Assembly: GCA_964643955.1 (NCBI GenBank) | Contig: CAZXUO010000004.1 | Location: 3,882 to 67,881, forward strand | Reading direction: 5' to 3' | Origin: an uncultured Candidatus Saccharibacteria bacterium | Lineage (GTDB): Bacteria > Patescibacteriota > Minisyncoccia > Phycocordibacterales > UBA918 | Length of the DNA: 64,000 nucleotides | In this document: piece by piece, positions 1 to 64,000 of the stretch | Position numbering within the stretch: position 1 is the stretch's first letter | Layout of the letters: the number at the start of each line of letters is the position of its first letter | Translations under genes and position numbers: made by a program | The notes under the pieces: model-generated | Database searches by the model: none | The model's input: the letters and a program-made list of their open reading frames with translations, nothing else | What the model was told of the DNA's origin: nothing

Positions 1-125
1 ACATGCGCACGGAGCTCTCCGACGAAGATGGTGAAAAACTCGCCAACCTCATTGAGGAGCTTGAAGACAATGATGACGTTCAAGACATCTACACCGCCGC
101 GGACGAAGTTGAAGCAACAGACTAA
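1..125 (+). CDS. yebC: YebC/PmpR-family transcriptional regulator, C-terminal fragment (5' end outside window)
   Basis: Frame from nt 3 translates ...EDGEKLANLIEELEDNDDVQDIYTAADEVEATD*; NDDVQ motif typical of YebC C-terminus; classical yebC-ruvC synteny. Confidence 0.6.
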   Translation, partial: MRTELSDEDGEKLANLIEELEDNDDVQDIYTAADEVEATD

Positions 126-142
126 GACCAGACACCACTCCT

Positions 143-228
143 CGATATCGTTATTTTTTCGTGTCCACGGGGTAATATCATCACCTTCAAAAGCAAACGT
201 CGGAGCGTACGAAAAAATGACGATGTCG
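143..228. repeat. Palindromic intergenic element, copy 1 (arms cgatatcgttattttttcgt / acgaaaaaatgacgatgtcg flanking conserved core)
   Basis: Core about 80% identical to 6506-6573; outer inverted-repeat arms differ from copy 2 but stay complementary. Confidence 0.6.
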
Positions 229-274
229 AGAGGCTCTCATGTGTTAGTGAAAAATTAGTATACTTCTCAGTATT

Positions 275-769
275 ATGCGCGTACTCGCCTGCGACCCTGG
301 ATACGACCGACTTGGTATAGCCGTGCTTGAGAAAATGCACGGAAAAGAGCACCTACTTTTTTCTTCGTGTGTCACCAGCGACAAAAAAGCTGCGATCGCC
401 GATCGTCTTCACACCATCGGCGCAGCGTTCTCTGCACTCATTGAGGAACACGCGCCTACACACATCGCGCTCGAAACGCTTTTCTTTAGTAAGAATGTAA
501 AGACTGCCATGCACGTCGCAGAGACCCGCGGCCTCCTCCTCTATATTGCGCGCGCAAAAGGCTGTACGGTCGTCGAGTACACCCCGCAAGAAGTAAAGGT
601 CGCGGTCACTGGCTACGGAAAGAGCGATAAGACGAGCGTGACCGCGATGGTAAAACGCCTCATCCCTTCGGTACGGCCTGGAGCGCTTGATGATGAGTAC
701 GACGCGGTCGCAGTCGGTATCACGGCACTCGCCTCTATTCGGGACATTTCCCCAACGAGAACGCACTAA
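275..769 (+). CDS. ruvC: Crossover junction endodeoxyribonuclease RuvC
   Basis: MRVLACDPGYDRLGIAVLE... RuvC N-terminal signature; size 164 aa; follows yebC. Confidence 0.85.
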   Translation: MRVLACDPGYDRLGIAVLEKMHGKEHLLFSSCVTSDKKAAIADRLHTIGAAFSALIEEHAPTHIALETLFFSKNVKTAMHVAETRGLLLYIARAKGCTVVEYTPQEVKVAVTGYGKSDKTSVTAMVKRLIPSVRPGALDDEYDAVAVGITALASIRDISPTRTH

Positions 770-772
770 TAT

Positions 773-1030
773 TTGCACAATCGAGTGCACTCTGGTAAAA
801 AAGACGTGTATTCGTTTTTGCATATCATGATTAATTTTTTACACACAGCATTTCCAGACGAAGAAGAGTCGGAAGATGACAAGGACGAAGCAGTCTCTGA
901 CGACGCACTCGATGCGCTCGACGAAGGCTTTGATGATGGACTCGACACCGCAACTGACGCACTCGCTGACGAAGAAGATGACGAAGACGCCGTGATATTT
1001 GACAAGCACGACGACGAAGACGAATTCTAG
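773..1030 (+). CDS. Small extremely acidic hypothetical protein (D/E-rich, low complexity)
   Basis: ORF directly after ruvC stop, followed by perfect terminator; no recognisable domain. Confidence 0.3.
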   Translation: MHNRVHSGKKDVYSFLHIMINFLHTAFPDEEESEDDKDEAVSDDALDALDEGFDDGLDTATDALADEEDDEDAVIFDKHDDEDEF

Positions 1031-1035
1031 CCAAC

Positions 1036-1079
1036 AAAAACTCCTGAGAAAAATCTCAGGAGTTTTTGTTACTTTTTTA
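1036..1079 (+). terminator. Rho-independent terminator
   Basis: aaaaactcctgag-aaaaat-ctcaggagttttt plus T tract. Confidence 0.7.
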
Positions 1080-1120
1080 CACTCACACCACACATTCCCT
1101 CTTTGTGCTAGTATCAGTGT

Positions 1121-3313
1121 ATGAAACGAGCACAGAGACTCTTTAAGAAGTATTACAAGCAAATAGCAGCAGATATCCTTCTCGGATTATTCGTTATTGG
1201 CCTTATTTTAGGCGGTATTTTAATGTTGTGGATCTCGACACTTGAGATTCCTGACCTTCAGGCATTTGAGCAGCGCCGCGTGCTCCAATCGACCAAAATA
1301 TATGACCGAACAGGCGAAGTGCTCCTCTACGACCTCCACCAAGATGTGCGCCGTACGATCGTGCCGTATGAGGAGATCTCTCGCCACATCATCAACGCAA
1401 GCGTTGCAATCGAAGACGACAGCTTCTTCCAGCACGGCGGTATTCGCCCACTCCGTACCTTCCAAGCAGTCTTTCAAAACTTCTTGAGTGGCGATCTCCT
1501 CGGCGGACAAGGTGGTTCGACTATCACGCAGCAGGTTATTAAAAACTCCGTACTCGCCCAAGAAAAGACGATCACTCGAAAAGTGAAGGAGTGGATTCTT
1601 GCGATCAAGCTTGAGCGACAGCTCACCAAGGAGGAAATCCTCGGTCACTACCTCAATGAATCACCGTATGGGGGCACCATCTATGGTGTCGAAGAAGCGA
1701 GTCAATCATTTTTTGGAAAGTCAGCGTCAGAGGTCACGCTTGCTGAAGCTGCGTACATCGCCGCACTTCCCCAGGCACCAACCTACTACTCTCCATACGG
1801 AAACAATCGTGATGAACTCGAGAAACGAAAGAACCTCGTACTCGAACAGATGAAAAAGAATGGATTTATTACGGACGAAGAGTACGAATCAGCAAAGACC
1901 GCGACGGTTGAGTTTCTCCCTCAGGCAACGAGCGGCATCCGCGCACCACACTTCGTCTTTTATGTTCGTGAGTACCTTGCAGAAAAGTATGGCGAGGAGT
2001 CGCTTGCTGAGCGCGGCTTCCGCGTCATCACCACACTCGATGCGAAGCTTCAAGAAAAGGCAGAAGAAGTAGTGAACCGCTATGCACTTACGAACGAGAA
2101 GACGTTCAATGCAAGTAACGCAGCGATGGTGGCGCAAGACCCGAAGACCGGAGAAATCCTCGTCATGGTCGGCTCACGCAATTATTTTGATGAAGATATT
2201 GACGGCAACTTCAACGTTGCTGTTGCTGATCGCCAGCCAGGATCATCCTTTAAGCCCTTTGTGTACGCTGCGGCTTTTGAAAAAGGCTACACGCCAGAGA
2301 CAGTTGTCTTTGATCTTCAGACACAATTCTCAACCGCATGTTCTCCTCAGGACATGACGAGCGAAAATGGTTGCTACTCACCACAAAACTACGACAACGC
2401 CTTCCGCGGACCGGTCTCTCTCCGCAACGCACTCGCACAATCACTCAACATTCCTGCAGTGAAGACGCTCTATCTTGCTGGCATCACTGATTCGATCAAG
2501 CTTGCGCGTGACATGGGCATCACCGGCCTTGCAGATCGCAACCGCTACGGACTCACGCTCGTACTTGGAGGCGGTGAAGTAAAGCTTGTTGATATGGTCA
2601 ATGCGTACGGCGTCTTTGCAAACGAAGGAAAGCGCGCGGAGCAGACACGCATCCTCCGCATTGAAGATGCGAGTGGAAACGTACTTGAGGAACATAAGCC
2701 AAAAGAAGACGAGGTGCTCGACCGCAACGTCGCACTTCAGATTTCTGACATTCTCTCAGACAATGTTGCGCGCGCACCACTCTATGGATCAAACTCGCAG
2801 CTCTACTTCCCCGGCATTGATGTTGCTGCAAAGACTGGTACGACCAACGACTACCGTGACGCATGGGTACTCGGCTATACACCGAACCTCGTCGTAGGTA
2901 CGTGGGCCGGCAACAATATTCCTGAACCAATGAACCAAATTTCAGGTCTTATCGTGACTCCAATGTGGCGTGAATTTATGGACTTTGCCCTCGCCGAGCG
3001 TGAAAAACAATCCTTCCCTGAACCTGCAGACACCCCTACTGACTTAAAGCCCGTACTACGCGGTATTTGGTTTGATCCGAGCTCAATCAGTATTGATCCA
3101 AACGCATCGAGCACCACTGGTGTCGGCAGCGCCATCAGCTCAGCACACGATATTCTCCACTATGTAATAAAAGACAACCCTCGCGGACCATATCCATCAA
3201 ATCCTGCTCAAGACCCACAGTATGCGTATTGGGAGTATCCCGTCACCCTCTGGAAAAACGGACTCACGGGTGGAGCGTCTTCACAAACACAAGATTCAGA
3301 AGACGACGACTAG
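1121..3313 (+). CDS. Class A penicillin-binding protein (transglycosylase + transpeptidase, PBP1A family)
   Basis: GT51 motifs (QHGGIRP, GGSTITQQ); transpeptidase SSFKP (SxxK) and KTGTT motifs; N-terminal TM anchor. Confidence 0.9.
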   Translation: MKRAQRLFKKYYKQIAADILLGLFVIGLILGGILMLWISTLEIPDLQAFEQRRVLQSTKIYDRTGEVLLYDLHQDVRRTIVPYEEISRHIINASVAIEDDSFFQHGGIRPLRTFQAVFQNFLSGDLLGGQGGSTITQQVIKNSVLAQEKTITRKVKEWILAIKLERQLTKEEILGHYLNESPYGGTIYGVEEASQSFFGKSASEVTLAEAAYIAALPQAPTYYSPYGNNRDELEKRKNLVLEQMKKNGFITDEEYESAKTATVEFLPQATSGIRAPHFVFYVREYLAEKYGEESLAERGFRVITTLDAKLQEKAEEVVNRYALTNEKTFNASNAAMVAQDPKTGEILVMVGSRNYFDEDIDGNFNVAVADRQPGSSFKPFVYAAAFEKGYTPETVVFDLQTQFSTACSPQDMTSENGCYSPQNYDNAFRGPVSLRNALAQSLNIPAVKTLYLAGITDSIKLARDMGITGLADRNRYGLTLVLGGGEVKLVDMVNAYGVFANEGKRAEQTRILRIEDASGNVLEEHKPKEDEVLDRNVALQISDILSDNVARAPLYGSNSQLYFPGIDVAAKTGTTNDYRDAWVLGYTPNLVVGTWAGNNIPEPMNQISGLIVTPMWREFMDFALAEREKQSFPEPADTPTDLKPVLRGIWFDPSSISIDPNASSTTGVGSAISSAHDILHYVIKDNPRGPYPSNPAQDPQYAYWEYPVTLWKNGLTGGASSQTQDSEDDD

Positions 3314-3619
3314 CTAGACCACGTGCTCTGGCATACCGTTTCCACCAAGTGTTTCTTTGCAGAGCGTGAGAATCTGTTTTTTGTTAAACATGATTTCGCT
3401 CTTATGTGGACCGGAGACCGCAACTGAGATAGTGCGTGTATGCACGTTATATCGCACCACATCGCGCGAGAGCGCGTGTTTGGTGATATGCTCCACCGCT
3501 GCACAGAACGCCGTCACCACGACGCCCTGAGGGGGTCGTAGGCGTGCCTGATATTTCGCAAAGAGACTACTTATCGGCACCGCGCCCTCATATTTTTCTT
3601 TCGCGCGCCTCCGTACCAT
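3314..3619 (-). CDS. DUF721/DciA-like small protein downstream of dnaN
   Basis: About 100 aa, pattern ...TISVAVSGPHKSEIMFNKKQIL resembles DUF721 core; position after dnaN. Confidence 0.4.
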   Translation of the reverse strand: MVRRRAKEKYEGAVPISSLFAKYQARLRPPQGVVVTAFCAAVEHITKHALSRDVVRYNVHTRTISVAVSGPHKSEIMFNKKQILTLCKETLGGNGMPEHVV

Positions 3620-3628
3620 ACAAAAATG

Positions 3629-4732
3629 CTAACGATTCATCGGCATCACCAGGTACCTGAGTGATTTTTCCGCAACCCCCTCCATCACCATCGGCCGGCC
3701 AACACCCGCAAAACGCAATACGATACTGTCGTCGATAAATGAACCGAGCGGATCATTGAGATAGCGCTGATTGAAACTCAATGCGAGCTCCTCTCCTTCG
3801 ATAGTTGCACTGATACCCTCTTCGGTTTTTCCGAGCTCCCCGTTGTCTGATGAAAAGGTGACGGTATTGCTCTTTGGATCGATAGTTGCGCGCACCTGAA
3901 GAAATGCATTCGTAAAGATGTTTGTCTTTTTGAGTGCGTGCGTGATGTCGCCACGCAATACCGTTGCATTTGTTTTAAATTCTTTTGGAATAATCTGCTG
4001 GTAGTCAGGGAACGACGCTTCAGTGAGTCGTGTTGCCACATAGACTCCCTTTGCAAAACGGAGTGCGAGCTGGTTTTCAGACACGACCATCTGTGGATCT
4101 TCATCTACGAGCTCTATGATCCGTGCAATCTCAAGAGCATTTTTAAACGGCACCAAGAGCGATGTCTCGAGAGTGACTCCCTTTTGTGGTACCACCTTTT
4201 CAATGAGGCGAAATGAGTCAGTTGCGACAAATGTGAGTGAGTGTTCTTTCTGTTGATGAATGAACACACTCCCAAGCTCGGGCTTGATGGATGATTGCGA
4301 CGCAGCAAACGCTGCTGTTTTTATACCAAGCGCAAAGAGTGCGCCGTTGAGTGTTTGTGTATTGCCCGAAAGCTGTTGGATTGCCGGAAACTCTTCTGAC
4401 GGAAGTGTTTTGATTGTTGTTCGAGATTTTCCCGACTCAACCACAAGCATATCTCCCTCTGACTTCAGGGTTACATTGCGATCATTTAAAAGCTGGACCG
4501 TCTGCATCAAGAGCGCTCCCGGCACTGCATGCACTCCCTCGCTTTTTACCACACCCGGAAGAACTACTTCGGCACTTAATTCCAAATTTGTTGCACGGAG
4601 CGTGAGTTGACCTTCGGTGTTTACGCTAAAGAGCACACACTGGAGTACGGGAAGTGTTTGATGCTTCGCACTGATACGTGCGAGTATCTCGAGTGCTTGC
4701 AGTAGTTTCTCCTTTTCAACATTGATGTGCAT
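3629..4732 (-). CDS. dnaN: DNA polymerase III beta subunit (sliding clamp)
   Basis: 367 aa, N-terminal MHINVEKEKLLQALEILARIS..., three-domain clamp architecture; dnaA-dnaN synteny. Confidence 0.9.
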   Translation of the reverse strand: MHINVEKEKLLQALEILARISAKHQTLPVLQCVLFSVNTEGQLTLRATNLELSAEVVLPGVVKSEGVHAVPGALLMQTVQLLNDRNVTLKSEGDMLVVESGKSRTTIKTLPSEEFPAIQQLSGNTQTLNGALFALGIKTAAFAASQSSIKPELGSVFIHQQKEHSLTFVATDSFRLIEKVVPQKGVTLETSLLVPFKNALEIARIIELVDEDPQMVVSENQLALRFAKGVYVATRLTEASFPDYQQIIPKEFKTNATVLRGDITHALKKTNIFTNAFLQVRATIDPKSNTVTFSSDNGELGKTEEGISATIEGEELALSFNQRYLNDPLGSFIDDSIVLRFAGVGRPMVMEGVAEKSLRYLVMPMNR

Positions 4733-4982
4733 AGCCGGTTGATTATTCTTTTTAAAAATCTTCTTATTATTAGGGGTGTTGATGAGGTGTATAACTCATT
4801 TCTATCGAGGTAGTACGGGATATTTCTATAAACAATTCTTCGGATTGCGTGGTGTATAGCGGGTGAATATCTGGGGATAGCTTGTGTGTGAAGTGTATAA
4901 GTGGAAGCTCGATGCTGCCTATTCCGCAGTGTTGTGCGACTCGATGCGCACCACAATACCTCCCCTTTCCACAGCCTATCCA
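4733..4982. promoter_or_regulatory. dnaA-dnaN spacer with DnaA-box-like 9-mers (candidate oriC / DUE region)
   Basis: ggtgtataa (4784-4792), gtgtatag (about 4853), agtgtataa (4902-4910), ctatccact (4970-4978), all one mismatch from TTATCCACA; AT-rich. Confidence 0.45.
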
Positions 4983-6377
4983 CTATTTTAAAAGAGCACG
5001 GATCTGCCCAAGCTCGTCTTCGAGCTCAGAGCTTCCCTTCAGATCATTTCTAATCTTTTCGCAGGAGTGAATGACGGTCGTGTGGTCGCGGCCACCGAGC
5101 TTGAGACCGATTGCGGGATACGACACCTGAAAATCTTCACGGAGGATGTACATAATGAGCTGTCGCGGCTTCACGATCTCTTTACGGCGCGTCTTTTCGT
5201 AGATGCTCGCAGGCTCTATTTCATAGAAACGCGCGACTTTATCCACTACATCAGAAACTGCAAGTGATTTTCGAGGACGGGTGCTGTTTTTGATAAGCAG
5301 CTTTACTTCGTCGAGTGAGAGCGTGCGCCCGAGGAGCTGCGACTGACACATGATGGTATTGAGCGCTCCTTCGAGCTCGCGCACGTTTCCCTCAATGGTT
5401 TGCGAGAGGTGTTCAACGACTGCGTCATCAAGCGTGATGCCGTGCTGTGCAGCTTTTGCCTTGAGAATAGCGCTTCGAGACTCAATATCGGGCGCAGGAA
5501 TATCAACGATCATTCCCTGCGCAAAACGTGAGCGGAGGCGCTCTTCCATGTGTGACATGAGGTGCGGCGCGACATCTGATGAAAAGACAATCTGCTTATT
5601 GTTGTCGTGAAGCGCGTTGAAGAGATGAAAAAGTTCTTCCTGCGTCTTCTCTTTATTTGCGAGAAATTGTACGTCGTCCATGATGAGAGCATCGTACTGT
5701 CGATACTTATCTTTAAAGCTGTTGGCGGTACCGTTTTGAAGCGAATTCATGAAGTCTACGGTGAAACGCTCACTCGTAACGTAGAACACTTTGCGTCCGA
5801 GGCGCTTGAGGTGATTTCCTACTGCTTGAATGAGATGCGTCTTGCCATGACCAGTCTTTCCGTAGATGAAAAGCGGGTTGTATGCGATGCCGGGCTTCTC
5901 TGCAACGGTCTTTGCAGCGGTATGTGCGAGCGCATTGAAGGGGCCGACGACAAAGGTGTCGAAAATATACTTTGGATTGAGGTTGTCGCTCTTGTTTATG
6001 TAATATTCCTCAAGTGGAAGTGCAGTATTGACCGTTTGTTGCTGCACTTTTTCGCTGCGCTTATCGTTTCGTGCTACCACTGCATACTCAACACTGCGCA
6101 CGTGCGGAGAAAGGTCACGGAGGGTCTTTAAAATGACGCTATGAAACTTGTCCGCAAGCCAATCCTTAACAAAGACACTCGGGACACCGACGGTCACCGT
6201 ACCGTCTTCAAGCGCCGTGATGTGTGTGTCCTTGAACCACGTCTTGAAGTTTGCGGGAGTGATGGAGAGTTCGATGTGGATAAGCGCGTCATCCCACAAT
6301 TGCTTCACATTGACGTGCTGTGTTTCAAGAGCAGTTGTCGTATGTGAAAGAGGACTCATACCAAAAGTTATAAGCAT
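4983..6377 (-). CDS. dnaA: Chromosomal replication initiator protein DnaA
   Basis: Walker A GKTGHGKTHL, AAA+ domain, C-terminal DnaA signature ...DHTTVIHSCEKI. Confidence 0.95.
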   Translation of the reverse strand: MLITFGMSPLSHTTTALETQHVNVKQLWDDALIHIELSITPANFKTWFKDTHITALEDGTVTVGVPSVFVKDWLADKFHSVILKTLRDLSPHVRSVEYAVVARNDKRSEKVQQQTVNTALPLEEYYINKSDNLNPKYIFDTFVVGPFNALAHTAAKTVAEKPGIAYNPLFIYGKTGHGKTHLIQAVGNHLKRLGRKVFYVTSERFTVDFMNSLQNGTANSFKDKYRQYDALIMDDVQFLANKEKTQEELFHLFNALHDNNKQIVFSSDVAPHLMSHMEERLRSRFAQGMIVDIPAPDIESRSAILKAKAAQHGITLDDAVVEHLSQTIEGNVRELEGALNTIMCQSQLLGRTLSLDEVKLLIKNSTRPRKSLAVSDVVDKVARFYEIEPASIYEKTRRKEIVKPRQLIMYILREDFQVSYPAIGLKLGGRDHTTVIHSCEKIRNDLKGSSELEDELGQIRALLK

Positions 6378-6680
6378 TATACGCCACCGACAGGGGGTGT
6401 AAACTCAGGCGCGTATTCCGCGCGTTTTATACACGTACTGGCGTCAACTGTGTATAACCTGTTGAAAAGTCGATTTCATATATTCCCTCTTAGCGCCGTA
6501 CTGCATATTTTTCGTATCCGTGGGAGCCATTTTCACCATCTTCAATAACAAACGTCGGAACGTACGAAAAATATGCAGTACGGCGCTGAGGCTGTCTTGT
6601 AGAGTGCCTAAGATTTCTAAGTCGCTACACTCCTAGAAATCTATTGAAAAAATAGGAATATAGTGTATTGTGTTGGGACT
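6378..6680. promoter_or_regulatory. Divergent dnaA / rpmH promoter region with two opposed DnaA-box-like sites
   Basis: ttatacacg (6426-6434) and tgtgtataa (6448-6456); also contains repeat copy 2. Confidence 0.4.
6493..6586. repeat. Palindromic intergenic element, copy 2 (perfect 24-bp inverted repeat gcgccgtactgcatatttttcgta ... tacgaaaaatatgcagtacggcgc)
   Basis: Perfect 24-bp IR around a 46-bp core that matches the copy at 143-228. Confidence 0.65.
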
Positions 6681-6818
6681 ATGTCAAAGCGAACCTACCA
6701 GCCGAAGAAGAAAAAGCGGGCTACAACCCACGGTTTTTTGGTCCGTTCGGCTACTCCGTCAGGAGCCAAAATCCTCCGTGCACGACGCCGTAAGGGCCGC
6801 GCAAAGCTCACGGTCTAA
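6681..6818 (+). CDS. rpmH: 50S ribosomal protein L34
   Basis: [45 protein letters not shown]; below ORF-track size cutoff; rpmH-rnpA-yidC synteny. Confidence 0.9.
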
Positions 6819-6820
6819 GT

Positions 6821-6848
6821 AAAAAGCCCCTTTTGAGGGGCTTTTTAC
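6821..6848 (+). terminator. Rho-independent terminator after rpmH
   Basis: aaaaagcccc-tttt-gaggggcttttt. Confidence 0.7.
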
Positions 6849-6890
6849 TATCTTTCCCTCTCATACACCTTTCGCGTATACTCCATATAT

Positions 6891-7223
6891 ATGTTTCCCC
6901 AGGAAGAACGACTCACCCGAAGCCAGTTTGATGAGGCCTTTAAGCGTGGAATACGGGTCCACACGCCCTCGATGCTTTTTGTGTATGTCGAAGGAGGTAG
7001 TCGGAAAGGCGCCGTCGTTGTGTCAAAAAAAGTGGCAAAAAGTGCCGTGGCGCGCAATCGTTTGCGCCGACAGATCTATACGGTCCTCCGGGCATTAGGT
7101 CCTGCCCTCGGCACCAGTATCGTACTTTTGAAGTCAGCCCCCAAGGGCTCTTTTGGTGAACTACTCCTCGAGCTTGAGAGGGCTGCGTCGCGCGCGGTTG
7201 GTATAAGCGCTCGTTCGCGTTAA
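6891..7223 (+). CDS. rnpA: Ribonuclease P protein component
   Basis: 110 aa basic protein, ...KSAVARNRLRRQIY... RnpA motif; synteny. Confidence 0.85.
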   Translation: MFPQEERLTRSQFDEAFKRGIRVHTPSMLFVYVEGGSRKGAVVVSKKVAKSAVARNRLRRQIYTVLRALGPALGTSIVLLKSAPKGSFGELLLELERAASRAVGISARSR

Positions 7224-7224
7224 A

Positions 7225-7983
7225 ATGGCGGGTATGTTTTCATCCATTTGGCACGGGGTTTTCTTTGATCCTATTTACAACGGCCTTATTTTTATCCTCA
7301 ACCACGTACCGGGTGGCGACGTCGGTGTTGCGATCATTATTCTTACCGTCGTTATCAAGCTCCTCCTCCTTCCCCTTTCAGTACGTGCTACGAAAACACA
7401 GCACGCAATGCGTGAGCTCGAGCCAAAGCTCGCGGAGATAAAGGAGAAACACAAAGATGATCGAGAAAAACTCGCGCGCGAGACTATGGGTGCGTATAAA
7501 GAAGCGGGTGTGAACCCTTTTGCAAGTATCTTACTCATCCTCATCCAGCTGCCCGTCATTATTGCGCTCTATCTCTCGGTGTATCGCGGTGGTGGCGTAG
7601 CGCTCCCTGCTATCAATGTAGATCTTCTCTACTCGTTCGTACCAACACCCGAGACAGCGACGATGATGTTTCTTGGGTTTATGGATATTGCCGCACGGAG
7701 CTTCCCGCTCGCCTTTCTTGCGGGTGTGACGCAGTTTTATCACACACGACTTTCACTTCCCCCGCTTGCTCCTAAAGAAAAAGATGCGAAGCCAAGTTTC
7801 AAGGATGATTTCCAACGCAGCATGCAGATGCAGATGCGGTACGTGATGCCGATCATTATTTTCTTTGTGGCGTACACCATCTCAGCAGCGATTGCGCTCT
7901 ACTTCCTTGTGAGCAACCTGATGGCAATTGCGCAGGAGTATTTCATCAAGTGGCATGTGCCAGCACCGGAGAAAAAGGATTAA
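7225..7983 (+). CDS. yidC: Membrane protein insertase YidC/Oxa1 (short form)
   Basis: Polytopic, conserved YidC core (KLLLLPLSVRATKTQHAMRELEPK..., GVNPFASILLILIQLPVIIAL). Confidence 0.85.
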   Translation: MAGMFSSIWHGVFFDPIYNGLIFILNHVPGGDVGVAIIILTVVIKLLLLPLSVRATKTQHAMRELEPKLAEIKEKHKDDREKLARETMGAYKEAGVNPFASILLILIQLPVIIALYLSVYRGGGVALPAINVDLLYSFVPTPETATMMFLGFMDIAARSFPLAFLAGVTQFYHTRLSLPPLAPKEKDAKPSFKDDFQRSMQMQMRYVMPIIIFFVAYTISAAIALYFLVSNLMAIAQEYFIKWHVPAPEKKD

Positions 7984-8004
7984 ATTTAGAGGTAAATAGA
8001 GTAA

Positions 8005-8044
8005 AACAAAAGCCCGCGCACAAGTGCGCGGGCTTTTGTTTATT
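8005..8044. terminator. Bidirectional rho-independent terminator
   Basis: aaaagcccgcgcac-aagt-gcgcgggcttttg between convergent yidC and 8056-9279 gene. Confidence 0.7.
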
Positions 8045-8055
8045 ATGGACAATGA

Positions 8056-9279
8056 CTATTCTTCTCCCTCGGTCTGCTCGACGTCTTCCATAGAATCGGC
8101 GCTCGGCGTAATACTTTGCGGTAATTCCTGAAGCCACAACAGCCCATCACGCTTGTTGGTAAAGATAAGCATCGTGCTCGACGCATTTACATGCATGTCG
8201 AGAATATCAATTATTTCTCCAACGTCTTCGCTCGGTATGCTGATAAGTGCTGCACTTCCAGTATATGCATCTATTTCCCAAACCATATCATCGAGTGACG
8301 CTACTCCTTGATACCATGCATCAGGGTATTCCCCATTTATAGGAACTACAGATGCTCCGCACCAAAGAATATGTTCACGCTCTCTGTCTGCGGCACATTT
8401 CTCAGGGAAAACGGATACGGTAAGAGGTGTACTTGATGTAGCAGCCCCATAAGAGACAAGCGAGCCTTCGCTGGTAAGGAAAGTAGTTACGAACGAGCTT
8501 TTGGTGGGCGTGAGCATAAGACTCGTAACGCCGCCTGCAATTCTTTCAAACTCACTACCACGATATGCGTAACCAGGCACTCGCGCACTCGGTGTCGTAT
8601 ATGCAAGTATCTCTGGTTCCCAAGAAACTGTAATATCGCGGAGAACAGAATTAAAGAGCTCAATACGTGTGTTTGTTTTAAGATCGTATCGATAACCTGT
8701 GCTTCCAGCGGATGTCGGCATCAGGTAGTAAAGAACATCCCCATTCGATCCAAATGCGATGCTGCGTGATGCTCCGGGTAGTTCGGTGCTCGTAACGACC
8801 GTCTCGCCAGCATCATTTTTTTCGAGTGTATTTACAAATACTCGCTGTGTGACAGGAGATTCTTCTGCAGTAATAACAACTCGGTTTCCTTGCGGCGACC
8901 AGAACGCCTCAGTAGTCCGGGGGATGGTTATGTTTACAAGCCTAACGCCAGTTTGGGTGTCTGTATCTACTTCATATATATGTCCAGTTCCACGTTCGAC
9001 ATAACGTACTTTGGTTGTACCGTCTTGTTCAAAAATAATCGAACCGGCGACAGGTGTGGTGCTTATTTTTTTAAGGGCCGTAGATGTTTGTCTTTCTTCC
9101 TGAGTATCCTCCGTCACGTCCACTGGTACAAATTCATTTGACCCACCAAAAGAACCAAACGGATTTGGAATTCCTGAAAGACTTTCCGGTCGCCCATTCA
9201 TGAGGAGATACCACCAGGCTCCCCCTAATATGAGAATGAGGAGTATGATGCTTCCGATTATGATCCAAATTTTTTTCAT
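8056..9279 (-). CDS. Membrane-anchored beta-propeller-like (TolB/PD40-like) hypothetical protein; last gene of T4SS-like cluster
   Basis: N-terminal TM, repeated YRYD/GxxxY beta-strand-like blocks; no catalytic motif recognised. Confidence 0.35.
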   Translation of the reverse strand: MKKIWIIIGSIILLILILGGAWWYLLMNGRPESLSGIPNPFGSFGGSNEFVPVDVTEDTQEERQTSTALKKISTTPVAGSIIFEQDGTTKVRYVERGTGHIYEVDTDTQTGVRLVNITIPRTTEAFWSPQGNRVVITAEESPVTQRVFVNTLEKNDAGETVVTSTELPGASRSIAFGSNGDVLYYLMPTSAGSTGYRYDLKTNTRIELFNSVLRDITVSWEPEILAYTTPSARVPGYAYRGSEFERIAGGVTSLMLTPTKSSFVTTFLTSEGSLVSYGAATSSTPLTVSVFPEKCAADREREHILWCGASVVPINGEYPDAWYQGVASLDDMVWEIDAYTGSAALISIPSEDVGEIIDILDMHVNASSTMLIFTNKRDGLLWLQELPQSITPSADSMEDVEQTEGEE

Positions 9280-9282
9280 TTG

Positions 9283-10143
9283 TTAATTATTGTACCTAAT
9301 ACAATAGGCGTTTGTACCAATTATGGCTCCGCCGAACTCGTCCCTGATCATTTCTGTTTGTGGAATACCACCAGGCTTTGCTCGACATTCAGTCATGAAA
9401 TAGATGATGTCACTTTGTGGACCTCTTCCTATTGTTGCATTAGGTGCGTGAGTATATTGTCGTGAATCGAGAAGAGTTGTGGGAGCGGCTAGTTTTTCCT
9501 GGAAGGCCGCAGCCTCTTCTTGTGTCGGTTGGGTAATCGTCACCGGATCAGGTCTGGGATTTAAGAGGTCACCAGGACGCTGCTGTGTACTTGTCTCCAC
9601 CACCACCGCCGGCTCCGCAACGCTCTGCAGGGGCGACATTCTTTGCAGGATATCTAGGTTTAAAATATTTCTATTAATGGTCTGCAGTACCACGACTGTT
9701 GAGAGTATGATGAGAAGTCCTAGAAGTGAATTCTGTATATCCTTTTTGGCCTCTTCCTTTGAAAAAACCACATCAGATGACATGTATTTGACACCTGCCA
9801 CGATGATCTTTACAACAGCAATTAACGCCCCAATACCAACAGCGAGCCTGAATAGTACATTTATGTATTCAGGAAGTGTCCTGTTTGCACCATCGAGTCC
9901 CGGAAGATTGACGAGGGGTGTGTACACACCCTTTGCAGCTGGACCTTGCGCTGTATTACTGACAGTCGCTGGCTTGTTTTGGTTGACGTTATTACCCGGC
10001 ACAGTACTTTCGGGTGCTGTGTTCCCTATCGTTCCTTCAGGTCCCATGGGAATATATTCGTTTTCCTGGGCGTGGACAGCTCCGAAGAAAATCAAAAAAA
10101 TGAAGAGTGGACTAAATATTTTTACAAATGATGCTTTAGACAT
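9283..10143 (-). CDS. Pilin-like secreted protein, paralog A (signal peptide, Pro/Asn-rich linker, two hydrophobic helices, variable C-terminal domain)
   Basis: First 165 aa identical to 11303-12145 product; VirB2/TrbC-like hairpin of two hydrophobic helices (LFRLAVGIGALIAVVKIIVAGV / LLGLLIILSTVVVLQTI). Confidence 0.4.
   Translation of the reverse strand: MSKASFVKIFSPLFIFLIFFGAVHAQENEYIPMGPEGTIGNTAPESTVPGNNVNQNKPATVSNTAQGPAAKGVYTPLVNLPGLDGANRTLPEYINVLFRLAVGIGALIAVVKIIVAGVKYMSSDVVFSKEEAKKDIQNSLLGLLIILSTVVVLQTINRNILNLDILQRMSPLQSVAEPAVVVETSTQQRPGDLLNPRPDPVTITQPTQEEAAAFQEKLAAPTTLLDSRQYTHAPNATIGRGPQSDIIYFMTECRAKPGGIPQTEMIRDEFGGAIIGTNAYCIRYNN
9598..10077. repeat. 480-bp direct repeat, copy 1 (identical to 11597-12076)
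   Basis: Apparently 100% nucleotide identity over 5' halves of the two pilin-like genes. Confidence 0.8.
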
Positions 10144-10145
10144 AT

Positions 10146-11192
10146 CTAGTTAAAATGAATGGTGAACCTGCTTGTTGCAGATTGTAGGAGGGACTTAAGG
10201 TTCCGTATAGAGAAATCAATTTGTGTTGACCCAGTTGACCCAGACCTCCTTAGGGTGATTGTTTGGGGATCGTCATTTAGATTTTCAGCGGGCACCCCGT
10301 TTATATTCCATCCATATTGCGCGTTTTCAAATATACTTTTTGACATAAAGTACGGTTCAGCTCGAACACTTATTTCCTCACTGAGGAGCGTGATGTCTGA
10401 CGGTAGTGCATTTCTCGATAGCCCATGGAGAGGATTCTCTTCGTAAAAAATAATCCGAGGTTCTCTTGGAGTTATCTGTAAATAACCTGTATGTCGCGCA
10501 AGTCCGTCCGATGTTTCTGCTGTTAGTTCCACCAATGGTGTATCTGAGCGAGGCATGGTTGTAGTAAGTACGTTCATTCCGACGCCGGATTTAACAACTT
10601 GTGAGTTTATTTTCCAAGTGTAAATAAGGTTTTGTGTGCGAGCCACAGCACCGTTTGAGGTATAGATTGAAGGAAACGCAATGAGTCGAATGGTGCCGCC
10701 AGGACTCGGGAGGGAGCGTCCTCTGTAGAAATTAGGTATTTGTGTTTCACTTTCAACAATAATATCTATTGCACTTGGAATAATTGTCCGAGAAACGGTA
10801 TGGGCTAGACCACTTTGTTCGACTACTCGCACACTAATCTGAAGCGGGGTCCCAAGAGTCGGCGCGGTGAGAGATATTTCTTGCTGTCCAGCGTACTCAG
10901 AGACAGGTGTTCCATCAATGCTCCAAGTAATAGTCGCTCTATTTATGTCATAGGCATACGCTTCAACGCGCGCGACGAAGGGTCGTAACGCCTGTGGTGT
11001 TTCTGGGTTTGTAGTGAGGATTGTTTCACCGCCAGGAATTCCGATCTGTGCCGAGGCAACTGCGGTTGTTCCTATAAAAAAAAGAATCGTAGCAAGTAAG
11101 ACAAAAAATGAACGTATCCAATACACTCTCGATTTGACAGTATGCATACTATTTGAGCTTATTGTATCTTCAACAAATGTTTTTGTCCTCAT
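10146..11192 (-). CDS. Secreted hypothetical protein with Ig-like/beta-sandwich repeats (alternative start 11147)
   Basis: Signal peptide (MHTVKSRVYWIRSFFVLLATILFFIGTTAVASAQ), repetitive beta-rich sequence; lies between the two pilin-like paralogs. Confidence 0.4.
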   Translation of the reverse strand: MRTKTFVEDTISSNSMHTVKSRVYWIRSFFVLLATILFFIGTTAVASAQIGIPGGETILTTNPETPQALRPFVARVEAYAYDINRATITWSIDGTPVSEYAGQQEISLTAPTLGTPLQISVRVVEQSGLAHTVSRTIIPSAIDIIVESETQIPNFYRGRSLPSPGGTIRLIAFPSIYTSNGAVARTQNLIYTWKINSQVVKSGVGMNVLTTTMPRSDTPLVELTAETSDGLARHTGYLQITPREPRIIFYEENPLHGLSRNALPSDITLLSEEISVRAEPYFMSKSIFENAQYGWNINGVPAENLNDDPQTITLRRSGSTGSTQIDFSIRNLKSLLQSATSRFTIHFN

Positions 11193-11302
11193 TGGTTGTC
11201 CTCATAGTTAGCTCCTCGCTCTAGGTAAGTATTATATTTAGTCGTTATATACGTAGATTCGTCGTAAAAAGCATAAATGCCCCCTGCTTGATATCAAGCC
11301 GT

Positions 11303-12145
11303 TTAGGGGTTGAGACCGAGAATCTCTGCACAGCCTGCCTTTAAGGGAGGAGGATTTTTGACAAGATAGTTTGGAATTTCACACTGCATGACAGATCCAT
11401 CAGTTGTTTGTCGTGAGTGCATGGTTCCACCCTTACAAGAGCACTCAGCTCGCTTGTCACGAATGACGGCTGTCTGTCCTGAAGTTGATCCAGAAAGGCC
11501 ACCTGAAAAATCAATGGTGACCCCAGAGGAGGAGGCCATTCTTTGAAGATCTTCGTTTGGGGGCACGTCTACGAAGATTGCTGTCGGCGCCGGTTCCACC
11601 ACCACCGCCGGCTCCGCAACGCTCTGCAGGGGCGACATTCTTTGCAGGATATCTAGGTTTAAAATATTTCTATTAATGGTCTGCAGTACCACGACTGTTG
11701 AGAGTATGATGAGAAGTCCTAGAAGTGAATTCTGTATATCCTTTTTGGCCTCTTCCTTTGAAAAAACCACATCAGATGACATGTATTTGACACCTGCCAC
11801 GATGATCTTTACAACAGCAATTAACGCCCCAATACCAACAGCGAGCCTGAATAGTACATTTATGTATTCAGGAAGTGTCCTGTTTGCACCATCGAGTCCC
11901 GGAAGATTGACGAGGGGTGTGTACACACCCTTTGCAGCTGGACCTTGCGCTGTATTACTGACAGTCGCTGGCTTGTTTTGGTTGACGTTATTACCCGGCA
12001 CAGTACTTTCGGGTGCTGTGTTCCCTATCGTTCCTTCAGGTCCCATGGGAATATATTCGTTTTCCTGGGCGTGGATGGTATTGAATGGAATAAGTAGTGA
12101 AAAAAGAATACCCACTGCAGTAAAAAATTTATAAAGATCTAACAT
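11303..12145 (-). CDS. Pilin-like secreted protein, paralog B (Cys-rich variable C-terminal domain)
   Basis: Same N-terminal module as paralog A, different about 100-aa C-terminus (CSC...C...C); hairpin plus T tract downstream (11250-11300). Confidence 0.4.
   Translation of the reverse strand: MLDLYKFFTAVGILFSLLIPFNTIHAQENEYIPMGPEGTIGNTAPESTVPGNNVNQNKPATVSNTAQGPAAKGVYTPLVNLPGLDGANRTLPEYINVLFRLAVGIGALIAVVKIIVAGVKYMSSDVVFSKEEAKKDIQNSLLGLLIILSTVVVLQTINRNILNLDILQRMSPLQSVAEPAVVVEPAPTAIFVDVPPNEDLQRMASSSGVTIDFSGGLSGSTSGQTAVIRDKRAECSCKGGTMHSRQTTDGSVMQCEIPNYLVKNPPPLKAGCAEILGLNP
11597..12076. repeat. 480-bp direct repeat, copy 2
   Basis: See 9598-10077. Confidence 0.8.
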
Positions 12146-12154
12146 AGTATTAAC

Positions 12155-12643
12155 TCAATCAGAGCGTATGATTCTGCGTCGGAGGCGCATGGTATTTGTA
12201 GGCATACTTTCTTCGCGTTTCTTTTTTTCTTCGGCATCCTCACGCCTGACAATATAAATTTGGACGATGGTCCAGATAGTTATTCCAGGGAGCACATTCA
12301 GAAAGGGCATAAAATCAACAAGGAGCGCAATGAAACTCGTCGTTACTTTTCTTAGCACATATTCCCCCTTCATGAAGGAAACTCCTGAGAGGAGAAACCA
12401 TAAAATGAGGGTGAGGTAGCCCATCCCGATAATAGCCCACGAAAGGACGCTCTGTGTTGCTGTGGCTAAAAACATAAGTGCTGCAGCTGCAAGTCCGCCA
12501 AAAAAAGGGATCCATGATGCAAAAAAGCCCACAACTGACGCCATGAGCAATATAATTCCAGTCGCGAATTGTGCCAGATCAAACCCCAGGGCGATCACAA
12601 TCATGAGAGCAGCCTTTGTTTTGGAGATCCTCTCTTCTCTCAT
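12155..12643 (-). CDS. Small polytopic membrane protein (4 predicted TM) downstream of VirB4
   Basis: Hydrophobic profile; start overlaps the VirB4 stop by 4 nt. Confidence 0.35.
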   Translation of the reverse strand: MREERISKTKAALMIVIALGFDLAQFATGIILLMASVVGFFASWIPFFGGLAAAALMFLATATQSVLSWAIIGMGYLTLILWFLLSGVSFMKGEYVLRKVTTSFIALLVDFMPFLNVLPGITIWTIVQIYIVRREDAEEKKKREESMPTNTMRLRRRIIRSD

Positions 12644-14466
12644 TGTGTGCGATTTAATTCATCCATATCCCTTCGCTCCTTCTTGATCTGGAGAAGTTGG
12701 GATGGATCGGAGGTGATGATTTGGTCTTCGGTGTACGAGGCAATGATTTTAATCGCGACATGCTTAAGCCCTGCAAAGAAGATTCCCTCCCCTACGCCCG
12801 ACTCGAGCAGTAAGAACTTCTCTTCATCAGTGAGATTGAAGGTTTCTTGTACGCGATCGATCGAGGTCGGCGACTGCTTCATGAGGAGTTGGATCGAGGA
12901 GTTCGTCAGCATCGGTACGCCGTATGGAGAGCGGAGGAAGTCGTCGACGTCTTGAGTAATAGTCGAGAGACCGAGATAGTATTTGCGTCCGCGTTTTGCA
13001 ATACCATAGAGGAATGAAGCAGTATCTTCTGATTTCATCATCCACCACGCTTCGTCGATGACGAGGAGGCGCTTCTTGAGTGTGCGACGGATCGCGCTCC
13101 AAATGAAGTGTGTAATGATGTACATCGCGACCGTCTTGAGCTCGTCCTCCATGTCACGAAGCGAAAATACAACAAACTTTTGTTCGATGTCGACATTGGT
13201 CGCTTGGTTCATGAAGCCTGCCCACGTACCCTTTGTGTACTTCGTGAGACGCTGTACAAGTGACTCACTTCCCTCCATACCAGCGAGCACCATCTCAAAA
13301 TCAGAAAGAAGTGGTGGTTCGAGGCTCGAGAAGTCGCTGTCGCCCGTGATGTCTTTGAGTGCGTATGTCTCAGTAATAGCGCGGTCGATGATGGCGTCTT
13401 CTTCAGGTGTGAGCCCTGAAAGCATGATGCGGAAAAGACCGACGAGCGAAATGATGTGTGAGCGAAGGATGTCTTGCGGTGACTCGTCCTGCTGAGGTTT
13501 CGGAAGATCGAACGGATTGATGTGGTGGTTTGATGAGAGAGAAATATTGAAAAAGCGTCCACCGGTCGCTTCGGCAAGATATTCGTATTCTCGTTCAGGG
13601 TCGATGACGATGACTTCTGCACCAAACATGAGTGAGCGAAGAATCTCGAGTTTTGCAGCGTACGACTTACCCGAACCAGAAGTGGCAAAGGTTACGGAGT
13701 TGTAGTTCTCGAGCGAGAAGCGATCAAAGAGAATGAGCGAGGAATTGTGGCGATTGATGCCGTAGAGGATGCCGGTGTCTGCGGTGAGGTCAAATGAAGT
13801 GAATGGGAAGAAGCTCGAAAGCGGTGATGAATTGAGCTTGGTGTGCACCTCGAGTAAGTCGGTTGCAATCGGCATGACGCTTTTGAAGCCTTGTTCTTGT
13901 TGGAAAAGTGCAGGTTTGAGATACACGAGACGTGCGTCGAGCACCGCCTTGATCTCCCCTATCGTCTTTTCGATATCATCGTCAGTGTTTCCGTAGATTG
14001 CAAAATAGAGACCCACATTGAAGAGACGTTCCTCTGCTTGTTGGAGCTTGTCGCGAAGCTCCTCAAGGTTTCTATACGCAGCGTCGAGCTGTGGGTCGCG
14101 CACGAAGCCTTTTTCTGCGCGGACATTAATCTGGCTCTGCACTTCGGCAACCTTCTTTTGGAATTTCTTTAGAACCTCCGCCGTGTCCATAGGGTGGACG
14201 ACGATCGAGACATCAAATACCCGTTCGAGGTTGAGGATCGGCTCGAGCCAGCCGTCGTTGAGGTATCGCGGGAACGAAATTGCAAAGAAGGTACGTACGA
14301 GCTTTCCGCTCAAATTGATTTCTTGTGGCGTGATACCGACTGCCGATGGTGCAATCACGTCTTCAAGCGACATTACGCTCGCGTTTTCAATGTCGCGCGG
14401 AAGCACTGAAGAAAGGATGTTTTCTTCTTCAGGCTCTTTCTTTTTTATAAAATCAAATATTCCCAT
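12640..14466 (-). CDS. virB4: VirB4/TrbE/CagE-type T4SS ATPase (C-terminal 608 aa including ATPase domain)
   Basis: Walker A TSGSGKSYAAK, Walker B LLVIDEAWWMM, conserved VirB4 blocks (FFxxSFPRYL, IITQD). Confidence 0.8.
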   Translation of the reverse strand: MGIFDFIKKKEPEEENILSSVLPRDIENASVMSLEDVIAPSAVGITPQEINLSGKLVRTFFAISFPRYLNDGWLEPILNLERVFDVSIVVHPMDTAEVLKKFQKKVAEVQSQINVRAEKGFVRDPQLDAAYRNLEELRDKLQQAEERLFNVGLYFAIYGNTDDDIEKTIGEIKAVLDARLVYLKPALFQQEQGFKSVMPIATDLLEVHTKLNSSPLSSFFPFTSFDLTADTGILYGINRHNSSLILFDRFSLENYNSVTFATSGSGKSYAAKLEILRSLMFGAEVIVIDPEREYEYLAEATGGRFFNISLSSNHHINPFDLPKPQQDESPQDILRSHIISLVGLFRIMLSGLTPEEDAIIDRAITETYALKDITGDSDFSSLEPPLLSDFEMVLAGMEGSESLVQRLTKYTKGTWAGFMNQATNVDIEQKFVVFSLRDMEDELKTVAMYIITHFIWSAIRRTLKKRLLVIDEAWWMMKSEDTASFLYGIAKRGRKYYLGLSTITQDVDDFLRSPYGVPMLTNSSIQLLMKQSPTSIDRVQETFNLTDEEKFLLLESGVGEGIFFAGLKHVAIKIIASYTEDQIITSDPSQLLQIKKERRDMDELNRTQ

Positions 14467-14468
14467 AG

Positions 14469-15110
14469 TTATACCGGCAATGCCTTGTTACTTTCTGCAG
14501 GGTTGAAGAGGTGATAAAAGAGCTCGATTATTTCGTTGGTGCCGAGGGTGACAGTGCGTACGCCGATGCGGCTAAGTCCTTGCGTAACGACCGCAACGCG
14601 CTGCTCGATCTGAGTGCGGTCTTCATCGAAGCGTGCAAGTGATTCGGTATCTGCCTCGGAAGATGATTTTGTTCGGAAGACGTTTCCGAGTCCGCTAATT
14701 CCCCCACTGAGATTGAGTGTTGAGGGTGTGTATGAAATCACGACAAAGAAACTTTTTGTCATAATTTCGACTTCATTGGTGAGGTTCTCGACAAAGCCAA
14801 TGTATTCACGGAGCTGGACGCGCATGAGGTCATTGTCTTGTGCAGGCTCTCGCTCTCGAAGTAGTGCGAGGTACGGCTGGATATTGAGCCGGCGCGACTG
14901 CACATATATTTGGAGTGAAAAATCGAGTGTGTTGAGGAATGATTGAAATTGCGCAAGGATCGCATGCTGTTCGTCCTGTGATTTAAGCGCGAAGTTGATT
15001 GACGAAACCATGAGTATTGCGCGCATACTGCCATCTTTCAAGATTGCGATATCATCGCGGATCTCCTTTAGTGGTACAAACTCTTGTGCTGCTGGTGTGC
15101 TGCGTGCCAT
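14469..15110 (-). CDS. VirB4 N-terminal domain encoded as separate ORF (split gene or frameshift)
   Basis: PLKEIRDDIAILKDGSMRAILMVSSINFALKSQDEQ pattern typical of the N-terminus of monoderm VirB4/TcpF-like ATPases; stop TAA, 2 nt, then ATG of 12640-14466; combined 821 aa with Walker A near 470. Confidence 0.5.
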   Translation of the reverse strand: MARSTPAAQEFVPLKEIRDDIAILKDGSMRAILMVSSINFALKSQDEQHAILAQFQSFLNTLDFSLQIYVQSRRLNIQPYLALLREREPAQDNDLMRVQLREYIGFVENLTNEVEIMTKSFFVVISYTPSTLNLSGGISGLGNVFRTKSSSEADTESLARFDEDRTQIEQRVAVVTQGLSRIGVRTVTLGTNEIIELFYHLFNPAESNKALPV

Positions 15111-15113
15111 ATG

Positions 15114-15512
15114 TTATTTGTCTTTTTTTAGCGCGTTGAGTTCCAACTTTCGTGACAGCGAGGCGATGTTGTTTGAGGTTGGTGGTGTGTAGAGTGGCGT
15201 ACTACCGGCATACGAAGAAGTTACTGGCTTTTTATCAGTTTTTTTCCAGAGATAAAGTCGTGTTGAGCTAATGTAGCGGATCGCTGATTCAACAAAGACC
15301 GAAAGTGGCCGGTTGTTTACGGGGAAAAATGCAAGACCAGCAGCAAGAGCCATAATAGGCCCGGCAATAACCAAAAAAAGCAAGAACGGCAAGAGTATAT
15401 ACAGCATCACCCCAGCTCCTGCTCCACCTGCGAGGTAGATAAATTGCTTCCACGTAAAGGGACCGAAGATTTTGTCCTCCACTTCAATAAATTGTGGTAC
15501 TTCAAAACGCAT
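15114..15512 (-). CDS. PrgI-family (VirB3-like) small membrane protein
   Basis: MRFEVPQFIEVEDKIFGPFTWKQFIYLAGG... matches PrgI N-terminal motif, two TM helices, immediately upstream of VirB4. Confidence 0.55.
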   Translation of the reverse strand: MRFEVPQFIEVEDKIFGPFTWKQFIYLAGGAGAGVMLYILLPFLLFLVIAGPIMALAAGLAFFPVNNRPLSVFVESAIRYISSTRLYLWKKTDKKPVTSSYAGSTPLYTPPTSNNIASLSRKLELNALKKDK

Positions 15513-15568
15513 AACGATATCTCAAGTATACATCTTCGCACTCCATCGACCGACAAAACACGTGCGGA

Positions 15569-16135
15569 TTACGCGTGCGGCGGCACCGGGGGTGGTGAGG
15601 GTGGTAATGGAGACGAGGTTGGTACTACGGGAGTAGCAGAAGGTACTGGTGTTTGTACGGGAGTGTCTTGATATCGAGGTACGGCCATGAGTGGTTTTTG
15701 GTAACTTGGGACCGCATGCATTGGTTTATGTTGAGTTTCAATCTGAGGAGTAGGTATGCCTGATGCTGATGAATCAGAAGATGGTTTGTTTTCTTCCTCA
15801 AACTTATTGCGTTCTGTATAGACAGCATCAAGGATTGCTCGAATTTCAGGAGTAAAGACTCGCTCTGTAATAGTGGTTGTAACTTTTCGCGCAATCTCAA
15901 CTCGATTCTCGAGGAGAGCAAGGATACGTGTTGGGAAATCTGTGTATTCACGATACGCAAGTAGAACAAACACAATCTCGTCTTCAATCTCTCGAATCTT
16001 TTGTTCAGAAAGGCCGTTTTCCGAACCAACTTCCTGTATCTTTTCAGCGAGATCGGGCGCGAGTAGAGCTTCCTGAAGTACTTCAGGAAGCTCTCTCAAC
16101 CGCTCAGATAATTTTTTTATTGTGTCTTCATTCAT
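15569..16135 (-). CDS. Hypothetical protein with Pro-rich C-terminus
   Basis: ORF only; no recognisable domain. Confidence 0.3.
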   Translation of the reverse strand: MNEDTIKKLSERLRELPEVLQEALLAPDLAEKIQEVGSENGLSEQKIREIEDEIVFVLLAYREYTDFPTRILALLENRVEIARKVTTTITERVFTPEIRAILDAVYTERNKFEEENKPSSDSSASGIPTPQIETQHKPMHAVPSYQKPLMAVPRYQDTPVQTPVPSATPVVPTSSPLPPSPPPVPPHA

Positions 16136-16140
16136 AGGTT

Positions 16141-18171
16141 TTAATCCTCAGAGTCCTTCTTCCTCGCTTCTTTTAGTGCCGCAAGGAGGCTCTCCTCGCG
16201 CTTTTCTTCGGGTGTTTTCTTTCGGTCTTTCTCAATTGCTTCTGCCGCTGCGGCATTTTCTGCTTTCGTTTGTCGCAAGAAGCTTGGCGAGAATGAACCG
16301 CCGCGCTTCAATACCTCCGCATAATTTCTTTGACGCTCACCTTTGACCTTAGCGACTTCAGTTGCACGCTCAGTGAGTAGGCGCTTCTTCTCTTCTTCTC
16401 GCTCGTTTATTTCAACATTATGTTCAGCTTCAACTTGCTCGACCTGTAATTTCTGTGCATCTGCCTGTGCGCGGTATGCAGCACGCTCTCCCTCAGTAAG
16501 GCTTCTATCACCAGCCTGTCTCAAGAGATTTGAAAGTGTTTGTTTTTCTCGTGTCACCGCTTGAGTTTTTGCACGCTGGCGCACTTTAATATCTGCTTCG
16601 AGATTTTCTATCTGCTCTTTATGGAGCACCTCGGCTTTCTTAACTGCCTCTGTATCTTGACCAAGTGATTTTGCAAACTCAGTTTCCTGCTTAATGATAT
16701 CTTTTTGACGCTGCTCGTAGCCTCCCTTCTGAGGTTTTCCAAGATCGAGGCCGCTGAGTTTGGCGAGACCTGTTTTATCGAGCGTGGCGCGTACATCAAA
16801 ACTACTTTTAGCGACATAGCGGCTGCTCTTTAGAGCTGCTTTTGCTGCAAGGCCGCGCACGCCACCTTTGCTGGCAGCGTTATTGAGTGCTTCCGAATTA
16901 TTCGTGATATTTCCCAAGCGCCCAATAGTGTTTCTGCCGAGCGCCCCAACGGTTCCCGCTGCAAGGCGCGCGCCCATGCGAGTTGAAAAGTTGGCACCAT
17001 ATGCTCCCATTTGTTTTGCGACAATAAGTGATGCGACCATGAGGACTATAGTGAGACAAAAGAATGCAGCAGTAGTAAATCCTTTTTGTGCACCATTACC
17101 TACGAAGACCCCATCAAAATTTTGCGTTGCTGCGGTGTAGCCCTCAGCCACTTTCATGGTGAGGTAGAGCATGAAGAAAAGTGCAGGCGCAAAGAAAGCT
17201 TGTTCGAAAAGCGTCTTCCACCACTTTTTTGACCAGCTTTCAAGTGCAGGGAATACGCTTGCAGCAAATGCAATAGGAGAAAGCATCATAATAATGAGGA
17301 GTACCCCGAAGCGTATTGCTATAAGTAATGCAGCTGCAGCAAATACAAACGAAGCTGCGATCACGAATATCGCAATCCCAATAACAAATGGAATCATTGC
17401 GTCCCCGTCCGTGTTCCAACCGCCGACTTTCTTAACCATCGAATCTTTATGATTCGGATCAGGAACGGCAATGAGTCTAATGAGGCCCATTTGCGCCATG
17501 AAGGCTTCTCCGGCGTTAAGACCAGCGAGATTGGTCCCTTGGGCATTTTCGCCGATGCCCATATTATTATAAATTTGGATTGCTGTGACATTTGAGACAT
17601 CGATGACAACCTTTGAAATAAAGAGACTGAAATTGACAAGGAGTGCCCCCATAATTATCGATGTGAGCATTTTTTTGGTATCACTCCCGACATTTAAAAT
17701 AGTTCTGAAACCTACGTATACAAGACCGAATATAAATGTAAGATTGACCAGGTCGCGCACAATACTCCATATAAGATCAACACTTTGAGCAAGAGGGCCT
17801 TGTATCCAATAGCCCATTCCGAGGATGAAGTGTTCGATCGCTGCATTAAATAGGCTAACGGTAATATAGAGAACGTAGCCGACGATACCGATAATAAGTC
17901 CACTAATGCTCCATGATGGAATTATTTCCATTTTTTCGCCGGTTGAGCTCCGAGTTGCTGCGCCTAAAGCGGGATCATTTTTGACTTGCTCTAGCGTGAC
18001 TGCGCTTCCTATATCACCTCGTCCTTGGTTTATACCGATTGGGGAATAGTCAGGAGCCTCACCTGGATCGGGTTGTTGCGCGCGCACTACCAGAGGAGAG
18101 AATAAGGCGAATATTCCTGATATTAAAAGTATCAGGAGAGGTGCACTTATTTTAATAAAAGTGTTATTCAT
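16141..18171 (-). CDS. VirB6/TrbL-like polytopic membrane protein with C-terminal charged coiled-coil extension
   Basis: Signal peptide plus at least 6 TM segments and a long K/E-rich C-terminal tail; position in T4SS-like cluster. Confidence 0.45.
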   Translation of the reverse strand: MNNTFIKISAPLLILLISGIFALFSPLVVRAQQPDPGEAPDYSPIGINQGRGDIGSAVTLEQVKNDPALGAATRSSTGEKMEIIPSWSISGLIIGIVGYVLYITVSLFNAAIEHFILGMGYWIQGPLAQSVDLIWSIVRDLVNLTFIFGLVYVGFRTILNVGSDTKKMLTSIIMGALLVNFSLFISKVVIDVSNVTAIQIYNNMGIGENAQGTNLAGLNAGEAFMAQMGLIRLIAVPDPNHKDSMVKKVGGWNTDGDAMIPFVIGIAIFVIAASFVFAAAALLIAIRFGVLLIIMMLSPIAFAASVFPALESWSKKWWKTLFEQAFFAPALFFMLYLTMKVAEGYTAATQNFDGVFVGNGAQKGFTTAAFFCLTIVLMVASLIVAKQMGAYGANFSTRMGARLAAGTVGALGRNTIGRLGNITNNSEALNNAASKGGVRGLAAKAALKSSRYVAKSSFDVRATLDKTGLAKLSGLDLGKPQKGGYEQRQKDIIKQETEFAKSLGQDTEAVKKAEVLHKEQIENLEADIKVRQRAKTQAVTREKQTLSNLLRQAGDRSLTEGERAAYRAQADAQKLQVEQVEAEHNVEINEREEEKKRLLTERATEVAKVKGERQRNYAEVLKRGGSFSPSFLRQTKAENAAAAEAIEKDRKKTPEEKREESLLAALKEARKKDSED

Positions 18172-18174
18172 AGG

Positions 18175-19623
18175 TTATTCTCCCCCGCTTTGACCGCCTC
18201 CTGGGGTTCCGCAAAGATTATTGAGTTGACTTGCGATCTGACCTAACTGGATGACGAGCTCATCGGTCCGGAACTTTTCTTGTGCGTTTGTGAAGCTGGT
18301 GTGGAGTCGACCGCTTGCACGGAGTTCAGAAAGTTCCTGTACAATATTGATTTTCTCTTCGTCTGATGCGGTGTTGTATTCAGACTGGAGACTTCTTAGG
18401 AGAGAAAGGTTTGCGTCAGCATCGTTTTGCTTCTGGAGAGCTTCGTTAAGAATAGGATTTGTTTGGTTGATGATATTAGTCGCATTGCTGCACGAACTAT
18501 TTGACTGTGCTTGCACAATGATCGCTTGTGCGCGAGAAACTACATTTGCATAGAGTGCACGATATGCATTTTCATCATTGATCGCTGTACCGAAGAGACC
18601 ATCGTCTTCTTCTGTTATTGGAGCGCCTCCAATATATTCGTCAAAGTTGGTGTTTCCCATTCGATCAATATAAGATGTGTTGCCGTAGCTGCCACCGGTA
18701 CTTGTAAGTCCAAGCAGTCCAGCAGCACCCTGAAGTGCTTGTTGTGCAAGTTGTGCAAAGAGTGCGCTTATAATCTCGTTAATTTCGTCAGCATTAAGAA
18801 GTGCGCGTTTGCCAGTTGAGAGCTCGAAAGTAAGCATCTCTGAGATAGCCTTGCCGGGCATGGTGATGGTGCAGTTTTCTTGCTCTCCAACCGCAGTACA
18901 AGCAGCTTTCGACAAGAAACCATTTCCCCAATTGAGTTTACTGAGGTCGAGGGTGATTCGATTGTTGACACGTTCTATGAGAAGACGCTGCGTAGATGCT
19001 TGTACTCCGAAGAAATTGTTATTTGGATTTGTGGTGAGTTCGAGCCATCCTTCCATGCCTCCCGCGAGGAAATTTCCTCCAAGGAATCTGTTGACTGAAT
19101 TTTCTGCGTTTCCAATAGCACTACTGAGGGTACATTGTATGCGGCGCGCAGCACTTGCGCGGTAGTTGAGTTGGAGTCCGAGGCGGATATCAAGCTCAAA
19201 GGGTGAACATAAGAAACCAAGCTCGGTGCCGTAGATAATTTCTCCGGCGGCTTGGTCAGCGACATTTATAAGGAAAGCTTCTAAGTCTGCGACAAACGCA
19301 GGACTTCCTTTAAAACCTGAGTTGATCCAACGAATGAGGCTTCGTTGCATCTGGAGAAGTACCTGTCGTCCAATAAAGAAGAGAATACCATCGAGCGAAA
19401 ACTCTTTCAGCACCAGCGATTCGAGACCGAGTGCCGCGGCAACATCTGCGACAGCAGAGATTGTGCTTTGTATAAGGTTGCCTCCAACCTCCACTACCGG
19501 TTCCGCCGCTACGGTTTTTTTAGGTGTTGCAAGGCCCATCATCGATACGATCATCACGATGAATAGGAATCCAGTAAGTCCTTTCTTTCCAAACTCGACG
19601 ATTTTGTGTAGATGCATCTGCAT
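18175..19623 (-). CDS. Membrane-anchored/secreted hypothetical protein (T4SS-like cluster)
   Basis: N-terminal TM, no catalytic motifs recognised. Confidence 0.35.
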   Translation of the reverse strand: MQMHLHKIVEFGKKGLTGFLFIVMIVSMMGLATPKKTVAAEPVVEVGGNLIQSTISAVADVAAALGLESLVLKEFSLDGILFFIGRQVLLQMQRSLIRWINSGFKGSPAFVADLEAFLINVADQAAGEIIYGTELGFLCSPFELDIRLGLQLNYRASAARRIQCTLSSAIGNAENSVNRFLGGNFLAGGMEGWLELTTNPNNNFFGVQASTQRLLIERVNNRITLDLSKLNWGNGFLSKAACTAVGEQENCTITMPGKAISEMLTFELSTGKRALLNADEINEIISALFAQLAQQALQGAAGLLGLTSTGGSYGNTSYIDRMGNTNFDEYIGGAPITEEDDGLFGTAINDENAYRALYANVVSRAQAIIVQAQSNSSCSNATNIINQTNPILNEALQKQNDADANLSLLRSLQSEYNTASDEEKINIVQELSELRASGRLHTSFTNAQEKFRTDELVIQLGQIASQLNNLCGTPGGGQSGGE

Positions 19624-19624
19624 A

Positions 19625-20527
19625 CTATTGCTTCAGGCTAGAGAAGAAATATCCAGGTTCCTCGGCAGTGTAGACAACGCCGCGTGCCTCAAGTGCATCA
19701 CGAAAATTGAGTAGTGTGAGGGCAAGGCCGCGCACGTCTTCTTGGTATCGCTGTGTGTGCATGAGCGCCGGTATTGGGTCCTCAAACGCTAGTTGCATTG
19801 CTGCAATATCAGCACGAACCATACTTAGTGTATTTACAAAATCCGTATGTTCTTTTGCAAGCACGTTTGGTACTTCTACTTGAAGTAGCTCTTGAATCAT
19901 TGCAGCATAGCCTTGCTCAATAGGAGAAAGTGACTGAAGAATGGCCGAATCTTCGTGTTGAAACGCGCGCTGGAGAATAACCATCTCGTTTTCTTTTGGA
20001 GCTGGATATTTTTCTATGATTGTACTTATTGCATTTCCGTATGCGCGAATTGAGGAAAGGTCATTATTTAAAACAATACGCATCTGCGCCTGGGTATAGA
20101 GCGTGTCTTTGATTTCGCCCTTGATAGTTTGTGCAGCCCGTTGGGCCACTTGAAGTTTTTCTTCTTCACTTATTTCACGTCCCGCTCCAGTGCGAAGCAT
20201 ATCCTCAAGAAATTGTTCGGAGAATTTGCCAGTGAGGGTGGTAGGAGGCGTGTACTCTTCTTCGAGTTCAGTGGCTTGAGTCGTTGATGCAAACGTTGTA
20301 AACGTCAGTGGATCAGTGTTTTGCAGCTCTTCTTCCCAGTCGGGCATGCCGTCGCCGTCAGTATCGGTACTGGTCTGGACTGAGCGTACGGTGTCGTTTG
20401 CGACGACGAGTGCAGGAGAAGTTGCAGCTTGGCTATCAGCGATGCCGTTGTGTTCTATATAAAATGCTCCGCCGATCAATGCGGCTCCAATGAGTAGTGC
20501 GCCTCCTACGCGAAAAATGCTTTCCAC
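19625..20527 (-). CDS. Membrane-anchored hypothetical protein with DTDGDGMPDWEE Ca-binding-like motif
   Basis: N-terminal TM; thrombospondin-type-3-like DxDxDG motif. Confidence 0.35.
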   Translation of the reverse strand: MESIFRVGGALLIGAALIGGAFYIEHNGIADSQAATSPALVVANDTVRSVQTSTDTDGDGMPDWEEELQNTDPLTFTTFASTTQATELEEEYTPPTTLTGKFSEQFLEDMLRTGAGREISEEEKLQVAQRAAQTIKGEIKDTLYTQAQMRIVLNNDLSSIRAYGNAISTIIEKYPAPKENEMVILQRAFQHEDSAILQSLSPIEQGYAAMIQELLQVEVPNVLAKEHTDFVNTLSMVRADIAAMQLAFEDPIPALMHTQRYQEDVRGLALTLLNFRDALEARGVVYTAEEPGYFFSSLKQ

Positions 20528-20626
20528 AGGGAAATTACTTAGTACATTTCAAGTATAGCAAGCACTCCTCTCTTTATATGTAGATGTTCTGTGCAGAAAT
20601 GGGGACACTCGATAGAAAAAGTTTTG

Positions 20627-21424
20627 TTATGAAAGTTCACGTGCGAGTGCGCACCATGTGTCGATAGAAAGATCCTCCCCACGCGCTTTTGGTGAGATGG
20701 AAAGTTTTTCAAATGTTTGTTCGAGGCGACTTTTTTCGCAGATCGTTGAAAGATTCCCGAACAACTGCTTTCGGCGAGCAGCAAATCCTGCGTGCAGCAC
20801 GGTAAAGAACCATTCTTCGGTAAAACCATTAAAACGGCCGCGAGAAATATCAGAAATTGCGAGAATTGCCGAATCGACAGCCGGCGGCGGCGCGAAATTG
20901 CCTCGAGAAACAGTATCTACGTACCGCGGTGTACCAAATACCTTGACGGAGAGAGACAAAAGCGACTCTTTTTCGCTTCGAGCCACCCGGAGCGCGACCT
21001 CTTTTTGGACAAGGAAAACCACGCATTGGGGCTGATGCACGGCACTGAGTGACGTCCGGATGAGCATCCCTGAAAGGTAGTATGGAATGTTGGCAACAAT
21101 AGAATAATCCTTATATTGAGCCATAAAATCGGTGATATCGCGGTCGCGTACGTCGGTGTGGTGGAGTATAAGCCGTCCATCGGCAATCTCCTTTTCAAAG
21201 CGCTCATTAAGCACCTCGATCGCACGAAGGTCAGCCTCAAGCGCCACTACCTGCGCTCCTGCCGCAAGGAGTGCCTCGGTAAGGGCGCCGGTCCCTGGCC
21301 CAACTTCAAGCACGATATCCCCTTTTTTGAGGTTGGCTGCCTCCACAATCTTCAAAACGACCTTTGGATTGGTCAAAAAGTGCTGTCCGAGCGATTTTTT
21401 GGCTTCAATGCTGTGTTTTTTCAT
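20627..21424 (-). CDS. rsmA: 16S rRNA (adenine1518/1519-N6)-dimethyltransferase RsmA/KsgA
   Basis: LGQHFLTNPKVVLKIVEAANLKKGDIVLEVGPGTGALT SAM-binding motif. Confidence 0.9.
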   Translation of the reverse strand: MKKHSIEAKKSLGQHFLTNPKVVLKIVEAANLKKGDIVLEVGPGTGALTEALLAAGAQVVALEADLRAIEVLNERFEKEIADGRLILHHTDVRDRDITDFMAQYKDYSIVANIPYYLSGMLIRTSLSAVHQPQCVVFLVQKEVALRVARSEKESLLSLSVKVFGTPRYVDTVSRGNFAPPPAVDSAILAISDISRGRFNGFTEEWFFTVLHAGFAARRKQLFGNLSTICEKSRLEQTFEKLSISPKARGEDLSIDTWCALARELS

Positions 21425-21426
21425 GG

Positions 21427-23391
21427 TTAGTCGAGGAAAATAGTACGCTCAAAGCCCGATTGTGGTACTGGATTTGCCTGCTCAAGATGCTCTTCTTTAA
21501 GGTCGAGAAGGAATGATGAGGGCACATTCATGCGTTGACTGCCGAAAATAGTGCGCATATTGGCATAGGTGAGGTAGATTTTCTTCTCGGCACGCGTGAG
21601 AGCAACATAAAAGAGACGGCGTTCCTCCTCGGTGTCGACTCGTGGTCCGCTTCCGCCCGCATCGATGCGTTCATGCGGGAAGAGACCTTCCTCAAGGCCG
21701 GTGATAAAGACGTACGGGAATTCAAGTCCTTTTGCCGCATGGATAGTCATGAGCTTCACGGCGTCTTTATCCTCTTCTTTGCTCGCGAGCTCGTCTTGGT
21801 CACTCTGGAGCGCAGCGTCTTCGAGGAAACGTTCGAGCGCCTCCTCGTGTGGAAGTTCATCGTAACGTATCGCAAGTGAGACGAGCTCGCGGAGGTTTTC
21901 AAGTCGCTCAAGCTCTTCTTCCCCACCTTCTTTCAGCTGCGCATCAAGACCGGTACGCGCGATGATGAATTTAAGTGTTGCAGACAGTGGCTTCGTGCGG
22001 GCATGCTCGCCGATTTCGGTAATCATTGCTTCAAACGCAGCGACTTTCTGAAGCGTCGCGCCGGTGATTTCTTCACGACGCTTCTCGATCATCTTGAGCA
22101 AGGTAACTTTTCCAATGCCGCGCGGTGGCACATTGATGATGCGTGCAAGATCACTTGTGCTGTCAGTATTTAATGAGAAGCGGAGAAATGAGAGCACATC
22201 CTTCACTTCTTTTCGTTCAAAGAATTTTGTTCCGAGCATTTGGTACGAAACATTTTGTGTGAGAAATGCTTCTTCGAGCGCGCGTGACTGGAAGTTGGTA
22301 CGGAAGAGTACCGCGATAGATGATGCCGGCGCTCCATCGGCGATGAGTCCGCGCGCAGTCGACGCAATAAAGTTTGCTTCGTCAGTTTCATTGTATGCAG
22401 CGTAGAGTGAGAGCGGTTCCCCTTCAGCATTTGAGGTGAAGACGGTCTTCGGAATACGATTGCGATTTTTCTCGATGATGGTGTTTGACGCGGCAATGAT
22501 GGTCTGTGTTGAGCGGTAGTTTTCTTCGAGTACTACAATGGCCGCCCCAGGGAAATGACGCTCAAACTGCATGATGTTGTTGATGTCCGCACCGCGCCAC
22601 GAGTAGATATTTTGATCGATATCGCCGACGACGCAGAGGTTTGCGTGCTCTCCTGCGAGGAGTCGTGCGATCTCGTACTGCACTTTGTTGGTGTCTTGGT
22701 ACTCGTCGACGTGAATGTACGCAAAGCGTTTTTGGTAGAGCTCGCGAATGTCTGCATGTGTGCGGAGGAGATCAAGTGTCTTAATGAGGAGATCATCAAA
22801 ATCGAGTGCTTGTTCCTCGCGGAGGATGCGATCGTATCGTTCCCATACTTCTGCAGCGACTTCTTCGGGATATGACTGTGCAGCATCACTAAAAGAGAGT
22901 CGTGAATACGCGTCCCCCTTTGCGCGGGAGATCATGCCGAGTATGCGACGCGGCTCAAATTGTTTGATGTTATAGCCGGCTTCTTCAATCGCACGTTTGA
23001 TCGCACGATTTGAATCACTTCGGTCGTAGATGGTGAAATGGCGCTTAAGACCAATGCGCTCGTGCTGTTCGCGGAGGATGCGGACGCCGAGTGCGTGGAA
23101 GGTCGTCGTAAGTGGAAGTGCATCGTAGCTTGCGCGCGTCGCCGCAGCGTGTTCATTTATAAGTGTATGCACGCGCTCGCGCATTTCCTTCGCCGCTTTG
23201 TTGGTAAAGGTGACCGCGAGGATCTGTGCGGGATGCACTCCCTTCTCAATGAGGTGCAAAATACGATGCGTAATGACGCGGGTCTTTCCTGATCCGGCAC
23301 CGGCGAGTACGAGGAGCGCTCCTTCGGTTTTGAGGACCGCTTCTTGCTGCCGAGCGTTCAGTCCGTGAGCTGCTGTGGGGAGATTTTCCAT
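21427..23391 (-). CDS. pcrA: ATP-dependent DNA helicase PcrA/UvrD
   Basis: LNARQQEAV...GAGSGKTRVITHRI Walker A, UvrD motifs; start placed at MENLPTAAHG (ATG 23391). Confidence 0.9.
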   Translation of the reverse strand: MENLPTAAHGLNARQQEAVLKTEGALLVLAGAGSGKTRVITHRILHLIEKGVHPAQILAVTFTNKAAKEMRERVHTLINEHAAATRASYDALPLTTTFHALGVRILREQHERIGLKRHFTIYDRSDSNRAIKRAIEEAGYNIKQFEPRRILGMISRAKGDAYSRLSFSDAAQSYPEEVAAEVWERYDRILREEQALDFDDLLIKTLDLLRTHADIRELYQKRFAYIHVDEYQDTNKVQYEIARLLAGEHANLCVVGDIDQNIYSWRGADINNIMQFERHFPGAAIVVLEENYRSTQTIIAASNTIIEKNRNRIPKTVFTSNAEGEPLSLYAAYNETDEANFIASTARGLIADGAPASSIAVLFRTNFQSRALEEAFLTQNVSYQMLGTKFFERKEVKDVLSFLRFSLNTDSTSDLARIINVPPRGIGKVTLLKMIEKRREEITGATLQKVAAFEAMITEIGEHARTKPLSATLKFIIARTGLDAQLKEGGEEELERLENLRELVSLAIRYDELPHEEALERFLEDAALQSDQDELASKEEDKDAVKLMTIHAAKGLEFPYVFITGLEEGLFPHERIDAGGSGPRVDTEEERRLFYVALTRAEKKIYLTYANMRTIFGSQRMNVPSSFLLDLKEEHLEQANPVPQSGFERTIFLD

Positions 23392-23617
23392 AAAAAGGGG
23401 CTGTATCGGCAAAACTATAGCACGTACCAATACAAAACATACAGAAAGTAATGTCAATGTGCCAAAATAGCCCCAAAATACAGGCTGATATGGGCATGGG
23501 GATACCGTGGGGACAATACTGCATTGACCACTTCGTGGGGTCATCTATAGTGTCTAGGTTGCTTCTGAACGACTGATTGGCAGTACTTGGGCGGGCGGCC
23601 CCGGTGAGTTGCCTCGC

Positions 23618-24757
23618 ATGGATGAACGGGCGGTGCGTCCCATAACACACACGACTATTGAACCCATCTCACAGGAATCTGTACCTCTCTCTGACGGCCC
23701 GATAGCCACACAGAAGGAACCACAGACGACATATACGTTCTCTAAGCGACTCCTCGTCGCAGAGGTCGTCCCTATAGCATTACTGCTCGCCGTCCCTCTT
23801 TTGGCGCATGCAGGTCTTTTTTCTGCGATTTCAGGAATTTTTGAAGAAAAAGTAGAGGCATCTGAGGTAAAAGACGCGCCGAGCGCCCAATCGGTGACTC
23901 TCCTTAAGGCAGCGACCAACATTGATCCCAACCCCTCAAAGGGCGGCGGGGATATTTTAGTTGATGAAGATGGCGCACTTGTGCCTGAGCAAAGTCCTGA
24001 AGGTCTTGCGAGCGACGCATCGGTACTGACAACGAGTGGTGAAATCAGCGTGTACGTCGTCCGCCCCGGCGATTCCCTTTCGCAGATTGCGGAAATGTTT
24101 GGCGTGAGTGCCAATACGATCCTTTGGGCAAACGACATCAAGAGCGCCAACCTCATCCAGCCGGGTGATTCCCTCGTTATCCTCCCGGTTTCGGGCGTCC
24201 GTCATGTCGTGAAGAGCGGCGATACTATTGAATCAATTGCAGAGAAATACAAGGGCAACATCGACGACATCATTGGATACAACGGTCTTTCGTCTGAGGT
24301 TGCGCTTCGTGCAGGGCAAACCGTGGTGATTCCTGGGGGTGAAGTCGCAAATGCGGTGACAAAGACAGCCGCAAAGACCACCTCGCGCGCAACAGGAAGC
24401 GCTTCGTCAGGCGGTACGTCCTTCTCACACCCAGTACCGGGCGCAGTACGCACACAGGGTATCCACGGCTACAACGGCGTTGATCTTGGCGCACCAAATG
24501 GTACGACCGTCCGCGCGGCAGCAGGGGGCGAGGTTATCATCAGTAAGGCATCAGGCTGGAATGGTGGCTATGGTAACTACGTAGTTATTAAGCATGCAAA
24601 TGGTACACAGACGCTCTATGCGCACTTGAGTATCAATAGCGTTGGTGCGGGAGCGTATGTCGAGCAGGGTGAGACAATCGGCGCCGTGGGTTCAACTGGC
24701 CGTTCGACGGGATCCCACCTGCACTTTGAGGTTCGCGGAGACGCAAATCCTTTCTAA
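23618..24757 (+). CDS. LysM-domain M23 family peptidoglycan metalloendopeptidase
   Basis: Two LysM repeats (YVVRPGDSLSQIA, HVVKSGDTIESIA) and M23 motifs (HxxxD-like, HLHFEV). Confidence 0.8.
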   Translation: MDERAVRPITHTTIEPISQESVPLSDGPIATQKEPQTTYTFSKRLLVAEVVPIALLLAVPLLAHAGLFSAISGIFEEKVEASEVKDAPSAQSVTLLKAATNIDPNPSKGGGDILVDEDGALVPEQSPEGLASDASVLTTSGEISVYVVRPGDSLSQIAEMFGVSANTILWANDIKSANLIQPGDSLVILPVSGVRHVVKSGDTIESIAEKYKGNIDDIIGYNGLSSEVALRAGQTVVIPGGEVANAVTKTAAKTTSRATGSASSGGTSFSHPVPGAVRTQGIHGYNGVDLGAPNGTTVRAAAGGEVIISKASGWNGGYGNYVVIKHANGTQTLYAHLSINSVGAGAYVEQGETIGAVGSTGRSTGSHLHFEVRGDANPF

Positions 24758-24764
24758 TATATGA

Positions 24765-24802
24765 AAAAAGCCCCGCGGCTAAAGCCGCGGGGCTTTTTTC
24801 AT
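24765..24802 (+). terminator. Rho-independent terminator
   Basis: aaaaaagccccgcggc-taaa-gccgcggggctttttt. Confidence 0.7.
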
Positions 24803-24821
24803 TGGGACACTCTCCTATATA

Positions 24822-25436
24822 ATGAATCGCATGAAATGGATATATGGAGCAGTAGTGGGTGGACTATGTGCAGTACTTTTTGTCGGAGCGCCCGGGATTG
24901 CGTCAGCACAGGGCGTAAGTGGAGACGTAGATGCTGAGCGAGCTGCGCTCATTGAGCGCGTTGCGCAGCTTACTGAGACGCTCGCAAAACTCAAACAAGC
25001 GCAATCATCAGGTATTCGGGTGGTCATCGTGCCAGTGTGGCAGGGCGAAGAGAGAAATATAAGCATTTCTTCAATACGATTGCTGAGGAAAGACGAGGAG
25101 TCTTCCGGAGAGACCCTTTCGGTATACGCAAAGACAAGTACGCATGGCTTTTCACAAATTGTTGGTGAAAATACGGCATATGAGGTCTACCTTTACGAAC
25201 ATCGCGATGGGCGTACGATAAAGCTCTCGAGTGAGCCGGTTGCAGTGGGTACCTTCTTGGTACCGCCGGCGCGTGGGACGGTTGAGTTCCGGGCTAAACT
25301 CGATGAATCAGTATTTGAAGGACTTGCTGCGGGTACTGAGCTCAAGGCTGAAGTACGTATCGATACCGATCGAAGGATCGATGAGAGAAATGAGCAGGAC
25401 AACAAGAAAATGAGTCTAGTGTGGGTGCTTGAATAA
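24822..25436 (+). CDS. Secreted hypothetical protein
   Basis: Signal peptide ...GIASAQ; no known domain. Confidence 0.4.
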   Translation: MNRMKWIYGAVVGGLCAVLFVGAPGIASAQGVSGDVDAERAALIERVAQLTETLAKLKQAQSSGIRVVIVPVWQGEERNISISSIRLLRKDEESSGETLSVYAKTSTHGFSQIVGENTAYEVYLYEHRDGRTIKLSSEPVAVGTFLVPPARGTVEFRAKLDESVFEGLAAGTELKAEVRIDTDRRIDERNEQDNKKMSLVWVLE

Positions 25437-25451
25437 GTGAAAGATGAAAAG

Positions 25452-25487
25452 AAAAGGCCCGCGGCTATGCCGCGGGCCTTTTCTTTA
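25452..25487. terminator. Bidirectional terminator
   Basis: aaaaggcccgcggc-tat-gccgcgggcctttt. Confidence 0.65.
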
Positions 25488-27002
25488 GAGCTTCACTCGA
25501 TACTGAAGCGCTTCGAGGAGGTGCGGTACAGCAATCTCATCGGACTCACCTAGGTCTGCGATCGTGCGTGCTACTTTTATGACGCGATGGTAGCTTCTTG
25601 GCGAAAGGTTGAGACGCGCGGATGCATCTTTCAGTACCGCACGTACGTCGTCAGTGAGCGCGATGACTTCGTCGATGTCGCGTGCCGTCATCTCGGCATT
25701 TGCGCGCGCTGGTCTCCCTGCGAGGCGTGTGCGTTGACGTGCGCGTGCACGCGCTACCTGCTCACGCGCTCGTTCGGTTTCTTTTTCTACCACTCGTTTA
25801 CCGGTCAGTGTCTCGTGATCGACTGAAAGTACATCGAGCCACAAATCAATACGATCGAGAATCGGTCCTGATATTTTTTGTTTATACGATTCGAGTAGCG
25901 CATCACTCATGTCTGATTGTCCGTCGTGTCCGCCGCGATGTGGATTCATCGCTGCAACAAGAATAAAGTCGGCGGGAAATTGCACTGAACTTTGTACGCG
26001 TGAAATTGAGATGACGCGATCTTCGAGTGGTTGTCGGAGCGCATCGATCGATCGTCGTTCAAATTCAGGAAACTCATCAAGAAAAAGTACGCCGCGATGC
26101 GCGAGTGTCACCTCCCCCGGTCGTGGATGTGAACCGCCGCCGACGAGCGATGTGTGTGATGCGGTGTGATGTGGTGCGCGAAATGGCGGAACAGAAATCA
26201 CGTGACGATCGAGTGTGCCGGCGACCGAATGAATCGCGGTTACGTCGAGCATCTCATCACGTTCAAGTGGTGGCAAAATATTTTTGAATGCGCGCGCGAG
26301 CATTGTCTTACCGGTTCCGGGTGGTCCAATCATGAGTACGTTGTGTCGGCCCGCTGCTGCAATCATGAGTCCGCGCTTCGCACTCTCCTGTCCACGCACA
26401 TCTTCAAAAAGTACATCGTCTACAATTTTTTCTGCGGCGACATCAGTGCACGTCGTTGTCGTGATAGGCGCATGATCCTCGCGCGTGTGATCGAGATGGC
26501 AGACAACTTCTTTCAATGTGTGCGCGGCGACGACGGAGATGTTTGAAATGAGTGCAGCTTCTTCCGCATTTTCTTTTGGAACGACCACCGTATGAAAACC
26601 TGCGTGTGCGCCGGCGCGTACCGATGGCAAGATGCCGCGCACTGGTCGAAGTGTGCCATCGAGTGCAAGCTCGCCGAGAAAAAGAATGTGTTGCACATCT
26701 GATTTTAATTCGCCTGATGCGATGAGATATGCGATCGCAATCGGAAGATCAAACAACGGTCCTTCTTTTTTAAGATCGGCCGGCGCAAGCGAGATCGTGA
26801 TTTTATGGTTCTTACTTTTTGGTGACGGAAATCCAGAGTTTTTAATCGCAGCACTCACGCGGTCGCGCGCTTCTTCTACGGCCTTGCTCGCGAGTCCAAC
26901 CATCGAAAACGAATGCAGACCTCTCGCGAGGTCTGCTTCGATCGTCACAACGTCTCCGTGTAGTACTGATGGCTGTGCTGCAAATACGCGCGCGACGGCC
27001 AT
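25485..27002 (-). CDS. comM: YifB/ComM family Mg-chelatase-like AAA+ ATPase
   Basis: N-terminal Lon-like domain, AAA+ Walker A GPPGTGKTMLA, 505 aa. Confidence 0.85.
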   Translation of the reverse strand: MAVARVFAAQPSVLHGDVVTIEADLARGLHSFSMVGLASKAVEEARDRVSAAIKNSGFPSPKSKNHKITISLAPADLKKEGPLFDLPIAIAYLIASGELKSDVQHILFLGELALDGTLRPVRGILPSVRAGAHAGFHTVVVPKENAEEAALISNISVVAAHTLKEVVCHLDHTREDHAPITTTTCTDVAAEKIVDDVLFEDVRGQESAKRGLMIAAAGRHNVLMIGPPGTGKTMLARAFKNILPPLERDEMLDVTAIHSVAGTLDRHVISVPPFRAPHHTASHTSLVGGGSHPRPGEVTLAHRGVLFLDEFPEFERRSIDALRQPLEDRVISISRVQSSVQFPADFILVAAMNPHRGGHDGQSDMSDALLESYKQKISGPILDRIDLWLDVLSVDHETLTGKRVVEKETERAREQVARARARQRTRLAGRPARANAEMTARDIDEVIALTDDVRAVLKDASARLNLSPRSYHRVIKVARTIADLGESDEIAVPHLLEALQYRVKL

Positions 27003-27009
27003 GGTGTAT

Positions 27010-27405
27010 TTATACTAACGACGACTCTTCGTCCATGTGCGCTTTGCACGTGCGTGCGGCGGGGTTTGCGGCAAGTCGATCTTCATCAATTGTTCCCCCA
27101 CTAATTTCACAAATGCCGTACGTACCGTCTTCGATTTTTCTGAGCGCGCGGTTGATGTCGTTGTACTGTCGCTCAAGTGAGGCGAGTGTCGATGCGCGTT
27201 CATCCCAATCTTCGACGCGATCCGCTGCAACGTTTTCATCGGCCTCACCACTCTCCTCTTTCTCCGGTGTTGCAATCCAGTCTTCTGGATTTTCTGGATT
27301 ATGGATACCGATTTCTTTTAGTTCGCCGGTAATCTTTGCGAGCATTTCTTCAAGTCGTGTTTTGTATGTTGTTGTATCAAGTGCCATATGCGGAGAGTAT
27401 ACCAC
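27010..27405 (-). CDS. DksA/TraR-family C4 zinc-finger protein
   Basis: C-terminal CEISGGTIDEDRLAANPAARTC zinc-finger pattern. Confidence 0.6.
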   Translation of the reverse strand: MVYSPHMALDTTTYKTRLEEMLAKITGELKEIGIHNPENPEDWIATPEKEESGEADENVAADRVEDWDERASTLASLERQYNDINRALRKIEDGTYGICEISGGTIDEDRLAANPAARTCKAHMDEESSLV

Positions 27406-27408
27406 GCA

Positions 27409-29241
27409 CTAGCGCATGCGGCTGATGACCTCGGAAAGCATGGCGCTCGAGGTAGTGATAATCAGGGTTTCACGATCGAGAAACGCATACACAATACGCT
27501 CAGCACCGGTCTCGTCATAGAGGATGCGCGTGTCGATGTTGTTGAAGGTGTCATCGACGAAGAATGCCGAGCGCGACTGTCCGATGGTGCGGAGTGAAAC
27601 GTCGAGCGTATAGTCGACCGGCTCGCCGAAGAGCGGTGTCAGATCGGCGCTCATGTACTGCTCCCAGTCGAGCATGCCAGCAAACGCGGTATCGAATTGT
27701 TTTGTTTTAAAGATAAAGAATGGAACATTTCCCTGGAACGAACCGAACATCATTTGATCATCGAGGTTGCGGAGGAACGAGCTCGGTGCGCGCGGATCAA
27801 GGACAAACATAAATTCACTCGTTGAAACGGCGACGGTATTCCCTTCAGCAATCGGATAAATCTGTGTGACACCACTACCACCCTCGGCTATTGCGCCTGT
27901 GAGTGTATCGAGGAGTGTGGCACGGTTGGTCGAGAAGGCGACCGACTGTTGGCGATCGGTTGTGATAAAGGATGCAAGTCGCACGGTACCGTCGTCGTTG
28001 CGCACGACATCACTCGGTGTGTCTGATCCTGAGTACCAGAAGAATCCAAAGCCGCCGATCGCGATGATAAAAATCATGATAGCGCCAGCGATGACGAATG
28101 GACGTGGTGAGATGCCGCGCGCCTCGGCAGTCGGGCGTTGTGGCACGGGCGCTTGCGCGCGACGCGTTGCTTCGGCTGCTGCGATGTTTTGTACGGAAAG
28201 ATTATTTTCTTGGATGTTGGTGAGCGCGTCGGCGCGGTACGTGCGCACACCCTGCGTCTCTTGTTTTGCAAATTCTGGTTTCTCGAATGCGAGATCGCGT
28301 GACGGAGCTTTTGGTGCGATGTCGTCGGCGCGACCGTATGGAATCGGCTCAGCTTTCTTTTGTTGTGCGCGCTGGAATTTTACGTACGTACTTTCAACCG
28401 ATCCTTGTTGTGTTGTCGGTGCAACATCAGAGGTGAGATTTTTTGAAGTCGGTTCTTTTGCAAACGGATTGCTGAGTGGAATGTGCGGAAGTGCGGTGAG
28501 TGATCCGGCAGTGCGCACGACGGGACGCGCTTGTTTGATGACGGGTGTTTGCGGTTGTGACTGTGATTGGATGACGCTTCGAAGATCTGGTTTCGCGGGC
28601 TGGGTCACCGGTGCAGCAGGCTCTTCCGAAGACCAGCGCGGCGCGAGCTCTTCGGCGGTCGGTGTGCGCGTCGTGATATATTTTCGTCCCGTCGCGCGCT
28701 CAGTGTCGCTCGCAAATGTGCGGAGCTTTTCAACCACGACGCTTCGATCATCTTTCGGTGCAAGCGTACTTTCTTTTTTTGCTTCTCGGATAACATCTTT
28801 GCGAAGTGCTGATGGTGCGACCGTTGGCTTCGGATCTTTCTTTTCGGCAGCTTCGGCGAAGTCTTCCTTTTTTTCATTCACCCACGCGCTCAATGACTCA
28901 CCGAGCGCTTTGCCGAGTGACCACTGTTTGCGTTTGGTATCGCGCACAAACACTCCTTCGGGTGCGATTTTGTTTACCTCGCGCTTGATGTCGATGAATG
29001 CATCATTTTGTACAGGCGCTGCATTTATTTTTTCTGGTGCTGCAGGAATATTTGCTGGCGCAACCGGTGGAGTGATCGGTGCTTGTGGCGGTGGCGGTGG
29101 AGTTGTGGGACGCGGTGGTGGTACGACAATACGCGGCGCAGAAGGCGCGGGTGTGTCGCCGCGCGCTTGCGCGCGGCGAAGATCTTGTGCAAATGTTCGC
29201 ACATTTTGTGCGAGTTTCGTGTCCGACTGCGGAGTGTCCAT
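27409..29241 (-). CDS. Hypothetical membrane protein (Pro-rich N-terminal region, single TM, about 220-aa C-terminal domain)
   Basis: TM PFVIAGAIMIFIIAIGGFGFFWY; opposite-strand ORF is low-complexity. Confidence 0.4.
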   Translation of the reverse strand: MDTPQSDTKLAQNVRTFAQDLRRAQARGDTPAPSAPRIVVPPPRPTTPPPPPQAPITPPVAPANIPAAPEKINAAPVQNDAFIDIKREVNKIAPEGVFVRDTKRKQWSLGKALGESLSAWVNEKKEDFAEAAEKKDPKPTVAPSALRKDVIREAKKESTLAPKDDRSVVVEKLRTFASDTERATGRKYITTRTPTAEELAPRWSSEEPAAPVTQPAKPDLRSVIQSQSQPQTPVIKQARPVVRTAGSLTALPHIPLSNPFAKEPTSKNLTSDVAPTTQQGSVESTYVKFQRAQQKKAEPIPYGRADDIAPKAPSRDLAFEKPEFAKQETQGVRTYRADALTNIQENNLSVQNIAAAEATRRAQAPVPQRPTAEARGISPRPFVIAGAIMIFIIAIGGFGFFWYSGSDTPSDVVRNDDGTVRLASFITTDRQQSVAFSTNRATLLDTLTGAIAEGGSGVTQIYPIAEGNTVAVSTSEFMFVLDPRAPSSFLRNLDDQMMFGSFQGNVPFFIFKTKQFDTAFAGMLDWEQYMSADLTPLFGEPVDYTLDVSLRTIGQSRSAFFVDDTFNNIDTRILYDETGAERIVYAFLDRETLIITTSSAMLSEVISRMR

Positions 29242-29297
29242 TACGTTCTAGTATCGCATAGCGCGCGCTGCTTTTCGATGGACCGCTGTGCCGAAAT

Positions 29298-29337
29298 AAC
29301 AAAACCGCGCGGCCGTAGGCCGCGCGGTTTTGTTATT
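29298..29337. terminator. Rho-independent terminator
   Basis: aacaaaaccgcgcggcc-gta-ggccgcgcggttttgtt. Confidence 0.7.
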
Positions 29338-29921
29338 TATTCAGGCAACACTACTTGTATCTCCCCGTCCTCGTCGTCAGCTGCGGGACGACGACTTCGG
29401 CGTCCGGGCGCGACGCGCTTCCCAATCAAAAACTTCCGTGGTTCTTCATCCATGTCCATGAAGTCATCCGCAATCTCACGCAAGCGCGCCGACGATGAAC
29501 GTCCAAATGCGATGATCTCTACCTGACACCCGTCTGCTTTGATGTATTCGACGAGTGGTACGAAGTCACCGTCGCCGGTTGCGAGCACGACCACATCCAC
29601 TTTCTTCGCGTACTTTACCGCGTCGATCGCCATGCCGACATCCCAGTCAGCTTTCTTTGCGCCGCCAAAAAATATTTGGAGGTCTTTTGTCTTTGTTTCG
29701 ATACCGATTTTACCGAGCGCCTCAAAGAAGGCCTGCTCTTCCCCGCTTTCGGTCGTGACGACGTACGCGAGTGCGCGCACGAGCTTTCGATCGCCGAGTG
29801 CTTTCTTTAAGACTGCATCAAAATTGACCTTTGATCGATAGATATTCTTTGCGCTATGGTAAAGGTTCTGGGTATCGATAAATACCGCAACGCGCTGCTC
29901 CTTGTGTTTAATTGTACTCAT
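29337..29921 (-). CDS. NYN-domain (LabA-like PIN-related) protein
   Basis: VAVFIDTQNLY... and DVVVLATGDGDFVPLV motifs of NYN/COG1432. Confidence 0.7.
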   Translation of the reverse strand: MSTIKHKEQRVAVFIDTQNLYHSAKNIYRSKVNFDAVLKKALGDRKLVRALAYVVTTESGEEQAFFEALGKIGIETKTKDLQIFFGGAKKADWDVGMAIDAVKYAKKVDVVVLATGDGDFVPLVEYIKADGCQVEIIAFGRSSSARLREIADDFMDMDEEPRKFLIGKRVAPGRRSRRPAADDEDGEIQVVLPE

Positions 29922-30073
29922 GAAAATGCAACAAATGTATAAAAAATCCTACTGCGATAGCGCATGCCTACCTCTTTTATAAAAAATAAGAAGAAACGCG
30001 CTCCGTCTTCGAGTATAGCATGAGCCGCGCCTAGGCGCGGCTCATGAGAAAAGGCACGATGCCCCGTAGTGTC

Positions 30074-30340
30074 TTATTTCGTAAGACCAAGCTTCTTTGT
30101 GATGGTTGCGTACGCGCGCTTGTTGTTCTGCTCAAGATACTTGAGGTGCTTGCGACGATTTGAGACCATCTGAAGAAGACCGCGACGCGAGTGAATGTCC
30201 TTCTTGTGTGTTTTGAGGTGTGACGTGAGTGCGTCGATCTGCTTTGAGAGCAGTGCAACTTGCACTTCAGGAGACCCAGTGTCACCTTCGTGACGCTTTC
30301 CCTCGTTTATCGCGTTTTGTTTCTTTCGTTTTGTAAGCAT
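30074..30340 (-). CDS. rpsO: 30S ribosomal protein S15
   Basis: 88 aa, ...GSPEVQVALLSKQIDALTSHLKTHKKDIHSRRGLL... S15 signature. Confidence 0.9.
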   Translation of the reverse strand: MLTKRKKQNAINEGKRHEGDTGSPEVQVALLSKQIDALTSHLKTHKKDIHSRRGLLQMVSNRRKHLKYLEQNNKRAYATITKKLGLTK

Positions 30341-30475
30341 AAATAAAACTACGGTTAGTACGTGCTACTGCTAGACGTAGGTACACTATAACACACATTG
30401 ACAAATAATGCAAGTGTGCCGTAGTAGGAGGTCCTGTGAAGTCGATAATCTCCGCTTACGTGCGGTACAATATAT

Positions 30476-31438
30476 ATGAACGTATCTATGAATCTCTCCG
30501 ACCTCAAACGCGAATTCCTCGAGTATCTTGAGATTGAAAAGGGCCGCTCGCTCAAGACAATTACTAATTATGACCATTATCTGAGCCGTTTTTTGGAATA
30601 TGCGAAGGTAGAACGGCCAAAAGACCTTACTGAGCCCTTGATTCGGGAATTCCGTCTTTGGCTCAACCGACAACCTGGTACCAAGACCGGCCGTACCCAA
30701 GAAACCCTAAAGCGTCGTACCCAAAACTACTACCTCATTGCCCTTAGGGCGTTCCTCAAGTACCTGCGCAAACGCGGCATTGAATCCTTAAGTCCTGAGC
30801 GTATTGAGCTTGCAAAAGTCGGTGAACGTTCGCTCGACTTGATCACTGCAGCGGAGCTTGAGCGCCTCCTTTCTGCGCCGGATACCTCAGGAGAGCGCGG
30901 ACTGCGTGATCGAGCACTCCTTGAGCTCCTTTTCTCTACCGGCCTGCGTGTTTCCGAGCTCTGCGGGCTCTCTATCGATGATGTAGATCTCTCTCGGGAT
31001 GAGTTTTCAGTACGCGGCAAGGGAGACAAGGTGCGCGTCGTGTTTCTCTCTGACGTTGCAAAGGATTGTATTCGTGCGTACCTCAAGGTGCGCAAGGATA
31101 TGGATGACGCACTTTTTGTACAGTGCCGAGCAGATGACGCAAAAAACGAGAAGGAATTGAAAAAAGCTGCAAAGAAGCCACGAGAGCTGCGGCTCTCCCC
31201 TCGCGCAGTCCAGCGTATGGTGAAACACTATGCATCAAAGGCGGGTATCACCCGCAAAGTCACGCCGCACGTCATTCGTCACAGTTTCGCAACCGATCTC
31301 CTTTCAAATGGTGCGGATATTCGCTCAGTACAGACGCTTTTGGGGCATGCCAACATCGTGACGACGCAGATCTATACGCACGTGACCGACAAGCATCTCC
31401 GCGACGTCCATAAACGGTTCCATAGCAGGAAGCGCTAA
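30476..31438 (+). CDS. Tyrosine recombinase XerC/XerD family
   Basis: N-terminal SAM-like core-binding domain; catalytic HVIRHSFATDLL...LLGHANIVTTQIYTHV with tyrosine. Confidence 0.85.
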   Translation: MNVSMNLSDLKREFLEYLEIEKGRSLKTITNYDHYLSRFLEYAKVERPKDLTEPLIREFRLWLNRQPGTKTGRTQETLKRRTQNYYLIALRAFLKYLRKRGIESLSPERIELAKVGERSLDLITAAELERLLSAPDTSGERGLRDRALLELLFSTGLRVSELCGLSIDDVDLSRDEFSVRGKGDKVRVVFLSDVAKDCIRAYLKVRKDMDDALFVQCRADDAKNEKELKKAAKKPRELRLSPRAVQRMVKHYASKAGITRKVTPHVIRHSFATDLLSNGADIRSVQTLLGHANIVTTQIYTHVTDKHLRDVHKRFHSRKR

Positions 31439-31477
31439 AAATAAAAGTGGCCCCGAGCGATGCTCGGGGCCGAAGCG

Positions 31478-32287
31478 TCAGTGAACGGGCGTGTGCGTCG
31501 CCTCGTACGAGGGGAACCGCCCGGTCTTTTCGTTGATAAAGAACACAATCGACCACCGTGCGCAGTCTTCCCGTACCGGAGGTACATCGGCGTGGTGAAC
31601 GACATCGTGCCATGCAGGGATGATCGTGCCGTTTGTGTCCTCAAAGAGCAGTTGGCCCGGCATAAAGACGCAGGTGCCGTCCTCTTGCTCGACTTCATTG
31701 AGTGGGTGCTGGTTGCAGCACCCGATACGCAAGCCCCGAGAACTTTCTGCGAGCGCAAGAGTCCCCGGGCACTTGTCGTAGTGAGCCCGTGCAGAGAAAT
31801 CTTGCGCTTGCGGATCGTACGCGAGGAAGCGAAGCACCGCACTTGCGAGCCGCCCCTTCACTACCGTCTGTTCGACGATATTGCCGGGGAAATAGAGCTC
31901 GAGAAGATTGGCGCACACTTCGTCACCCGCATCGTAGATCTTTGCAGCATGCTCAAAGAAAGTGTGTGCCACTTGGTATTTGCGCCTGACCTCCTGATAC
32001 GCAGGCTGTTTTTCAAGAAGCGGACTCCAGTGGAACAACTGCTTTTTGTCGTGCCGCCTTGAGTCGCGTTTGTCCGTGTAACCGTCTGCCGTACCGTTCT
32101 CAAACGGCGACGGAAAGTGGAGCGAGCGCAACACGTCTGTTGGGAGCGTGAGAAAGTCGAGAAACGCACGTGCAGCTTCTCCGAGCCCTGCTTTGCTGAT
32201 GTTAAACGGCAGCCGTGCGTAGTTCTGCCTCGCGAGTTGTTCGTGAAACCCCATGATGTGCCTCCTCCCGAAACACGTAGGTGACAA
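31478..32287 (-). CDS. 2OG-Fe(II) oxygenase superfamily protein (putative)
   Basis: HYD...H facial triad candidates and RWSIVFF motif; hairpin plus T tract downstream on minus strand (31448-31472). Confidence 0.5.
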   Translation of the reverse strand: MSPTCFGRRHIMGFHEQLARQNYARLPFNISKAGLGEAARAFLDFLTLPTDVLRSLHFPSPFENGTADGYTDKRDSRRHDKKQLFHWSPLLEKQPAYQEVRRKYQVAHTFFEHAAKIYDAGDEVCANLLELYFPGNIVEQTVVKGRLASAVLRFLAYDPQAQDFSARAHYDKCPGTLALAESSRGLRIGCCNQHPLNEVEQEDGTCVFMPGQLLFEDTNGTIIPAWHDVVHHADVPPVREDCARWSIVFFINEKTGRFPSYEATHTPVH

Positions 32288-32337
32288 GTCTGCGCGTATG
32301 ATACAAGAACCGAAGACAATCGTGTACTATGTTTGAT

Positions 32338-33108
32338 ATGAAAATTGTGTCATGGAACGTCAATGGCCTTAGGGCTGTGCATCGCAATGGCTTTTGGGAG
32401 AAGTTTCTCGCGCTTAAGCCTGACATCTTCTGTCTGCAGGAAACCAAAGCACAGCCCGAGCAGCTCCCTGCAGATGTGCGTGAAACAAAGGGATATTTCG
32501 CACACTTCACGCATCCAGTAGTGAAAAAAGGCTATAGCGGCGTGGCACTGTACTCAAAGACAGAGCCTCTCTCGGTAGAGTATGGGCTCGGCGTACCTGA
32601 ATTTGATATGGAAGGACGACAGATCGCGGCTCATTATAAGGATTTTTCTGTCATAGTTTGCTACTTCCCCAATGGAGGCCAAGGTCCTGAGCGCCTTGCA
32701 TTCAAACTTGATTACTATGATGCGTTTCTCGCGTATGTTGAGAAGCTCCGCAAGAAACAGCCGAACATCATTTTTTGTGGGGATGTAAACACCGCACATG
32801 AAGCAATTGACCTCGCTCGCCCAAAAGAAAATGAAGACAATACCGGCTTCTTACCCGAAGAGCGTGCGTGGCTTGATGAAGTAGTGCGACTTGGATATGT
32901 CGATACGTTTCGTCACTTCTTTCCGACAACAGCCGGGGCGTATACCTACTGGGATCAGAAGACACGTGCGCGCGAGCGCAACGTCGGCTGGCGCATTGAT
33001 TATTTTTTTGTATCGCAAGAGATGTTGAAGAAAACAAAAAAAGCGGCTATACACAGCGATGTTTTTGGCTCAGATCACTGCCCTATCTCAATAGAAATAA
33101 GCGAGTAG
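32338..33108 (+). CDS. xth: Exodeoxyribonuclease III (AP endonuclease family)
   Basis: MKIVSWNVNGLRAV..., LQETK, GDVNTAHEAIDL, SDHCP motifs. Confidence 0.85.
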   Translation: MKIVSWNVNGLRAVHRNGFWEKFLALKPDIFCLQETKAQPEQLPADVRETKGYFAHFTHPVVKKGYSGVALYSKTEPLSVEYGLGVPEFDMEGRQIAAHYKDFSVIVCYFPNGGQGPERLAFKLDYYDAFLAYVEKLRKKQPNIIFCGDVNTAHEAIDLARPKENEDNTGFLPEERAWLDEVVRLGYVDTFRHFFPTTAGAYTYWDQKTRARERNVGWRIDYFFVSQEMLKKTKKAAIHSDVFGSDHCPISIEISE

Positions 33109-33115
33109 CGTGTGT

Positions 33116-33131
33116 GTCCTTTATAAAGGAC
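33116..33131 (+). terminator. Palindromic hairpin gtccttta|taaaggac after xth
   Basis: Perfect 16-nt palindrome followed by atttat. Confidence 0.45.
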
Positions 33132-33460
33132 ATTTATCCACACGTATGTCCTTTACCCTTCATCATAAAGGACATACTATACGTGAAGGCCATAAAGGCT
33201 AGGTGTTCGCACCGACTTGTTCTTTCCACAATTAAAAAGTAATACCTCCAAATTACTTTCGTTCTTATATCCCACCCACTTTGAGGACTACATTTTCACG
33301 CGTGAGCCGCCCTCTGATGCGGACCAGAGTCAGCATCTGAAGACGGCTCGCACGGACACATGTAGTACTCCAAAAGAGCAATACCTCTCGAGTCTTACAC
33401 TTTTGTAGACTCACTTGGGCACTTGCCCGCATTGCTCAGAAGGTTCTCCACCCCACTACA

Positions 33461-33520
33461 AAGCCCGAACGATCGGGTGCCGACTAGACTCGGCAATCGA
33501 TCGTTCGGGCTTTATTTTTT
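33461..33520 (+). terminator. Strong rho-independent terminator (14-bp stem + T8)
   Basis: agcccgaacgatcg...cgatcgttcgggct tttatttttt. Confidence 0.75.
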
Positions 33521-33554
33521 GTATAAAACTATAAAACGGCTCAAATGAGCCGTT

Positions 33555-35024
33555 TTATGCTACCCCGTGCTTCTTGTGAATGGCCTCAACAGCACTTTCT
33601 TCCTCCTTATCCTTCTTTTCTTTCCCCTGCTCACCGAGTGTGCGGAGTGTTTCTTCGGGAAGCTGCATGAGTTCTTGTGCGCGTCCTTCGAGGTACTCCG
33701 TAGTATTTTTTGTGGGATCTTCAAGGACTTCCTCGAGAAGTGCATGGAGGGTGTGACCGAGCTTTGGTCCGGGCTTTTCATTCGATATTTCCATGATGCG
33801 CTCCCCGTCTATCTTGAGCATCTTCACTGATATTGGGTCGCGGAGCGCTTCTTCAACCATTGCTTTGTACTTTCGGAAGCGGAATGGCTGTTCTTTAGGA
33901 CGTCCGGTGCCGATACGGTCGCAGATGCGGAGGTTGAGGAGATCAAAAATGTGCTCCTGCCCTACGTTTTGGATGGTGCGGCGTACCGCTGAGAGCGTCA
34001 CAGCGTCAGGATCAGAGAAAAACATGTGCCACCGTACAAGCTTGGTCACCAATTCGACCATATCGCGTGGAAACTTAAGGTCCGTAAGGGCTTTTCGAGC
34101 CACTTTTGCTCCAACAACCTCATGTCCATAGAAAGTCCAGTCATTTTTCTCAGGAGAATGACGGCGAGTTTCTGGTTTTGAAACATCATGAAAGAGTGCG
34201 GCAAGGCGAAGAAAGAGTGGCCAGCCTTTATCTGCTGCATGTTGGAGGGTGCGGAGGTTGTGCTCATATACCGTGTACGCATGCGCTTGGTTTTGGTCTA
34301 CGCCAATACCGCGCAAGAGGTCGGGAGCTATAAATGGAAGCATCCCGAGTTTCTCACAGAGGACAATCCCCTGCATTGGCCGCTCTGACTCGATGATGCG
34401 GATAAATTCATCACGGATACGCTCTTTAGAAATCCGCGCTAGGTTCTCGGCATTCTTCCCAATAGCATCGAGTGTTTCGGCGTCTATGATGAAGTCGAGC
34501 TCTACAGAGAGGCGTACAGCGCGCATCATACGGAGGGCGTCTTCTGCGAAACGTTCCGTTGCATTCCCTACTGCGCGGAGTCGCTTTCCCTTGATATCGT
34601 CCATTCCACCAAAGATATCGACAATCGTTTCACGTGAAATGCTGTACGCGATGGCGTTTACGGTAAAGTCGCGGCGCTTGAGATCTTCATCAAGTGAATC
34701 GCTAAAATCAACCCTATCAGGCCGGCGAGCGTCAGAATACGTTGATTCTACGCGGTATGGCGTCACTTCAATGACTTTGAGTCGCTCATCCTCCGTTTCA
34801 CTGACCACTCCAACGGTACCAAAGTCATTATTTTGAAATGTCTCAGGGAAAGCCGCTGCGATCTGCTCCGGTCGGGCATTTGTCGTAATGTCCCAGTCCT
34901 TTGGCGTGCGTCCTATGAGGAGATCGCGGACGCAACCACCCACGAGGTACGCTTCAAAACCCGCTTTTTCGAGCGTGTCGGCTACCGCTGCAACTTCTTT
35001 TGGTATGTCAGCGCGTACAATCAT
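33555..35024 (-). CDS. cca: CCA-adding tRNA nucleotidyltransferase with HD domain
   Basis: GGCVRDLLIGRTPKDWDITT polymerase-beta head motif; C-terminal HD motif (HD...H); downstream hairpin 33525-33550. Confidence 0.85.
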   Translation of the reverse strand: MIVRADIPKEVAAVADTLEKAGFEAYLVGGCVRDLLIGRTPKDWDITTNARPEQIAAAFPETFQNNDFGTVGVVSETEDERLKVIEVTPYRVESTYSDARRPDRVDFSDSLDEDLKRRDFTVNAIAYSISRETIVDIFGGMDDIKGKRLRAVGNATERFAEDALRMMRAVRLSVELDFIIDAETLDAIGKNAENLARISKERIRDEFIRIIESERPMQGIVLCEKLGMLPFIAPDLLRGIGVDQNQAHAYTVYEHNLRTLQHAADKGWPLFLRLAALFHDVSKPETRRHSPEKNDWTFYGHEVVGAKVARKALTDLKFPRDMVELVTKLVRWHMFFSDPDAVTLSAVRRTIQNVGQEHIFDLLNLRICDRIGTGRPKEQPFRFRKYKAMVEEALRDPISVKMLKIDGERIMEISNEKPGPKLGHTLHALLEEVLEDPTKNTTEYLEGRAQELMQLPEETLRTLGEQGKEKKDKEEESAVEAIHKKHGVA

Positions 35025-35047
35025 ATTCCCCTATTGTAGTACGTTTC

Positions 35048-35072
35048 TGGTGCACCCGGCAGGACTCGAATC
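35048..35072 (-). other. Duplicated 3' end of tRNA-Arg (T-arm 3' half + acceptor 3' strand + ACCA) in cca leader
   Basis: 25/26 nt identical to the 3' end of tRNA-Arg at 35190-35215; no matching 5' half. Confidence 0.6.
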
Positions 35073-35189
35073 TTACAGATTCTGTGCAGGTCGTCGCTCT
35101 CTTGTTTCACTTCGCTCGCAAAACAGCTGACAACCTCTTCTCGTCCTAAAAATCTAACACATCTCTACGGTGGACGTCACCATACATTG

Positions 35190-35261
35190 TGCACCCGGCA
35201 GGACTCGAACCCACAATAACTGATCCGAAGTCAGTTGTGATATCCATTTCACTACGGGTGC
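35190..35261 (-). tRNA. tRNA-Arg (anticodon TCG)
   Basis: Manual fold: acceptor GCACCCG/CGGGTGC, D stem GTGA/TCAC, anticodon stem ACTGA/TCAGT, loop CTTCGGA, T loop TTCGAGT. Confidence 0.8.
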
Positions 35262-35412
35262 AGCTGGATATCGATCATTATGATCGCATTGTCATGATAC
35301 GTATTCCTTTGGGAAAAAGCAAAAGATGTGCAAAAAGACAACCGTTTCCCCCACGTATTTCCCAATGGAAATATTATGTGCATATAGTATACTCATGGTG
35401 TTGCGAAGGTTT

Positions 35413-35483
35413 GCGGCCATGGTTAAGTGGTATAACACGTCCTTGCCAAGGACGATTCGGGAGTTCGATTCTCCCTGGCCGCA
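35413..35483 (+). tRNA. tRNA-Gly (anticodon GCC)
   Basis: Acceptor GCGGCCA/TGGCCGC, anticodon stem CGTCC/GGACG loop TTGCCAA, T arm GGGAG-TTCGATT-CTCCC. Confidence 0.85.
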
Positions 35484-35503
35484 CAAGGTAAGATGCACAA
35501 ATA

Positions 35504-35543
35504 ACAAGAAAGCCGCTCCATCCTGGGGCGGCTTTCTTGTTAG
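35504..35543 (+). terminator. Rho-independent terminator after tRNA-Gly
   Basis: aacaagaaagccgc-tccatcctgg-ggcggctttcttgtt. Confidence 0.6.
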
Positions 35544-35910
35544 CTAATAGGCTCGATAAGGTTCGGTGTCTCAGCTAGAGGTGACTTTCCTGCCCGCAAC
35601 GCTAGATAGGTCGTTCCACATGGAACGAAATCTCCCTTACCTCCCCTGCCAACTACCTCTATCGGACGTATAAAATGGCTTAATATAAGCTTTATATCGT
35701 ATTAGCCACAGGTATTGGACGCACAAAGTGGAAAAGTGGGGACAAATAAGGGGATATGTGTATAAAGGACCTAAAGACACCGCTGTCCTATTTATTATAC
35801 AGCTCAAAATAAGGATATTCTGTATATATTTATAAAAAAGTACCACGTGAAACATAGTTTCATATGGAACATCTGCCCGTCGGTCTTAGTGGCTGTATGG
35901 CATACTTAAA

Positions 35911-36309
35911 GTGAGTATGGAGGCGAAACACATACGCGTAGGGCAGTATGGAGAAACAGTGACCCTTAATCATCTCAAACGAAAGGGTTTCTCGCTCCTT
36001 GGTAGAAATTACCGAAAGAAGTGGGGAGAAATCGATCTGATACTGAATAAGGGAGGCACCGTTCACTTTGTAGAGGTTAAAACCGTTTCATATGGAACAA
36101 AGGGTAGGGGTGTTCCATATGAAACGTGGCTCCCTGAGGAGAATGTAGACCAGAGGAAGCTCGACAAGCTCCTACGGACTATATCTTCTTGGCTTGCGGA
36201 GCATAATTATGAAGGGGAGTGGCAGCTCGACGTCGCTTCTGTACGGGTTGACCTCGAACGGAGGCGTGGACGCATCAAGATACTCGAAAATATTGTATCG
36301 GACACATAA
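35911..36309 (+). CDS. yraN: YraN/UPF0102 family endonuclease-like protein
   Basis: ...GETVTLNHLKRKGFSLLGRNYRKKWGEIDLIL...HFVEVKT... conserved YraN core (GE.D, EVK). Confidence 0.75.
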   Translation: MSMEAKHIRVGQYGETVTLNHLKRKGFSLLGRNYRKKWGEIDLILNKGGTVHFVEVKTVSYGTKGRGVPYETWLPEENVDQRKLDKLLRTISSWLAEHNYEGEWQLDVASVRVDLERRRGRIKILENIVSDT

Positions 36310-36453
36310 AAGACACTAAATGTCCTTTAAATAGAGGGAAAATGGAGTGGCGCTTTGGACCAGTGCGTGATACCATCGCTCGTGTGTGAGGGATGGTGCA
36401 ATGTATTTTTGTAGGGAAGGGTACTTTCAAAAAATAACTGTATTTGGCCCAGT

Positions 36454-36524
36454 CGGGGCGTAGCATAATGGTAGTGTACGCGGTTTGGGACCGTGTGGCC
36501 CGAGTTCGATTCTCGGCGCCCCGA
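36454..36524 (+). tRNA. tRNA-Pro (anticodon TGG)
   Basis: Acceptor CGGGGCG/CGCCCCG, anticodon stem CGCGG/CCGTG loop TTTGGGA, T arm CCGAG-TTCGATT-CTCGG. Confidence 0.8.
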
Positions 36525-36653
36525 CTGGTTTTGCTACAGGGATTTTTTTGAAAAGTGAGGATTAGAGGGGTAGTTTGCTCAATGCTGCCAAGAGGGGAGG
36601 TTTCTCATGAAAGGAGTCGAGGTTTCGTGCGTCTCACTATATAATGGTTTCCA

Positions 36654-37226
36654 ATGGCGAAACGGCCACATCCAATTGTAGAGGAGGGAAACCAGGAGGA
36701 CGCTTTTCTTAAGGCGTTCGATGAGTATGCGGACGCTCTGTTTCGCCATGCGAGCATCCGTCTTTCAGACCGAGAGCGCGCGATAGAGATTGTCCACGAT
36801 ACCTATACCAAGGTATGGGGATATATCCGGGAGGGGCATGAGATCGCCTCGTTCCGTCCATTCCTCTACAAGGTGCTCAATAACCTCATCATCGATGAGT
36901 ATCGGCGCCGCAGAGAGACTTCGCTCGATGCGATCCTTGAAAAGGAAGGGGTTGATGAGGGGATGTTTGAGGGACTCCGTGACGAGCCGGTCGAATCTTT
37001 GATCAACGTGCTCGATGGAAAGCGCGCACTTGCGATTGTCGGCACGTTGCCCGACATCTATCGAGAGGTGATCATTCTGCGATTTGTCGACGGATTGAGT
37101 CCCAAAGAAATTGCCGCACTCATTGAGGAGACTGAAAATGTCGTTTCAGTACGTATTCACAGAGGACTGAAGCTTTTGAAGGAGAAGATCGATACACAAG
37201 AGGGGGCGACGTATGAAAAAGAATAG
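36654..37226 (+). CDS. ECF-type RNA polymerase sigma-70 factor
   Basis: Region 2 (IVHDTYTKVW...FRPFLYKVLNNLIIDEYRRR) and region 4 HTH (EVIILRFVDGLSPKEIAALIEETENVVSVRIHRGL). Confidence 0.85.
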   Translation: MAKRPHPIVEEGNQEDAFLKAFDEYADALFRHASIRLSDRERAIEIVHDTYTKVWGYIREGHEIASFRPFLYKVLNNLIIDEYRRRRETSLDAILEKEGVDEGMFEGLRDEPVESLINVLDGKRALAIVGTLPDIYREVIILRFVDGLSPKEIAALIEETENVVSVRIHRGLKLLKEKIDTQEGATYEKE

Positions 37227-38490
37227 AATCGTGAAAAAAGATACGGTGTTTACAAAAGAGGTAGAAAAAGTACACATGACCGCGCGCGAGCGGGATGTTT
37301 TGCGTGAACGCATTGTTTCATACATGGAGTACCATCCGCTCCATATGCCGGTCGTGCCGAAGGTCCAGTCATTTCAATATTACGCAGCACGCACCATTTC
37401 TTCATTTGGTTCGTGGACGATGCGTGCCCGCTCACTCGCGAGCGCAGCAGCGGTCTTCCTTTTTATCGCTATCCCTGTTGCCGCAGAGCAGGCGCTTCCG
37501 GGCGACGCGCTCTATCCGGTGAAGGTCCGTCTCAATGAGGGTATTCGCGCGCAACTCACGTTTTCTCCGTATGAAAAAATGCAGTGGGAAACCAAGCGTA
37601 TTGAGCGCCGCGTTGCTGAAGCACGACTCCTTGCACAAGAGGGGAATTTGACCGAAGAAAAAGAGGAGGTACTTGAAGCGACGGCTCGTGAGCACGCAAG
37701 CTCGTTTCAGGCACAGCTCGCTGAGATGCGTGTTGATGACGAAGAGGGGGCAGCGCTCGCTGAAGTCGCGCTTGAGTCTGCACTTGAGGTGCAGTCGGCA
37801 GTACTCGCGTCAGATGCAGATGTACAGGCGTTTTCAACAACGACAAATGGAGGAAACGTGAACGGACTTGCAGAGATCGTCCGCACTGCACGCAATGACG
37901 TTGCTTCAAGTGCAACGAGCACGCCTTCGTATGAGCGTCTTATTGGCCGCGTAGAAGAAAACACGACACGAATGTACGTACTTGTTGATTCGCTCAATGG
38001 TGAGCTTACTGAGGCGCAAGAACGAGAGGTTATGGAGCGTACTGCACGCGTTGATGCCGATATCATCGCAGCAAAAGAAGCGTACGTGCGCGGAGAGCAC
38101 GATGCGGCTGTTGCGACACTTCGACACGTACTCGCAACAACGGAGAAACTCATTGCGTTTCTAAATAGCATTGATATTCGTGCGTCAGTCTCACTGCAAG
38201 CGCTCGTACCAAGCACTGAGTCAGCAACCGTACAGATACTGTATGACGAACTTGCAACACTTGCGTCTCGACGCGCCGCTGTTGAGGTGAGTATGATTGC
38301 GCTCGGTGAGACGATAAGCACGGAGCTCGATGCATTTGATGCAGAAATCATGACTGCAGAAGGATCGCTCGCTGCAGACAATGTCGTGGATGGTGAGGCG
38401 GCTATCGATCGCGCAAAAGACATCATGCTCGATCTTGAAGTACGTGTTTCTGTGGGCGAGGGGACTGGCACGACGACGCCTTCAAACTAG
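37213..38490 (+). CDS. Putative anti-sigma factor (membrane-anchored, DUF5667-like coiled-coil domain)
   Basis: Overlaps sigma gene by 14 nt; one TM near residue 90; extracytoplasmic helical domain. Confidence 0.45.
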   Translation: MKKNRIVKKDTVFTKEVEKVHMTARERDVLRERIVSYMEYHPLHMPVVPKVQSFQYYAARTISSFGSWTMRARSLASAAAVFLFIAIPVAAEQALPGDALYPVKVRLNEGIRAQLTFSPYEKMQWETKRIERRVAEARLLAQEGNLTEEKEEVLEATAREHASSFQAQLAEMRVDDEEGAALAEVALESALEVQSAVLASDADVQAFSTTTNGGNVNGLAEIVRTARNDVASSATSTPSYERLIGRVEENTTRMYVLVDSLNGELTEAQEREVMERTARVDADIIAAKEAYVRGEHDAAVATLRHVLATTEKLIAFLNSIDIRASVSLQALVPSTESATVQILYDELATLASRRAAVEVSMIALGETISTELDAFDAEIMTAEGSLAADNVVDGEAAIDRAKDIMLDLEVRVSVGEGTGTTTPSN

Positions 38491-38566
38491 ACCTGCTTTT
38501 TAGTTTTCCACGGGTATAGGTAGTGTTGCTTGACGATTACTCGGTAGGAGGTGTACACTCTTTTTT

Positions 38567-38644
38567 ATGCGTATTGCATACACAGTCTGGGCACTCTTTG
38601 CACTCATTCTTACGATGAATGTGGAGCCGGCTCGTGTTGCATAA
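38567..38644 (+). CDS. Candidate 25-aa hydrophobic peptide MRIAYTVWALFALILTMNVEPARVA
   Basis: Preceded by TTGACG-18-TACACT promoter-like sequence; followed by terminator at about 38655-38700; weak SD spacing. Confidence 0.2.
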   Translation: MRIAYTVWALFALILTMNVEPARVA

Positions 38645-38822
38645 GTAAACACACTCCAAGAACAAAAAACCGGCTCCACACAGGGAGTCGGTTTTTTGTT
38701 CAAGAGGTGATGTGTATCGGAATGTGGTGGAGAATATCGCCACTGCATTCCGGGCCGCATCGTGCGGAGGCCGGACGCAGGGGGAGTCCTGCGAAGATCT
38801 TAGATAAAAGGGGAGAGTGACA

Positions 38823-39032
38823 ATGGCAAAAGGAGACCCGCTGCTTTCAAGAGGTGACTATGGAGTCGTGAACGCGGAATGTCCGCCGGAACCGGTGGAC
38901 ATTCTCGCAGGGCAGAAGTCGGCCGATAGCACGGTTCGGCCGCAGAGCTCGGTGGCAGTCGCAAAGCCTCGTCCTTCCCGGAGATCCAAGGAGATGGGGT
39001 GGATCAGGGGCTGGGAAAGCCGTATGGACTGA
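38823..39032 (+). CDS. Short ORF A in GC-rich island (69 aa)
   Basis: Strong SD aaaggggagag 6 nt upstream; about 65% GC unlike flanking DNA. Confidence 0.25.
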   Translation: MAKGDPLLSRGDYGVVNAECPPEPVDILAGQKSADSTVRPQSSVAVAKPRPSRRSKEMGWIRGWESRMD

Positions 39033-39054
39033 ATTGACCTGAGGAGAGAAGGAT

Positions 39055-39234
39055 ATGGACGACGGATTTGAGGGCGATCGGAGCAGCGATCCGGTCGCGG
39101 GTGTACGGCTCGCATTGCGGGACTTCAAAGGAGTCAGGCGTGGGCCCGATGGGCAGCCGCTTGATCAGGAGGTTCGCCCGACCGGTGGGATTCTCGAAGA
39201 GCTCGAGAAGCATCCCGGCGCAGCAGGAGTGTGA
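39055..39234 (+). CDS. Short ORF B in GC-rich island (59 aa)
   Basis: SD gaggagagaagg upstream of ATG. Confidence 0.25.
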   Translation: MDDGFEGDRSSDPVAGVRLALRDFKGVRRGPDGQPLDQEVRPTGGILEELEKHPGAAGV

Positions 39235-39244
39235 GGAGGGACTC

Positions 39245-39475
39245 ATGTCGGAAGAAAATCGTGGACCGTCGGAGGATACGCTCTCAGGAGCTACCCCGGC
39301 AGAGTCCTTGGAAGAGGGTCCGGATGCGCTGCAGGTTCCGCTGAACGTCGGCGAACGTGAGAGCGTCTACTTTGTTCGCGGAGCCGGTGTTCGGCCGCCG
39401 GTCGGAGGAGGTACTCCTCGGCGCGGCGACGTGTGCTGGGGCGGTCGCCCTGGCGGACATGGTCCGGCACGGTGA
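39245..39475 (+). CDS. Short ORF C in GC-rich island (76 aa)
   Basis: SD gaggaggg upstream of ATG; followed by a stable hairpin and tandem terminators. Confidence 0.25.
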   Translation: MSEENRGPSEDTLSGATPAESLEEGPDALQVPLNVGERESVYFVRGAGVRPPVGGGTPRRGDVCWGGRPGGHGPAR

Positions 39476-39551
39476 TGGCTTGGCGCAGCGTTCCGAAGGA
39501 ACGTTGCGCCACCCCTTCGTTTGCACAAAAACACGACGAGACGATACTGGT

Positions 39552-39630
39552 GCCCGAGCTTCTCGGGCGCTATTTTTATATATACGAAAACCGCGCGGCC
39601 TTTGGCCGCGCGGTTTTCGTTTTTGTCGTG
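39552..39630 (+). terminator. Tandem rho-independent terminators closing the GC-rich island
   Basis: gcccgagc-ttc-tcgggc + T5, then aaaaccgcgcggcc-tttg-gccgcgcggtttt + T tract. Confidence 0.65.
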
Positions 39631-39839
39631 TATCACCGTAGTGAGACACGTTCTCCAAAAAAGAACAGAATCCCCAACACAAGCAGTGGTTCGAGCTCCT
39701 CTGGGGGAGAGGTTCAAACCGCTTCCTGCGGTCTTCCTTCGTATGCAGCATGCGTTCGCATACGAGGGTGACAAGGGTCTATACTACCGCACCATTAAAA
39801 TCAGGCAACCTTTTTGTTGTGGATGACTCTGCGAGTTTG

Positions 39840-40928
39840 CTATTCGTCTAGGTGTTGCATGAGGAAATCACGTAAGTGTGGTGCAAGTGTTTCTTGAAAG
39901 GTCTGTGCGCGGAGCGGTATGTCGCCCGCGAGTGTGTGCGAGAGGTCGAGTCCCGTTTCTGTTTTCAATGTACGGTCGATGTAGGGGAGTGTGAGCGCGC
40001 GAAGACTTTTGATTCCTTCAAGTTCGGGATTGCCGCGTGTGACGATGAGTCCGACCACCGCTCCTTCATCACTCACAATAGGTCCGCCGGATGAGCCTTG
40101 CTGTCCGACGTCTGAAGGCGCAATGCCAACGAGGTCGATTGATCCTGAGTGAAAGGTGAAGAGGCGGGTGATGCTTGTGGTGGCTATCGCGGGAATGAGT
40201 GCACCGTGCGCGTCGCGCTCAGTGAGCATTTCCGCAGGATATCCTGCGACGCGCACGGACGTTGGGTCGAAGGCCTCGTCGAGTACAAGTGGTGGCAACG
40301 CAGGAAATGATGACGGCAATTCACCATCGAGTGATGTGGTCACGTAGAGCAGCGCGAAGTCACGCTCGCCAGTACCTGATGGCTTATCGGCATAGAGTTG
40401 GTGCGCATTTTGTTCAATCCACGTCGGAGAGATGTAGAGGAGTGACGCTTCATATTTTGAGACTGCAGGATTTCCTTGGCGAATAGTACAGGTTGTCTCA
40501 GTATCTTCGACCGTTCCTGCAAGAAGAAGGAATTGCGCGACGTGTGCATTGGTGAGGATGATACCGTCTGAATCAATGAAAACACCGCTGCCGGTCGTTG
40601 CGCGGACTTTCTTTCCGGTATGCGCCGTGCAGAAGATGTTGACGAGCGCATCTTCGATAGAAACGCTCGGTACAGCGCTCGTTGCTGATACCGCGTCGAT
40701 CGTCGAGGCTTGCTGGTAGCGGGTATCGCGCTGGAGCTGTTCGGTAATGAGTGTGTTGATGCCAAGAAGTGGCGAGGTGGTGTCAGAAGGAGCTTCTATG
40801 TACGAAATATCGTAGGGACTTTCGTGCGGCCAGTATTTGGTGAGAAGATTAGCGGCACCATTTGAGAGAGCGATAAATGCAGTGAGGAGCGCGACAATCG
40901 CATCTTTTGCAATGTCCAAGTGGAACAT
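39840..40928 (-). CDS. Trypsin-like serine protease (S1C/HtrA-like, no obvious PDZ)
   Basis: Catalytic-triad context: ...TNAHV (His), D, GSSGGPIV (Ser). Confidence 0.8.
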   Translation of the reverse strand: MFHLDIAKDAIVALLTAFIALSNGAANLLTKYWPHESPYDISYIEAPSDTTSPLLGINTLITEQLQRDTRYQQASTIDAVSATSAVPSVSIEDALVNIFCTAHTGKKVRATTGSGVFIDSDGIILTNAHVAQFLLLAGTVEDTETTCTIRQGNPAVSKYEASLLYISPTWIEQNAHQLYADKPSGTGERDFALLYVTTSLDGELPSSFPALPPLVLDEAFDPTSVRVAGYPAEMLTERDAHGALIPAIATTSITRLFTFHSGSIDLVGIAPSDVGQQGSSGGPIVSDEGAVVGLIVTRGNPELEGIKSLRALTLPYIDRTLKTETGLDLSHTLAGDIPLRAQTFQETLAPHLRDFLMQHLDE

Positions 40929-41120
40929 GGTGCGTCCAGTATAGCATCGGTGCTGTTTCTTTTGACAAAGGAGTGGTCTGTGGACTAATGCATGCTACCC
41001 GTATAAGTAGGGTATACTGTTTGGGTAATACGCATATGGTATGCGTATTTTATTTGTCAGTGCTCTTTTTGAATTTTGTGCGTACTGCGCACATTCTGGA
41101 AGAGATAATCGGAATAAAAT

Positions 41121-41252
41121 ATGATCAATTTCTTTGACGGTGAGGAGCCAGCAATGGATCCAGTTGATGAGCCGGCAGAAGAAGGTGCAGCGCCTACTGA
41201 GGGCGGTGAGGTAGCAATGCCAGCCGAAGACGGGGCGATGCCAGCTGCGTAA
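41121..41252 (+). CDS. Candidate 43-aa acidic peptide
   Basis: ORF with its own downstream terminator (41266-41297); weak SD. Confidence 0.2.
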   Translation: MINFFDGEEPAMDPVDEPAEEGAAPTEGGEVAMPAEDGAMPAA

Positions 41253-41356
41253 GCATGCTATATAAAAGCCGCGCGCCCTTTGGGCGCGCGGCTTTTAGTA
41301 TGCTGTATTTTTTCCCATAAAATGCTAAAATCGTGGTGCTGTAGGAGGAAATATAC

Positions 41357-41427
41357 GCGGGATTAGTTTAATGGTAGAACATCAGTTTTCCAAACTGAGA
41401 GTAGGAGTTCGATTCCCCTATCCCGCA
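41357..41427 (+). tRNA. tRNA-Gly (anticodon TCC; alternative register would give Trp-CCA)
   Basis: Acceptor GCGGGAT/ATCCCGC, anticodon stem TCAGT/ACTGA loop TTTCCAA; T loop TTCGATT. Confidence 0.7.
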
Positions 41428-41432
41428 CAACA

Positions 41433-41478
41433 AAAGAAAAGACCGGCCCTTTGGGCCGGTCTTTTCTTTTGTTGTTAT
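41433..41478 (+). terminator. Rho-independent terminator after tRNA
   Basis: aaaagaaaagaccggccc-tttg-ggccggtcttttctttt. Confidence 0.7.
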
Positions 41479-41945
41479 GAAGGTGGGGGAATCGAAGGCT
41501 GGAGGTGCGCCCGCGTTGCGGGATGAAGCACTGAGGCGGGGTCGCGACCTTTTGCGAAGCAAAAGAGTTGTGACCGATTCACCTAGAAATTATGAAATAT
41601 TCTCGAAGAAGGTTGGCGGTAGGAGACGAAAAAGTTCTAACATCATCCCAGAATGGCCGTTCAAAAAAAAGCCCTGGTCTCCGGGGAGACTGGGCTTTTG
41701 GGGTCTCTATGCTCTTGTAGACGAGTCGGTATGTACACCAGATGTACATCATCCGACACGGACGACACCCAGAGGGCATATTTCGTAGCCATGGATGTAA
41801 TCGCTCACTATGATAGCATATAAGAATATATTGTCAAGTACTTGTAAAAGTTCCAACATCACCCCGGTCGGGCATCTAATTTAAGAACCTCCTACCAACA
41901 AAAAGAGCCGGCATGCCGGCTCTTTTTGTGTGGTGATAGGAAGTC

Positions 41946-42221
41946 CTATCCTTTGACGGCGTCTTTCAATGCCTTTGCTGCGCGGAACTTTGGTACGCGC
42001 ATTGCAGGCACTTCGATCGTTTCGCCAGTGCGCGGATTGCGACCCTGACGTGCTGGGCGCATTTTTGCGGAGAAAATGCCCAAACCAGCGATCGAAACCT
42101 CTTTCCCGTCAGCAAGTGAATCAACAATGCAGGTAAGCATTGTTTCCACGGCGCGCTCAGCATCGGCCTTCGTGCCGGCAAGTGCCTCGTGGACCTTGTT
42201 GATTATTTCTGCCTTGTTCAT
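41946..42221 (-). CDS. hup: DNA-binding protein HU
   Basis: 91 aa, ...GKEVSIAGLGIFSAKMRPARQGRNPRTGETIEVPA... HU arm signature; terminator 41898-41927. Confidence 0.9.
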   Translation of the reverse strand: MNKAEIINKVHEALAGTKADAERAVETMLTCIVDSLADGKEVSIAGLGIFSAKMRPARQGRNPRTGETIEVPAMRVPKFRAAKALKDAVKG

Positions 42222-42416
42222 ATGACCGTATTAAAGGTTTTGGATAATGGTCGAAGCGGCATCTCGTATGTCGCCACTGCCAAAAGTATGGCTAAAAACA
42301 TTATATAGGAGGGGATTTTGCCCGCAAGCAACTTGAACAACCCCTTCTTTGTGTGTCCTAATTTTTCCTGAAATAATCGTGGTGCTCATCGTGTTCGCCG
42401 TGTACAATACCCGCAT

Positions 42417-42974
42417 ATGAAAATTGGAGTTTCAGGCGCGCATGGAAGTTTTTCTGAGGAAGCTGGCGAGCGCTATGCGCGTGAAGCGCATGGTGGTGAA
42501 GCAGAAATTATTCCGCTCGTGAGCGTGGAGAACGTGCTTTCGGCGCTCGAAAAAGGGGAGATTGATCGGGGCGTGTTTCCGATTGAGAATTCAAATGGCG
42601 GTATCGTGATCGAAGCAGTCCATGCGATGGCAAAACATACGTTTACGATCGAAAAGATGTTTGAGATTGATGTACACCACACACTCCTCGTTGCTCCGGG
42701 CGTCAATGTAGATGAGATCACGGCGATCACTTCGCACGATCAAGCGCTCAAGCAGTGCCGGCAGTATTTGAAGCGCAAGTGGCCGGGCGTAGAAATCATT
42801 GAATATCCCGACACCGCAAAGGCAGCAAAAGATATTGCATCAGGTGAATTGCCACGCACGACTGCAGCGATTACGCCGAAGCGATGCGCCGAAATATACG
42901 GTCTCGATATTCTTGAAGAATCGATTCAGGATTTGAAATACAATTACACGATGTTTATCGTGGCAACGAAGTAG
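42417..42974 (+). CDS. Prephenate dehydratase domain protein (no ACT domain)
   Basis: PDT motifs (FPIENSNGGIV, TSHDQAL...); only 185 aa. Confidence 0.7.
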   Translation: MKIGVSGAHGSFSEEAGERYAREAHGGEAEIIPLVSVENVLSALEKGEIDRGVFPIENSNGGIVIEAVHAMAKHTFTIEKMFEIDVHHTLLVAPGVNVDEITAITSHDQALKQCRQYLKRKWPGVEIIEYPDTAKAAKDIASGELPRTTAAITPKRCAEIYGLDILEESIQDLKYNYTMFIVATK

Positions 42975-43090
42975 GCCCGGGCGAATGCCCGGGCCTGGTG
43001 GTATTTCTGCAGGAGGGCTGCAGAATAGATTGCGATGAGTGCGGTCGCGCAGAACCCAGCGTATAGCGCTCCTGCGTAGATAAGAATCAT
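42944..43090 (-). CDS. Candidate 48-aa hydrophobic membrane peptide
   Basis: ATG preceded by GGAGGGG SD at 8 nt; overlaps the pheA 3' end. Confidence 0.25.
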   Translation of the reverse strand: MILIYAGALYAGFCATALIAIYSAALLQKYHQARAFARAYFVATINIV

Positions 43091-43243
43091 CACCAGCCCC
43101 TCCGATGGGTGAAGTACGTCCGCCGGTTGCTGCGCGCAAGGATGTACCACACGGCGAAGATGAGTCCGATAAATCCGTATATGACGAGGAGATCATCGAC
43201 ATTGCTCCTAGCATTTCCTCCTTCTGCGAAAAGCGTACCACTC

Positions 43244-44779
43244 CTATCGCGCGTATTCAATTGCGCGGGATTCGCGAATGACGTTGACTTTAATTTCGCC
43301 CGGATACTTGAGTTCCGCCTCTACTTTGCGCGCGATGCTCTTTGCGACTTCATGTGCCTCGAGGTCGGTCATTGATTCGGGATTGACGAGTACGCGTATC
43401 TCGCGGCCGGCTTGGATTGCAAATGCTTTCTCAACGCCCTTCATGCTCGTGGCGATTGCTTCGAGCTCCTCGAGTCGCTTGATGTAGTTTTCGAGCGAGT
43501 CACGGCGTGCACCGGGGCGTCCGCCCGAGATCGCGTCGGCAACCTGCACGATAATCGACTCAGGTGTTTCGTACGGATACTCTTCGTGGTGCGCCTGCAT
43601 CGCTTTGATGACGTCTTCATGCACGCCGTACTTCTGGAGGATGCGACGGCCGAGCTCGACATGCGTCCCTTCCACCTCGTGACTCACTGCTTTGCCGATG
43701 TCATGCAACAGTGCGCCTGCTTTTGCGACGTCTATGTTTGCGCCGACTTCTGCAGCGATGATTGCCGCGATGTGCGCCATCTCAACCGAGTGCCATAGTA
43801 CATTTTGGCCGTAGCTCGTGCGGTAGTGGAGTCGTCCGAGAATGCGGATGAGATCGGGATGGAGATTTGAAATACCGCATTCAAATGCAGCTTTTTCTCC
43901 CATCTTGCGCATCGTCTCAGATACTTCTGTCTGCGCCTTTTTCACAAATTCCTCAATCTTTGCCGGTTGAATACGGCCATCGGTGATGAGTGCGGCAAGT
44001 GCGGTGCGTGCGATCTCGCGGCGCATCGGATCAAAGGATGAGAGGGTGATGTATCCGGGCTGATCATCGATCAAGACATCAACGCCGGTTGCGCGCTCAA
44101 ACGCACGCACGTTGCGGCCTTCTTTTCCGATGATCTTTCCTTTGACATCGTCTGAGGGAATCTCGAGTGTTGCGGTCATCGTCTCGGGTTTGACTGTATT
44201 GCCGATGCGGTGTATTGCTGACACGATGATGTCGCGCGCTTTTGCTTCGAGCTTGTCCATACCAAAGACTTCGAGCTTCTGCATACGTACGAGTAGGTCG
44301 TCTTCGTACTCGCGCTCGGTGCGCTTCATGATTTCTTCTCGCGCTTCTTCCTGTGTGAGTTTCGCAATTTCAGCAATGCGGGCGTCCACGCTTTCTGCCC
44401 GCTCGTCGAGCCGCGTTTTGATGGTTTTGATTTCTTCGATTTTCGCGCGCACTGACTCGACTTCTGAGTCGAGATCCATCTGGCGCTTGTCGAGCATCTC
44501 TTCTTTCTTCACGAGGCGCTCTTCGGTACGAAGCAAGCGTTCCTCAGTATCTTTGAGGCGCTGTTTCGCGTCGTCTTCAAGCGCGGTTGCGCGTGCGAGC
44601 GCTTCGTCGAGTAGGCGAGTTGTTTCTTCTTTTGTATCGACGAGCTTTTGTTTTATTTCAAGCTCAATCGACCCTTTCTTTCCAAGTGCATGCAGGTATC
44701 GCAGGTAGTACCCGAGTCCGATGCTTGCGATTGCCGTTGCGGCAAATCCAAGCAGTGTAACGATAAACATATGATTCAA
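43244..44779 (-). CDS. rny: Ribonuclease Y
   Basis: N-terminal TM + coiled coil, KH domain (GKIIGKEGRNVRAFE), HD domain (LLHDIGKA). Confidence 0.9.
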   Translation of the reverse strand: MNHMFIVTLLGFAATAIASIGLGYYLRYLHALGKKGSIELEIKQKLVDTKEETTRLLDEALARATALEDDAKQRLKDTEERLLRTEERLVKKEEMLDKRQMDLDSEVESVRAKIEEIKTIKTRLDERAESVDARIAEIAKLTQEEAREEIMKRTEREYEDDLLVRMQKLEVFGMDKLEAKARDIIVSAIHRIGNTVKPETMTATLEIPSDDVKGKIIGKEGRNVRAFERATGVDVLIDDQPGYITLSSFDPMRREIARTALAALITDGRIQPAKIEEFVKKAQTEVSETMRKMGEKAAFECGISNLHPDLIRILGRLHYRTSYGQNVLWHSVEMAHIAAIIAAEVGANIDVAKAGALLHDIGKAVSHEVEGTHVELGRRILQKYGVHEDVIKAMQAHHEEYPYETPESIIVQVADAISGGRPGARRDSLENYIKRLEELEAIATSMKGVEKAFAIQAGREIRVLVNPESMTDLEAHEVAKSIARKVEAELKYPGEIKVNVIRESRAIEYAR

Positions 44780-44968
44780 TGACCGGCGTTCGTATGAGGT
44801 CGAGCAAACGAGAGGAAGGGGGCGTGCGGGTAAGGGCGGTCATTCGGGAGTGGCGGGAGGTCGGCAGTATTCGTCCGAGCGTCGTGTCGATAATTACAAA
44901 TAAATCAGCACCATCACCGTACCACCCATTTTTTCCTGTGTAAATAGAGCGGTATTTCGTGTGCTCGC

Positions 44969-46138
44969 GTGTTTCTGGAAGAGGAATATACTGAGGATAT
45001 GGAACCGCTCGCACACCGACTCCGGCCGAAGACGCTCGATGAATTTGTCGGGCAGACGCACCTCGTAGGCGAGGGCAAGCCGATTCGCGTTGCGATCGAA
45101 GAACAGCACCGCTTCTCGTTTATTCTCTGGGGGCCGCCGGGTGTGGGAAAGACAACGCTCGCGCGCATGTACGCCGACGCGATTGGCGCGCAGTTTTTTG
45201 AGCTCTCCGCGGTGTCTGCAGGGAAGGCCGACGTAAAAAAGATCATTGATACTGAGGGTGGCGAGATGCCGAAGGTACTTTTTCTTGATGAGATTCACCG
45301 TTTCAATAAAGCGCAGCAGGATTTCCTTTTGCCGTATGTCGAGACCGGTGCGCTCACACTCATTGGTGCCACAACTGAGAATCCGAGCTTTGAAGTGATA
45401 CCAGCGCTTCTCTCACGCTGTCGCGTGTTTGTGCTCAATGAGCTCGGCGAAGATGAGATGCGCGCGATTATCAAACGGACGAAGATTAAGCTTGATAAAA
45501 AAGCGGCGGACTGGCTCATCGAGATGGTGCGCGGCGATGCGCGACAAGCGCTCGCGATGCTTGAAAATACCGAGAAGCTCTATGGAAAGGTGACGGTCGA
45601 AACGCTTACGCAGATGCTCCAAAATACGCACCTGCGGTACGACAAGAAAGGCGAAGAACACTACAACACTATTTCTGCATTCATTAAAAGCATGCGCGCA
45701 TCGCAGCCGGATGCCGCGCTCTACTATCTCGCACGCATGGTGGAAGCGGGAGAGGATCCGAAGTTTATTGCGCGGCGCATGGTGATATTCGCGTCAGAAG
45801 ATATCGGACTTGCGCAGCCGACGGCGCTCGTCGTCGCAAACGAGGTGTTTCGTGCGGTTGAGATGATTGGGTATCCAGAGTGCGCGATCAATCTTGCGCA
45901 CGGTGTTTCATACCTTGCGCTCGCAAAGAAAGATCGGAGCTCGTATGACGCATACTTTGCTGCGGTCGATGATGTGAAGCGGCACGGCAATCTCCCGATA
46001 CCAATGGCGGTCCGCAATGCGCCGACGAAACTGATGAAAGAGCTTGGATATCACGAAGGATATGAGATGTATACCGATAAAAGTTACTTACCAGAGAAGT
46101 TGAAAGGGAAGAGGTATTTGAAACGGAAAGAGGATTAA
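44969..46138 (+). CDS. rarA: Replication-associated recombination protein A (AAA+)
   Basis: [13 protein letters not shown] Walker A; MgsA C-terminal domain. Confidence 0.9.
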
Positions 46139-46140
46139 AC

Positions 46141-46171
46141 AAAACCCCCGCGCCGAAGGCGCGGGGGTTTT
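46141..46171. terminator. Bidirectional terminator between rarA and clpP
   Basis: aaacccccgcgcc-gaa-ggcgcgggggttttt. Confidence 0.7.
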
Positions 46172-46183
46172 TAGTTTGTGTTG

Positions 46184-46792
46184 CTATTTATATACTTCGT
46201 CGATGATGCCGTACTTCTTTGCTTCGTCTGCAGTCATGAAGAAGTCGCGGTCAACATCTTTTTCAATCTGAGCGAGGGTCTTACCCGTTGCTTTTGCGAG
46301 CATCTTGTTGAGACGATCGCGCGTTGCGAGGATGTGTCGCGCAGTGATCTCAATGTCAGACGCCTGACCTTGTGCGCCGCCGAGTGGCTGATGGATCATC
46401 ACTTCGGCGTTGGGAAGCGCAAAACGCTTTCCCTTTGCGCCTTGCGAGAGGACGAGCGCTCCGCCTGAGGCAGCCATACCGACTACGACCGTCGCTACGT
46501 CCGGCTTCACGTGATGCATCGTGTCGATCATCGCGAGTGTCGAAGAGACGCTACCTCCAGGAGAGTTGATGTAGAGGAAGATGTCTTTCTTTGGATCCTC
46601 AGCCTCAAGGAAGAGCAGCTGTGCGACTACGAGGTTTGCAATGTGATCGTCGATTGGGCCGGTGAGGAAAATGATGCGTTCTTTGAGGAGGCGCGAGAAG
46701 ATATCGAACGCGCGCTCGCCGAACTGCGTCTTCTCAATGACCATCGGCACTAATTGTGCCGTGATTGGTGTGTGTGTTTCTTGGTTTTTCAT
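46184..46792 (-). CDS. clpP: ATP-dependent Clp protease proteolytic subunit
   Basis: ...[47 protein letters not shown]... ClpP signature. Confidence 0.95.
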
Positions 46793-46880
46793 ACGGCCGC
46801 ATCATAGCAGATTTTTGGATGTTTGTAATATGGATCCCTTTTTGTATACTGCGAGCAGAAACGTTTTTGGGGAGGCATTC

Positions 46881-47198
46881 ATGTCGGCACTTTGGGAGAT
46901 GGTGCTCGCGTTTGGTCTTCTCGCGGCACTCGCGTTGTTCATATATGTTGGGGGCCTTACGCTCCTTCTACTTTTCGGAAATGAATACGCATATCGGCGA
47001 AATTGGGAGCTCTTGAAAATCATCAAGAAACTTCATCAAGGACATGTCGACAGAGATTCTCCGGAATACGCGCAGTTGCTCAATTTTCAGGAAGAAGGTG
47101 TCGTGCGGATGTATCCGCTCATCGATACGAGTACGAATCAGTGGGTCGTACGCGCCTCGCTCACACGGAGCGCGGTAGCAGAGGTCTTTTGGAGGTAG
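46881..47198 (+). CDS. Small hypothetical membrane protein
   Basis: ATG with gggagg SD; one TM; terminator at 47203-47240. Confidence 0.35.
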   Translation: MSALWEMVLAFGLLAALALFIYVGGLTLLLLFGNEYAYRRNWELLKIIKKLHQGHVDRDSPEYAQLLNFQEEGVVRMYPLIDTSTNQWVVRASLTRSAVAEVFWR

Positions 47199-47251
47199 AC
47201 GAAAAACCGGTGGGCGCGCATGCGCGCCCACCGGTTCTTCTGTGTCTGAGT

Positions 47252-48340
47252 TTACGCAGAGAGCTCTTCGAGCATTTTCATCACGGCGTCGTTCGTCATC
47301 ATTGATTCAACGTAGATGCGAACTCGTTCCGGGTCGGCATCTTTGTAGTGTGTCATGAGGTGTCCGACTTCTGCTTGTACTGCCACGTCAGGAACGGTGA
47401 TTTCCTCACGCTTGGCGATTTCTGCGAGGATGAGCTGCAGCTTCGCACGCTTTTCAGCAGATGGCGTCCACTCTTTGATCAAATCCTCACGCGTCTTCTT
47501 GGTGTGCGCGAGATAATCGTCGATCTTGAGGTTTGCACGCACGAGGTCTTGTTCCATTTGTCCAAACATCTGACCGAGCTCAGCATCAATCAATACTTGT
47601 GGAAGATCGATGGCACTCTTTTCGATGACGGCATCGGTAATTGCGGCGCGGTGCTTTGAGGCGACTTCTTTTTTCTTTTCAATTTCAAGATGCTCGCGGA
47701 GCTTCGCTTTGAATGCAGCAACTGAATCAAACTCGCCAAGTGTCTTTACGTACTCGTCAGTGAGCTCAGGAACAGCGGGCTCCTTTTCGTCTTCGACAGT
47801 TTCCGGAGTGGGGAGTCTCTGGCCGTCTTTATTGGCGGCAGCTTTCTTTTGGAGGCGTTCGTATGCGATTTTCTGTCGCTGAATGTTTGCGATCGCTTCG
47901 TCGAGCTCCGTCTCGCTTACGGTCTCTGGATCACGCGCAATGTCTTTGGCGATTTTTTTGTAGTCGGGAAGGGTGATAGTCGGTACGATTGCGACGCGCG
48001 CAGTAAAGGTGAAGGGGTTTTCAGGCGCGAGTTTGGTGATTGAGATTGCGGGGCGGCCGATCGCATCAATCTTATGCTCTTTGATGATCTCCGGATACGC
48101 GACTGCGAGTGCTCGCTCTGCCATTTCGGAGAGGAGGCCCATCTCGCCAATACGTTCAACGAGAACTTTTTCGGAAACATGTCCTTTGCGGAAGCCATCG
48201 ATTGAGACGTCTTTCCCGAGAGCTGCAAGTGCAGCTGCTCGAAATTGGGTAAGTTCTGCAAACGGAATCTCTCCTTCAATGCGCACAACCGAACGCTCTT
48301 CGGGCGTCACGGTGGCGGTATAACGTACTGTTTTAGCCAT
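47252..48340 (-). CDS. tig: Trigger factor
   Basis: MAKTVRYTATVTPEE..., ribosome-binding GFRKGHVSEK motif; tig-clpP synteny. Confidence 0.85.
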   Translation of the reverse strand: MAKTVRYTATVTPEERSVVRIEGEIPFAELTQFRAAALAALGKDVSIDGFRKGHVSEKVLVERIGEMGLLSEMAERALAVAYPEIIKEHKIDAIGRPAISITKLAPENPFTFTARVAIVPTITLPDYKKIAKDIARDPETVSETELDEAIANIQRQKIAYERLQKKAAANKDGQRLPTPETVEDEKEPAVPELTDEYVKTLGEFDSVAAFKAKLREHLEIEKKKEVASKHRAAITDAVIEKSAIDLPQVLIDAELGQMFGQMEQDLVRANLKIDDYLAHTKKTREDLIKEWTPSAEKRAKLQLILAEIAKREEITVPDVAVQAEVGHLMTHYKDADPERVRIYVESMMTNDAVMKMLEELSA

Positions 48341-48420
48341 AGTTTGCCTAGTGTACACGCGATCGGCTGCTTTGCAACAAAAAGACGCGCGCCCTTTGGG
48401 CGCGCGTCTTTTTTATCATC

Positions 48421-48822
48421 TTATTGCGCTTGTGCCTCTGCGCCGATCTCTGTGTCGATGGTATTGAGCTCTTGGTCAAGGGAATTGACGTCGGTCATGT
48501 TGAGCTCAGCTTCGATAGTGTCAATTTCGTCTGGTGGGCTTGGAGGAATCGGTGTCGTTTCTTCGGTTGTCATTGGCGCAGCAACCTCTTCTTGCATCTG
48601 TTCGTCAGAGAGTGATGCTCCCCAAAGGTAGAGTCCGCCAAGGACGAGGGCGACAATTACGATGACAACACCAAGAATAGTACCGAGATGTGAGCGTGGT
48701 GCCGGTGGCATAGCAGGAGGTACGGATGTTTGCGTGGGCGCTGGTGCAGGCGTAGGTGCTGGGGGAGGAGTTTGTGGTGCTCCAGTAACAGGCGGCTGCG
48801 GACTCTGCATGTTTGGTTCCAT
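48421..48822 (-). CDS. Hypothetical membrane protein (Pro-rich, one TM, acidic C-terminus)
   Basis: ORF with start at MEPNMQ; no domain recognised. Confidence 0.3.
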   Translation of the reverse strand: MEPNMQSPQPPVTGAPQTPPPAPTPAPAPTQTSVPPAMPPAPRSHLGTILGVVIVIVALVLGGLYLWGASLSDEQMQEEVAAPMTTEETTPIPPSPPDEIDTIEAELNMTDVNSLDQELNTIDTEIGAEAQAQ

Positions 48823-48832
48823 AGATGATGAA

Positions 48833-49588
48833 TTAGTTAGTTGGCGTAGTAGTTGATGCGTCGTTTGAGACTGCAGCGCTCGCACCACGCTCAAGTCCCG
48901 CTTCCATGACAGCTTCTTTGAGCGCTGCAACCGACGTGCGAAGTAATGCATGCGCTTCCTTGATCAGCGTATGCACGGCAGCAAATTGTGCGCGTGCCTC
49001 TGCCCAGTCTTCTTTTGGAGTTTCTGATGTTGCGGCATACTCCACATCAGTGTCGATGCCGGCAAGTGCGGCAAGTGCTTCTTCAAGCTTGGCGCGCGCT
49101 TCCTCAAGTGCTGCTTCAGCATCGGTCGTGTCGACGCCACGCTCTTCGAGCGTAGCCATGCGTACATCGAGTCGATCAGCGAGGTCTTGGAGTCGGCTGA
49201 TCGTCTTTGTAATACGCTCTTTTACATTTCCGGAAAGCATTTTCATGCGCTCTTGCATCTGGCCGCTCAAAGCCGCGCGCTTTTCAGCGATGCGTGCTTG
49301 TATCTCAGTGCGCTTTTCTTCAATCATTCCTGCGCGCTCGGTTTTGAATGTCTCAAGGCGCGTCTTCCACTCTTCCTTGCGCGCCTCAAGCTGCGCGCGC
49401 ATCTCTGCGGTTGTCGTCGGTCGATTCTCTGGCGGCATCATGCCAGCCTGCCCACGAAACATGCCGGGACGCGCAGGTGGCGTGCTCGTGCTCTGTGCGT
49501 ATGCACTAGTGCTCAATAAAAGCGCACCGAGGCCGAAGAGGGTGGCCGCGATACGCGCGAGTCGGATATTAGTTTTTGTCGATGTCAT
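48833..49588 (-). CDS. Secreted coiled-coil hypothetical protein
   Basis: Signal peptide (start at MTSTKTNIRLARIAATLFGLGALLLSTSAYAQ), long E/R/A-rich helices. Confidence 0.35.
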   Translation of the reverse strand: MTSTKTNIRLARIAATLFGLGALLLSTSAYAQSTSTPPARPGMFRGQAGMMPPENRPTTTAEMRAQLEARKEEWKTRLETFKTERAGMIEEKRTEIQARIAEKRAALSGQMQERMKMLSGNVKERITKTISRLQDLADRLDVRMATLEERGVDTTDAEAALEEARAKLEEALAALAGIDTDVEYAATSETPKEDWAEARAQFAAVHTLIKEAHALLRTSVAALKEAVMEAGLERGASAAVSNDASTTTPTN

Positions 49589-49696
49589 ACAATTAAATTC
49601 GTTCTTACTAAAAATAAGGGCACCACATTCCCTTGTGCATAAAGTATAACCCCGATGCGTTTTGCATCGGGGTGTACTGTACACAGGAGTGGATGA

Positions 49697-49906
49697 TTAT
49701 TGCTGAACGAAAGGTTTTGCGAAGAGTCCTTCTCGGTGTGCTTCAGCGCTTGCGCGCGCAGATCCCCACAAGAAGAGTCCTGCGAGTGCGATGGCGAGCA
49801 GTACCATGACGACGCCGATGAGTGGGCCGAGAAAGACCGGATCTTTTTCGAGTGCTTCGCCTGAGGGAGTGAGGAAATCTTCGTGTCGTTTTGCGTCGTC
49901 TTCCAT
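49697..49906 (-). CDS. Small membrane protein
   Basis: Single TM (LIGVVMVLLAIALAGLFLW); upstream ORF extension overlaps a terminator hairpin, so shorter start chosen. Confidence 0.3.
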   Translation of the reverse strand: MEDDAKRHEDFLTPSGEALEKDPVFLGPLIGVVMVLLAIALAGLFLWGSARASAEAHREGLFAKPFVQQ

Positions 49907-50007
49907 AGAAAATGCGTATGCGGCGATTAAGCGTGTATGAAGGATAGTATAAAACCACCAGCGCATATGCGCTGGTGGTTTTATACACAGCCCCGTACGG
50001 GCCCTTC

Positions 50008-50538
50008 TTAGGCTGTCTTTGGGAATTTACCTGCGTAGAGTGTCTTACTTTCGGCAAATGCAGCATGTGCTGCGGCCTTATCTTCAATACCCGAGACGAT
50101 CACTTCTTTGTTTTGTACTTTCTTGTAGGTGCTGAAGAAATGTTCGAGCTCCTTGAGTGTGTGCGGGTTGATATCGCTCTTATCTTTTACCGTGTCCCAG
50201 CGTGGGTCTTCGGTTGGTACGGCGATGATCTTGTCGTCGCTGTCGCCACCATCAACCATCTTAAGAAGTGCAACGGCGCGTGCGCGAACGAGGATACCGG
50301 GTGCGAGTGGGTGCGTCGTGAGGAGGATTACGTCGAGTGCATCATCGTCATGCCAGAGTGTCTGAGGGACAAAACCATAATCAAAAGGGTAGTCCTGCGA
50401 AGAGTGCATCACGCGGTCGAGCGCGATCATGCCGGTCTCCTTGTCGATCTCGTACTTATTCTTTGAGTACTTTGGAATTTCAATGATGACATTCATCTTG
50501 TCTTCAGTTCCTGGTGCAATATCGTGCCAAAGGTTCAT
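50008..50538 (-). CDS. ppa: Inorganic pyrophosphatase (family I)
   Basis: ...IIEIPKYSKNKYEIDKETG...DYGFVP...DDDALDV... PPase signature. Confidence 0.9.
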   Translation of the reverse strand: MNLWHDIAPGTEDKMNVIIEIPKYSKNKYEIDKETGMIALDRVMHSSQDYPFDYGFVPQTLWHDDDALDVILLTTHPLAPGILVRARAVALLKMVDGGDSDDKIIAVPTEDPRWDTVKDKSDINPHTLKELEHFFSTYKKVQNKEVIVSGIEDKAAAHAAFAESKTLYAGKFPKTA

Positions 50539-50563
50539 GATAGGTGATGATTAGATGTGGTAA

Positions 50564-51841
50564 CTAGTCTTTCTTTTCCTCGCTCTCTTCGCTTGATGCG
50601 GTAAGTACTTCCTCTGGTGCTTTTGGAGCTGCGTCAGCCTTGAGGACTTCAACATTTTCTCCGTCAGCTTCTGCGAGCGTGTCGCCGTGCGCTGAGACGA
50701 TGTCGAGCTTCCAGCCCGTGAGCTTTGCAGCGAGACGTACATTTTGTCCGCCGCGACCGATTGCGAGTGACTGTTGGTCAGGCGCAACTTCAACCGTCGC
50801 GCGTGGGCGCGTATCTTCTGCTGAAGCATCTGCCTCGAGAAGCTTCACCGAGAGTACTTGTGCAGGTGAGAGTGCATCTTCGATAAATTCTGCATCATTG
50901 TTTGACCACTCGATGATGTCGATTTTTTCTCCGCCGAGTTCGCTCATGACGGTTGAGACGCGTACGCCGCGCTGTCCGACGAGTGACCCGACCGGATCAA
51001 TGTGCGAATCGTGTGAGAAGACTGCCACCTTTGAGCGTGAACCTGCTTCACGCGCGACTGCCTTGATCTCGATCGTGCCATTTTGGAGCTCAGGTGCTTC
51101 AATCGCAAAGAGCTTTGCAAGAAATTCTGGATGTGAGCGTGAGAGCTTGAGGAAAATACCGCGTGGTGTTTCCTCTACCTTCACGAGCAGTACGCGAATA
51201 CGCTCTCCGGGGCGATAGCGCTCTCCGGGGATCTGCTCATCGTACGGCATGATGCCGGTTACGCGGCCGAGGTCGATGTAGAGGTTGCCGCGTTCGAAGC
51301 GCTGTACGTGTCCGATGACAATATCGCCTTCTTTTTGGCCATATTCTGAGAGGGCTGATTCTTTTTCAGCCTCGCGAATCTTCTGGATGATGACCTGTTT
51401 TGCGGTCTGGGCAGCGATGCGGCCGAAGTCATCTCGAGAATCGAGGGGGAACACAAGCTCTTCCCCGAGCTGTGCGCCTTTCTTGATGCGCCGAGCATCG
51501 TCGATCATGATGTGCTTTTCAGGGTCAAAGCGCACGCGAACGCCCTCCTTGATAGCAGGTTCGTCGTCGCGCTCCTTGTGGTGGTCGGGTACAACCTCCT
51601 CTTCGCCGTCTTCCTCAAGGCGAACCATGCTCTCATCGACGATGATTTTGATCTGATTAAAGGTGGCCGTACCGGTCGTCATATCAAAATGCGCTCGGAC
51701 TATCTGTCCGCGCTTACCGTACTCTTTCTTATAGGCAGTTGCGAGTGCTTGTTCCACTGCGTCAATCATCTTTTCGCGTGGAATGCCGCGCTCCTGCTCC
51801 ATTTGGTCGAGTACTGAATGTATTACCTTAAGGTCAAACAT
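50564..51841 (-). CDS. nusA: Transcription termination/antitermination factor NusA
   Basis: N-terminal domain, S1 and two KH domains; acidic tail. Confidence 0.9.
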   Translation of the reverse strand: MFDLKVIHSVLDQMEQERGIPREKMIDAVEQALATAYKKEYGKRGQIVRAHFDMTTGTATFNQIKIIVDESMVRLEEDGEEEVVPDHHKERDDEPAIKEGVRVRFDPEKHIMIDDARRIKKGAQLGEELVFPLDSRDDFGRIAAQTAKQVIIQKIREAEKESALSEYGQKEGDIVIGHVQRFERGNLYIDLGRVTGIMPYDEQIPGERYRPGERIRVLLVKVEETPRGIFLKLSRSHPEFLAKLFAIEAPELQNGTIEIKAVAREAGSRSKVAVFSHDSHIDPVGSLVGQRGVRVSTVMSELGGEKIDIIEWSNNDAEFIEDALSPAQVLSVKLLEADASAEDTRPRATVEVAPDQQSLAIGRGGQNVRLAAKLTGWKLDIVSAHGDTLAEADGENVEVLKADAAPKAPEEVLTASSEESEEKKD

Positions 51842-51968
51842 ATATAGGTTTTAAGCCATTTTTTACTAAAAAATGCCGGCTGGGAATGCCGACATCCGTG
51901 GATAAATATGAGTATACGCTAAAAATCAGGGCTGTCAAAAGGGGCTGGGAGGAGTATAGTACTGCCAT

Positions 51969-52595
51969 ATGGATTCCGACCGCACCAAAGCTTTTAAAGA
52001 GCAGCTGCGAAGAGACATGTATCCTGAAACGCTCGGTGATTTTCATCACAATATTATTAAAGAGCGGGCGCCTTATTTTGCGCGTACGTACTGTACGGCA
52101 GGTGGTCGGATCCTCGATGTTGGCTGCGGGACCGGTATTGCGCTTGAGATTTTCCGAGATCTAGGCTTTTCTGCGACTGGAGTCGAGCTTGGTGAAGAGG
52201 ATTATGGGGTGTGCGTACAAAAGGGGTTGTCGGTAGAGCGCGTCGACATGCACGAGATGACGTTTCCTGACGAGTCGTTTGATGCTATTTGGTGTCGGCA
52301 TACCCTTGAGCATAGCTTCATGCCGTTTTTCCTGCTTGCAGAGTTTAATCGGATGCTTCCAGTAGGAGGGGTCGTCTATATAGAAGTGCCGGTGTTTGGA
52401 ACGGATGCTCATCATGAGGATAATCCAAATCACTACTCATGTATGACCCCTGCAGTCCTTGAGAAACTCCTTGGGCGGGCGCATTTTGATATTCTCGAGC
52501 ACAATGCCCTCACTTTTGGCGTTGAGCATGGTGGTATGGACCAGTACCAACTCTTTATTGTTCGAAAGAAAGATAATTTTTACGGCTCAAAATAA
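51969..52595 (+). CDS. Class I SAM-dependent methyltransferase
   Basis: ILDVGCGTGIALE motif I. Confidence 0.7.
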   Translation: MDSDRTKAFKEQLRRDMYPETLGDFHHNIIKERAPYFARTYCTAGGRILDVGCGTGIALEIFRDLGFSATGVELGEEDYGVCVQKGLSVERVDMHEMTFPDESFDAIWCRHTLEHSFMPFFLLAEFNRMLPVGGVVYIEVPVFGTDAHHEDNPNHYSCMTPAVLEKLLGRAHFDILEHNALTFGVEHGGMDQYQLFIVRKKDNFYGSK

Positions 52596-52642
52596 AGCTT
52601 TTATAAGAAAATGCCGGGGAGCGAACGCTCCCCGGCAGGGCC

Positions 52643-53197
52643 TCAGAAGAATTCTTGCCGAATTATTCTTGGGTAGAGTACTTTTTCGGCCTCCTGGATA
52701 CTCCTGCGAAGGCTTTGTACCGTGTCGCTTCTATATATAAGTACATGTTTCTGGGACACTATCTTGCCGGTGTCCATCCCTTCGTCTACGTAGTGGATGG
52801 TGCACCCAGTGTAGTAGTCGTATGCCCTGAGCACTTCCTCAATTGCATTTAGTCCCGGATAGAGGGGAAGAAGCGAAGGATGGACGTTGAGGACGCGACC
52901 ACTCACTGCTTCGAGCGCAGGACGCGCGAGGAGCGTGCGGTAGCCGGCGAGCGCCACGCACGAGATGCCGTACTCGCGGAAGCGTTCAGCGAGCGCGGCG
53001 CTGTGCGCGCGGCGGTCGAACGTCCCTTTTTGGAAGTATCCTTCACGCGGCACGAGTACGACGGGGATACCGAGACTCTTTGCGACGTCCGCCGCGCGAC
53101 AGTATCGATCGATCACCACAAGCGTGATGGTTACCTTTTTGTGTATGTCAGGGATCAATGTCCCTTTTCCTGATGCACACACCGCAAGTTGTTTCAT
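52643..53197 (-). CDS. Formyltransferase family protein (PurN-like)
   Basis: NVHPSLLP and HYVDEGMDTGKII motifs; start at MKQLAV. Confidence 0.7.
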   Translation of the reverse strand: MKQLAVCASGKGTLIPDIHKKVTITLVVIDRYCRAADVAKSLGIPVVLVPREGYFQKGTFDRRAHSAALAERFREYGISCVALAGYRTLLARPALEAVSGRVLNVHPSLLPLYPGLNAIEEVLRAYDYYTGCTIHYVDEGMDTGKIVSQKHVLIYRSDTVQSLRRSIQEAEKVLYPRIIRQEFF

Positions 53198-53349
53198 GTC
53201 GTCCCCCAAGAAGTTCTTTTCCGCGAGAAAGTATGCACGCAGGTGATGCATGATGCAAATTATTTTTATTACACAGCGCGTGTAATAAAAAATGATGCGC
53301 GCGCGCTATACTATGAATACGTTTACCGGAGGTAATAATTTTTTACGCT

Positions 53350-55104
53350 GTGGTGCGCATTCAAGATGCACAACTGAAGCGGTTTGTCATTGATGCGGGT
53401 CTCGTGACTCGCAAGGACATTGATGCGGCTGAAGAAGCTGCAAAGGAAAGTGGTAAGTCACTTGCCGATACGCTCGTCAACAACGGCTCGCTCACTGAAG
53501 ATGATTTGCGCCGCATCGAGTCGTACATTCTCGGCATCCCCTTTATTTCTTTGAAGGACAAGAAGATTGATTTTGATACGCTCGCACTCATCCCTGAGCC
53601 AATTGCGCGTAATCACAACATTATCGCGTTCAAAAAAAGTGCGGATTCTCTCGAGGTCGCCATGCTCGATACCGCCGATCTTTCTGCGATCGACTTTATG
53701 AAGAAGAAGCTTGGTCTCAAGATTCTTCCGCGCCTCACCGACACTGAGTCGATGAAGTCTGCACTCCGTCAGTATCAGAAGACATTGAAGGATGAGTTTG
53801 GTGATCTCATCATCAAAGAATCAGCAGCATTGAAGCTCGTCGATGATGAGAAGGGAGACAACATGTCGAAGGAAGAGCTTGAGAAGATGGCAGAAGATTT
53901 GCCGGTGGTGCGCATCGTCGATACGCTTTTGCGTCACGCGATCATTCAGGGAGCGTCTGACATTCACGTAGAGCCGATGGAAGAAGAGGTGCTCATCAGG
54001 TACCGCATCGACGGCATGCTCCGCGATGCGATGACGCTCCCCAAGCATGCGGCGCCGACGCTTGTTGCGCGCATCAAAGTGCTTTCAAATCTCAAGCTCG
54101 ATGAGAAGCGCTTGCCGCAAGACGGTCGCTTTAAGATGGAGATGGACGGACAAAAAGTTTCGTTTCGTGTGTCGGTGCTTCCGGTCTACAACGGCGAGAA
54201 GATTGTGATGCGTCTCCTTCGCGAGGGTCGCGCAGGGTACACGCTTGAGGGCATTGGTTTTCATGGCGATGGGCTCGAGCGTATCCACGACGCGATGAAC
54301 AAGACAACGGGTATTGTGCTCGTCACCGGTCCGACAGGCTCGGGTAAGACGACGACACTCTACACAATCCTCGATCTCATGAACACGCCCGAGGTCAACA
54401 TCTCGACGATTGAAGATCCGATTGAGTATCAGATTCCGCGCATCAACCAGACGCAGGTGCGTCCGGATATCGGTTTCTCATTTGCAAACGGTTTGCGATC
54501 GCTCATGCGCCAAGACCCTGACATCATCATGGTCGGTGAGATCCGCGACGGAGAGACGGCGTCGCTTGCGATCAACGCGGCGCTTACGGGTCACTCAGTG
54601 CTTGCGACTGTGCACACCAACTCCGCATCAGCGACCGTCGCACGACTCGTCGACATGGGCGTTGAGCCATTCTTGCTTGTGTCGACGCTCTCGGTCGCGA
54701 TCGGCCAGCGTCTCGTACGTAAGCTTTGTGAAAATAAAGAATCATACACGCTCTCCGCAGCAGAGCGTGAAGATCTCGAGAAGCGACTCGATCTCGATCT
54801 CGTACTCAAAGTTTTGAAAGAAGAAAAGAAAGTTCCTGCTGACGCGACGTGGAGCACGGTGCCGTTTTATCGGCCGGTACCAAACGCCGAGTGTGAAGAT
54901 GGATACAAAGGCCGTCTCGGTATTCATGAAATCTTGCCACTCTCTCCCGCAATCAAGGAGATAGTGATCAAGAGCGGTACTGCAGACGACATTGAGAAGC
55001 AGGCGCGCAAGGAGGGGATGATGACAATGATGGAGGACGGTATTTATAAGGCAGCCCTCGGAATAACAACGATCGAGGAAGTGCTGCGTGTTGTATCAGA
55101 ATAA
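53350..55104 (+). CDS. pilB: Type IV pilus assembly ATPase PilB/GspE
   Basis: N-terminal GSPII_E_N domain, Walker A GPTGSGKTTTL, Asp/His boxes, tetracysteine-like C-terminal region. Confidence 0.9.
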   Translation: MVRIQDAQLKRFVIDAGLVTRKDIDAAEEAAKESGKSLADTLVNNGSLTEDDLRRIESYILGIPFISLKDKKIDFDTLALIPEPIARNHNIIAFKKSADSLEVAMLDTADLSAIDFMKKKLGLKILPRLTDTESMKSALRQYQKTLKDEFGDLIIKESAALKLVDDEKGDNMSKEELEKMAEDLPVVRIVDTLLRHAIIQGASDIHVEPMEEEVLIRYRIDGMLRDAMTLPKHAAPTLVARIKVLSNLKLDEKRLPQDGRFKMEMDGQKVSFRVSVLPVYNGEKIVMRLLREGRAGYTLEGIGFHGDGLERIHDAMNKTTGIVLVTGPTGSGKTTTLYTILDLMNTPEVNISTIEDPIEYQIPRINQTQVRPDIGFSFANGLRSLMRQDPDIIMVGEIRDGETASLAINAALTGHSVLATVHTNSASATVARLVDMGVEPFLLVSTLSVAIGQRLVRKLCENKESYTLSAAEREDLEKRLDLDLVLKVLKEEKKVPADATWSTVPFYRPVPNAECEDGYKGRLGIHEILPLSPAIKEIVIKSGTADDIEKQARKEGMMTMMEDGIYKAALGITTIEEVLRVVSE

Positions 55105-55107
55105 TGT

Positions 55108-56334
55108 ATGCCAACATTTATCTATAAAGGGACATTGCCAGACGGAACAGAAGTAACGGAGACCGTCGAAGGGGCAGATCGCTATGCGGCGTACGATCAC
55201 GCGCGTACACTCAACCACACCATCGTCTCGCTCGAAGAAGTGGGTGGCGGCTTCAAGAAGTATTTCAATATGCAGCGCATCAATACGTACCTTGCGCGTG
55301 TGAAGCAGGATGAGGTGGTGATGTTCTCGAGAAATTTGGCTGCAATGCTCCGTGCAGGTCTTGCACTCACGCGCGCACTCTCAGTATCTGAGCGGCAGAC
55401 GAAGAACCTCGCGATGAAAGAAATTCTTCGAAAAGTGCAAAAAGAAATTGAGCAAGGCAAGCAGTTTAATGTTGCGCTCAAAGACTATCCAAAAGCATTT
55501 TCTCCACTCTACGTATCTATGGTGCGCGCGGGTGAGGAGTCAGGAAAGCTCGCTGAAGCACTTGAGACGATCGCGGTACAGCTCCAGCGCGCGTCGACAC
55601 TTCAGAAGAAAGTGCGCGGCGCCATGATGTATCCGGCGATCGTTATACTCGCCATGTTGCTCATCGGTGTGCTCATGATGATCTACGTAGTGCCGACACT
55701 CACTCAGACATTCCGTGAATTAAATGTAGAGCTTCCACTTATTACCAAGATCATCCTCGGCATCAGTGATTTCTTGAGCAACAACACCATCCTCACGTTC
55801 ATCATCATGGCAGCCGCGGTAGGAGGAATTGTCGCGATCTACCGTACACGCATGGGACGTAGGGGATTTGAATGGGCATTTCTCCATATGCCCGTCATTG
55901 GGAATATCGTGAAGGAAACCAATGCAGCACGTACCACACGCACACTCTCGTCGCTCCTCCAGTCAGGCGTGGATGTCGTTTCGGCACTCAAAATCACTGA
56001 GGACGTGGTACAGAACTCGTACTACCGCACAGTGATCGCGAGCGCCGCGCTCAATGTCGAGAAAGGCAAGCCAATGTCAGAAGATTTTTCTGCAAATGAG
56101 CATTTGTATCCGGTACTCGTCGGTGAGATGATGGCAGTGGGCGAGGAGACAGGACAAATCGGCAAGATGCTCCAAGAGATCGCTGACTTTTACGAAGCTG
56201 AGGTGGAGCAGAAGACGAAAGACCTCTCGACCATCATCGAACCGATCCTCATGGTGGTAATCGGTGGCGCAGTCGGCGTATTTGCACTTGCGATGATTTC
56301 ACCAATTTACTCAATATCCGATAGCATCGGGTAA
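55108..56334 (+). CDS. pilC: Type IV pilus platform protein PilC (GspF family)
   Basis: Two GspF repeats, 3 TM; adjacent to pilB. Confidence 0.9.
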   Translation: MPTFIYKGTLPDGTEVTETVEGADRYAAYDHARTLNHTIVSLEEVGGGFKKYFNMQRINTYLARVKQDEVVMFSRNLAAMLRAGLALTRALSVSERQTKNLAMKEILRKVQKEIEQGKQFNVALKDYPKAFSPLYVSMVRAGEESGKLAEALETIAVQLQRASTLQKKVRGAMMYPAIVILAMLLIGVLMMIYVVPTLTQTFRELNVELPLITKIILGISDFLSNNTILTFIIMAAAVGGIVAIYRTRMGRRGFEWAFLHMPVIGNIVKETNAARTTRTLSSLLQSGVDVVSALKITEDVVQNSYYRTVIASAALNVEKGKPMSEDFSANEHLYPVLVGEMMAVGEETGQIGKMLQEIADFYEAEVEQKTKDLSTIIEPILMVVIGGAVGVFALAMISPIYSISDSIG

Positions 56335-56341
56335 TACACCT

Positions 56342-58090
56342 ATGCGCACTCCGCTTCTACGATCGCGCGGTATGACATTCGTCGACGTCGTCGTCGGCAG
56401 TGCACTTATCTTGCTCGTGTTTACGGGCATTATGGCGGGCGTGCGACTCGGAGTCGAACTACTTGGTCTTGCACGCGCAGAACAAGGCGCGCTCTCTATC
56501 GCGACTGAAGAAATCGAATATATTCGTTCGCTTCCGTATGACGACGTCGCAACTTTTGGTGGTATTCCTGCGGGATCCATTCCGCAATCAGAGAGTGTGG
56601 AGCTCAATGGTATTACCTATACAAAGCGCGTGTTCGTGCAGTACATCGATGCGCCGGAAGATGGATCGGGAATCAATGATGAAAATGATATTGTTGCCGA
56701 CTACAAGCGTGTACGTGTGGGTGTCTCATGGGAGACACGCGGGAAGGAGTATGAGACGACACTCGTGACCAATGTCGCGCCGCTCGGTATCGAAACGATT
56801 GTAGGGGGAGGCACGCTCCAGATTCAAGTGTTTGATGCGCTCGTCACTCCCGTTGCAGGAGCAACGGTGCGCGTCACCAACGCCTCGACAAGTCCAGCAA
56901 TCGACGTGACGACCGAAACAGGAGACGATGGACTCGTCTTCTTTCCGGGAGCTCCCACCGCGTCGGGTTATTCAGTGGTCGTCTCAAAAGAGGGATACTC
57001 ATCAGCGCAAACATACGCAGTCTCTGCAGGTAACACGTCTCCAGATCCGGGCTTTGTGACGGTTGCTGAAGGTCAGACGTCCTCGCTCAGTTTTGCAATT
57101 GATCGACTTTCATCGATGGCGATCCGCACACAGCTTCCGGTGGAACCGGCGACAACAACCGATAGCTTCGATGACTCATCACTCGTTGCTGATGTCTCAG
57201 ATGTACAAGTCTCTGGCGGGGAGGCAACCTTGGCTTCAGGAGATCTTGGATACCAGAGCTCGGGAATGCTCTACTCAACAGAAGTTACTGATCCACTCAT
57301 GCATGCATGGACATCACTTTCGTGGACAGATGACGAGGGCGCAGGCACCAGCGCAACGTACCGTCTCTACTACATGGACACCAATGATGTGCGACAGCTC
57401 GTCCCTGATGCTGCGCTTTCAGGAAATGCTGCAGGCTTTACCACATCGCCGGTTGACCTCAGTGCGTTTGATGCGGCACAGTACGACTCGCTCATCGTCG
57501 GTATCGAGTTTGAGACCAATAATCCTGCCGTGACGCCATCGGTCGAGAGTTGGTCGCTTGCATACGAGGTGGGACCAACACCACTTCCTAATATTGATTT
57601 TGACTTACAGGGAGCAAAGACAATCGGATCTGTCGGCGAATTGACTCCGGTATATAAATACCAAGCGTCGCTCGCGACTGACGGTAATGGTGACTACGAT
57701 GCAGATGAACTTGAGTGGGATACGTACGAGCTTACCGTCCCTTCTTCAACCGGCTACGATATTTCTGAATTGTGTCCCGTGCAGCCGATTGTTTTGAATC
57801 CAAATACCGATCTCGATGTGTCGGTCACACTTGAGCCACATACCACACGGTCGCTCCGCGTAGTCGTTGTTGATCCAAGTGGCGTGGCGCTTCCTGATGC
57901 ATCCGTACGACTCTCGGGTACAGGATATGATGAAACAATGGAGACGTCAGATTGCGGACAAGTATTCTTTACCAATCCAGGAGTCGTGCAGTATGCACTC
58001 GACACGACGCTCGCTGGGTACATTGCCGACTTACGCACGCATACAGTCGAAGGCACGGACGTGGTGGTCGTGACACTTTCTCCAAATTAA
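56342..58090 (+). CDS. Minor-pilin-like protein with N-terminal prepilin-type helix and large beta-rich C-terminal domain
   Basis: RGMTFVDVVVGSALILLVF (G-x-T-F-V-D instead of canonical GFTLIE); CarboxypepD_reg-like segment. Confidence 0.45.
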   Translation: MRTPLLRSRGMTFVDVVVGSALILLVFTGIMAGVRLGVELLGLARAEQGALSIATEEIEYIRSLPYDDVATFGGIPAGSIPQSESVELNGITYTKRVFVQYIDAPEDGSGINDENDIVADYKRVRVGVSWETRGKEYETTLVTNVAPLGIETIVGGGTLQIQVFDALVTPVAGATVRVTNASTSPAIDVTTETGDDGLVFFPGAPTASGYSVVVSKEGYSSAQTYAVSAGNTSPDPGFVTVAEGQTSSLSFAIDRLSSMAIRTQLPVEPATTTDSFDDSSLVADVSDVQVSGGEATLASGDLGYQSSGMLYSTEVTDPLMHAWTSLSWTDDEGAGTSATYRLYYMDTNDVRQLVPDAALSGNAAGFTTSPVDLSAFDAAQYDSLIVGIEFETNNPAVTPSVESWSLAYEVGPTPLPNIDFDLQGAKTIGSVGELTPVYKYQASLATDGNGDYDADELEWDTYELTVPSSTGYDISELCPVQPIVLNPNTDLDVSVTLEPHTTRSLRVVVVDPSGVALPDASVRLSGTGYDETMETSDCGQVFFTNPGVVQYALDTTLAGYIADLRTHTVEGTDVVVVTLSPN

Positions 58091-58092
58091 AC

Positions 58093-58704
58093 ATGCGTAT
58101 CTCTTCACAACAAACATTGAGAAAAGGATTTTCCCTCGTCGAAGTAATCATTACGATTTCGATTTTCTCGGTGTTGTCGCTCGCTGTTTCGAGCACGATT
58201 GTACTTTTCTACAAGAGCAACGAAGAGCGTGTCGCGCAGTCAGCAGAAGTGCAGAGCGCTTCGCGCGCGTTGAAGTCAGCTGTCCGCGACTTCCGTGAGG
58301 CGACGTATGCGGACAACGGATCATTTCCGATTACTGAAGCTTCAGCGCACGAGGTGACCTTTTACAGCGATATTGATAAAGACGATAGCGAGGAGCTTGT
58401 CACCTACGTGCTCGATGGCACCAATCTCATGCGCGAGGTGACCAACCCCACCGGAAATCCGCCGACGTACCCGGGTACGCCGAGTGAGACCACACTTATC
58501 TCTGAGTATGTGCGCAACATTGCACAGTCGCAATCCACCTTCGTTTACTACAACAGCGATGGCGATGTGATTAGCGGTTCAGATGTTGCCGAGATCGCTT
58601 CGATTCAATTTCAGGTTATCGTCAACATTGATCCTGATGCTGCTCCTGGTTCGTTTAAGATTTCCTCTCGTGCAACACTCCGCAACCTCAAGACGAACCT
58701 GTAG
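58093..58704 (+). CDS. Type IV pilin / pseudopilin with canonical prepilin cleavage-methylation motif
   Basis: LRKGFSLVEVIITISIFSVLSLA class III signal; 203 aa. Confidence 0.7.
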   Translation: MRISSQQTLRKGFSLVEVIITISIFSVLSLAVSSTIVLFYKSNEERVAQSAEVQSASRALKSAVRDFREATYADNGSFPITEASAHEVTFYSDIDKDDSEELVTYVLDGTNLMREVTNPTGNPPTYPGTPSETTLISEYVRNIAQSQSTFVYYNSDGDVISGSDVAEIASIQFQVIVNIDPDAAPGSFKISSRATLRNLKTNL

Positions 58705-58729
58705 GATAACGAGTCGTTTTGGGTGAAGG

Positions 58730-60154
58730 GTGTTGGGTATACTTACACTATATATGTTTACGCGAGCACAGCGTACAAAAAATCTTTCGAAAGGACAGCT
58801 CGTCATCCTCATTCTTGTATTCGGATCGATTTTTCTTTTGATGCTCGCGTCGTTTCTTGGTTTGTTTATTACACAAAAGCGCTCCTCAGGCACTGCTGTA
58901 GAGCGAGAGCGCGCACTCCATATCGCCGAAGCAGGACTCGAGTACTACCGCTGGTACCTTGCACACAATCCAGGTGATATCACGAATGGTACGACAACAC
59001 CGCAGCCCTACATCCACCGCTACACGGATCCACAAACAGGACAGATCGGGCAGTTTGAGCTTACTGTAGAGGGAGCAAATGCTTCGTGCGGGCAAGTGGG
59101 CGCCATCGACATTACTTCGGTTGGATACACTGATGAAGATCCCGATACGAAACGAACTGTGCGCGGACGCTATGCGCGCCCGCTCGTTTCTGAGTATTCG
59201 TATGTGCTGAATGCGCCGTATACATTGATCGGTGCAGATCATGAGATCACTGGCCCGTATCACTCGAATGGCGATATTGAGATGGACGGCACCAATCATT
59301 CAATCATGACGAGTGCGCTTGAGGATGGTATCTACGGCGATGGCCCCAATGATGATTTGTGGCAGTTTCCGGTGCCGCCAGTTGATTTTGTCGGCATATC
59401 AGTCGATCTTTCGGCGATGAAAACTGCTGCGCAGAGCTCGGGTCTTCATTTTGGTCCGTCAAATAAGAAGGGATATCACGTGCTCTTTAAGTCAAACGGC
59501 ACCATTGAGGTGAGAAAGGTGAAGAGTACGTACAGCATGAATGCATATCGCGTTGATAATAATAACGAACAGACGGAAGATAATTTGATTAAAGAGCTCG
59601 AAAGCGCAACGACATACACTATTCCCAATAATTGCGCAATTTTGTTCTTTGAAGATCGCGTATGGGTAGAGGGGGTAGTCAACAAAAAAGTGACGCTTGT
59701 TGCTGCGCGTCCCGCGCACAGCACCGACCCGTCACTCATTCTCCCGGGAAATATAACCTATACAACCAACGATGGCTCCGCGGGACTTCTCGCGATTGCA
59801 GAAGATGATGTGCTCATCGCGCTCAATTCTCCTGAGGACATGACGATCAATGGTATTTTTGTCGCTCAGAAAGGATATTTTGGAAGAAATGGATATGGTA
59901 CCCGGGATAATGGTGTTCCAACAGGATATTCGAGTTACATAAAACAAGACGAGTTAGAAATTAATGGTACGATCATTTCAAACGGACGATCGGCAACTAA
60001 GTGGGTATCCGGCGGAGGCACGCTCTCTTCTGGGTATAACCATCGTGAAAGTTCTTACAATCGCACCCTTGTAGAAAATCCTCCACCAATGACTCCTGCA
60101 ACATCTGCTGATTACCAATTCATCGAGTGGAGAGAAGAAGTCGAAGCGCCATAG
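58730..60154 (+). CDS. PilX-like minor pilin paralog 1
   Basis: N-terminal hydrophobic helix then ALHIAEAGLEYYRWYL (PilX_N-like); first about 150 aa nearly identical to paralog 2. Confidence 0.45.
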   Translation: MLGILTLYMFTRAQRTKNLSKGQLVILILVFGSIFLLMLASFLGLFITQKRSSGTAVERERALHIAEAGLEYYRWYLAHNPGDITNGTTTPQPYIHRYTDPQTGQIGQFELTVEGANASCGQVGAIDITSVGYTDEDPDTKRTVRGRYARPLVSEYSYVLNAPYTLIGADHEITGPYHSNGDIEMDGTNHSIMTSALEDGIYGDGPNDDLWQFPVPPVDFVGISVDLSAMKTAAQSSGLHFGPSNKKGYHVLFKSNGTIEVRKVKSTYSMNAYRVDNNNEQTEDNLIKELESATTYTIPNNCAILFFEDRVWVEGVVNKKVTLVAARPAHSTDPSLILPGNITYTTNDGSAGLLAIAEDDVLIALNSPEDMTINGIFVAQKGYFGRNGYGTRDNGVPTGYSSYIKQDELEINGTIISNGRSATKWVSGGGTLSSGYNHRESSYNRTLVENPPPMTPATSADYQFIEWREEVEAP

Positions 60155-60157
60155 TGT

Positions 60158-61693
60158 ATGCATTCATCTCAACTAAAGCAGAAAGGATATTTTGTCATCA
60201 TGATTCTGGTCTTCGGATCGGTTTTTCTCCTCATGCTCACGGCCTTTACAGGTCTTCTGGTATCACAAAAGCGCTCCTCAGGCACTGCTGTAGAGCGAGA
60301 GCGTGCACTCCATATCGCCGAAGCAGGTCTCGAGTACTACCGCTGGTACCTCGCACACAATCCAGGTGATATCACGAATGGTACGACAACACCGCAGCCC
60401 TACATCCACCGCTACACGGATCCACAGACCGGGGAGGTGGGGCAATTTGAATTGACGGTAGAAGGTGCGCAGAGTGCGTGCGGATACATTGGTGCAGTCG
60501 ATATCACGTCGGTTGGTCGCCTCGATTCAGATCCCGACAAGCCGCGCGCCATCTTCGGTCGGTACACACGCCCAAACGTTGCTGAGTATGCGGCAATAAA
60601 TAATGTAGGGGTGTGGGTTGGCGGTGGTACCGAGATTAGTGGCCGGTGGCATTCAAATGGTGGCGTGCGCATGCAAGGCTACAACGATTCTGTGCTTACG
60701 AGCGCTGTAGAAACGTGGCTCTGTACCTCTTCGTACGGATGTACCCCAGACAGGACAGTGCCGGGAATTTATGGCTCTGGCGATGATTCTCTTTGGCAAT
60801 ACCCAGTGCCGCCGATAGATTTTGAGGGAATGGCAGTCGATCTTCTTGATATCAAGACGCGCGCGACTTCTGGCGGACGATACTTTGGCTCGGTAAGCGT
60901 GCCTCCACCCTCTTCAAATACCTTTAAAGGGTATCAGGTTATTTTCAAATCGGATGGTACCTTTGATGTATTTAAGGTGAAGAGCAATGCAGTAGATACA
61001 ACATGGGCGTATGACGAAGGTGGTGGAGGTGGTACGGGCTTTTGGTTTACTGATGAGATCCTCAAGTCGTCTCAGACGACGTGTGCAGCATCAAATCCGG
61101 GCAGCTCGAGCTGCACACGTGTTCTTGTGGGCAACTACACAATTCCAGACAACTGCAGTGTGCTCTTTTTTGAAGATCGTGTGTGGCTTGAGGGCGTCAT
61201 TACGAAGAAAGTTACCATGGCGGTTGGTGATCTCGTAAATGCGAATACGGATCGTTCTGCAATCATCCAAAATAACATCACCTATTCTCCTGACGACGGG
61301 ACTGCAGGCTTCTTACTTTTTGCAGAAAACGACGTAGTGATCCCGCTCAATATGCCAAATAATATGACCATCAATGGTATTTTTGTTGCCCAGAAAGGTG
61401 CGTTTGGTCGACACAAGTATTGTCCAGGCAACTGTTCTCCAGATCGTCAGGGTGGTAGTGAAGCAATGAACTCAAGTTATACGTCACATCGTATGAAAGA
61501 TTCCCTTACGATAAATGGAACACGTGTTTCTTACGGCAAGGCTGTCTTTTACTACTCAGAAAGTACTTCAGGCGTTCGAGACCGAACGTATTCATACGAT
61601 ACCGATCTGATCGACGATCCGCCGCCGCTTATTCCATCGACGTCTGAGGATTATCGCTTCACTATTTGGGAGGAAGTGCCGGTCGAGGAGTAG
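60158..61693 (+). CDS. PilX-like minor pilin paralog 2
   Basis: Same N-terminal module (nt about 60264-60434, about 97% identical to about 58863-59033), divergent remainder. Confidence 0.45.
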   Translation: MHSSQLKQKGYFVIMILVFGSVFLLMLTAFTGLLVSQKRSSGTAVERERALHIAEAGLEYYRWYLAHNPGDITNGTTTPQPYIHRYTDPQTGEVGQFELTVEGAQSACGYIGAVDITSVGRLDSDPDKPRAIFGRYTRPNVAEYAAINNVGVWVGGGTEISGRWHSNGGVRMQGYNDSVLTSAVETWLCTSSYGCTPDRTVPGIYGSGDDSLWQYPVPPIDFEGMAVDLLDIKTRATSGGRYFGSVSVPPPSSNTFKGYQVIFKSDGTFDVFKVKSNAVDTTWAYDEGGGGGTGFWFTDEILKSSQTTCAASNPGSSSCTRVLVGNYTIPDNCSVLFFEDRVWLEGVITKKVTMAVGDLVNANTDRSAIIQNNITYSPDDGTAGFLLFAENDVVIPLNMPNNMTINGIFVAQKGAFGRHKYCPGNCSPDRQGGSEAMNSSYTSHRMKDSLTINGTRVSYGKAVFYYSESTSGVRDRTYSYDTDLIDDPPPLIPSTSEDYRFTIWEEVPVEE

Positions 61694-61705
61694 GGGTGAA
61701 CGAGA

Positions 61706-61741
61706 AAAAGAGGTCGCGGGCGTAGCCCGCGGCCTCTTTTT
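61706..61741 (+). terminator. Rho-independent terminator after pilus locus
   Basis: aaaaagaggtcgcgggc-gta-gcccgcggcctcttttt. Confidence 0.7.
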
Positions 61742-61762
61742 CTCCGTGGTACAATCGGAGCA

Positions 61763-62548
61763 ATGAAAGCGAAAACAACACCAAAACGGCTGGTTGTCGG
61801 CAACTGGAAGATGAATCCACTGACGATTGGAAAGGCGAAAGAGCTCTTTATCGACATACGAAAAGAATCGTCGCGTCGCACCGGCGTCGAGACAGTCATC
61901 GCTGCGCCTGCGGTGTATCTTGCAGAATTGCGAAAGCTCACCAATGGTGTAAATACAAAGCTCGGCGCACAAGATGTCTTTTGGGAGAAAGAGGGAACAT
62001 ACACAGGTGAGATTTCAGTACCGATGCTCGAAAGCCTCGGTGTATCACACGTCATCATCGGCCACTCAGAACGCCGCGCACTCGGAGAGACCGATGATCA
62101 CGTACATAAGAAAGTCGCGGCAACGCTGAAGGCAGGACTTACGGCTATTGTATGTGTCGGAGAGTCTGATCGCGATGCGCACGGGAAATATCTTTCAGTT
62201 GTTGAAGATCAACTTCGCAGCGCATGCGCAGAGGTGCCCAAGGCCATGCTCAAGCGTCTGGTTGTCGCCTATGAGCCTGTGTGGGCCATCAGTACTGGAA
62301 ATGGAAAGGGGAAGACCGCGACACCCGCAGATGTGCATGAGATGGCGATTTTTATCCGTCGCATTCTCACCAGTATTCATGATCGTCCATCAGCTGACCG
62401 CGTCCGTATTCTTTATGGTGGCTCAGTGAACGAAGAAAACGCCGCACTGCTTTTTTCTGACGGTATGGTCGACGGTTTCCTCGTCGGCGGCGTAAGTCTC
62501 AAGTCAAAAGCATTTGCTGAAATCCTCTCAATAGCACAGAAGTCCTAG
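61763..62548 (+). CDS. tpiA: Triosephosphate isomerase
   Basis: LVVGNWKMN, ...IGHSERR..., GGSV motifs. Confidence 0.9.
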   Translation: MKAKTTPKRLVVGNWKMNPLTIGKAKELFIDIRKESSRRTGVETVIAAPAVYLAELRKLTNGVNTKLGAQDVFWEKEGTYTGEISVPMLESLGVSHVIIGHSERRALGETDDHVHKKVAATLKAGLTAIVCVGESDRDAHGKYLSVVEDQLRSACAEVPKAMLKRLVVAYEPVWAISTGNGKGKTATPADVHEMAIFIRRILTSIHDRPSADRVRILYGGSVNEENAALLFSDGMVDGFLVGGVSLKSKAFAEILSIAQKS

Positions 62549-62551
62549 TGT

Positions 62552-63676
62552 ATGCCATTTTCTTCTATCGAAGAGGTTAAAGATTTGAAAGGGAAGCGTG
62601 TGATTTTACGTGCTGGTCTCAATGTGCCGCTTGTTGATGGTGTGGTGCGCGATGCATTTCGTCTTACGCAAGCACTCCCGACCATACAGTTTCTGGTTGA
62701 GCGCGGTGCACGCGTGGTGGTGCTTGCCCACATTGGCCGCGAACCGCACGAGACTTTGAAGCCCGTGTATGATGCGCTTACCAAATACATACCTGCTACG
62801 TGGGCAGGAGGCCTGCTTGGTGAAGAGGTGGATCAAAAGGTGGCAGCGCTCAAAGATGGCGAGGTGCTCCTGCTCGAGAATCTTCGCAGTGATGTGCGTG
62901 AAGAAGAAAACAACGAATCGTTTGCCCGCGCACTTGCGCTCCACGGAGATCTCTATGTAAACGATGCATTTGCCGACTCACATCGCGCGCATGCGTCGAT
63001 TGTTGGTATTCCAAAGTATCTCCCTGCATACGCGGGACAACTTTTTGTGAAAGAGTACGAAGCGCTTAAAAAAGCATTTACACCAGCCCATCCCGCACTC
63101 TTTATTCTCGGTGGTGCAAAGTTTGAAACAAAAATGCCGCTCGTCTCGCGTTTTGTAAAGGAATACGATCACGTCTTCATCGGCGGCGCACTTGCAAATG
63201 ATTTTTATAAAGCGCGCGGATACGAAGTGGGGGCATCAAAAGTTTCTGACATCGATCTCTCGGGCTCGCCGCTGCTCAATGACGACCGTGTCATTATCCC
63301 TGCGGATGTTGTGGTTGATGGTCCAGAAGGCCGTCGTACGATAAAGGCGGATGCAGTTGCTCCTGGGGAATCGATCCTCGACGCCGGACCTGAGTCCATG
63401 AAAGTCCTCGAGATACTTATCAAGAATGCGCACACGATTCTTTGGAATGGTCCGCTTGGAAATTTTGAAAAAGGATACAGCGATGCGACGGATGCCGTTG
63501 CACAGATGATTGCAGAATCATCGGCAACATCTATTTTAGGCGGTGGCGATACGGTCGCTGCAATCGAGAAGCTCAAGCTCGATAAGAAATTTTGTTTTGT
63601 CTCGACCGCAGGTGGTGCGATGCTTGTCTTCCTTGAGACCGAGACTCTTCCGGGTATTGAAGCGCTCAAGCGCTAG
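62552..63676 (+). CDS. pgk: Phosphoglycerate kinase
   Basis: N- and C-domain PGK motifs (RAGLNVP, NGPLGNFE, GGGDT). Confidence 0.9.
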   Translation: MPFSSIEEVKDLKGKRVILRAGLNVPLVDGVVRDAFRLTQALPTIQFLVERGARVVVLAHIGREPHETLKPVYDALTKYIPATWAGGLLGEEVDQKVAALKDGEVLLLENLRSDVREEENNESFARALALHGDLYVNDAFADSHRAHASIVGIPKYLPAYAGQLFVKEYEALKKAFTPAHPALFILGGAKFETKMPLVSRFVKEYDHVFIGGALANDFYKARGYEVGASKVSDIDLSGSPLLNDDRVIIPADVVVDGPEGRRTIKADAVAPGESILDAGPESMKVLEILIKNAHTILWNGPLGNFEKGYSDATDAVAQMIAESSATSILGGGDTVAAIEKLKLDKKFCFVSTAGGAMLVFLETETLPGIEALKR

Positions 63677-64000
63677 CTATCCGAGTGCAGTGCGGATTTT
63701 TTCTGCAAACGTATTGATCTCACCCTCCGCATAGGAGGTTTTTTTGAGATTGCCAAAGACGCCATCGTTTTCAAAGCGGGGGATGATATGCATGTGTGCA
63801 TGAAAGACTTCTTGTCCTGCAGCAGGCTCGTTGTTCATGACAATATTCACGCCATCTGCACCGAGTGATTCCTTTAGTGCGCGCGCAATCATGTGCGCGG
63901 TCGCGGCCATTGCGAGAAAGGTCTCTCGATCAAGATCAAAGATATTGCGGAACTTTTGTTTCGGTACGACAAGCACGTGGCCTTTATTGTTTGGGTGGAT
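63677..64000 (-). CDS. HIT-family protein (N-terminus beyond window)
   Basis: Histidine triad HAHMHIIPR; ORF continues past window edge. Confidence 0.7.
   Translation of the reverse strand: MHPNNKGHVLVVPKQKFRNIFDLDRETFLAMAATAHMIARALKESLGADGVNIVMNNEPAAGQEVFHAHMHIIPRFENDGVFGNLKKTSYAEGEINTFAEKIRTALG

Follow-up and report, generated by a model that had tools for sequence, protein, structure and literature searches.

A patchily distributed family of intergenic hairpin repeats in Candidatus Kaiserbacteria, with copies upstream of ruvC and rpmH

Introduction

Phage T7-type RNase III hairpins are intercistronic and combine a stem of about two helical turns and conserved internal loops or bulges with a variable stem sequence. 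The attC sites and the end hairpins of IS200/IS605 conserve structure and not sequence, with a polarity set by extrahelical bases on one strand. REPs are 20–40-nt G+C-rich hairpins that occur in hundreds of copies with a conserved 5' tetranucleotide (PMC3184786), ERIC sequences have terminal inverted repeats, target duplications and a flanking TA, and a MITE is defined as a core between conserved terminal inverted repeats, with target-site duplications (PMC3184786). There are hardly any descriptions of small structured repeats from candidate-phyla-radiation bacteria, which have tiny genomes with little intergenic DNA to spare.

Here we analyze an element of ~100 nt, two copies of which lie in a 64-kb stretch of DNA (the window, meaning that whole stretch). 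Similar to ERIC/IRU sequences, it is a non-coding, intergenic imperfect palindrome (~100–130 nt) that forms a long stem-loop and occurs in several copies at different sites of related genomes (general features, PMC3184786). It differs from them in sequence, as a blastn search of 5,426 E. coli genomes with copy 1 found nothing at E ≤ 0.1 and thus no similarity to the enterobacterial consensus, and also in its ends, which are the least conserved part and lack a consistent duplication. With Correia elements (CREE) and other bacterial MITEs it shares a similar size, RNA-level hairpins, frequent placement next to promoters and variable presence in related genomes (PMC3184786), but it shows neither of the two features that define a MITE, and we recognized no IHF-site or outward-promoter motif in it.

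Like the REP/BIME and RAYT systems, the element consists of strand-specific hairpins with a conserved structure and few conserved bases by which they could be recognized, and it is intergenic, multi-copy and apparently domesticated. It departs from REPs in its length (~100 nt), A/T-rich inner stem, 46-nt centre and asymmetric conserved core, and the window contains no Y1/HUH domain or RAYT gene. It may also resemble the T7-type RNase III hairpins in forming a hairpin family with stems of about two turns, conserved bulges and variable stem sequence, although most of its copies are not intercistronic. As in attC and IS200/IS605, structure is conserved rather than sequence and the extrahelical bases lie on one strand. 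However, the conserved boxes of attC (RYYYAAC / GTTRRRY) are at the base while its apex varies, whereas conservation in the element is near the apex, and we found neither these boxes nor an integrase or TnpA.

Results and Discussion

Two copies in the window

An earlier note on this DNA had placed two palindromic copies at 143–228 and 6493–6586. Both are there and are slightly larger, spanning 141–230 and 6489–6590 on the + strand. Copy 1 occupies the yebC-ruvC spacer and has 22-nt arms (141–162 and 209–230) joined by 20 Watson-Crick and 2 G-T pairs. The arms of copy 2 (6489–6516 and 6563–6590) are 28 nt long with 27 positions (96%) complementary, including the perfect 24-bp run described earlier. 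The core comprising inner stem, bulged helix and loop is identical at 50 of 64 aligned columns (78%), close to the earlier estimate of ~65 nt at ~80%. Additionally, both copies share the stem base (CCTC...GAGG) and a tail, which follows copy 1 at 231–243 on the + strand (GAGGCTnTCnTGT, overlapping the last stem bases; 11/13 identical by pairwise alignment). The 22-mer AAACGTCGGAnCGTACGAAAAA has exactly two occurrences in the 64 kb and none in 100 shuffles. Folded as + strand RNA, copy 1 reaches -37.6 kcal/mol (z -6.7 vs shuffles) and copy 2 -50.7 kcal/mol (z -9.5). A covariance model run with filters off matched these two copies and nothing else in the window. Covariance-model hits scored 80.6 and 90.2 bits at copy 1 and 90.5 and 105.8 bits at copy 2.

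Each copy contains a bulged helix, as seen in the alignment, the consensus structure and the pair counts. In copy 1 (164–207, + strand) TCCACG (164–169) pairs with CGTCGGAGCG (198–207) and encloses a 28-nt apical loop; in copy 2 (6517–6562, + strand) TCCGTG (6517–6522) pairs with CGTCGGAACG (6553–6562) around a loop of 30 nt. The hairpin of copy 1 ends 45 nt before the ATG (275) of ruvC (275–769, + strand; Pfam RuvC, E 3e-31), and that of copy 2 ends 91 nt before the ATG (6681) of rpmH (6681–6818, + strand), which was identified as ribosomal protein L34 from its translation and is called at the same place in relatives.

Copy 2 lies between a DnaA-box-like cluster and the rpmH promoter. The cluster (6427–6457; TTATACACG, TGTGTATAA) was read from the letters, is outside the element and is conserved in relatives, its block gtcaactgtgtataacctgttga recurring in loci L041–L054. 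Promoter scans placed the rpmH promoter (TTGAAA-16-TATTGT) downstream of copy 2 at 6644–6671 on the + strand and a divergent dnaA promoter (TTTACA-16-TATAAT, 11/12 matches) at 6376–6403 on the − strand. The TTGAAA...TAYNNT arrangement of the rpmH promoter is present in all related loci, and the dnaA promoter is also found in L047. No convincing sigma-70-type promoter was seen upstream of the hairpins.

Distribution among relatives

We reached relatives through DnaA homologues and compared 11 related lineages. Further copies and structural conservation in relatives, which the earlier note had proposed to look for, were both found: the same strain has a third copy ~3.7 kb left of the window, and related copies occupy other intergenic sites in three other Candidatus Kaiserbacteria lineages. 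In this strain, three copies thus fall within ~10.4 kb around oriC and none in the remaining 57 kb. Copies were detected in 4 of the 11 lineages, always 45–130 nt upstream of a start codon. The genes downstream vary (ruvC, rpmH, ruvB and a pilB-like gene), and the orthologous sites of most relatives lack the element. Because the contexts differ and most orthologous sites are empty, the element is not gene-specific; it is lineage-restricted and patchy.

The position of copy 2 near dnaA had suggested a link to origin function. All 11 lineages retain the DnaA-box block and the rpmH promoter, but the dnaA-rpmH spacer holds the element in only three and is empty in eight, and other copies are found upstream of ruvC, ruvB and the pilB-like gene. 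The element is therefore not an origin component, which removes a false lead from annotation of the palindrome beside dnaA.

Beyond these relatives, searches with the exact core pattern AACGTCGGANCGTACGAAA returned chance or coding matches only, both in 185,579 representative genomes and in JGI metagenomes; most scan matches were to one betaproteobacterial gene. The pattern had no match in viral contigs, and phages and plasmids showed no similarity to the element. The Rfam scan proposed earlier (Rfam 15, whole window) assigned the element to no curated family, as only four tRNAs reached the gathering threshold. At relaxed E-values it matched only generic microRNA-precursor hairpins, weakly (21–24 bits vs thresholds of 76–140).

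The yebC-ruvC spacer of another locus, L044, carries a 230-nt palindromic element with similar inner arms (GGTATTTTCGA / TCGAAAATACC). It does not score with the covariance model and is possibly a distant relative.

A common structure maintained by compensatory changes

We aligned six independent copies, three from this strain and those of the three other lineages. A long stem, the conserved bulged helix (TCCRYG / CG-T-CGGA-RCG) and a loop of 28–30 nt, itself conserved only within sub-families, recur in every copy. The lower stem is of fixed length and its sequence varies freely while pairing is kept. The inner stem is A/T-rich with a 2x2 loop that is a tandem G.A or, in the window copies, Watson-Crick paired. 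Both bulges of the conserved helix, a 3-nt RCG and a single U/T, are on the 3' side, and the conserved extrahelical bases are thus confined to one strand. The arms of the six copies align with no indels, and 87% of cells pair, compared to 34–52% when the partner is slid. Double (compensatory) changes occur at 22 of 34 pairs, a level reached by 0 of 500 shuffles. The earlier observation that the arms differ in sequence yet remain complementary is thus real and extends to all six copies, and the covariance-model building proposed with it has yielded an alignment, a consensus structure and a scoring model. The element shows the compensatory changes preserving a common structure that are the generic mark of a structured RNA.

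Several readings of individual motifs were discarded. A kink-turn or C/D-box interpretation of the tandem G.A does not agree with the covariation, which favors a 3-bp helix separating the G.A pairs from the 3-nt bulge. By inspection, no parS, DnaA box, IHF site, geminivirus-like nonanucleotide or small ORF in the core is conserved across copies, and a parS scan found no site in the element.

Selection or mobility

The element appears to be kept by selection. Fourfold-degenerate dnaA sites are only 33–45% identical between lineages and thus saturated, while the bulged helix retains 75–100% identity across the six copies, and between the L047 and L048 copies, which occupy different loci, the inner stem is 95% and the loop 76% identical. 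Within the species, the 90-nt hairpin of a second strain (L001) differs from that of the window by 2 SNPs, and ruvC by 28, all at third codon positions (17% of those positions). Because the core is conserved despite saturated synonymous sites and polymorphism within the species is low, we favor purifying selection over neutral decay.

The same data bear on a selfish reading, in which the element does nothing for its host and is a MITE, or another palindromic insertion element, that moves non-autonomously. A compact genome would tolerate such DNA at the few sites that are not transcribed, for example in divergent-promoter spacers. The element's multi-copy occurrence and patchy presence at orthologous sites are as seen in MITEs, and to this extent the earlier MITE-like label stands. 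Consistent with mobility, the dnaA-rpmH spacer holds it in both orientations (L042 opposite to the window and L047), the L047 and L048 copies are very similar despite different loci and genomes, five of six copies are in divergent-promoter spacers, and the L047 copy is flanked by an 8-bp direct repeat (TATACGCA; p ~0.008 before correction). Beyond this the label fits only loosely. Conservation peaks at the centre and is lowest in the outer stem (columns 11–20 and 87–96; 10–45% identical in most copy pairs), the opposite of transposase-bound terminal inverted repeats. The other five of the six copies lack a consistent target-site duplication, their direct repeats being no more frequent than in shuffles and at differing distances from the hairpin, and no transposase domain was found among the ORFs of the 64-kb window. 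Together with the evidence for purifying selection, this makes mobile DNA without host function rather unlikely in our judgement.

Short resemblances to the empty sites of relatives suggested that the outer arms could be pre-existing target palindromes, or inverted flank copies made on insertion. We rejected this idea because arm length is identical in all six copies, C:G pairs are invariant at two fixed columns, and the similarity of copies 1 and 2 extends beyond the variable segment.

Strand preference and the level of action

Five of six copies fold better on the strand running in the direction of the downstream gene than on the complementary one, and the better-folding strands point toward ruvC, rpmH (twice), ruvB and the pilB-like gene. 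Left of the origin, compositional skew predicts a strand preference opposite to that observed. G.U outnumbers A.C by 12 to 3 in five copies, a small sample of 15 events. This strand asymmetry is the sole indirect sign that the predicted strand may be transcribed.

Our preferred though tentative interpretation is a lineage-restricted, selected, strand-specific hairpin repeat family of Candidatus Kaiserbacteria that probably serves as an RNA processing or insulating module. It is most likely a single-stranded stem-loop module similar to REP/ERIC repeats and not part of the replication origin. In each copy one strand, the one running toward the next gene, folds by itself into a single long hairpin, and the bulged helix is a putative protein recognition site. 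The element may act on transcripts heading toward the promoter of the next gene, supplied by yebC read-through at copy 1 and by upstream or divergent transcription at the others. Its role would then be like that of phage T7 RNase III sites or REP/ERIC/Correia repeats, a stem-loop for processing, stability or insulation and not a gene-specific regulator. Transcription through five of six copies is unexpected between divergent promoters unless there is a promoter of their own or bidirectional firing, and action on RNA leaves the clustering of three copies within 10 kb of oriC unexplained. Among the genes of the window, no RNase III or other partner protein was identified.

Such clustering at or next to oriC, within ~10.4 kb of the 64-kb window and its flank, counts in favor of a hairpin that acts as DNA, either as a strand-specific single-stranded hairpin recognized by a protein in replication, recombination or DNA uptake, or as a supercoil-responsive inverted repeat between divergent promoters. 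Analogies would be the hairpins of HUH transposases (REP/RAYT, IS200/IS605), integron attC sites and single-strand initiation signals. The location of five of six copies in non-transcribed divergent spacers fits this reading, as do the conserved extrahelical bases on one strand, which are typical of protein-recognized DNA hairpins. With DNA parameters the fold of the hairpin is likewise good and the preferred strand unchanged. However, with 46 nt between the arms, duplex DNA is unlikely to extrude a cruciform. Single-stranded hairpins usually act on the lagging-strand template, but left of the origin the skew indicates that the better-folding strand is probably the leading-strand template. Additionally, attC R-box motifs are absent, and in the window, which lacks HUH and RAYT genes, the sole tyrosine recombinase looks like housekeeping XerC/D. 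We therefore regard action at the DNA level as somewhat improbable.

Transcription units and leaders

If the hairpins were independent small RNA genes, each would be expected to have its own promoter at the stem foot. Strand asymmetry and strong covariation are compatible with a multi-copy hairpin sRNA, and TATA-like hexamers (TATATT, TATACC, TATACG, AATACC) are located 2–3 nt upstream of the hairpin foot in four copies, those of the dnaA-rpmH spacer and the one ahead of the pilB-like gene. Copy 1 and the L048 copy have no such hexamer, the conserved final T is absent from three of the four, and none is accompanied by a -35 box at the right distance. With no terminator 3' of the hairpin and no Rfam match, small RNA genes seem quite unlikely.

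If the element were a cis-regulatory leader, an attenuator or a riboswitch for the gene downstream, this would account for the uniform placement ahead of start codons with the better-folding strand in the sense of the gene. Nevertheless, copy 2 is upstream of the conserved rpmH promoter, the element has neither a U-tract nor an alternative pairing, and divergent promoters flank five of six copies. These observations do not support the attenuator envisaged in the earlier note. No terminator-like site was called at copy 1 or copy 2, and where this genome does have terminators, they are short hairpins rich in G+C with T-runs. The element precedes unrelated genes, most relatives lack it upstream of those genes, and the closing stem measures 23–29 bp; to our knowledge, closing stems of known aptamers are far shorter. 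Control of the downstream gene from a leader is thus very unlikely.

A candidate motif family

An element of ~100 nt under apparent selection, with several copies beside core promoters (rpmH/dnaA, ruvC, ruvB, pilB-like), may point to a new protein–nucleic acid interaction. With alignment, structure and covariance model in hand, it is a candidate new RNA or DNA motif family.

A far more speculative idea, which we consider highly improbable, is that the copies serve a new RNA-based system peculiar to candidate-phyla-radiation bacteria, as its precursors or address tags. The bulged helix would recruit a dedicated protein or nuclease, and the fixed-length, copy-specific duplex would be measured and released, or read, as a small duplex RNA, in analogy to microRNA precursors. 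If so, each copy would carry its own specificity in the 10–14 bp of unique sequence below the bulged helix. The variable arms have no matches or targets elsewhere in the window. Such tags would be compatible with a stem of fixed length, a segment that varies strongly but is always paired, and the asymmetry of the conserved core.

Two hairpin copies in the origin region

The palindromic stretches pointed out in the earlier note were borne out at both sites, each slightly larger than described. In copy 1, within the yebC-ruvC spacer, the arms (141-162 and 209-230) form 20 Watson-Crick and two G-T pairs out of 22, while those of copy 2 in the dnaA-rpmH spacer (6489-6516 and 6563-6590) are complementary at 27 of 28 positions and include the perfect 24-bp run that had been claimed. 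The core common to both, put at about 80% identity, is 78% identical across 64 core columns. The copies also share the stem foot CCTC...GAGG, 11 of the 13 bases immediately 3' of the hairpin, and a 22-mer, AAACGTCGGAnCGTACGAAAAA, which occurs exactly twice in the 64 kb (0 of 100 shuffles). Single-strand folding against shuffled controls gave z scores of -6.7 for copy 1 and -9.5 for copy 2. Because of its G.U pairs, the + strand of copy 1 folds clearly better than the complement (-37.6 versus -28.6 kcal/mol). A covariance model run over the 64 kb with filters off found no further copy in the window.

The surrounding genes are yebC (3' end), ruvC, a class A penicillin-binding protein gene, dnaN and dnaA (minus strand), followed by rpmH, rnpA and yidC. 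DnaA homologues at 80-91% identity carry the name Candidatus Kaiserbacteria. The GC skew switches sign near 2-6 kb of the window, consistent with replication starting in the dnaA-rpmH spacer. This spacer contains the divergent dnaA promoter (6403-6376), a conserved DnaA-box-like block (6427-6457) and the rpmH promoter (6644-6671). With the box block on one side and the rpmH promoter on the other, copy 2 is upstream of that promoter and hence outside the rpmH leader. This position, together with the lack of terminator features at the element, runs counter to the earlier suggestion of an attenuator.

A small second hairpin, AGATTTCTA ... TAGAAATCT, occupies 6611-6643 directly 5' of the rpmH -35 box, with 9-bp arms and a 15-nt loop; relatives have unrelated hairpins at the same spot, such as a perfect 15-bp hairpin at 9833-9869 of L044, a related Kaiserbacteria locus. 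Additionally, the first ATG of the dnaA ORF (6377, minus strand; region 6357-6377) overlaps the TATAAT of the predicted dnaA promoter. Relatives (MSPLSHT...) point to the ATG at 6359 as the true start, which would yield a 458-aa DnaA.

Further copies in related lineages

When representative genomes, metagenomes and viral contigs were scanned for the exact pattern, only chance matches came up. We retrieved the dnaA neighbourhoods of ten other lineages via their DnaA homologues; covariance models derived from the copies then revealed four beyond the window pair. A third copy from the same strain is present in L046, a locus that matches the window without a difference for 9,625 bp and reaches 3.9 kb further left. 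This copy is ~3.7 kb to the left of window position 1, and 74 nt separate its end from a pilB-like T2SSE gene downstream. The remaining three are in Kaiserbacteria relatives: the L047 copy lies 5' of rpmH in nearly the same place as copy 2, the L048 copy ends ~45 nt upstream of ruvB, and the L042 copy, in the dnaA-rpmH spacer, has an inverted core and is visibly degenerate. With copies 5' of genes, one reading is a leader specific to the gene that follows; we regard this as highly improbable, the least likely of the alternatives that we consider.

Seven lineages have no copy in the 12-21 kb around dnaA by covariance-model search. In these the yebC-ruvC spacer is just 18-45 nt, and the rpmH promoter follows almost directly after the DnaA boxes. 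The element is thus missing from most orthologous origins, which speaks against the origin role considered earlier. The three copies of this strain all fall within ~10.4 kb at the origin; the other 57 kb contain none. A single-stranded-DNA recognition hairpin tied to the origin region is a main rival explanation drawing on this clustering; we consider it unlikely.

The element is a lineage-restricted hairpin repeat, previously undescribed; the Rfam scan suggested earlier gave no match for it. In its behavior it resembles long palindromic intergenic repeats of other bacteria, namely ERIC, Correia and other MITEs, and REP, which are multi-copy, non-coding and stem-loop-forming, with locations that vary between relatives (PMC3184786). 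It belongs to none of these families, and no sequence similarity to E. coli genomes, phages or plasmids was found. A selfish MITE-like insertion, the other main rival, would share this behavior. However, in contrast to MITEs, conservation of the element is lowest at its ends, the copies show no consistent target duplications, and the window contains no transposase or RAYT, leaving this explanation improbable.

Conserved fold and evidence for selection

The alignment of the six copies requires no indels in either arm. From the outside inward, the consensus fold starts with a long lower stem. The inner stem above it is A/T-rich and broken by a 2x2 loop, which is Watson-Crick in both window copies and tandem G.A in the other four. 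Then come a 3-bp helix followed by a 3-nt RCG bulge, a UCCG/CGGA helix, a single bulged U, two more pairs and an apical loop of 28-30 nt. Over the 34 stem pairs of all six copies, 87% of cells pair, compared with 34-52% after shifting the partner by 1-3 columns. The covariation noted earlier is upheld, with two-sided changes in 22 of the 34 pairs and none of 500 shuffles reaching this level.

Conservation peaks in the bulged helix (TCCRYG / CG-T-CGGA-RCG), at 75-100% identity in every pair of copies, and declines from there in both directions, to the loop and to the foot. Apart from two invariant C:G pairs at fixed columns, identity in the outer stem is mostly no higher than chance. Loop identity is 64-71% among the three copies of this strain and 76% between L047 and L048, compared with 20-50% across groups; loop sequence thus defines sub-families of the element.

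Fourfold-degenerate dnaA sites are only 33-45% identical between lineages and hence saturated. At such distances unconstrained sequence should be unrecognizable, but the core persists and pairing in the stems is retained. A second strain of the species (L001) differs from the window at 41 of 1,222 positions. Of these, 28 are in ruvC, all at third codon positions (17% of them), while two fall in the 90-nt hairpin: a loop change and an uncompensated stem change. Thus, the repeat appears to be under selection, and the between-lineage and within-species comparisons argue for purifying selection on the whole hairpin.

Strand preference

Across five copies there are 12 G.U pairs against 3 A.C mismatches. 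Five of the six copies also form the better fold on the sense strand rather than on its complement, with RNA or DNA parameters alike. In the inverted, decaying L042 copy the complement folds better; since this is the strand pointing toward rpmH, the better hairpin is always on the strand running toward the next gene. Compositional skew left of the origin would favor the opposite bias, which makes selection acting on a single strand the simpler interpretation. The bias fits RNA or strand-specific single-stranded DNA, the latter as in the origin-tied hairpin; a symmetric duplex or cruciform site does not fit.

We tentatively favor a stem-loop module that is strand-specific and operates on RNA heading for the next promoter, a function we infer from these patterns and hold at somewhat less than even probability. 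In such a module, the bulged helix would serve as a candidate recognition site for a protein or nuclease and the stem as a fixed-length duplex. Counting against a simple RNA account are the origin-side clustering of the three copies and the location of five of the six copies between divergent promoters: dnaA/rpmH three times, the third copy abutting a strong TTGACT-17-TATAAT promoter, and the L048 copy adjoining a TTGACA-17-TAGTAT promoter. Also against it, our promoter scan near the copies turned up none that would convincingly feed the hairpins; four copies have weak TATA-like hexamers at their foot. An independent sRNA would likewise fit the strand bias; we regard it as quite unlikely, though more probable than the gene-specific leader.

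Other elements in the neighborhood

Between the pilB-like gene and ruvB, ~1.5-1.9 kb to the left of window position 1 (L046 11081-11504), is a conserved structured element of ~150-200 nt that recurs in relatives (L041 19180-19334; L042 13725-13873; L048 10250-10394; L054). It is closed by a 26-30-bp stem, ATCCAGGnGATAACCCTCTAAGCAA / TTGCTTAGAGGGTTAT..CCTGGAT, and its transcription appears to start from a strong, conserved promoter (TTGACA-17-TAGTAT in L048) on the strand opposite ruvB. It had no Rfam match, relaxed thresholds included, and may be an unrecognized housekeeping RNA, for example 6S-like. In L044, a different, multi-hairpin element of 230 nt (19349-19582), closed by a 24-nt inverted repeat, fills the yebC-ruvC spacer. 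This element folds with z -6.3 and has inner arms, GGTATTTTCGA / TCGAAAATACC, similar to the inner stem of the hairpin repeat; the covariance models of the repeat did not detect it.

A tRNA-synt_1b (tyrosyl-tRNA-synthetase-family) gene, found in L041, L042, L048, L054 and L059 between a small ORF after ruvC and the penicillin-binding-protein gene, is absent there in this strain (770-1120). Next to yidC, a conserved PrgI / TraC-like / VirB4-like cluster includes two paralogous T4SS-pilin-like genes (9283-10143 and 11303-12145). Within these is a 100%-identical direct repeat of at least 300 nt (9596-9895 and 11595-11894), which suggests recent gene conversion between them.

Further into the window, an exact 21-nt direct repeat (35050-35070 and 35189-35209, 139 nt apart) has one copy overlapping the end of a tRNA gene (35190-35261, minus strand), and a tyrosine recombinase gene is located at 30476-31438. 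The pair may be an integration-site remnant or a partial tRNA duplication. Another tRNA gene (36454-36524) is bracketed by a 32-nt imperfect inverted repeat, 75% complementary (36429-36548). Lastly, two adjacent paralogous genes of 474 and 511 aa at 58730-61693, with no Pfam match, share several stretches of 60-300 nt at 74-84% identity.

Follow-up and report, generated by a model that had tools for sequence, protein, structure and literature searches.

Nearly all ultra-small CPR bacteria carry a chromosomal machine resembling a type IV secretion system (T4SS) beside the replication origin, and this Patescibacteria T4SS is among the few machines that probably account for the way in which such biosynthetically poor bacteria live off hosts. 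The window analyzed here, a 64-kb stretch of DNA (64,000 nucleotides) from a CPR/Patescibacteria bacterium of the class Paceibacteria, contains a T4SS-like gene cluster, which raises the question of whether the cluster belongs to a conjugative element or to the resident machine, and what role it might play. We found that the locus is a well-preserved copy of an already known system, described in 2023-2025, and not a new one. It is very probably a chromosomal, vertically inherited, origin-proximal Patescibacteria-clade T4SS with the Paceibacteria layout, and no conjugative element.

The cluster consists of 12 minus-strand ORFs, all co-directional and 132-676 aa long, which fill positions 8056-20527 (Table 1). 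The initial annotation had described thirteen co-directional minus-strand genes after rsmA; strand and position held, but the number did not. Junctions within the cluster range from -4 to +9 nt, with the exception of 56 nt between g4 and g5 and 110 nt between g9 and g10, and the gap between rsmA and g1 is 99 nt; these gaps are too short for another gene. The cluster is bounded by rsmA/ksgA upstream (RrnaAD, 1e-46) and, on the other side, by the strong terminator noted earlier, whose 17-bp stem and T-run lie between g12 and the convergent yidC and close the cluster. The cumulative GC-skew minimum falls near 2-4 kb, and rpmH, rnpA, yidC, dnaA and dnaN adjoin the cluster, indicating an origin-proximal setting. 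The GC content of the cluster is slightly below that of its neighbours. A LysM-M23 gene is located 3 kb upstream on the opposite strand, and the same window contains a ComM-like gene, a tyrosine recombinase gene and a type IV pilus cluster.

Table 1. Features of the T4SS locus and of its surroundings in the window
Feature	Coordinates	Strand	Description	Basis or remark
dnaN	3629-4732
dnaA	4983-6377
rpmH	6663-6818
rnpA	6891-7223
yidC	7225-7983
Intrinsic terminator	8004-8041	-	17-pair stem, 9 G-C pairs, 4-nt loop	followed by T-rich tail
g12	8056-9279	-	407-aa protein, N-terminal TM anchor, 7-bladed beta-propeller	last cluster gene
g11	9283-10143	-	VirB2-like pilin paralogue 2	PF18895 2.8e-7
Direct repeat copy A	9596-10076	.	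linker and pilin core of g11	481 bp
g10	10146-11192	-	348-aa membrane-anchored protein, three repeated Ig-like (beta-sandwich) modules	family profile
g9	11303-12145	-	VirB2-like pilin paralogue 1	PF18895 1.5e-7; NCBIfam Mbov_0395 pilin-like 1.3e-6
Direct repeat copy B	11595-12075	.	linker and pilin core of g9	481 bp
g8	12155-12643	-	162-aa polytopic membrane protein (4-5 TM)	TM prediction
g7	12640-14466	-	VirB4 ATPase, 608 aa, CD1110/MPF_FATA type	NF045971, PF19044
g6	14469-15110	-	TrsD-like protein, detached VirB4 N-terminal part, 213 aa	NCBIfam TrsD
g5	15114-15512	-	PrgI/VirB3-like small membrane protein	PF12666
g4	15569-16135	-	188-aa cytoplasmic protein, Pro-rich C-terminus	no TM segment
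g3	16141-18171	-	extended VirB6/TrbL-like polytopic membrane protein	signal peptide, ~6 TM segments, charged C-terminal tail
g2	18175-19623	-	482-aa membrane-anchored extracytoplasmic protein, mostly helical	conserved cluster member
g1	19625-20527	-	300-aa protein, N-terminal membrane anchor, TSP3-like DxDxDG calcium-binding motif	first cluster gene
rsmA	20627-21424
ComM-like gene	25485-27002
Tyrosine recombinase gene	30476-31438
Type IV pilus cluster	53350-61693

We compared the locus with 80 Paceibacteria loci chosen by VirB4 similarity. Most of those that are sufficiently long kept the order uvrD-rsmA-g1-g2-VirB6-PrgI-TrsD-VirB4-(g8)-g10-pilin-g12, with yidC, dnaA, dnaN and pbp beyond it, and the order uvrD-rsmA-cluster-yidC-rnpA-rpmH-dnaA-dnaN was repeated in most of the 80 genomes; the conserved-order loci include Kaiser-, Nomura-, Campbell-, Taylor- and Zambryskibacteria. 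Homologous clusters thus occur elsewhere in the lineage, and the recurrent gene order indicates a vertically inherited core operon and not a mobile element. Median identity was 73% for VirB4 versus 58% for DnaA, 54% for UvrD, 47% for RsmA and 39% for DnaN, a comparison biased upward by the selection of loci through VirB4; surface parts were 27-38% identical across loci. That VirB4 is better conserved than DnaA among these VirB4-selected loci underlines the machine as a core cellular function in the class.

Family searches agreed with the earlier description of a monoderm-type T4SS cluster without a coupling protein or relaxase nearby, which proved to be MPF_FATA/CD1110-like: PrgI, P-loop_TraG and two T4SS_pilin matches exceeded the Pfam gathering scores, and the CD1110 VirB4 match exceeded the NCBIfam cut-off. 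The PrgI/VirB3-like protein g5, already recognized as such, matched PF12666 with E=4e-10 and 40.5 bits (gathering score 27), and its orthologues were present in 77 of the 80 loci at a median identity of 48%. The VirB4 ATPase proposed earlier was likewise confirmed in g7, which scored 363.9 bits against NF045971 (CD1110-family VirB4, cut-off 325; profile positions 181-733 of 752) and 8e-26 against P-loop_TraG (PF19044), with Walker A (ATSGSGKS, aa 261-268) and Walker B (LLVIDEAW, aa 467-474) both located. Its best PDB relative was Thermoanaerobacter VirB4 (4AG5, 1e-41), and TrwK was matched at 1e-5. Paceibacteria homologues of g7 are about 600 aa long and 71-100% identical, and the nearest plasmid VirB4s, from Firmicutes and Actinobacteria, reach no more than 34% identity.

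Compared with a canonical VirB4, g7 lacks roughly 180 residues at the N-terminus. The gene directly upstream, g6, ends 2 nt before it in a different frame (TAA, "ct", ATG) and matched NCBIfam TrsD (NF041427) at 3.9e-9; it also aligned to the N-terminal profile parts of VirB4_plasma (105-234), CD1110 (2-99) and VirB4_CagE (3-175), and to Pfam TraC_F_IV at positions 18-175. Of the 79 loci with an equivalent of g6, nearly all encode it as a standalone ORF of 206-223 aa. VirB4 is therefore split into two genes, a TrsD-like g6 and the ATPase g7, which the initial annotation had overlooked. The VirB6-like protein with a long charged tail, g3, fell slightly under the threshold against Pfam TrbL as a single sequence (8.4e-5) and matched NCBIfam CD3337/EF1877 at 1.2e-4, but the assignment gained support at the level of the family profile, which matched TrwI/VirB6 (PDB 7O3V) at 8.3e-6; Pfam TrbL was also matched independently by 8 of 31 orthologues, at best with 1.8e-8. 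Its C-terminal tail comprises 236 aa with 50 K/R and 43 D/E.

The coupling protein and relaxase are missing from the locus and from the 64-kb window, a statement that covers the window and not the genome. As had been noted for VirD4 and relaxase, no T4CP or relaxase family was found with Pfam and NCBIfam among the window's ORFs of at least 120 aa, and the same search revealed no outer-membrane core families. VirB5, VirB7, VirB8, VirB9, VirB10, VirB11 and VirD4 were not detected in the window with these libraries, and neither a VirB1 hydrolase nor VirB8/PrgL was recognizable within the cluster. In the 2025 survey, VirD4-like genes were reported in 2,918 Patescibacteria genomes, mostly distant from virB4, and relaxases in only 103 of 3,035 (PMC12102498).

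The remaining non-pilin genes encode accessory proteins. Orthologues of g10 were found in 73 of the 80 loci, and its family profile matched the Ig-like domains of T4 Hoc (3SHS) at 8.9e-6; the alignment consensus contains three "W..NG" modules, and a match to BiPBP_C (6.3e-5) was sub-threshold. For g12, with orthologues in 67 of 80 loci, the AF2 model (pLDDT 91, pTM 0.82) matched WD40 and TolB-type propellers at 1e-8 in Foldseek, and some homologues carry PD40/PF26549 domains. Syntenic orthologues of g1 occurred in 44 of 80 loci at ~27% identity; g1 has a single N-terminal hydrophobic segment and a sub-threshold match to TSP3_bac (8.5e-5), and a PDB sequence search found no relative. g2 is a member of a large helical family without a Pfam model, has four conserved Cys and a WINSGFxGxPxFV motif, and was modelled with moderate confidence (pLDDT 69); a VirB5- or T3SS-tip-like helical adhesin was considered as its candidate identity. 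These four proteins are conserved class-wide members of the cluster, and the folds of g10 and g12 are confidently assigned. Of the anchored proteins of unknown fold in the initial annotation, anchoring thus stands for g1, g2, g10 and g12, and two now have a fold (Ig-like and propeller). Its suggestion of new families holds in that the four have no Pfam models, but all are conserved proteins already abundant in CPR bacteria. No family in Pfam or NCBIfam matched g4, which is poorly conserved (8 of 80 loci by tblastn), or g8. The start of g8 overlaps the virB4 stop by 4 nt, and its sequence similarity was detectable in two loci only; an ORF of about 110-400 aa with 2-5 TM segments occupies the same position in most of the 68 loci checked.

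Conjugative pilins of the VirB2/TrbC type are small, about 70-120 aa when mature, and two-helical, and they polymerize into a pilus. The two VirB2-like candidates named earlier, g9 and g11, both exceeded the PF18895 gathering score of 26.6 (31.8 and 31.0 bits), and each has a signal peptide and two TM helices. They are 280 and 286 aa long, with linkers of 76-81 aa and C-terminal tails of 122-129 aa: in g9, a signal peptide and a linker precede the 2-TM pilin core, which is followed by a 122-aa tail with four Cys, and g11 shares this core but has a different signal peptide and an unrelated 129-aa tail with two Cys. Overall identity is 59%, and the tails share 17 identical positions of 127 aligned. 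Linker and core are covered by a 481-bp direct repeat whose copies are 100% identical, offset by 1999 bp, with abrupt loss of identity at both ends. Similar intra-genomic pilin-core repeats, 75-99% identical, occur in four of the compared loci (L014, L039, L048 and L076). C-terminal pilin tails, often Cys-rich, are general in the class; they extend 12-356 aa beyond the VirB2 core and mostly have even Cys numbers.

The C-terminus of VirB2 is outside, so these variable tails would decorate the exterior. Tails of 12-356 aa may not fit into a canonically packed pilus; the proteins would then be membrane-anchored surface proteins instead. In multi-copy genomes, gene conversion could keep the pilin cores identical (the 481-bp tract here, 75-99% elsewhere) as the tails diverge, and the direct repeats could recombine, which could exchange or rearrange the tail on display or delete the intervening Ig-like gene g10. 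It is doubtful, but would be consistent with this pattern, that the VirB2-like proteins are modular host-recognition subunits in which a conserved core carries swappable, disulfide-stabilized C-terminal domains subject to gene conversion and tail switching; if true, this would provide host-range or antigenic variation akin to the switching of pilin cassettes or tail fibres.

We propose that PrgI/VirB3 (g5) and the extended VirB6 (g3) tether the two-piece VirB4 (g6 and g7) to the cytoplasmic membrane, and that these four would together make up the translocon and the motor for pilin extraction. The VirB2-like g9 and g11 would be inserted by Sec, extracted from the membrane and polymerized into a pilus or short tube. 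The anchored g1, g2, g10 and g12 may form or stabilize a part that crosses the wall and is exposed at the surface, in place of the absent VirB7/9/10 core, a role suggested by conserved synteny, membrane anchoring and fold. In Southlakia epibionticum, the studied example (SEML1_0006-0019; Wang et al. 2023, Cell, PMC10633639), Tn-seq showed that the T4SS genes and the pilin array are essential for epibiotic growth; these data are from Saccharimonadia, not Paceibacteria. By homology to this essential system, the machine probably functions as a contact-dependent conduit between epibiont and host cell. A pilus conduit is also the subject of speculation in PMC12857230, and a 2026 preprint describes tubular structures at the parasite-host interface and feeding on host RNA. 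Import of host macromolecules or nutrients is a plausible role that falls somewhat short of an even chance, export of effector proteins is possible but less likely, and attachment alone is unlikely; other roles take up the remainder.

Attachment alone would make the structure an adhesive surface filament or anchor with VirB4 purely as an assembly ATPase and no translocation. The long, variable tails of the pilin-like proteins with mostly even Cys numbers resemble binding modules, Ig-like and beta-propeller folds are typical of interaction, surface parts evolve fast (27-38% identity) as the motor is conserved, and no coupling protein is nearby. However, the separate type IV pilus system in the window is of a type implicated in Saccharibacteria adhesion, an extended VirB6 with a large cytoplasmic tail is a channel component of substrate-translocating T4SSs, and T4SSs without a T4CP, such as Ptl and Brucella VirB, secrete substrates nonetheless (PMC12102498).

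The initial annotation had suggested an apparatus repurposed for DNA uptake or host interaction. Repurposing away from conjugation is also the published view (PMC12102498), and the non-conjugative reading stands, but DNA uptake received no direct support. A competence-type T4SS like Helicobacter ComB or archaeal Ced, importing host or environmental DNA for nucleotides or genes, appears quite improbable: transformation of Southlakia needs ComEC, which is dispensable for growth, whereas the T4SS is essential (PMC12857230, PMC10633639), so that ComEC-linked uptake of DNA is not what makes the system essential. Although a VirB4 is present without a relaxase, the window includes a ComM-like gene and a type IV pilus cluster, and PMC12102498 puts forward the hypothesis that DNA or other macromolecules are imported, the weak similarities of g7 to the CedB (2e-7) and CedD (2.5e-4) ATPases span the generic P-loop alone, far below the cut-offs, and no cluster member was recognized as a DNA-binding protein or nuclease.

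A conventional conjugative T4SS of an integrated element (ICE), exporting element DNA with relaxase, coupling protein and oriT outside the window, is highly improbable despite a VirB4 family known from Firmicutes conjugative transposons, ICE or plasmid counterparts of the TrsD, PrgI, pilin-like and VirB6-like genes, a tyrosine recombinase gene and the frequent encoding of T4CPs far from virB4, because gene order and the housekeeping flanks on both sides are kept in most of the 80 genomes across several Paceibacteria orders, VirB4 conservation exceeds that of DnaA (in VirB4-selected loci), relaxase and T4CP families are absent from the 64 kb, GC content is just slightly below that of the neighbours, relaxases are rare in the phylum survey (PMC12102498), and the recombinase is XerC/D-like and lies 10 kb off among housekeeping genes. 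An ICE with variable insertion context and borders is largely refuted by this synteny.

The locus was also compared with other T4SSs. The minimal diderm systems (Agrobacterium VirB/D4, R388 Trw) share homologous VirB2, VirB3, VirB4 and VirB6 functions, with g7 aligning to TrwK residues 300-741 and the g3 family to TrwI; unlike them, the locus has a split VirB4 and a monoderm envelope, and VirB5, VirB7-VirB11 and VirD4 are undetected. Bordetella Ptl, Brucella VirB, Helicobacter ComB and archaeal Ced are similar in non-conjugative use and in having no nearby or dedicated coupling protein and relaxase, but there is no specific sequence relation beyond the VirB4 P-loop, and accessory gene sets differ. 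The MPF_FATA monoderm T4SSs (pGO1 Trs, pCF10 Prg, the C. difficile CTn CD1110 family and Mycoplasma ICE) share the CD1110-family VirB4, PrgI, a CD3337/EF1877- and VirB6-like membrane protein and the lack of an outer-membrane core; pGO1 also has TrsD as a separate N-terminal VirB4-like gene, and Mbov_0395 of the Mycoplasma ICE is similar to the pilin-like protein. Unlike these conjugative systems, the locus is a fixed chromosomal core operon without relaxase, T4CP, oriT or element borders, the identity of its VirB4 to plasmid copies does not exceed 34%, no VirB1 hydrolase or VirB8/PrgL is recognizable, and the pilin-like genes carry large extracellular tails.

No essential difference separates the locus from the Patescibacteria-clade T4SS (Quinonero-Coronel et al. 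2025, Microb Genom, PMC12102498), described as lacking a relaxase and neighbouring dnaA, dnaN, ksgA, rnpA and rpmH. Both have VirB4 with adjacent TrsD, PrgI/VirB3, VirB6 and VirB2-like pilins, no nearby relaxase or T4CP and no VirB7/9/10, and in Paceibacteria both are chromosomal and lie by dnaA, dnaN, ksgA/rsmA, rnpA and rpmH. The peptidase/lysozyme directly downstream of virB4 in Southlakia is absent here, and g9 and g11, with 59% protein identity and a 100% identical 481-bp core, compare with a maximum of 54% within arrays in PMC12102498, whose main text does not mention an identical pilin core, long tails or the class-wide g1, g2, g10 and g12. The window adds no new system but is a clean, complete Paceibacteria example, whose full parts list, with four conserved anchored accessory proteins (two with confident folds) and two mosaic pilin genes, could guide structural work and genetics in the few cultivable Paceibacteria.

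Twelve co-directional minus-strand genes, g1 to g12 (8056-20527, numbered in transcription order from the rsmA side), were found between rsmA/ksgA and an intrinsic terminator. The initial annotation had described such a run of genes following rsmA and closed by a strong terminator, and both points were confirmed. Its count of thirteen genes was one too high, since the remaining gaps are too small for another gene. Two junctions are wider, 56 nt upstream of g5 and 110 nt upstream of g10; the others measure -4 to +9 nt, and 99 nt separate rsmA from g1. The packing of the cluster is operon-like. A scan for sigma-70-like promoters was uninformative (20 sites, 18.5 expected).

Positions of the T4SS-like cluster components and neighbouring features
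Feature	Position	Strand	Remarks
rsmA/ksgA	20627-21424		
g3, extended VirB6	16141-18171	-	Pfam TrbL, 8.4e-5 (single sequence)
g5, PrgI/VirB3 protein	15114-15512	-	PF12666, 4e-10, above gathering score
g6, TrsD-like, detached VirB4 start	14469-15110	-	TrsD, 3.9e-9
g7, VirB4 ATPase	12640-14466	-	P-loop_TraG, 8e-26; NCBIfam CD1110 family
g8, small protein	12155-12643	-	4-5 TM segments
Perfect 481-bp direct repeat	9596-10076 and 11595-12075		Copies 1,999 bp apart, one per pilin gene
Intrinsic terminator	8041-8004	-	17-pair stem, 4-nt loop, T-rich tail; strong
dnaA	4983-6377		Flanking gene used in the comparison with VirB4 identity
Cell-wall hydrolase	23609-24757	+	LysM (2-3 copies) and Peptidase_M23; 3 kb upstream of cluster, beyond uvrD
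ComM-like ATPase	25485-27002	-	Mg-chelatase family, competence-associated
610-aa ORF after ComM-like gene	27409-29241	-	No Pfam or NCBIfam match
Type IV pilus cluster	53350-61693	+	PilB-like T2SSE ATPase, PilC-like T2SSF, further genes

Profile searches recovered the three translocation components claimed from the sequence, namely a PrgI/VirB3-like protein (g5), a VirB4 ATPase with Walker A and B motifs (g7) and a VirB6-like protein with a long charged tail (g3). g7 scored 363.9 bits against the NCBIfam model "VirB4-like conjugal transfer ATPase, CD1110 family" (cut-off 325) and carries ATSGSGKS as Walker A and LLVIDEAW as Walker B. Its closest solved structure is the C-terminal domain of Thermoanaerobacter VirB4 (4AG5, 1e-41), followed by residues 300-741 of TrwK (1e-5). 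g3 combines a signal peptide with about six TM segments, and 93 residues of its 236-aa tail are charged. The profile of its family, built from 31 orthologues, matched TrwI (7O3V) at 8.3e-6 over 230 residues, and eight orthologues individually matched TrbL, the best at 1.8e-8.

The match of g7 to the CD1110 profile begins at position 181 of 752, and g6, which also matches several VirB4 profiles in their N-terminal parts, supplies the stretch absent from g7. This split had not appeared in the initial annotation. The g6/g7 boundary reads TAA-ct-ATG with the two ORFs in different frames, and g6 is a separate ORF of 206-223 aa in nearly every one of the 79 related loci where it is present. The frame difference and the conserved split rule out a single in-frame stop or recoding within VirB4, and the conservation indicates an ancestral split rather than a sequencing error. 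TrsD and VirB4 are thus a genuine two-gene arrangement.

We scanned for VirB4 in one genome per species, obtaining 571 confirmed relatives, and fetched 80 loci. The source organism is a Paceibacteria-class CPR bacterium, and the search for homologous clusters in its lineage, proposed with the initial annotation, showed that one gene order recurs across Paceibacteria: uvrD-rsmA-g1-g2-VirB6-(g4)-PrgI-TrsD-VirB4-(g8)-g10-pilin-g12, then yidC, dnaA, dnaN and pbp. It is present in most of the 80 loci whose contigs extend far enough, and was seen in Kaiser-, Nomura-, Campbell-, Taylor- and Zambryskibacteria. Median identity over the 80 loci was 73% for VirB4, a value somewhat inflated because loci were ranked by VirB4 similarity, 58% for DnaA, 57% for the PBP, 54% for UvrD and for TrsD, 48% for PrgI, 47% for RsmA and for YidC, 39% for DnaN and 27-38% for the surface proteins. 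This pattern indicates a core motor under strong constraint, with exposed parts that evolve fast. The nearest plasmid-borne VirB4s, from Firmicutes and Actinobacteria, are at most 34% identical. Conserved synteny with housekeeping flanks, the identity pattern and the distance of the plasmid VirB4s together rule out an integrated conjugative element or other mobile element; the cluster is vertically inherited.

The flanking genes place the window in an origin-proximal part of the chromosome, with ruvC, a class A PBP gene, dnaN, dnaA, rpmH, rnpA and yidC on one side of the cluster and rsmA, uvrD/pcrA and further housekeeping genes on the other. Cumulative GC skew reaches its minimum near 2-4 kb, beside dnaN/dnaA, and from there climbs steadily up to 64 kb. 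If oriC lies at this minimum, the T4SS operon, rsmA and uvrD are lagging-strand genes whose transcription runs head-on into replication. DnaA boxes were of no use for placing oriC (17 matches, 10.2 expected, no cluster beside dnaA). Conjugation-specific genes are locally absent: no ORF of at least 120 aa in the 64 kb matched coupling-protein, relaxase or VirB7/9/10 families, which agrees with the earlier claim that VirD4 and relaxase are missing, a claim that for the coupling protein is valid for this 64-kb window only.

Among the neighbours, the LysM-M23 gene occupies the same relative position in at least ten related loci, and its product could provide a VirB1-like wall-opening function or could simply be a division hydrolase. 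A minus-strand ORF at 23554-24156 ('x200') was rejected as a gene, being more likely an antisense shadow of this plus-strand gene. The type IV pilus cluster also encodes a CarboxypepD_reg-domain protein, an N-methyl prepilin and two proteins of about 500 aa without a family; type IV pili are the other host-adhesion machine reported essential in Saccharibacteria.

Several further products of the cluster are membrane-anchored. g12 is an N-terminally anchored seven-bladed beta-propeller (AF2 pLDDT 91, pTM 0.82), and Foldseek matched it to propellers of the WD40 and TolB types at about 1e-8. g10, likewise anchored, contains three Ig-like modules, and the W..NG repeated in them can be seen in the alignment; its family profile matched the Ig-like domains of T4 Hoc (8.9e-6). 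g2 is anchored and mainly helical, with four conserved Cys, an invariant WINSGFxGxPxFV motif and an AF2 model of moderate confidence (pLDDT 69). Its family comprises 5,952 representatives of 50%-identity clusters, and no relatives were found in Pfam, NCBIfam or PDB sequences. g1 combines a membrane anchor with a predicted TSP3-like calcium-binding motif. Searching PDB sequences with profiles of g1 and g2 returned noise only (SKI7 at 0.01, calmodulin EF-hand loops at 0.14 or weaker). The position of g8, directly after virB4, was checked in 68 loci. Most have a multi-TM ORF there, about 110-400 aa long, whose sequence shows no detectable conservation, and about ten lack one; this ORF may encode a membrane part of the machine that evolves fast. 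g4 is cytoplasmic and poorly conserved.

The two proposed VirB2-like pilins, g9 and g11, both exceeded the PF18895 gathering score of 26.6 (31.8 and 31.0 bits), and the pilin-like family of the Mycoplasma ICE, Mbov_0395, was matched at 1.3e-6. The 481-bp repeat spans the mature N-terminal linker and two-helix core of both pilins; outside it, their signal peptides and C-terminal tails are unrelated, with 17 identical positions in 127 aligned between the tails. In most relatives only one pilin gene follows g10, which makes g9 an extra copy. Pilin-core repeats within one genome also occur in four of the fetched loci whose genomes have several pilins (L014, L039, L048 and L076), mostly at 93-99% identity and at 75% for the third L048 copy, which suggests recurrent gene conversion or recent duplication. 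Alternatively, the perfect repeat could be an assembly artefact. An exact-sequence look-up of g10, intended to find an independent contig spanning both copies, showed that the protein is not on record. Deposited proteins from 'Candidatus Pacebacteria bacterium' (P0001, P0121 and P0228) are 97-100% identical to g7, g2 and g12. The contigs that carry them are only 4-6 kb long, a length that would be consistent with short-read assemblies breaking at the repeat. Their annotation reads 'DUF87 domain-containing protein' or 'hypothetical protein', and the cluster is not publicly flagged as a T4SS. Over 56 loci (for example L023, L030 and L049), the tails following the pilin core are 12-356 aa long (median 168 aa). 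The number of Cys, which reaches 20, is even in most of them. Canonical VirB2 pilins, unlike these Paceibacteria proteins, have no such tail, and the tails may be host-binding modules.

Established T4SS biology suggests how these parts would work together. TrsD and VirB4 would reconstitute a full VirB4, anchored at the membrane by VirB3 and VirB6, which would power the channel and pull VirB2-like subunits out of the membrane so that they can polymerise. The wall-spanning or surface part would be made up of the anchored proteins with Ig-like, propeller and helical folds. Judging from Saccharibacteria genetics, the machine probably serves the host-epibiont interface, and uptake of host macromolecules seems to us slightly more likely than effector export or a purely adhesive role.

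Published work describes the same system. Quinonero-Coronel et al. (2025; PMC12102498) found VirB4 in 2,417 of the 3,035 Patescibacteria genomes surveyed. Almost all of these VirB4s belong to a single clade within MPF_FATA, and TrsD, PrgI/VirB3, VirB6 and VirB2-like pilins adjoin virB4. They reported relaxases in 103 Patescibacteria genomes only and T4CP homologues mostly unlinked to virB4, placed the Paceibacteria cluster next to dnaA, dnaN, ksgA, rnpA and rpmH, and concluded that the system is repurposed. In Southlakia, Tn-seq showed that T4SS genes and a pilin array are essential for epibiotic growth, and the absence of coupling and relaxase proteins was remarked (Wang et al. 2023; PMC10633639). 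A 2025 review (PMC12857230) speculated that the T4SS pilus is a conduit and remarked on the dispensability of comEC, which makes a competence-type explanation less likely. Feeding on host RNA was described in a 2026 preprint, together with tubular structures at a parasite-host interface that may be T4SS pili. The initial interpretation of a repurposed T4SS-like apparatus is therefore correct, yet it re-derives published work: the cluster is real and biologically important, but it is a typical representative of a widespread system that was described recently.

Follow-up and report, generated by a model that had tools for sequence, protein, structure and literature searches.

Two genes of one operon, here called A and B, carry a long identical segment inside reading frames that otherwise differ, which raises the question of what keeps the segment identical and what the two proteins do. 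We analyzed the locus within its window (the whole 64-kb stretch of DNA under study) and compared it with related loci.

An exact repeat within genes A and B

The features that bear on the repeat are as follows, in window coordinates.

9283-10143, minus strand: predicted pilin A gene, a complete ORF of 286 aa, at the position that synteny marks as ancestral for the pilin, with the 348-aa and 407-aa genes on either side
9286-9594, minus strand: C-terminal domain of A, 103 aa, 2 Cys
9596-10076, minus strand: repeat copy 1, 481 bp, encoding A residues 23-182/183
10146-11192, minus strand: 348-aa intervening gene, encoding a secreted or membrane-anchored protein with an N-terminal signal/TM segment
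11303-12145, minus strand: predicted pilin B gene, a complete ORF of 280 aa, flanked by the genes for the 162-aa membrane protein and the 348-aa protein
11306-11593, minus strand: C-terminal domain of B, a Cys-rich orphan of 96 aa with 5 Cys
11595-12075, minus strand: repeat copy 2, 481 bp, encoding B residues 24-183

Pairwise nucleotide comparison across the 64-kb window identified an exact direct repeat of 481 bp, 100% identical, with 9596-10076 matching 11595-12075 at an offset of 1999. The first-pass annotation had reported an identical module of ~480 nt here, and exact alignment confirmed it after a correction of 1-2 nt to the coordinates; instead of many substitutions, there were zero differences between the window copies. 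The 60-mers flanking the repeat agree at 14/60 and 23/60, the random level. A chance origin of the repeat is excluded.

The signal peptides of A and B end in VHA↓Q and IHA↓Q, and the repeat starts in the codon for position -3 of this (V/I)-H-A↓Q cleavage site. It encodes the final 3 residues of the signal peptide, a linker rich in Pro, Asn and Thr, two membrane helices joined by a loop (KYMSSD...KEEAKKDI), and ~24 residues past helix 2. Mature A and B have in common an identical part of 158 residues, made up of the linker, a two-helix membrane hairpin and a short stalk. Because the first 22-23 codons of the two genes (the n- and h-regions) differ and lie outside the repeat, the repeat is not the 5' end of either gene. 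The label of a 5' module that includes the signal peptide must thus be dropped, while the linker and hydrophobic hairpin were correctly recognized. Overall, A and B are 69-71% identical at the amino-acid level, with 100% identity over 160 aa.

Type IV secretion genes around the repeat

The local order on the minus strand is B - 348-aa gene - A, and the surrounding features are listed below.

3629-4732: dnaN
4983-6377: dnaA
6891-7223: rnpA-like gene
7225-7983: yidC
8004-8041, minus strand: intrinsic-terminator-like hairpin with a 17-bp stem, at the operon end
8056-9279, minus strand: 407-aa membrane-anchored protein, last operon gene; homologues downstream of the pilin in 50 related loci
12155-12643, minus strand: 162-aa polytopic membrane protein, an ORF between VirB4 and pilin B; homologues in the same position in 6 loci
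12640-15110, minus strand: VirB4-type ATPase in two ORFs, the N-terminal part at 14469-15110 and the P-loop part at 12640-14466
15114-15512, minus strand: PrgI/VirB3-like protein (PF12666, 40.5 bits)
16141-18171, minus strand: VirB6/TrbL-like polytopic channel protein (PF04610, E = 8e-5, just under the curated cut-off), conserved in 34 loci
20627-21424: ksgA

The locus is an origin-proximal chromosomal type IV secretion system (T4SS) operon typical of Patescibacteria, here of a Paceibacteria/Kaiserbacteria-like bacterium. It lies in the vicinity that characterizes Patescibacteria chromosomal T4SS (dnaA, dnaN, rnpA, rpmH, ksgA). The VirB4-type ATPase has Pfam matches to TraG P-loop, AAA_10 and DUF87, with a weak match to TraC_F_IV, and its split into two ORFs is conserved in 41 loci. 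Homologues of the 348-aa gene sit directly upstream of the pilin in 48/52 related loci; the encoded protein has a weak Pfam match to BiPBP_C (Ig-like) that falls below threshold. Comparison with the conserved operon order marks pilin B as a lineage-specific extra copy. Among the 30 ORFs scanned, several of which have no Pfam match, we saw neither a relaxase nor a coupling protein.

A and B both match the PF18895 T4SS_pilin profile above its curated cut-off of 26.6 (31.0 bits for A and 31.8 bits for B). Each protein has its own cleavable Sec signal peptide followed by two helices with a short charged loop, and both are encoded in a cluster with VirB4, VirB3 and VirB6. AF2 models place the hairpin helices at 90-122 and 126-156 in A and at 91-123 and 127-157 in B (pLDDT 80-88), and hydropathy segments were also computed. 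From profile, predicted topology and gene neighborhood, A and B are assigned to the type IV secretion (VirB2-like) pilin class of PF18895. The term pilin-like used in the first-pass annotation is thus apt in the sense of a secretion pilin, and not in that of a type IV pilus pilin. A search of the core profile against PDB sequences returned only chance matches to AcrB and MexB, and we know of no organism in which pilus formation by PF18895 proteins has been demonstrated. Canonical VirB2, TrbC and TraA pilins are small proteins without a C-terminal globular domain. Mature A and B are not essentially a hairpin in this way, as they comprise ~255-261 aa that include a 60-aa linker and a C-terminal domain of 96-103 aa.

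Origin and maintenance of the identical core

Such a repeat could stem from one very recent event, a segmental duplication or a domain shuffle, in which the A core was copied once into a secreted-protein gene or the ends of B were replaced, so that identity reflects youth with no ongoing homogenization. The perfect identity over 481 bp, the non-ancestral position of the extra copy B and its species-restricted orphan C-terminus all fit such an event, and for the window lineage taken alone the 100% identity could also reflect it. However, comparison with related genomes makes this origin quite unlikely. In L001, an independent assembly of a related strain, the same B - 348-aa gene - A order lies on one contig; the arrangement was thus already present in a diverged strain, and its copies differ at 9 sites, yet both carry the same 2 substitutions that are derived relative to the window. 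At window position 9727/11726, copy A of L078 and copy B of L001 have one allele in common, so that this allele is not tied to a single copy. With one exception, the pilin differences between L001 and the window are synonymous, which indicates that the nucleotides are free to vary.

The same mosaic was found in 6/6 other two-pilin genomes, with cores of 301-379 nt that are 98.4-100% identical and lie between random-level flanks. Across all 7 genomes the flanks agree at 13-30 of 60 positions, giving sharp tract edges. Because the second pilin occupies three different operon positions among related loci, the pattern arose at least three times. In the sister species L034 and L035, which have a common arrangement, orthologues are ~80% identical throughout, core included, and the C-termini group by orthology, but the paralogous cores within each genome are ~100% identical. 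Over the same segment paralogues are therefore closer than orthologues, as expected under concerted evolution, and the cores are still identical although the duplication predates ~20% nucleotide divergence. In a metagenome scan for close core relatives, identity never exceeded 54% and every locus had just one pilin.

From these sequence comparisons we strongly infer that recurrent gene conversion within the genome keeps the block identical, in agreement with one proposal of the first-pass annotation. Homologous recombination between copies 2 kb apart would homogenize the block, and a conversion tract could not extend beyond it for lack of homology in the flanks. The two heads (the C-terminal domains) would be kept different by selection, which would also tolerate different signal peptides. 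Constraint at the nucleotide level, whether from RNA structure or from an antisense ORF, was rejected as an explanation because strains differ at synonymous sites inside the block. A diversity-generating retroelement was likewise rejected: the window copies are identical, the 9 differences in L001 are not adenine-specific, and the repeat coincides with the conserved core instead of the variable end. Among the ORFs scanned there was no reverse transcriptase.

Because the contig is metagenome-derived, we considered that strain variants might have been mis-joined through the common segment or that consensus polishing produced the identity. Related short-read assemblies do break inside the repeat (L079 begins within copy A), and a 959-nt Logan contig, L002 (encoding P0002), may show graph mis-threading at the repeat, although it could be a genuine junction. 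An artefact is nevertheless extremely unlikely, since L001 spans both copies in distinguishable form on one contig, L078 spans copy A with both unique flanks, and the mosaic is present in seven assemblies from different projects, several of which have 1-6 mismatches between copies. The window identity is that of an assembled consensus, in which an assembler or polisher may have homogenized few-site differences such as those of L001. The L002 contig also bears on a programmed or frequent rearrangement switch, which would yield hybrid genes (A signal with B head, B signal with A head), delete or amplify the intervening gene and create heterogeneity resembling phase or antigenic variation. It encodes the A signal peptide, the core and the B head, and on its two sides it carries the 3' end of the 348-aa gene and that gene's upstream region. 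It is thus a reciprocal junction, which an excised circle or a tandem duplication would produce, and not a deletion junction. However, it is the only such contig, is short and comes from a k-mer graph in which a low-coverage repeat is easily mis-threaded, so that its junction may be a low-coverage mis-join. The mature hybrid would equal mature B and display nothing new, and none of the operon ORFs scanned was seen to encode a recombinase. Searches with the core and both C-termini (tblastn and blastn) matched only the two genes in the 64-kb window and thus revealed no additional core or C-terminal cassette. The first-pass annotation had suggested cassette exchange or antigenic variation; this is not supported, because the window holds no silent cassettes and the gene between the repeats is conserved in the operon. 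Both genes are complete, with their own signal peptides and in one operon, and homology flanks each variable part on one side only. Deletion of 10146-11192 between the repeats, also suggested there, is mechanistically possible but would lose a gene conserved in nearly all related loci. We consider a switch very unlikely.

Variable heads on a common core

No sequence similarity was detectable between the C-terminal domains of A and B, and neither had a Pfam match or a PDB neighbor. AF2 predicted a confident beta-alpha-beta-alpha-beta-beta fold for A (pLDDT ~90 over 200-286), with Cys253 and Cys281, and this domain is kept in the orthologue P0003. For B it predicted a helix (224-237) and a beta-hairpin (241-256) at pLDDT 72-89. 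In the family alignment and the AF2 models both domains end in a helix(Cys)-GG-beta-hairpin(Cys) module whose two cysteines are conserved. They had earlier been described as completely different domains of ~100 aa, one of them Cys-rich, and this applies to their sequences and to the five cysteines of B; the common module shows that they are not wholly unrelated. A full HMMER search of 1.84 billion representatives found no homologue of the B domain beyond itself, and one other match, to a low-complexity eukaryote-like repeat protein, was dismissed as spurious.

Extensions of ≥60 aa are present on about 47/55 related pilins, while about 8/55 are bare and headless. The Pfam domains fused to related cores are SLT, VanY, NlpC/P60 and YkuD, and where relatives have two paralogues a glycan-cutting SLT is often paired with a peptide-cutting VanY. 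The hydrolase signature is absent from the window's own heads, and our best guess is that these bind the cell wall or a host surface. No toxin domains were identified. A toxin-immunity reading was rejected because neither variable C-terminus is followed by a cognate immunity gene, the downstream genes being those for the conserved 348-aa and 407-aa operon proteins.

We think it probable that A and B are two VirB2-like pilin paralogues of a chromosomal T4SS, with a core kept identical by gene conversion and distinct heads on the surface. The heads (~100 residues) are predicted to lie outside the membrane. The common core would be the part handled by the secretion machine, through membrane insertion, extraction by VirB4/VirB6 and subunit-subunit packing. 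With identical cores, the two proteins could be built interchangeably into one filament or channel-proximal assembly, which would place two different heads on the surface.

Alternatively, the hairpin might not polymerize but serve to anchor or dock extracytoplasmic domains in the membrane next to the T4SS channel, much as PrgK and TraG do as membrane-anchored VirB1-type hydrolases in Gram-positive conjugation. This is compatible with gene conversion. Patescibacteria T4SS are related to monoderm systems that make no pilus (PMC12102498), and the SLT, VanY, NlpC/P60 and YkuD domains of relatives are activities of two-domain Gram-positive VirB1 analogues. A head of 100-280 aa on each subunit is also awkward in a VirB2-type helical filament and may be sterically incompatible with it. 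However, the core scores as T4SS_pilin, with a weak TrbC/VirB2 match in L034, some relatives are bare pilins, and the inter-helix loop is the most conserved part of the core. In known conjugative pili this loop lines the lumen. In addition, VirB2-like pilin arrays, which a cultivated Saccharibacterium cannot do without, have been discussed in that species as pilus subunits (PMC10633639, PMC12857230). We regard the anchor as possible, if doubtful.

The arrangement of a conserved handle and a variable C-terminal head has counterparts elsewhere. Specialized T6SS components (VgrG/Hcp/PAAR-effector fusions), CdiA-CT and Rhs proteins join a conserved delivery module to a swappable C-terminal domain. 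The pilin family resembles them in that C-termini are exchanged between close relatives, one having been replaced between sister lineages 85% identical elsewhere, but the secretion machine is another one and neither immunity genes nor identified toxin domains are present. The likeness to polymorphic effector or adhesin systems drawn in the first-pass annotation holds for architecture and is hypothetical for function. In Neisseria, conversion from promoterless silent pilS cassettes diversifies the expressed pilE gene. That system also involves gene conversion between pilin-related sequences, but in another pilin class; here two complete co-oriented genes have their conserved part homogenized, and the 64 kb hold no silent copies.

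Among secretion pilins, the Bartonella Trw T4SS has tandemly amplified trwL (VirB2) and trwJ (VirB5) genes, whose variants are thought to broaden host-surface binding (Nystedt et al.). As here, multiple co-expressed variants of surface-exposed T4SS pilus components arise through duplication, recombination-driven concerted evolution and diversification; unlike here, the system is Gram-negative and directed at host erythrocytes, and whole small genes are amplified without a core bearing appended unrelated ~100-aa domains or enzyme fusions. Anaplasma phagocytophilum and A. marginale encode 8-15 VirB2 paralogues with a conserved signal peptide and two-helix scaffold that vary near the mature N-terminus and the C-terminus, but in short hypervariable stretches, not whole domains, and identical nucleotide tracts between paralogues are not reported there (PMC3556328). 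PrgK of pCF10 and TraG of pIP501, peptidoglycan hydrolases anchored in the membrane in Gram-positive conjugative T4SSs (described in PMC12102498), combine a glycosidase with a peptidase, as the two pilin paralogues of related loci often do, although the latter split the activities over two genes with an identical anchor, which is a VirB2-like hairpin and not a single TM helix. Close counterparts are the VirB2 arrays of Patescibacteria, described with the same phylum-level origin-proximal operon, VirB4, PrgI/VirB3, VirB6 and PF18895 pilins (Quinonero-Coronel et al. 2025, PMC12102498; Wang et al. 2023, PMC10633639). Members of published arrays are highly divergent, with a mean of 25% and a maximum of 54% amino-acid identity (PMC12102498), in contrast to 69-71% for A and B overall and 100% over 160 residues and 481 nt.

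At this locus and in relatives, pilins are usually two-part proteins, with a VirB2-like core that is conserved and an extracellular head that varies and is often a peptidoglycan hydrolase, and coexisting two-part pilins have cores kept identical at the nucleotide level. Neither point is mentioned in the literature passages searched, and those of three Patescibacteria T4SS papers contain no mention of segmental gene conversion or of globular or enzymatic C-terminal pilin domains (PMC12102498, PMC10633639, PMC12857230). The locus offers a clean natural example of domain-bounded concerted evolution, a mosaic that whole-protein identity statistics hide, and repeats of this class break short-read assemblies of such genomes. 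It also gives a testable hypothesis for what the Patescibacteria T4SS, which is widespread and essential in one cultivated species tested (PMC11665869, PMC12857230), puts on the cell surface. Tentatively, and as a speculation that we consider somewhat unlikely as a whole, the pilin core of Paceibacteria-type Patescibacteria may be a universal interchangeable handle that presents polymorphic heads (glycan- and peptide-cutting cell-wall enzymes or small binding domains) on a T4SS-built filament, an enzymatically armed pilus that would attach to and breach the host wall. Gene conversion would keep the handles of a genome compatible as their heads diverge and are exchanged from lineage to lineage. 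If true, both the armed pilus and this part played by gene conversion would be new for T4SS biology, and would suggest a role for the essential T4SS of Patescibacteria.

Two pilin genes with an identical core

We found that window positions 9596-10076 and 11595-12075 carry the same 481-bp sequence without a mismatch (100% identity), while agreement in the adjoining 60 nt on each side is at random level (14/60 and 23/60). The first-pass annotation had proposed two identical repeat copies, and this claim was borne out. No third copy was retrieved from the window by blastn. Both copies are on the minus strand within complete ORFs, pilin A and pilin B, in the 3' portion of an operon on that strand.

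Genes and features of the operon, in operon order
16141-18171, minus strand, VirB6/TrbL-like protein, first listed operon gene
15114-15512, minus strand, PrgI/VirB3
14469-15110 and 12640-14466, minus strand, VirB4 ATPase in two ORFs
12155-12643, minus strand, small membrane protein, between VirB4 and pilin B
11303-12145, minus strand, pilin B, complete ORF, 280 aa
10146-11192, 348-aa ORF, between pilins A and B
9283-10143, minus strand, pilin A, complete ORF, 286 aa
8056-9279, minus strand, 407-aa membrane-anchored protein, 3' of pilin A
8041-8004, minus strand, strong terminator-like hairpin, operon end

Both proteins match Pfam PF18895 (T4SS_pilin) with scores exceeding the curated threshold, and their AF2 models contain a long helical hairpin (residues 90-122 and 126-156 in A, 91-123 and 127-157 in B; pLDDT 80-88). 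The two genes are complete, co-oriented and tightly packed, and each encodes a signal peptide, a hairpin of two helices joined by a Lys-rich loop, and a C-terminal domain. The signal peptide had been placed within the shared module, but the identical block begins in the codon for residue -3 relative to the predicted signal-peptidase cut (cleavage between GAVHA and QENEY in A and between NTIHA and QENEY in B); the n- and h-regions of the signal peptides therefore differ between A and B. The block ends after residue 183; mature A and B have exactly the same residues 1-158 and diverge in their final 103 aa (A) and 96 aa (B).

The operon is flanked by dnaN, dnaA, rnpA, yidC and ksgA and represents the origin-proximal chromosomal T4SS that Quinonero-Coronel et al. 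2025 (PMC12102498) described in Patescibacteria. Its nearest relatives in the genome collection are Kaiserbacteria- and Paceibacteria-type MAGs (87% amino-acid identity in VirB4), and a near-identical strain carries the label 'Candidatus Pacebacteria bacterium'. The division of VirB4 into an N-terminal part of 213 aa and a P-loop part of 608 aa was kept in 41 of 52 related loci sampled from a species-representative genome collection and is therefore a real clade feature, not a frameshift. A separate type IV pilus locus starts in the window at 53350-58090, with a PilB-like T2SSE/MshEN ATPase (53350-55104) and, after it, additional large ORFs; the window thus holds both surface machineries discussed for epibiotic Patescibacteria.

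Probable homogenization of pilin cores in related strains and genomes

A 2.8-kb contig from a related strain (L001, GCA_020049755.1) covers pilin B, the 348-aa gene and most of pilin A in the same order as in the window, from which it differs at 25 positions. This independent assembly confirms the two-copy arrangement. Within the repeats, L001 departs from the window at 10 sites in copy A and 3 in copy B, and a comparison of its own two copies gives 9 differences. Two positions (9994/11993 and 10003/12002 in the window) are changed in both L001 copies, and the A allele at 9727/11726 occurs in copy A of another strain, L078, and in copy B of L001. All pilin differences in L001 are synonymous except N28D in A, which shows that the nucleotides are free to drift; an RNA or antisense constraint as the cause of core identity was rejected on these grounds.

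Copy A alone has seven synonymous differences within 19 nt (9652-9670) relative to both L001 and a further related contig, L079 (GCA_018061545.1). Such clustering resembles the import of a short tract from a divergent allele; no donor was found. Over window positions 5200-9550, L079 gave a mosaic of identities: about 97% over dnaA, 74-95% over rnpA, yidC and the 3' end of the 407-aa gene, and 98-100% from 8199 on. Identity changes abruptly within the 407-aa gene, which suggests that strains have recombined here.

Two pilins were detectable with the core profile, which very divergent paralogues would escape, in 6 of the 52 related loci. The paired genes in all six share 301-379 nt that are 98.4-100% identical; these tracts start shortly after the signal peptide, stop 12-24 residues past helix 2 and have random-level flanks. 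Two of the loci belong to sister species (L034 and L035) with the same gene arrangement. Their orthologues are about 80% identical over the full length, including the core, whereas each genome's own pair of cores is about 100% identical and the C-termini cluster by orthology, which is concerted evolution.

The conserved operon order in relatives is VirB4, (membrane protein), 348-aa homologue, pilin and 407-aa homologue. The second pilin lies upstream of the 348-aa gene in the window, forms a tandem in L010 and L023, and follows the 407-aa gene in L034, L035, L052 and L054. Because it occupies three different operon positions, the two-pilin state arose at least three times, with the cores homogenized each time. 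In the window, A is in the ancestral slot and B is the added copy.

The changes shared by both L001 copies, the allele common to L078 and L001, the recurrence in 6/6 two-pilin loci and the L034/L035 comparison uphold the earlier proposal of gene conversion in the shared module. An assembly artefact behind the arrangement or the identity is very unlikely because of the independent L001 contig, the allele sharing, the recurrence in six genomes, the sister-species pattern and the three operon positions. A single recent duplication accounts poorly for the pattern as a whole, but may explain the last homogenization event in the window.

The first-pass annotation had also suggested that the repeats could delete the 348-aa gene. 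This is possible in principle, but 48 of 52 loci retain the gene. A 959-nt contig (L002, Logan SRR31968662_374641) joins window 11208-11594, the repeat and 10077-10167 and encodes P0002, a hybrid of the A signal peptide, core and B head (C-terminal domain). It carries the reciprocal junction, as expected from a circle or tandem duplication. The contig is short and was built by k-mer graph assembly, its mature product would equal mature B, and it is most likely a low-coverage graph mis-join. Further silent C-terminal cassettes, for which a search had been proposed, were absent from the 64-kb window. DGR and toxin-immunity readings of the locus were each rejected because their defining features failed.

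Variable C-terminal heads

Neither head in the window has a Pfam match. The A head is modeled confidently by AF2 as a beta-alpha-beta-alpha-beta-beta fold (pLDDT about 90) with no PDB neighbour, and it is kept in one orthologue, P0003. The B head had no homologue among 1.84 billion representative proteins. These domains had been called unrelated, and their sequences do differ; their ends, however, appear to have a common design. Two cysteine columns are nearly invariant in a 40-sequence family alignment (C253/C281 in A, C235/C255 in B), in which '...TECRAKPGG...AYCIRY' of A lines up with '...AECSCKGG...MQCEIP' of B, and both AF2 models end in a helix and then a beta-hairpin bearing the conserved cysteines. 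From this agreement we infer a terminal module common to both heads, in which the two cysteines may form a closing disulfide.

C-terminal extensions of 60-414 aa are present in about 47 of 55 related pilins, and the recognisable heads are peptidoglycan-active: SLT lytic transglycosylase (L034A, L052A and L054A), VanY/M15 peptidase (L010B, L034B and L052B), NlpC/P60 (L026) and YkuD (L041). An SLT head with a VanY head is a frequent pairing in two-pilin genomes. The second pilin of L052 (12217-13830) has an extra N-terminal domain of ~245 aa before the core and VanY after it; the core can therefore, judging from this gene, be the internal part of a three-part protein. The two largest head families among relatives are L007-like (12 loci) and L013-like (10 loci). 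They have no Pfam match but contain His/Asp motifs reminiscent of LAS/M15 metallopeptidases, and may be unrecognised cell-wall hydrolase families.

In two co-occurring sister lineages (L070 and L074), the operon is ~85% identical and the pilin core ~87%, whereas the C-terminal ~320 nt are unalignable, indicating that the head was replaced even at an orthologous locus. The pilin signal peptides of this pair have changed far more quickly than the remaining operon (55-65% vs ~85% nucleotide identity), and those of A and B in the window are unrelated.

Proposed mechanism and relation to known systems

The positive-inside rule, together with analogy to VirB2 and TraA, would place the N-terminal linker and C-terminal head outside the membrane and the loop inside. 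Recurrent homologous recombination between the copies would homogenize the core, with conversion tracts ending where homology ends. More tentatively, the core may be the part recognised by VirB4/VirB6 and used in subunit packing. Identical cores could then make A and B interchangeable substrates, so that two heads are displayed together. In relatives, a glycosidase and a peptidase would in this way end up on the same structure; the heads in the window may act in binding. A strong competing view of function, by analogy with PrgK/TraG of Gram-positive T4SSs, is that the hairpin serves purely to anchor extracytoplasmic domains in the membrane and dock them at the channel.

Duplicated T4SS pilus genes are already known to evolve in concert in Bartonella Trw (Nystedt et al. 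2008, as cited in PMC2610397), and Anaplasma VirB2 families combine a conserved scaffold with variable termini (PMC3556328). Published Patescibacteria VirB2 arrays reach a maximum of 54% amino-acid identity, unlike the nucleotide-identical, domain-bounded core of the pair in the window. The literature passages searched make no mention of such cores, of C-terminal globular domains on most sampled Paceibacteria-type T4SS pilins, or of head swapping between close lineages. The T4SS and pilin arrays of Patescibacteria are themselves established (PMC12102498, PMC10633639, PMC12857230). Our comparisons indicate that most Paceibacteria-type T4SS pilins in this sample bear a C-terminal globular domain, that the recognisable ones are predicted peptidoglycan-active enzymes, and that heads are swapped between close lineages.
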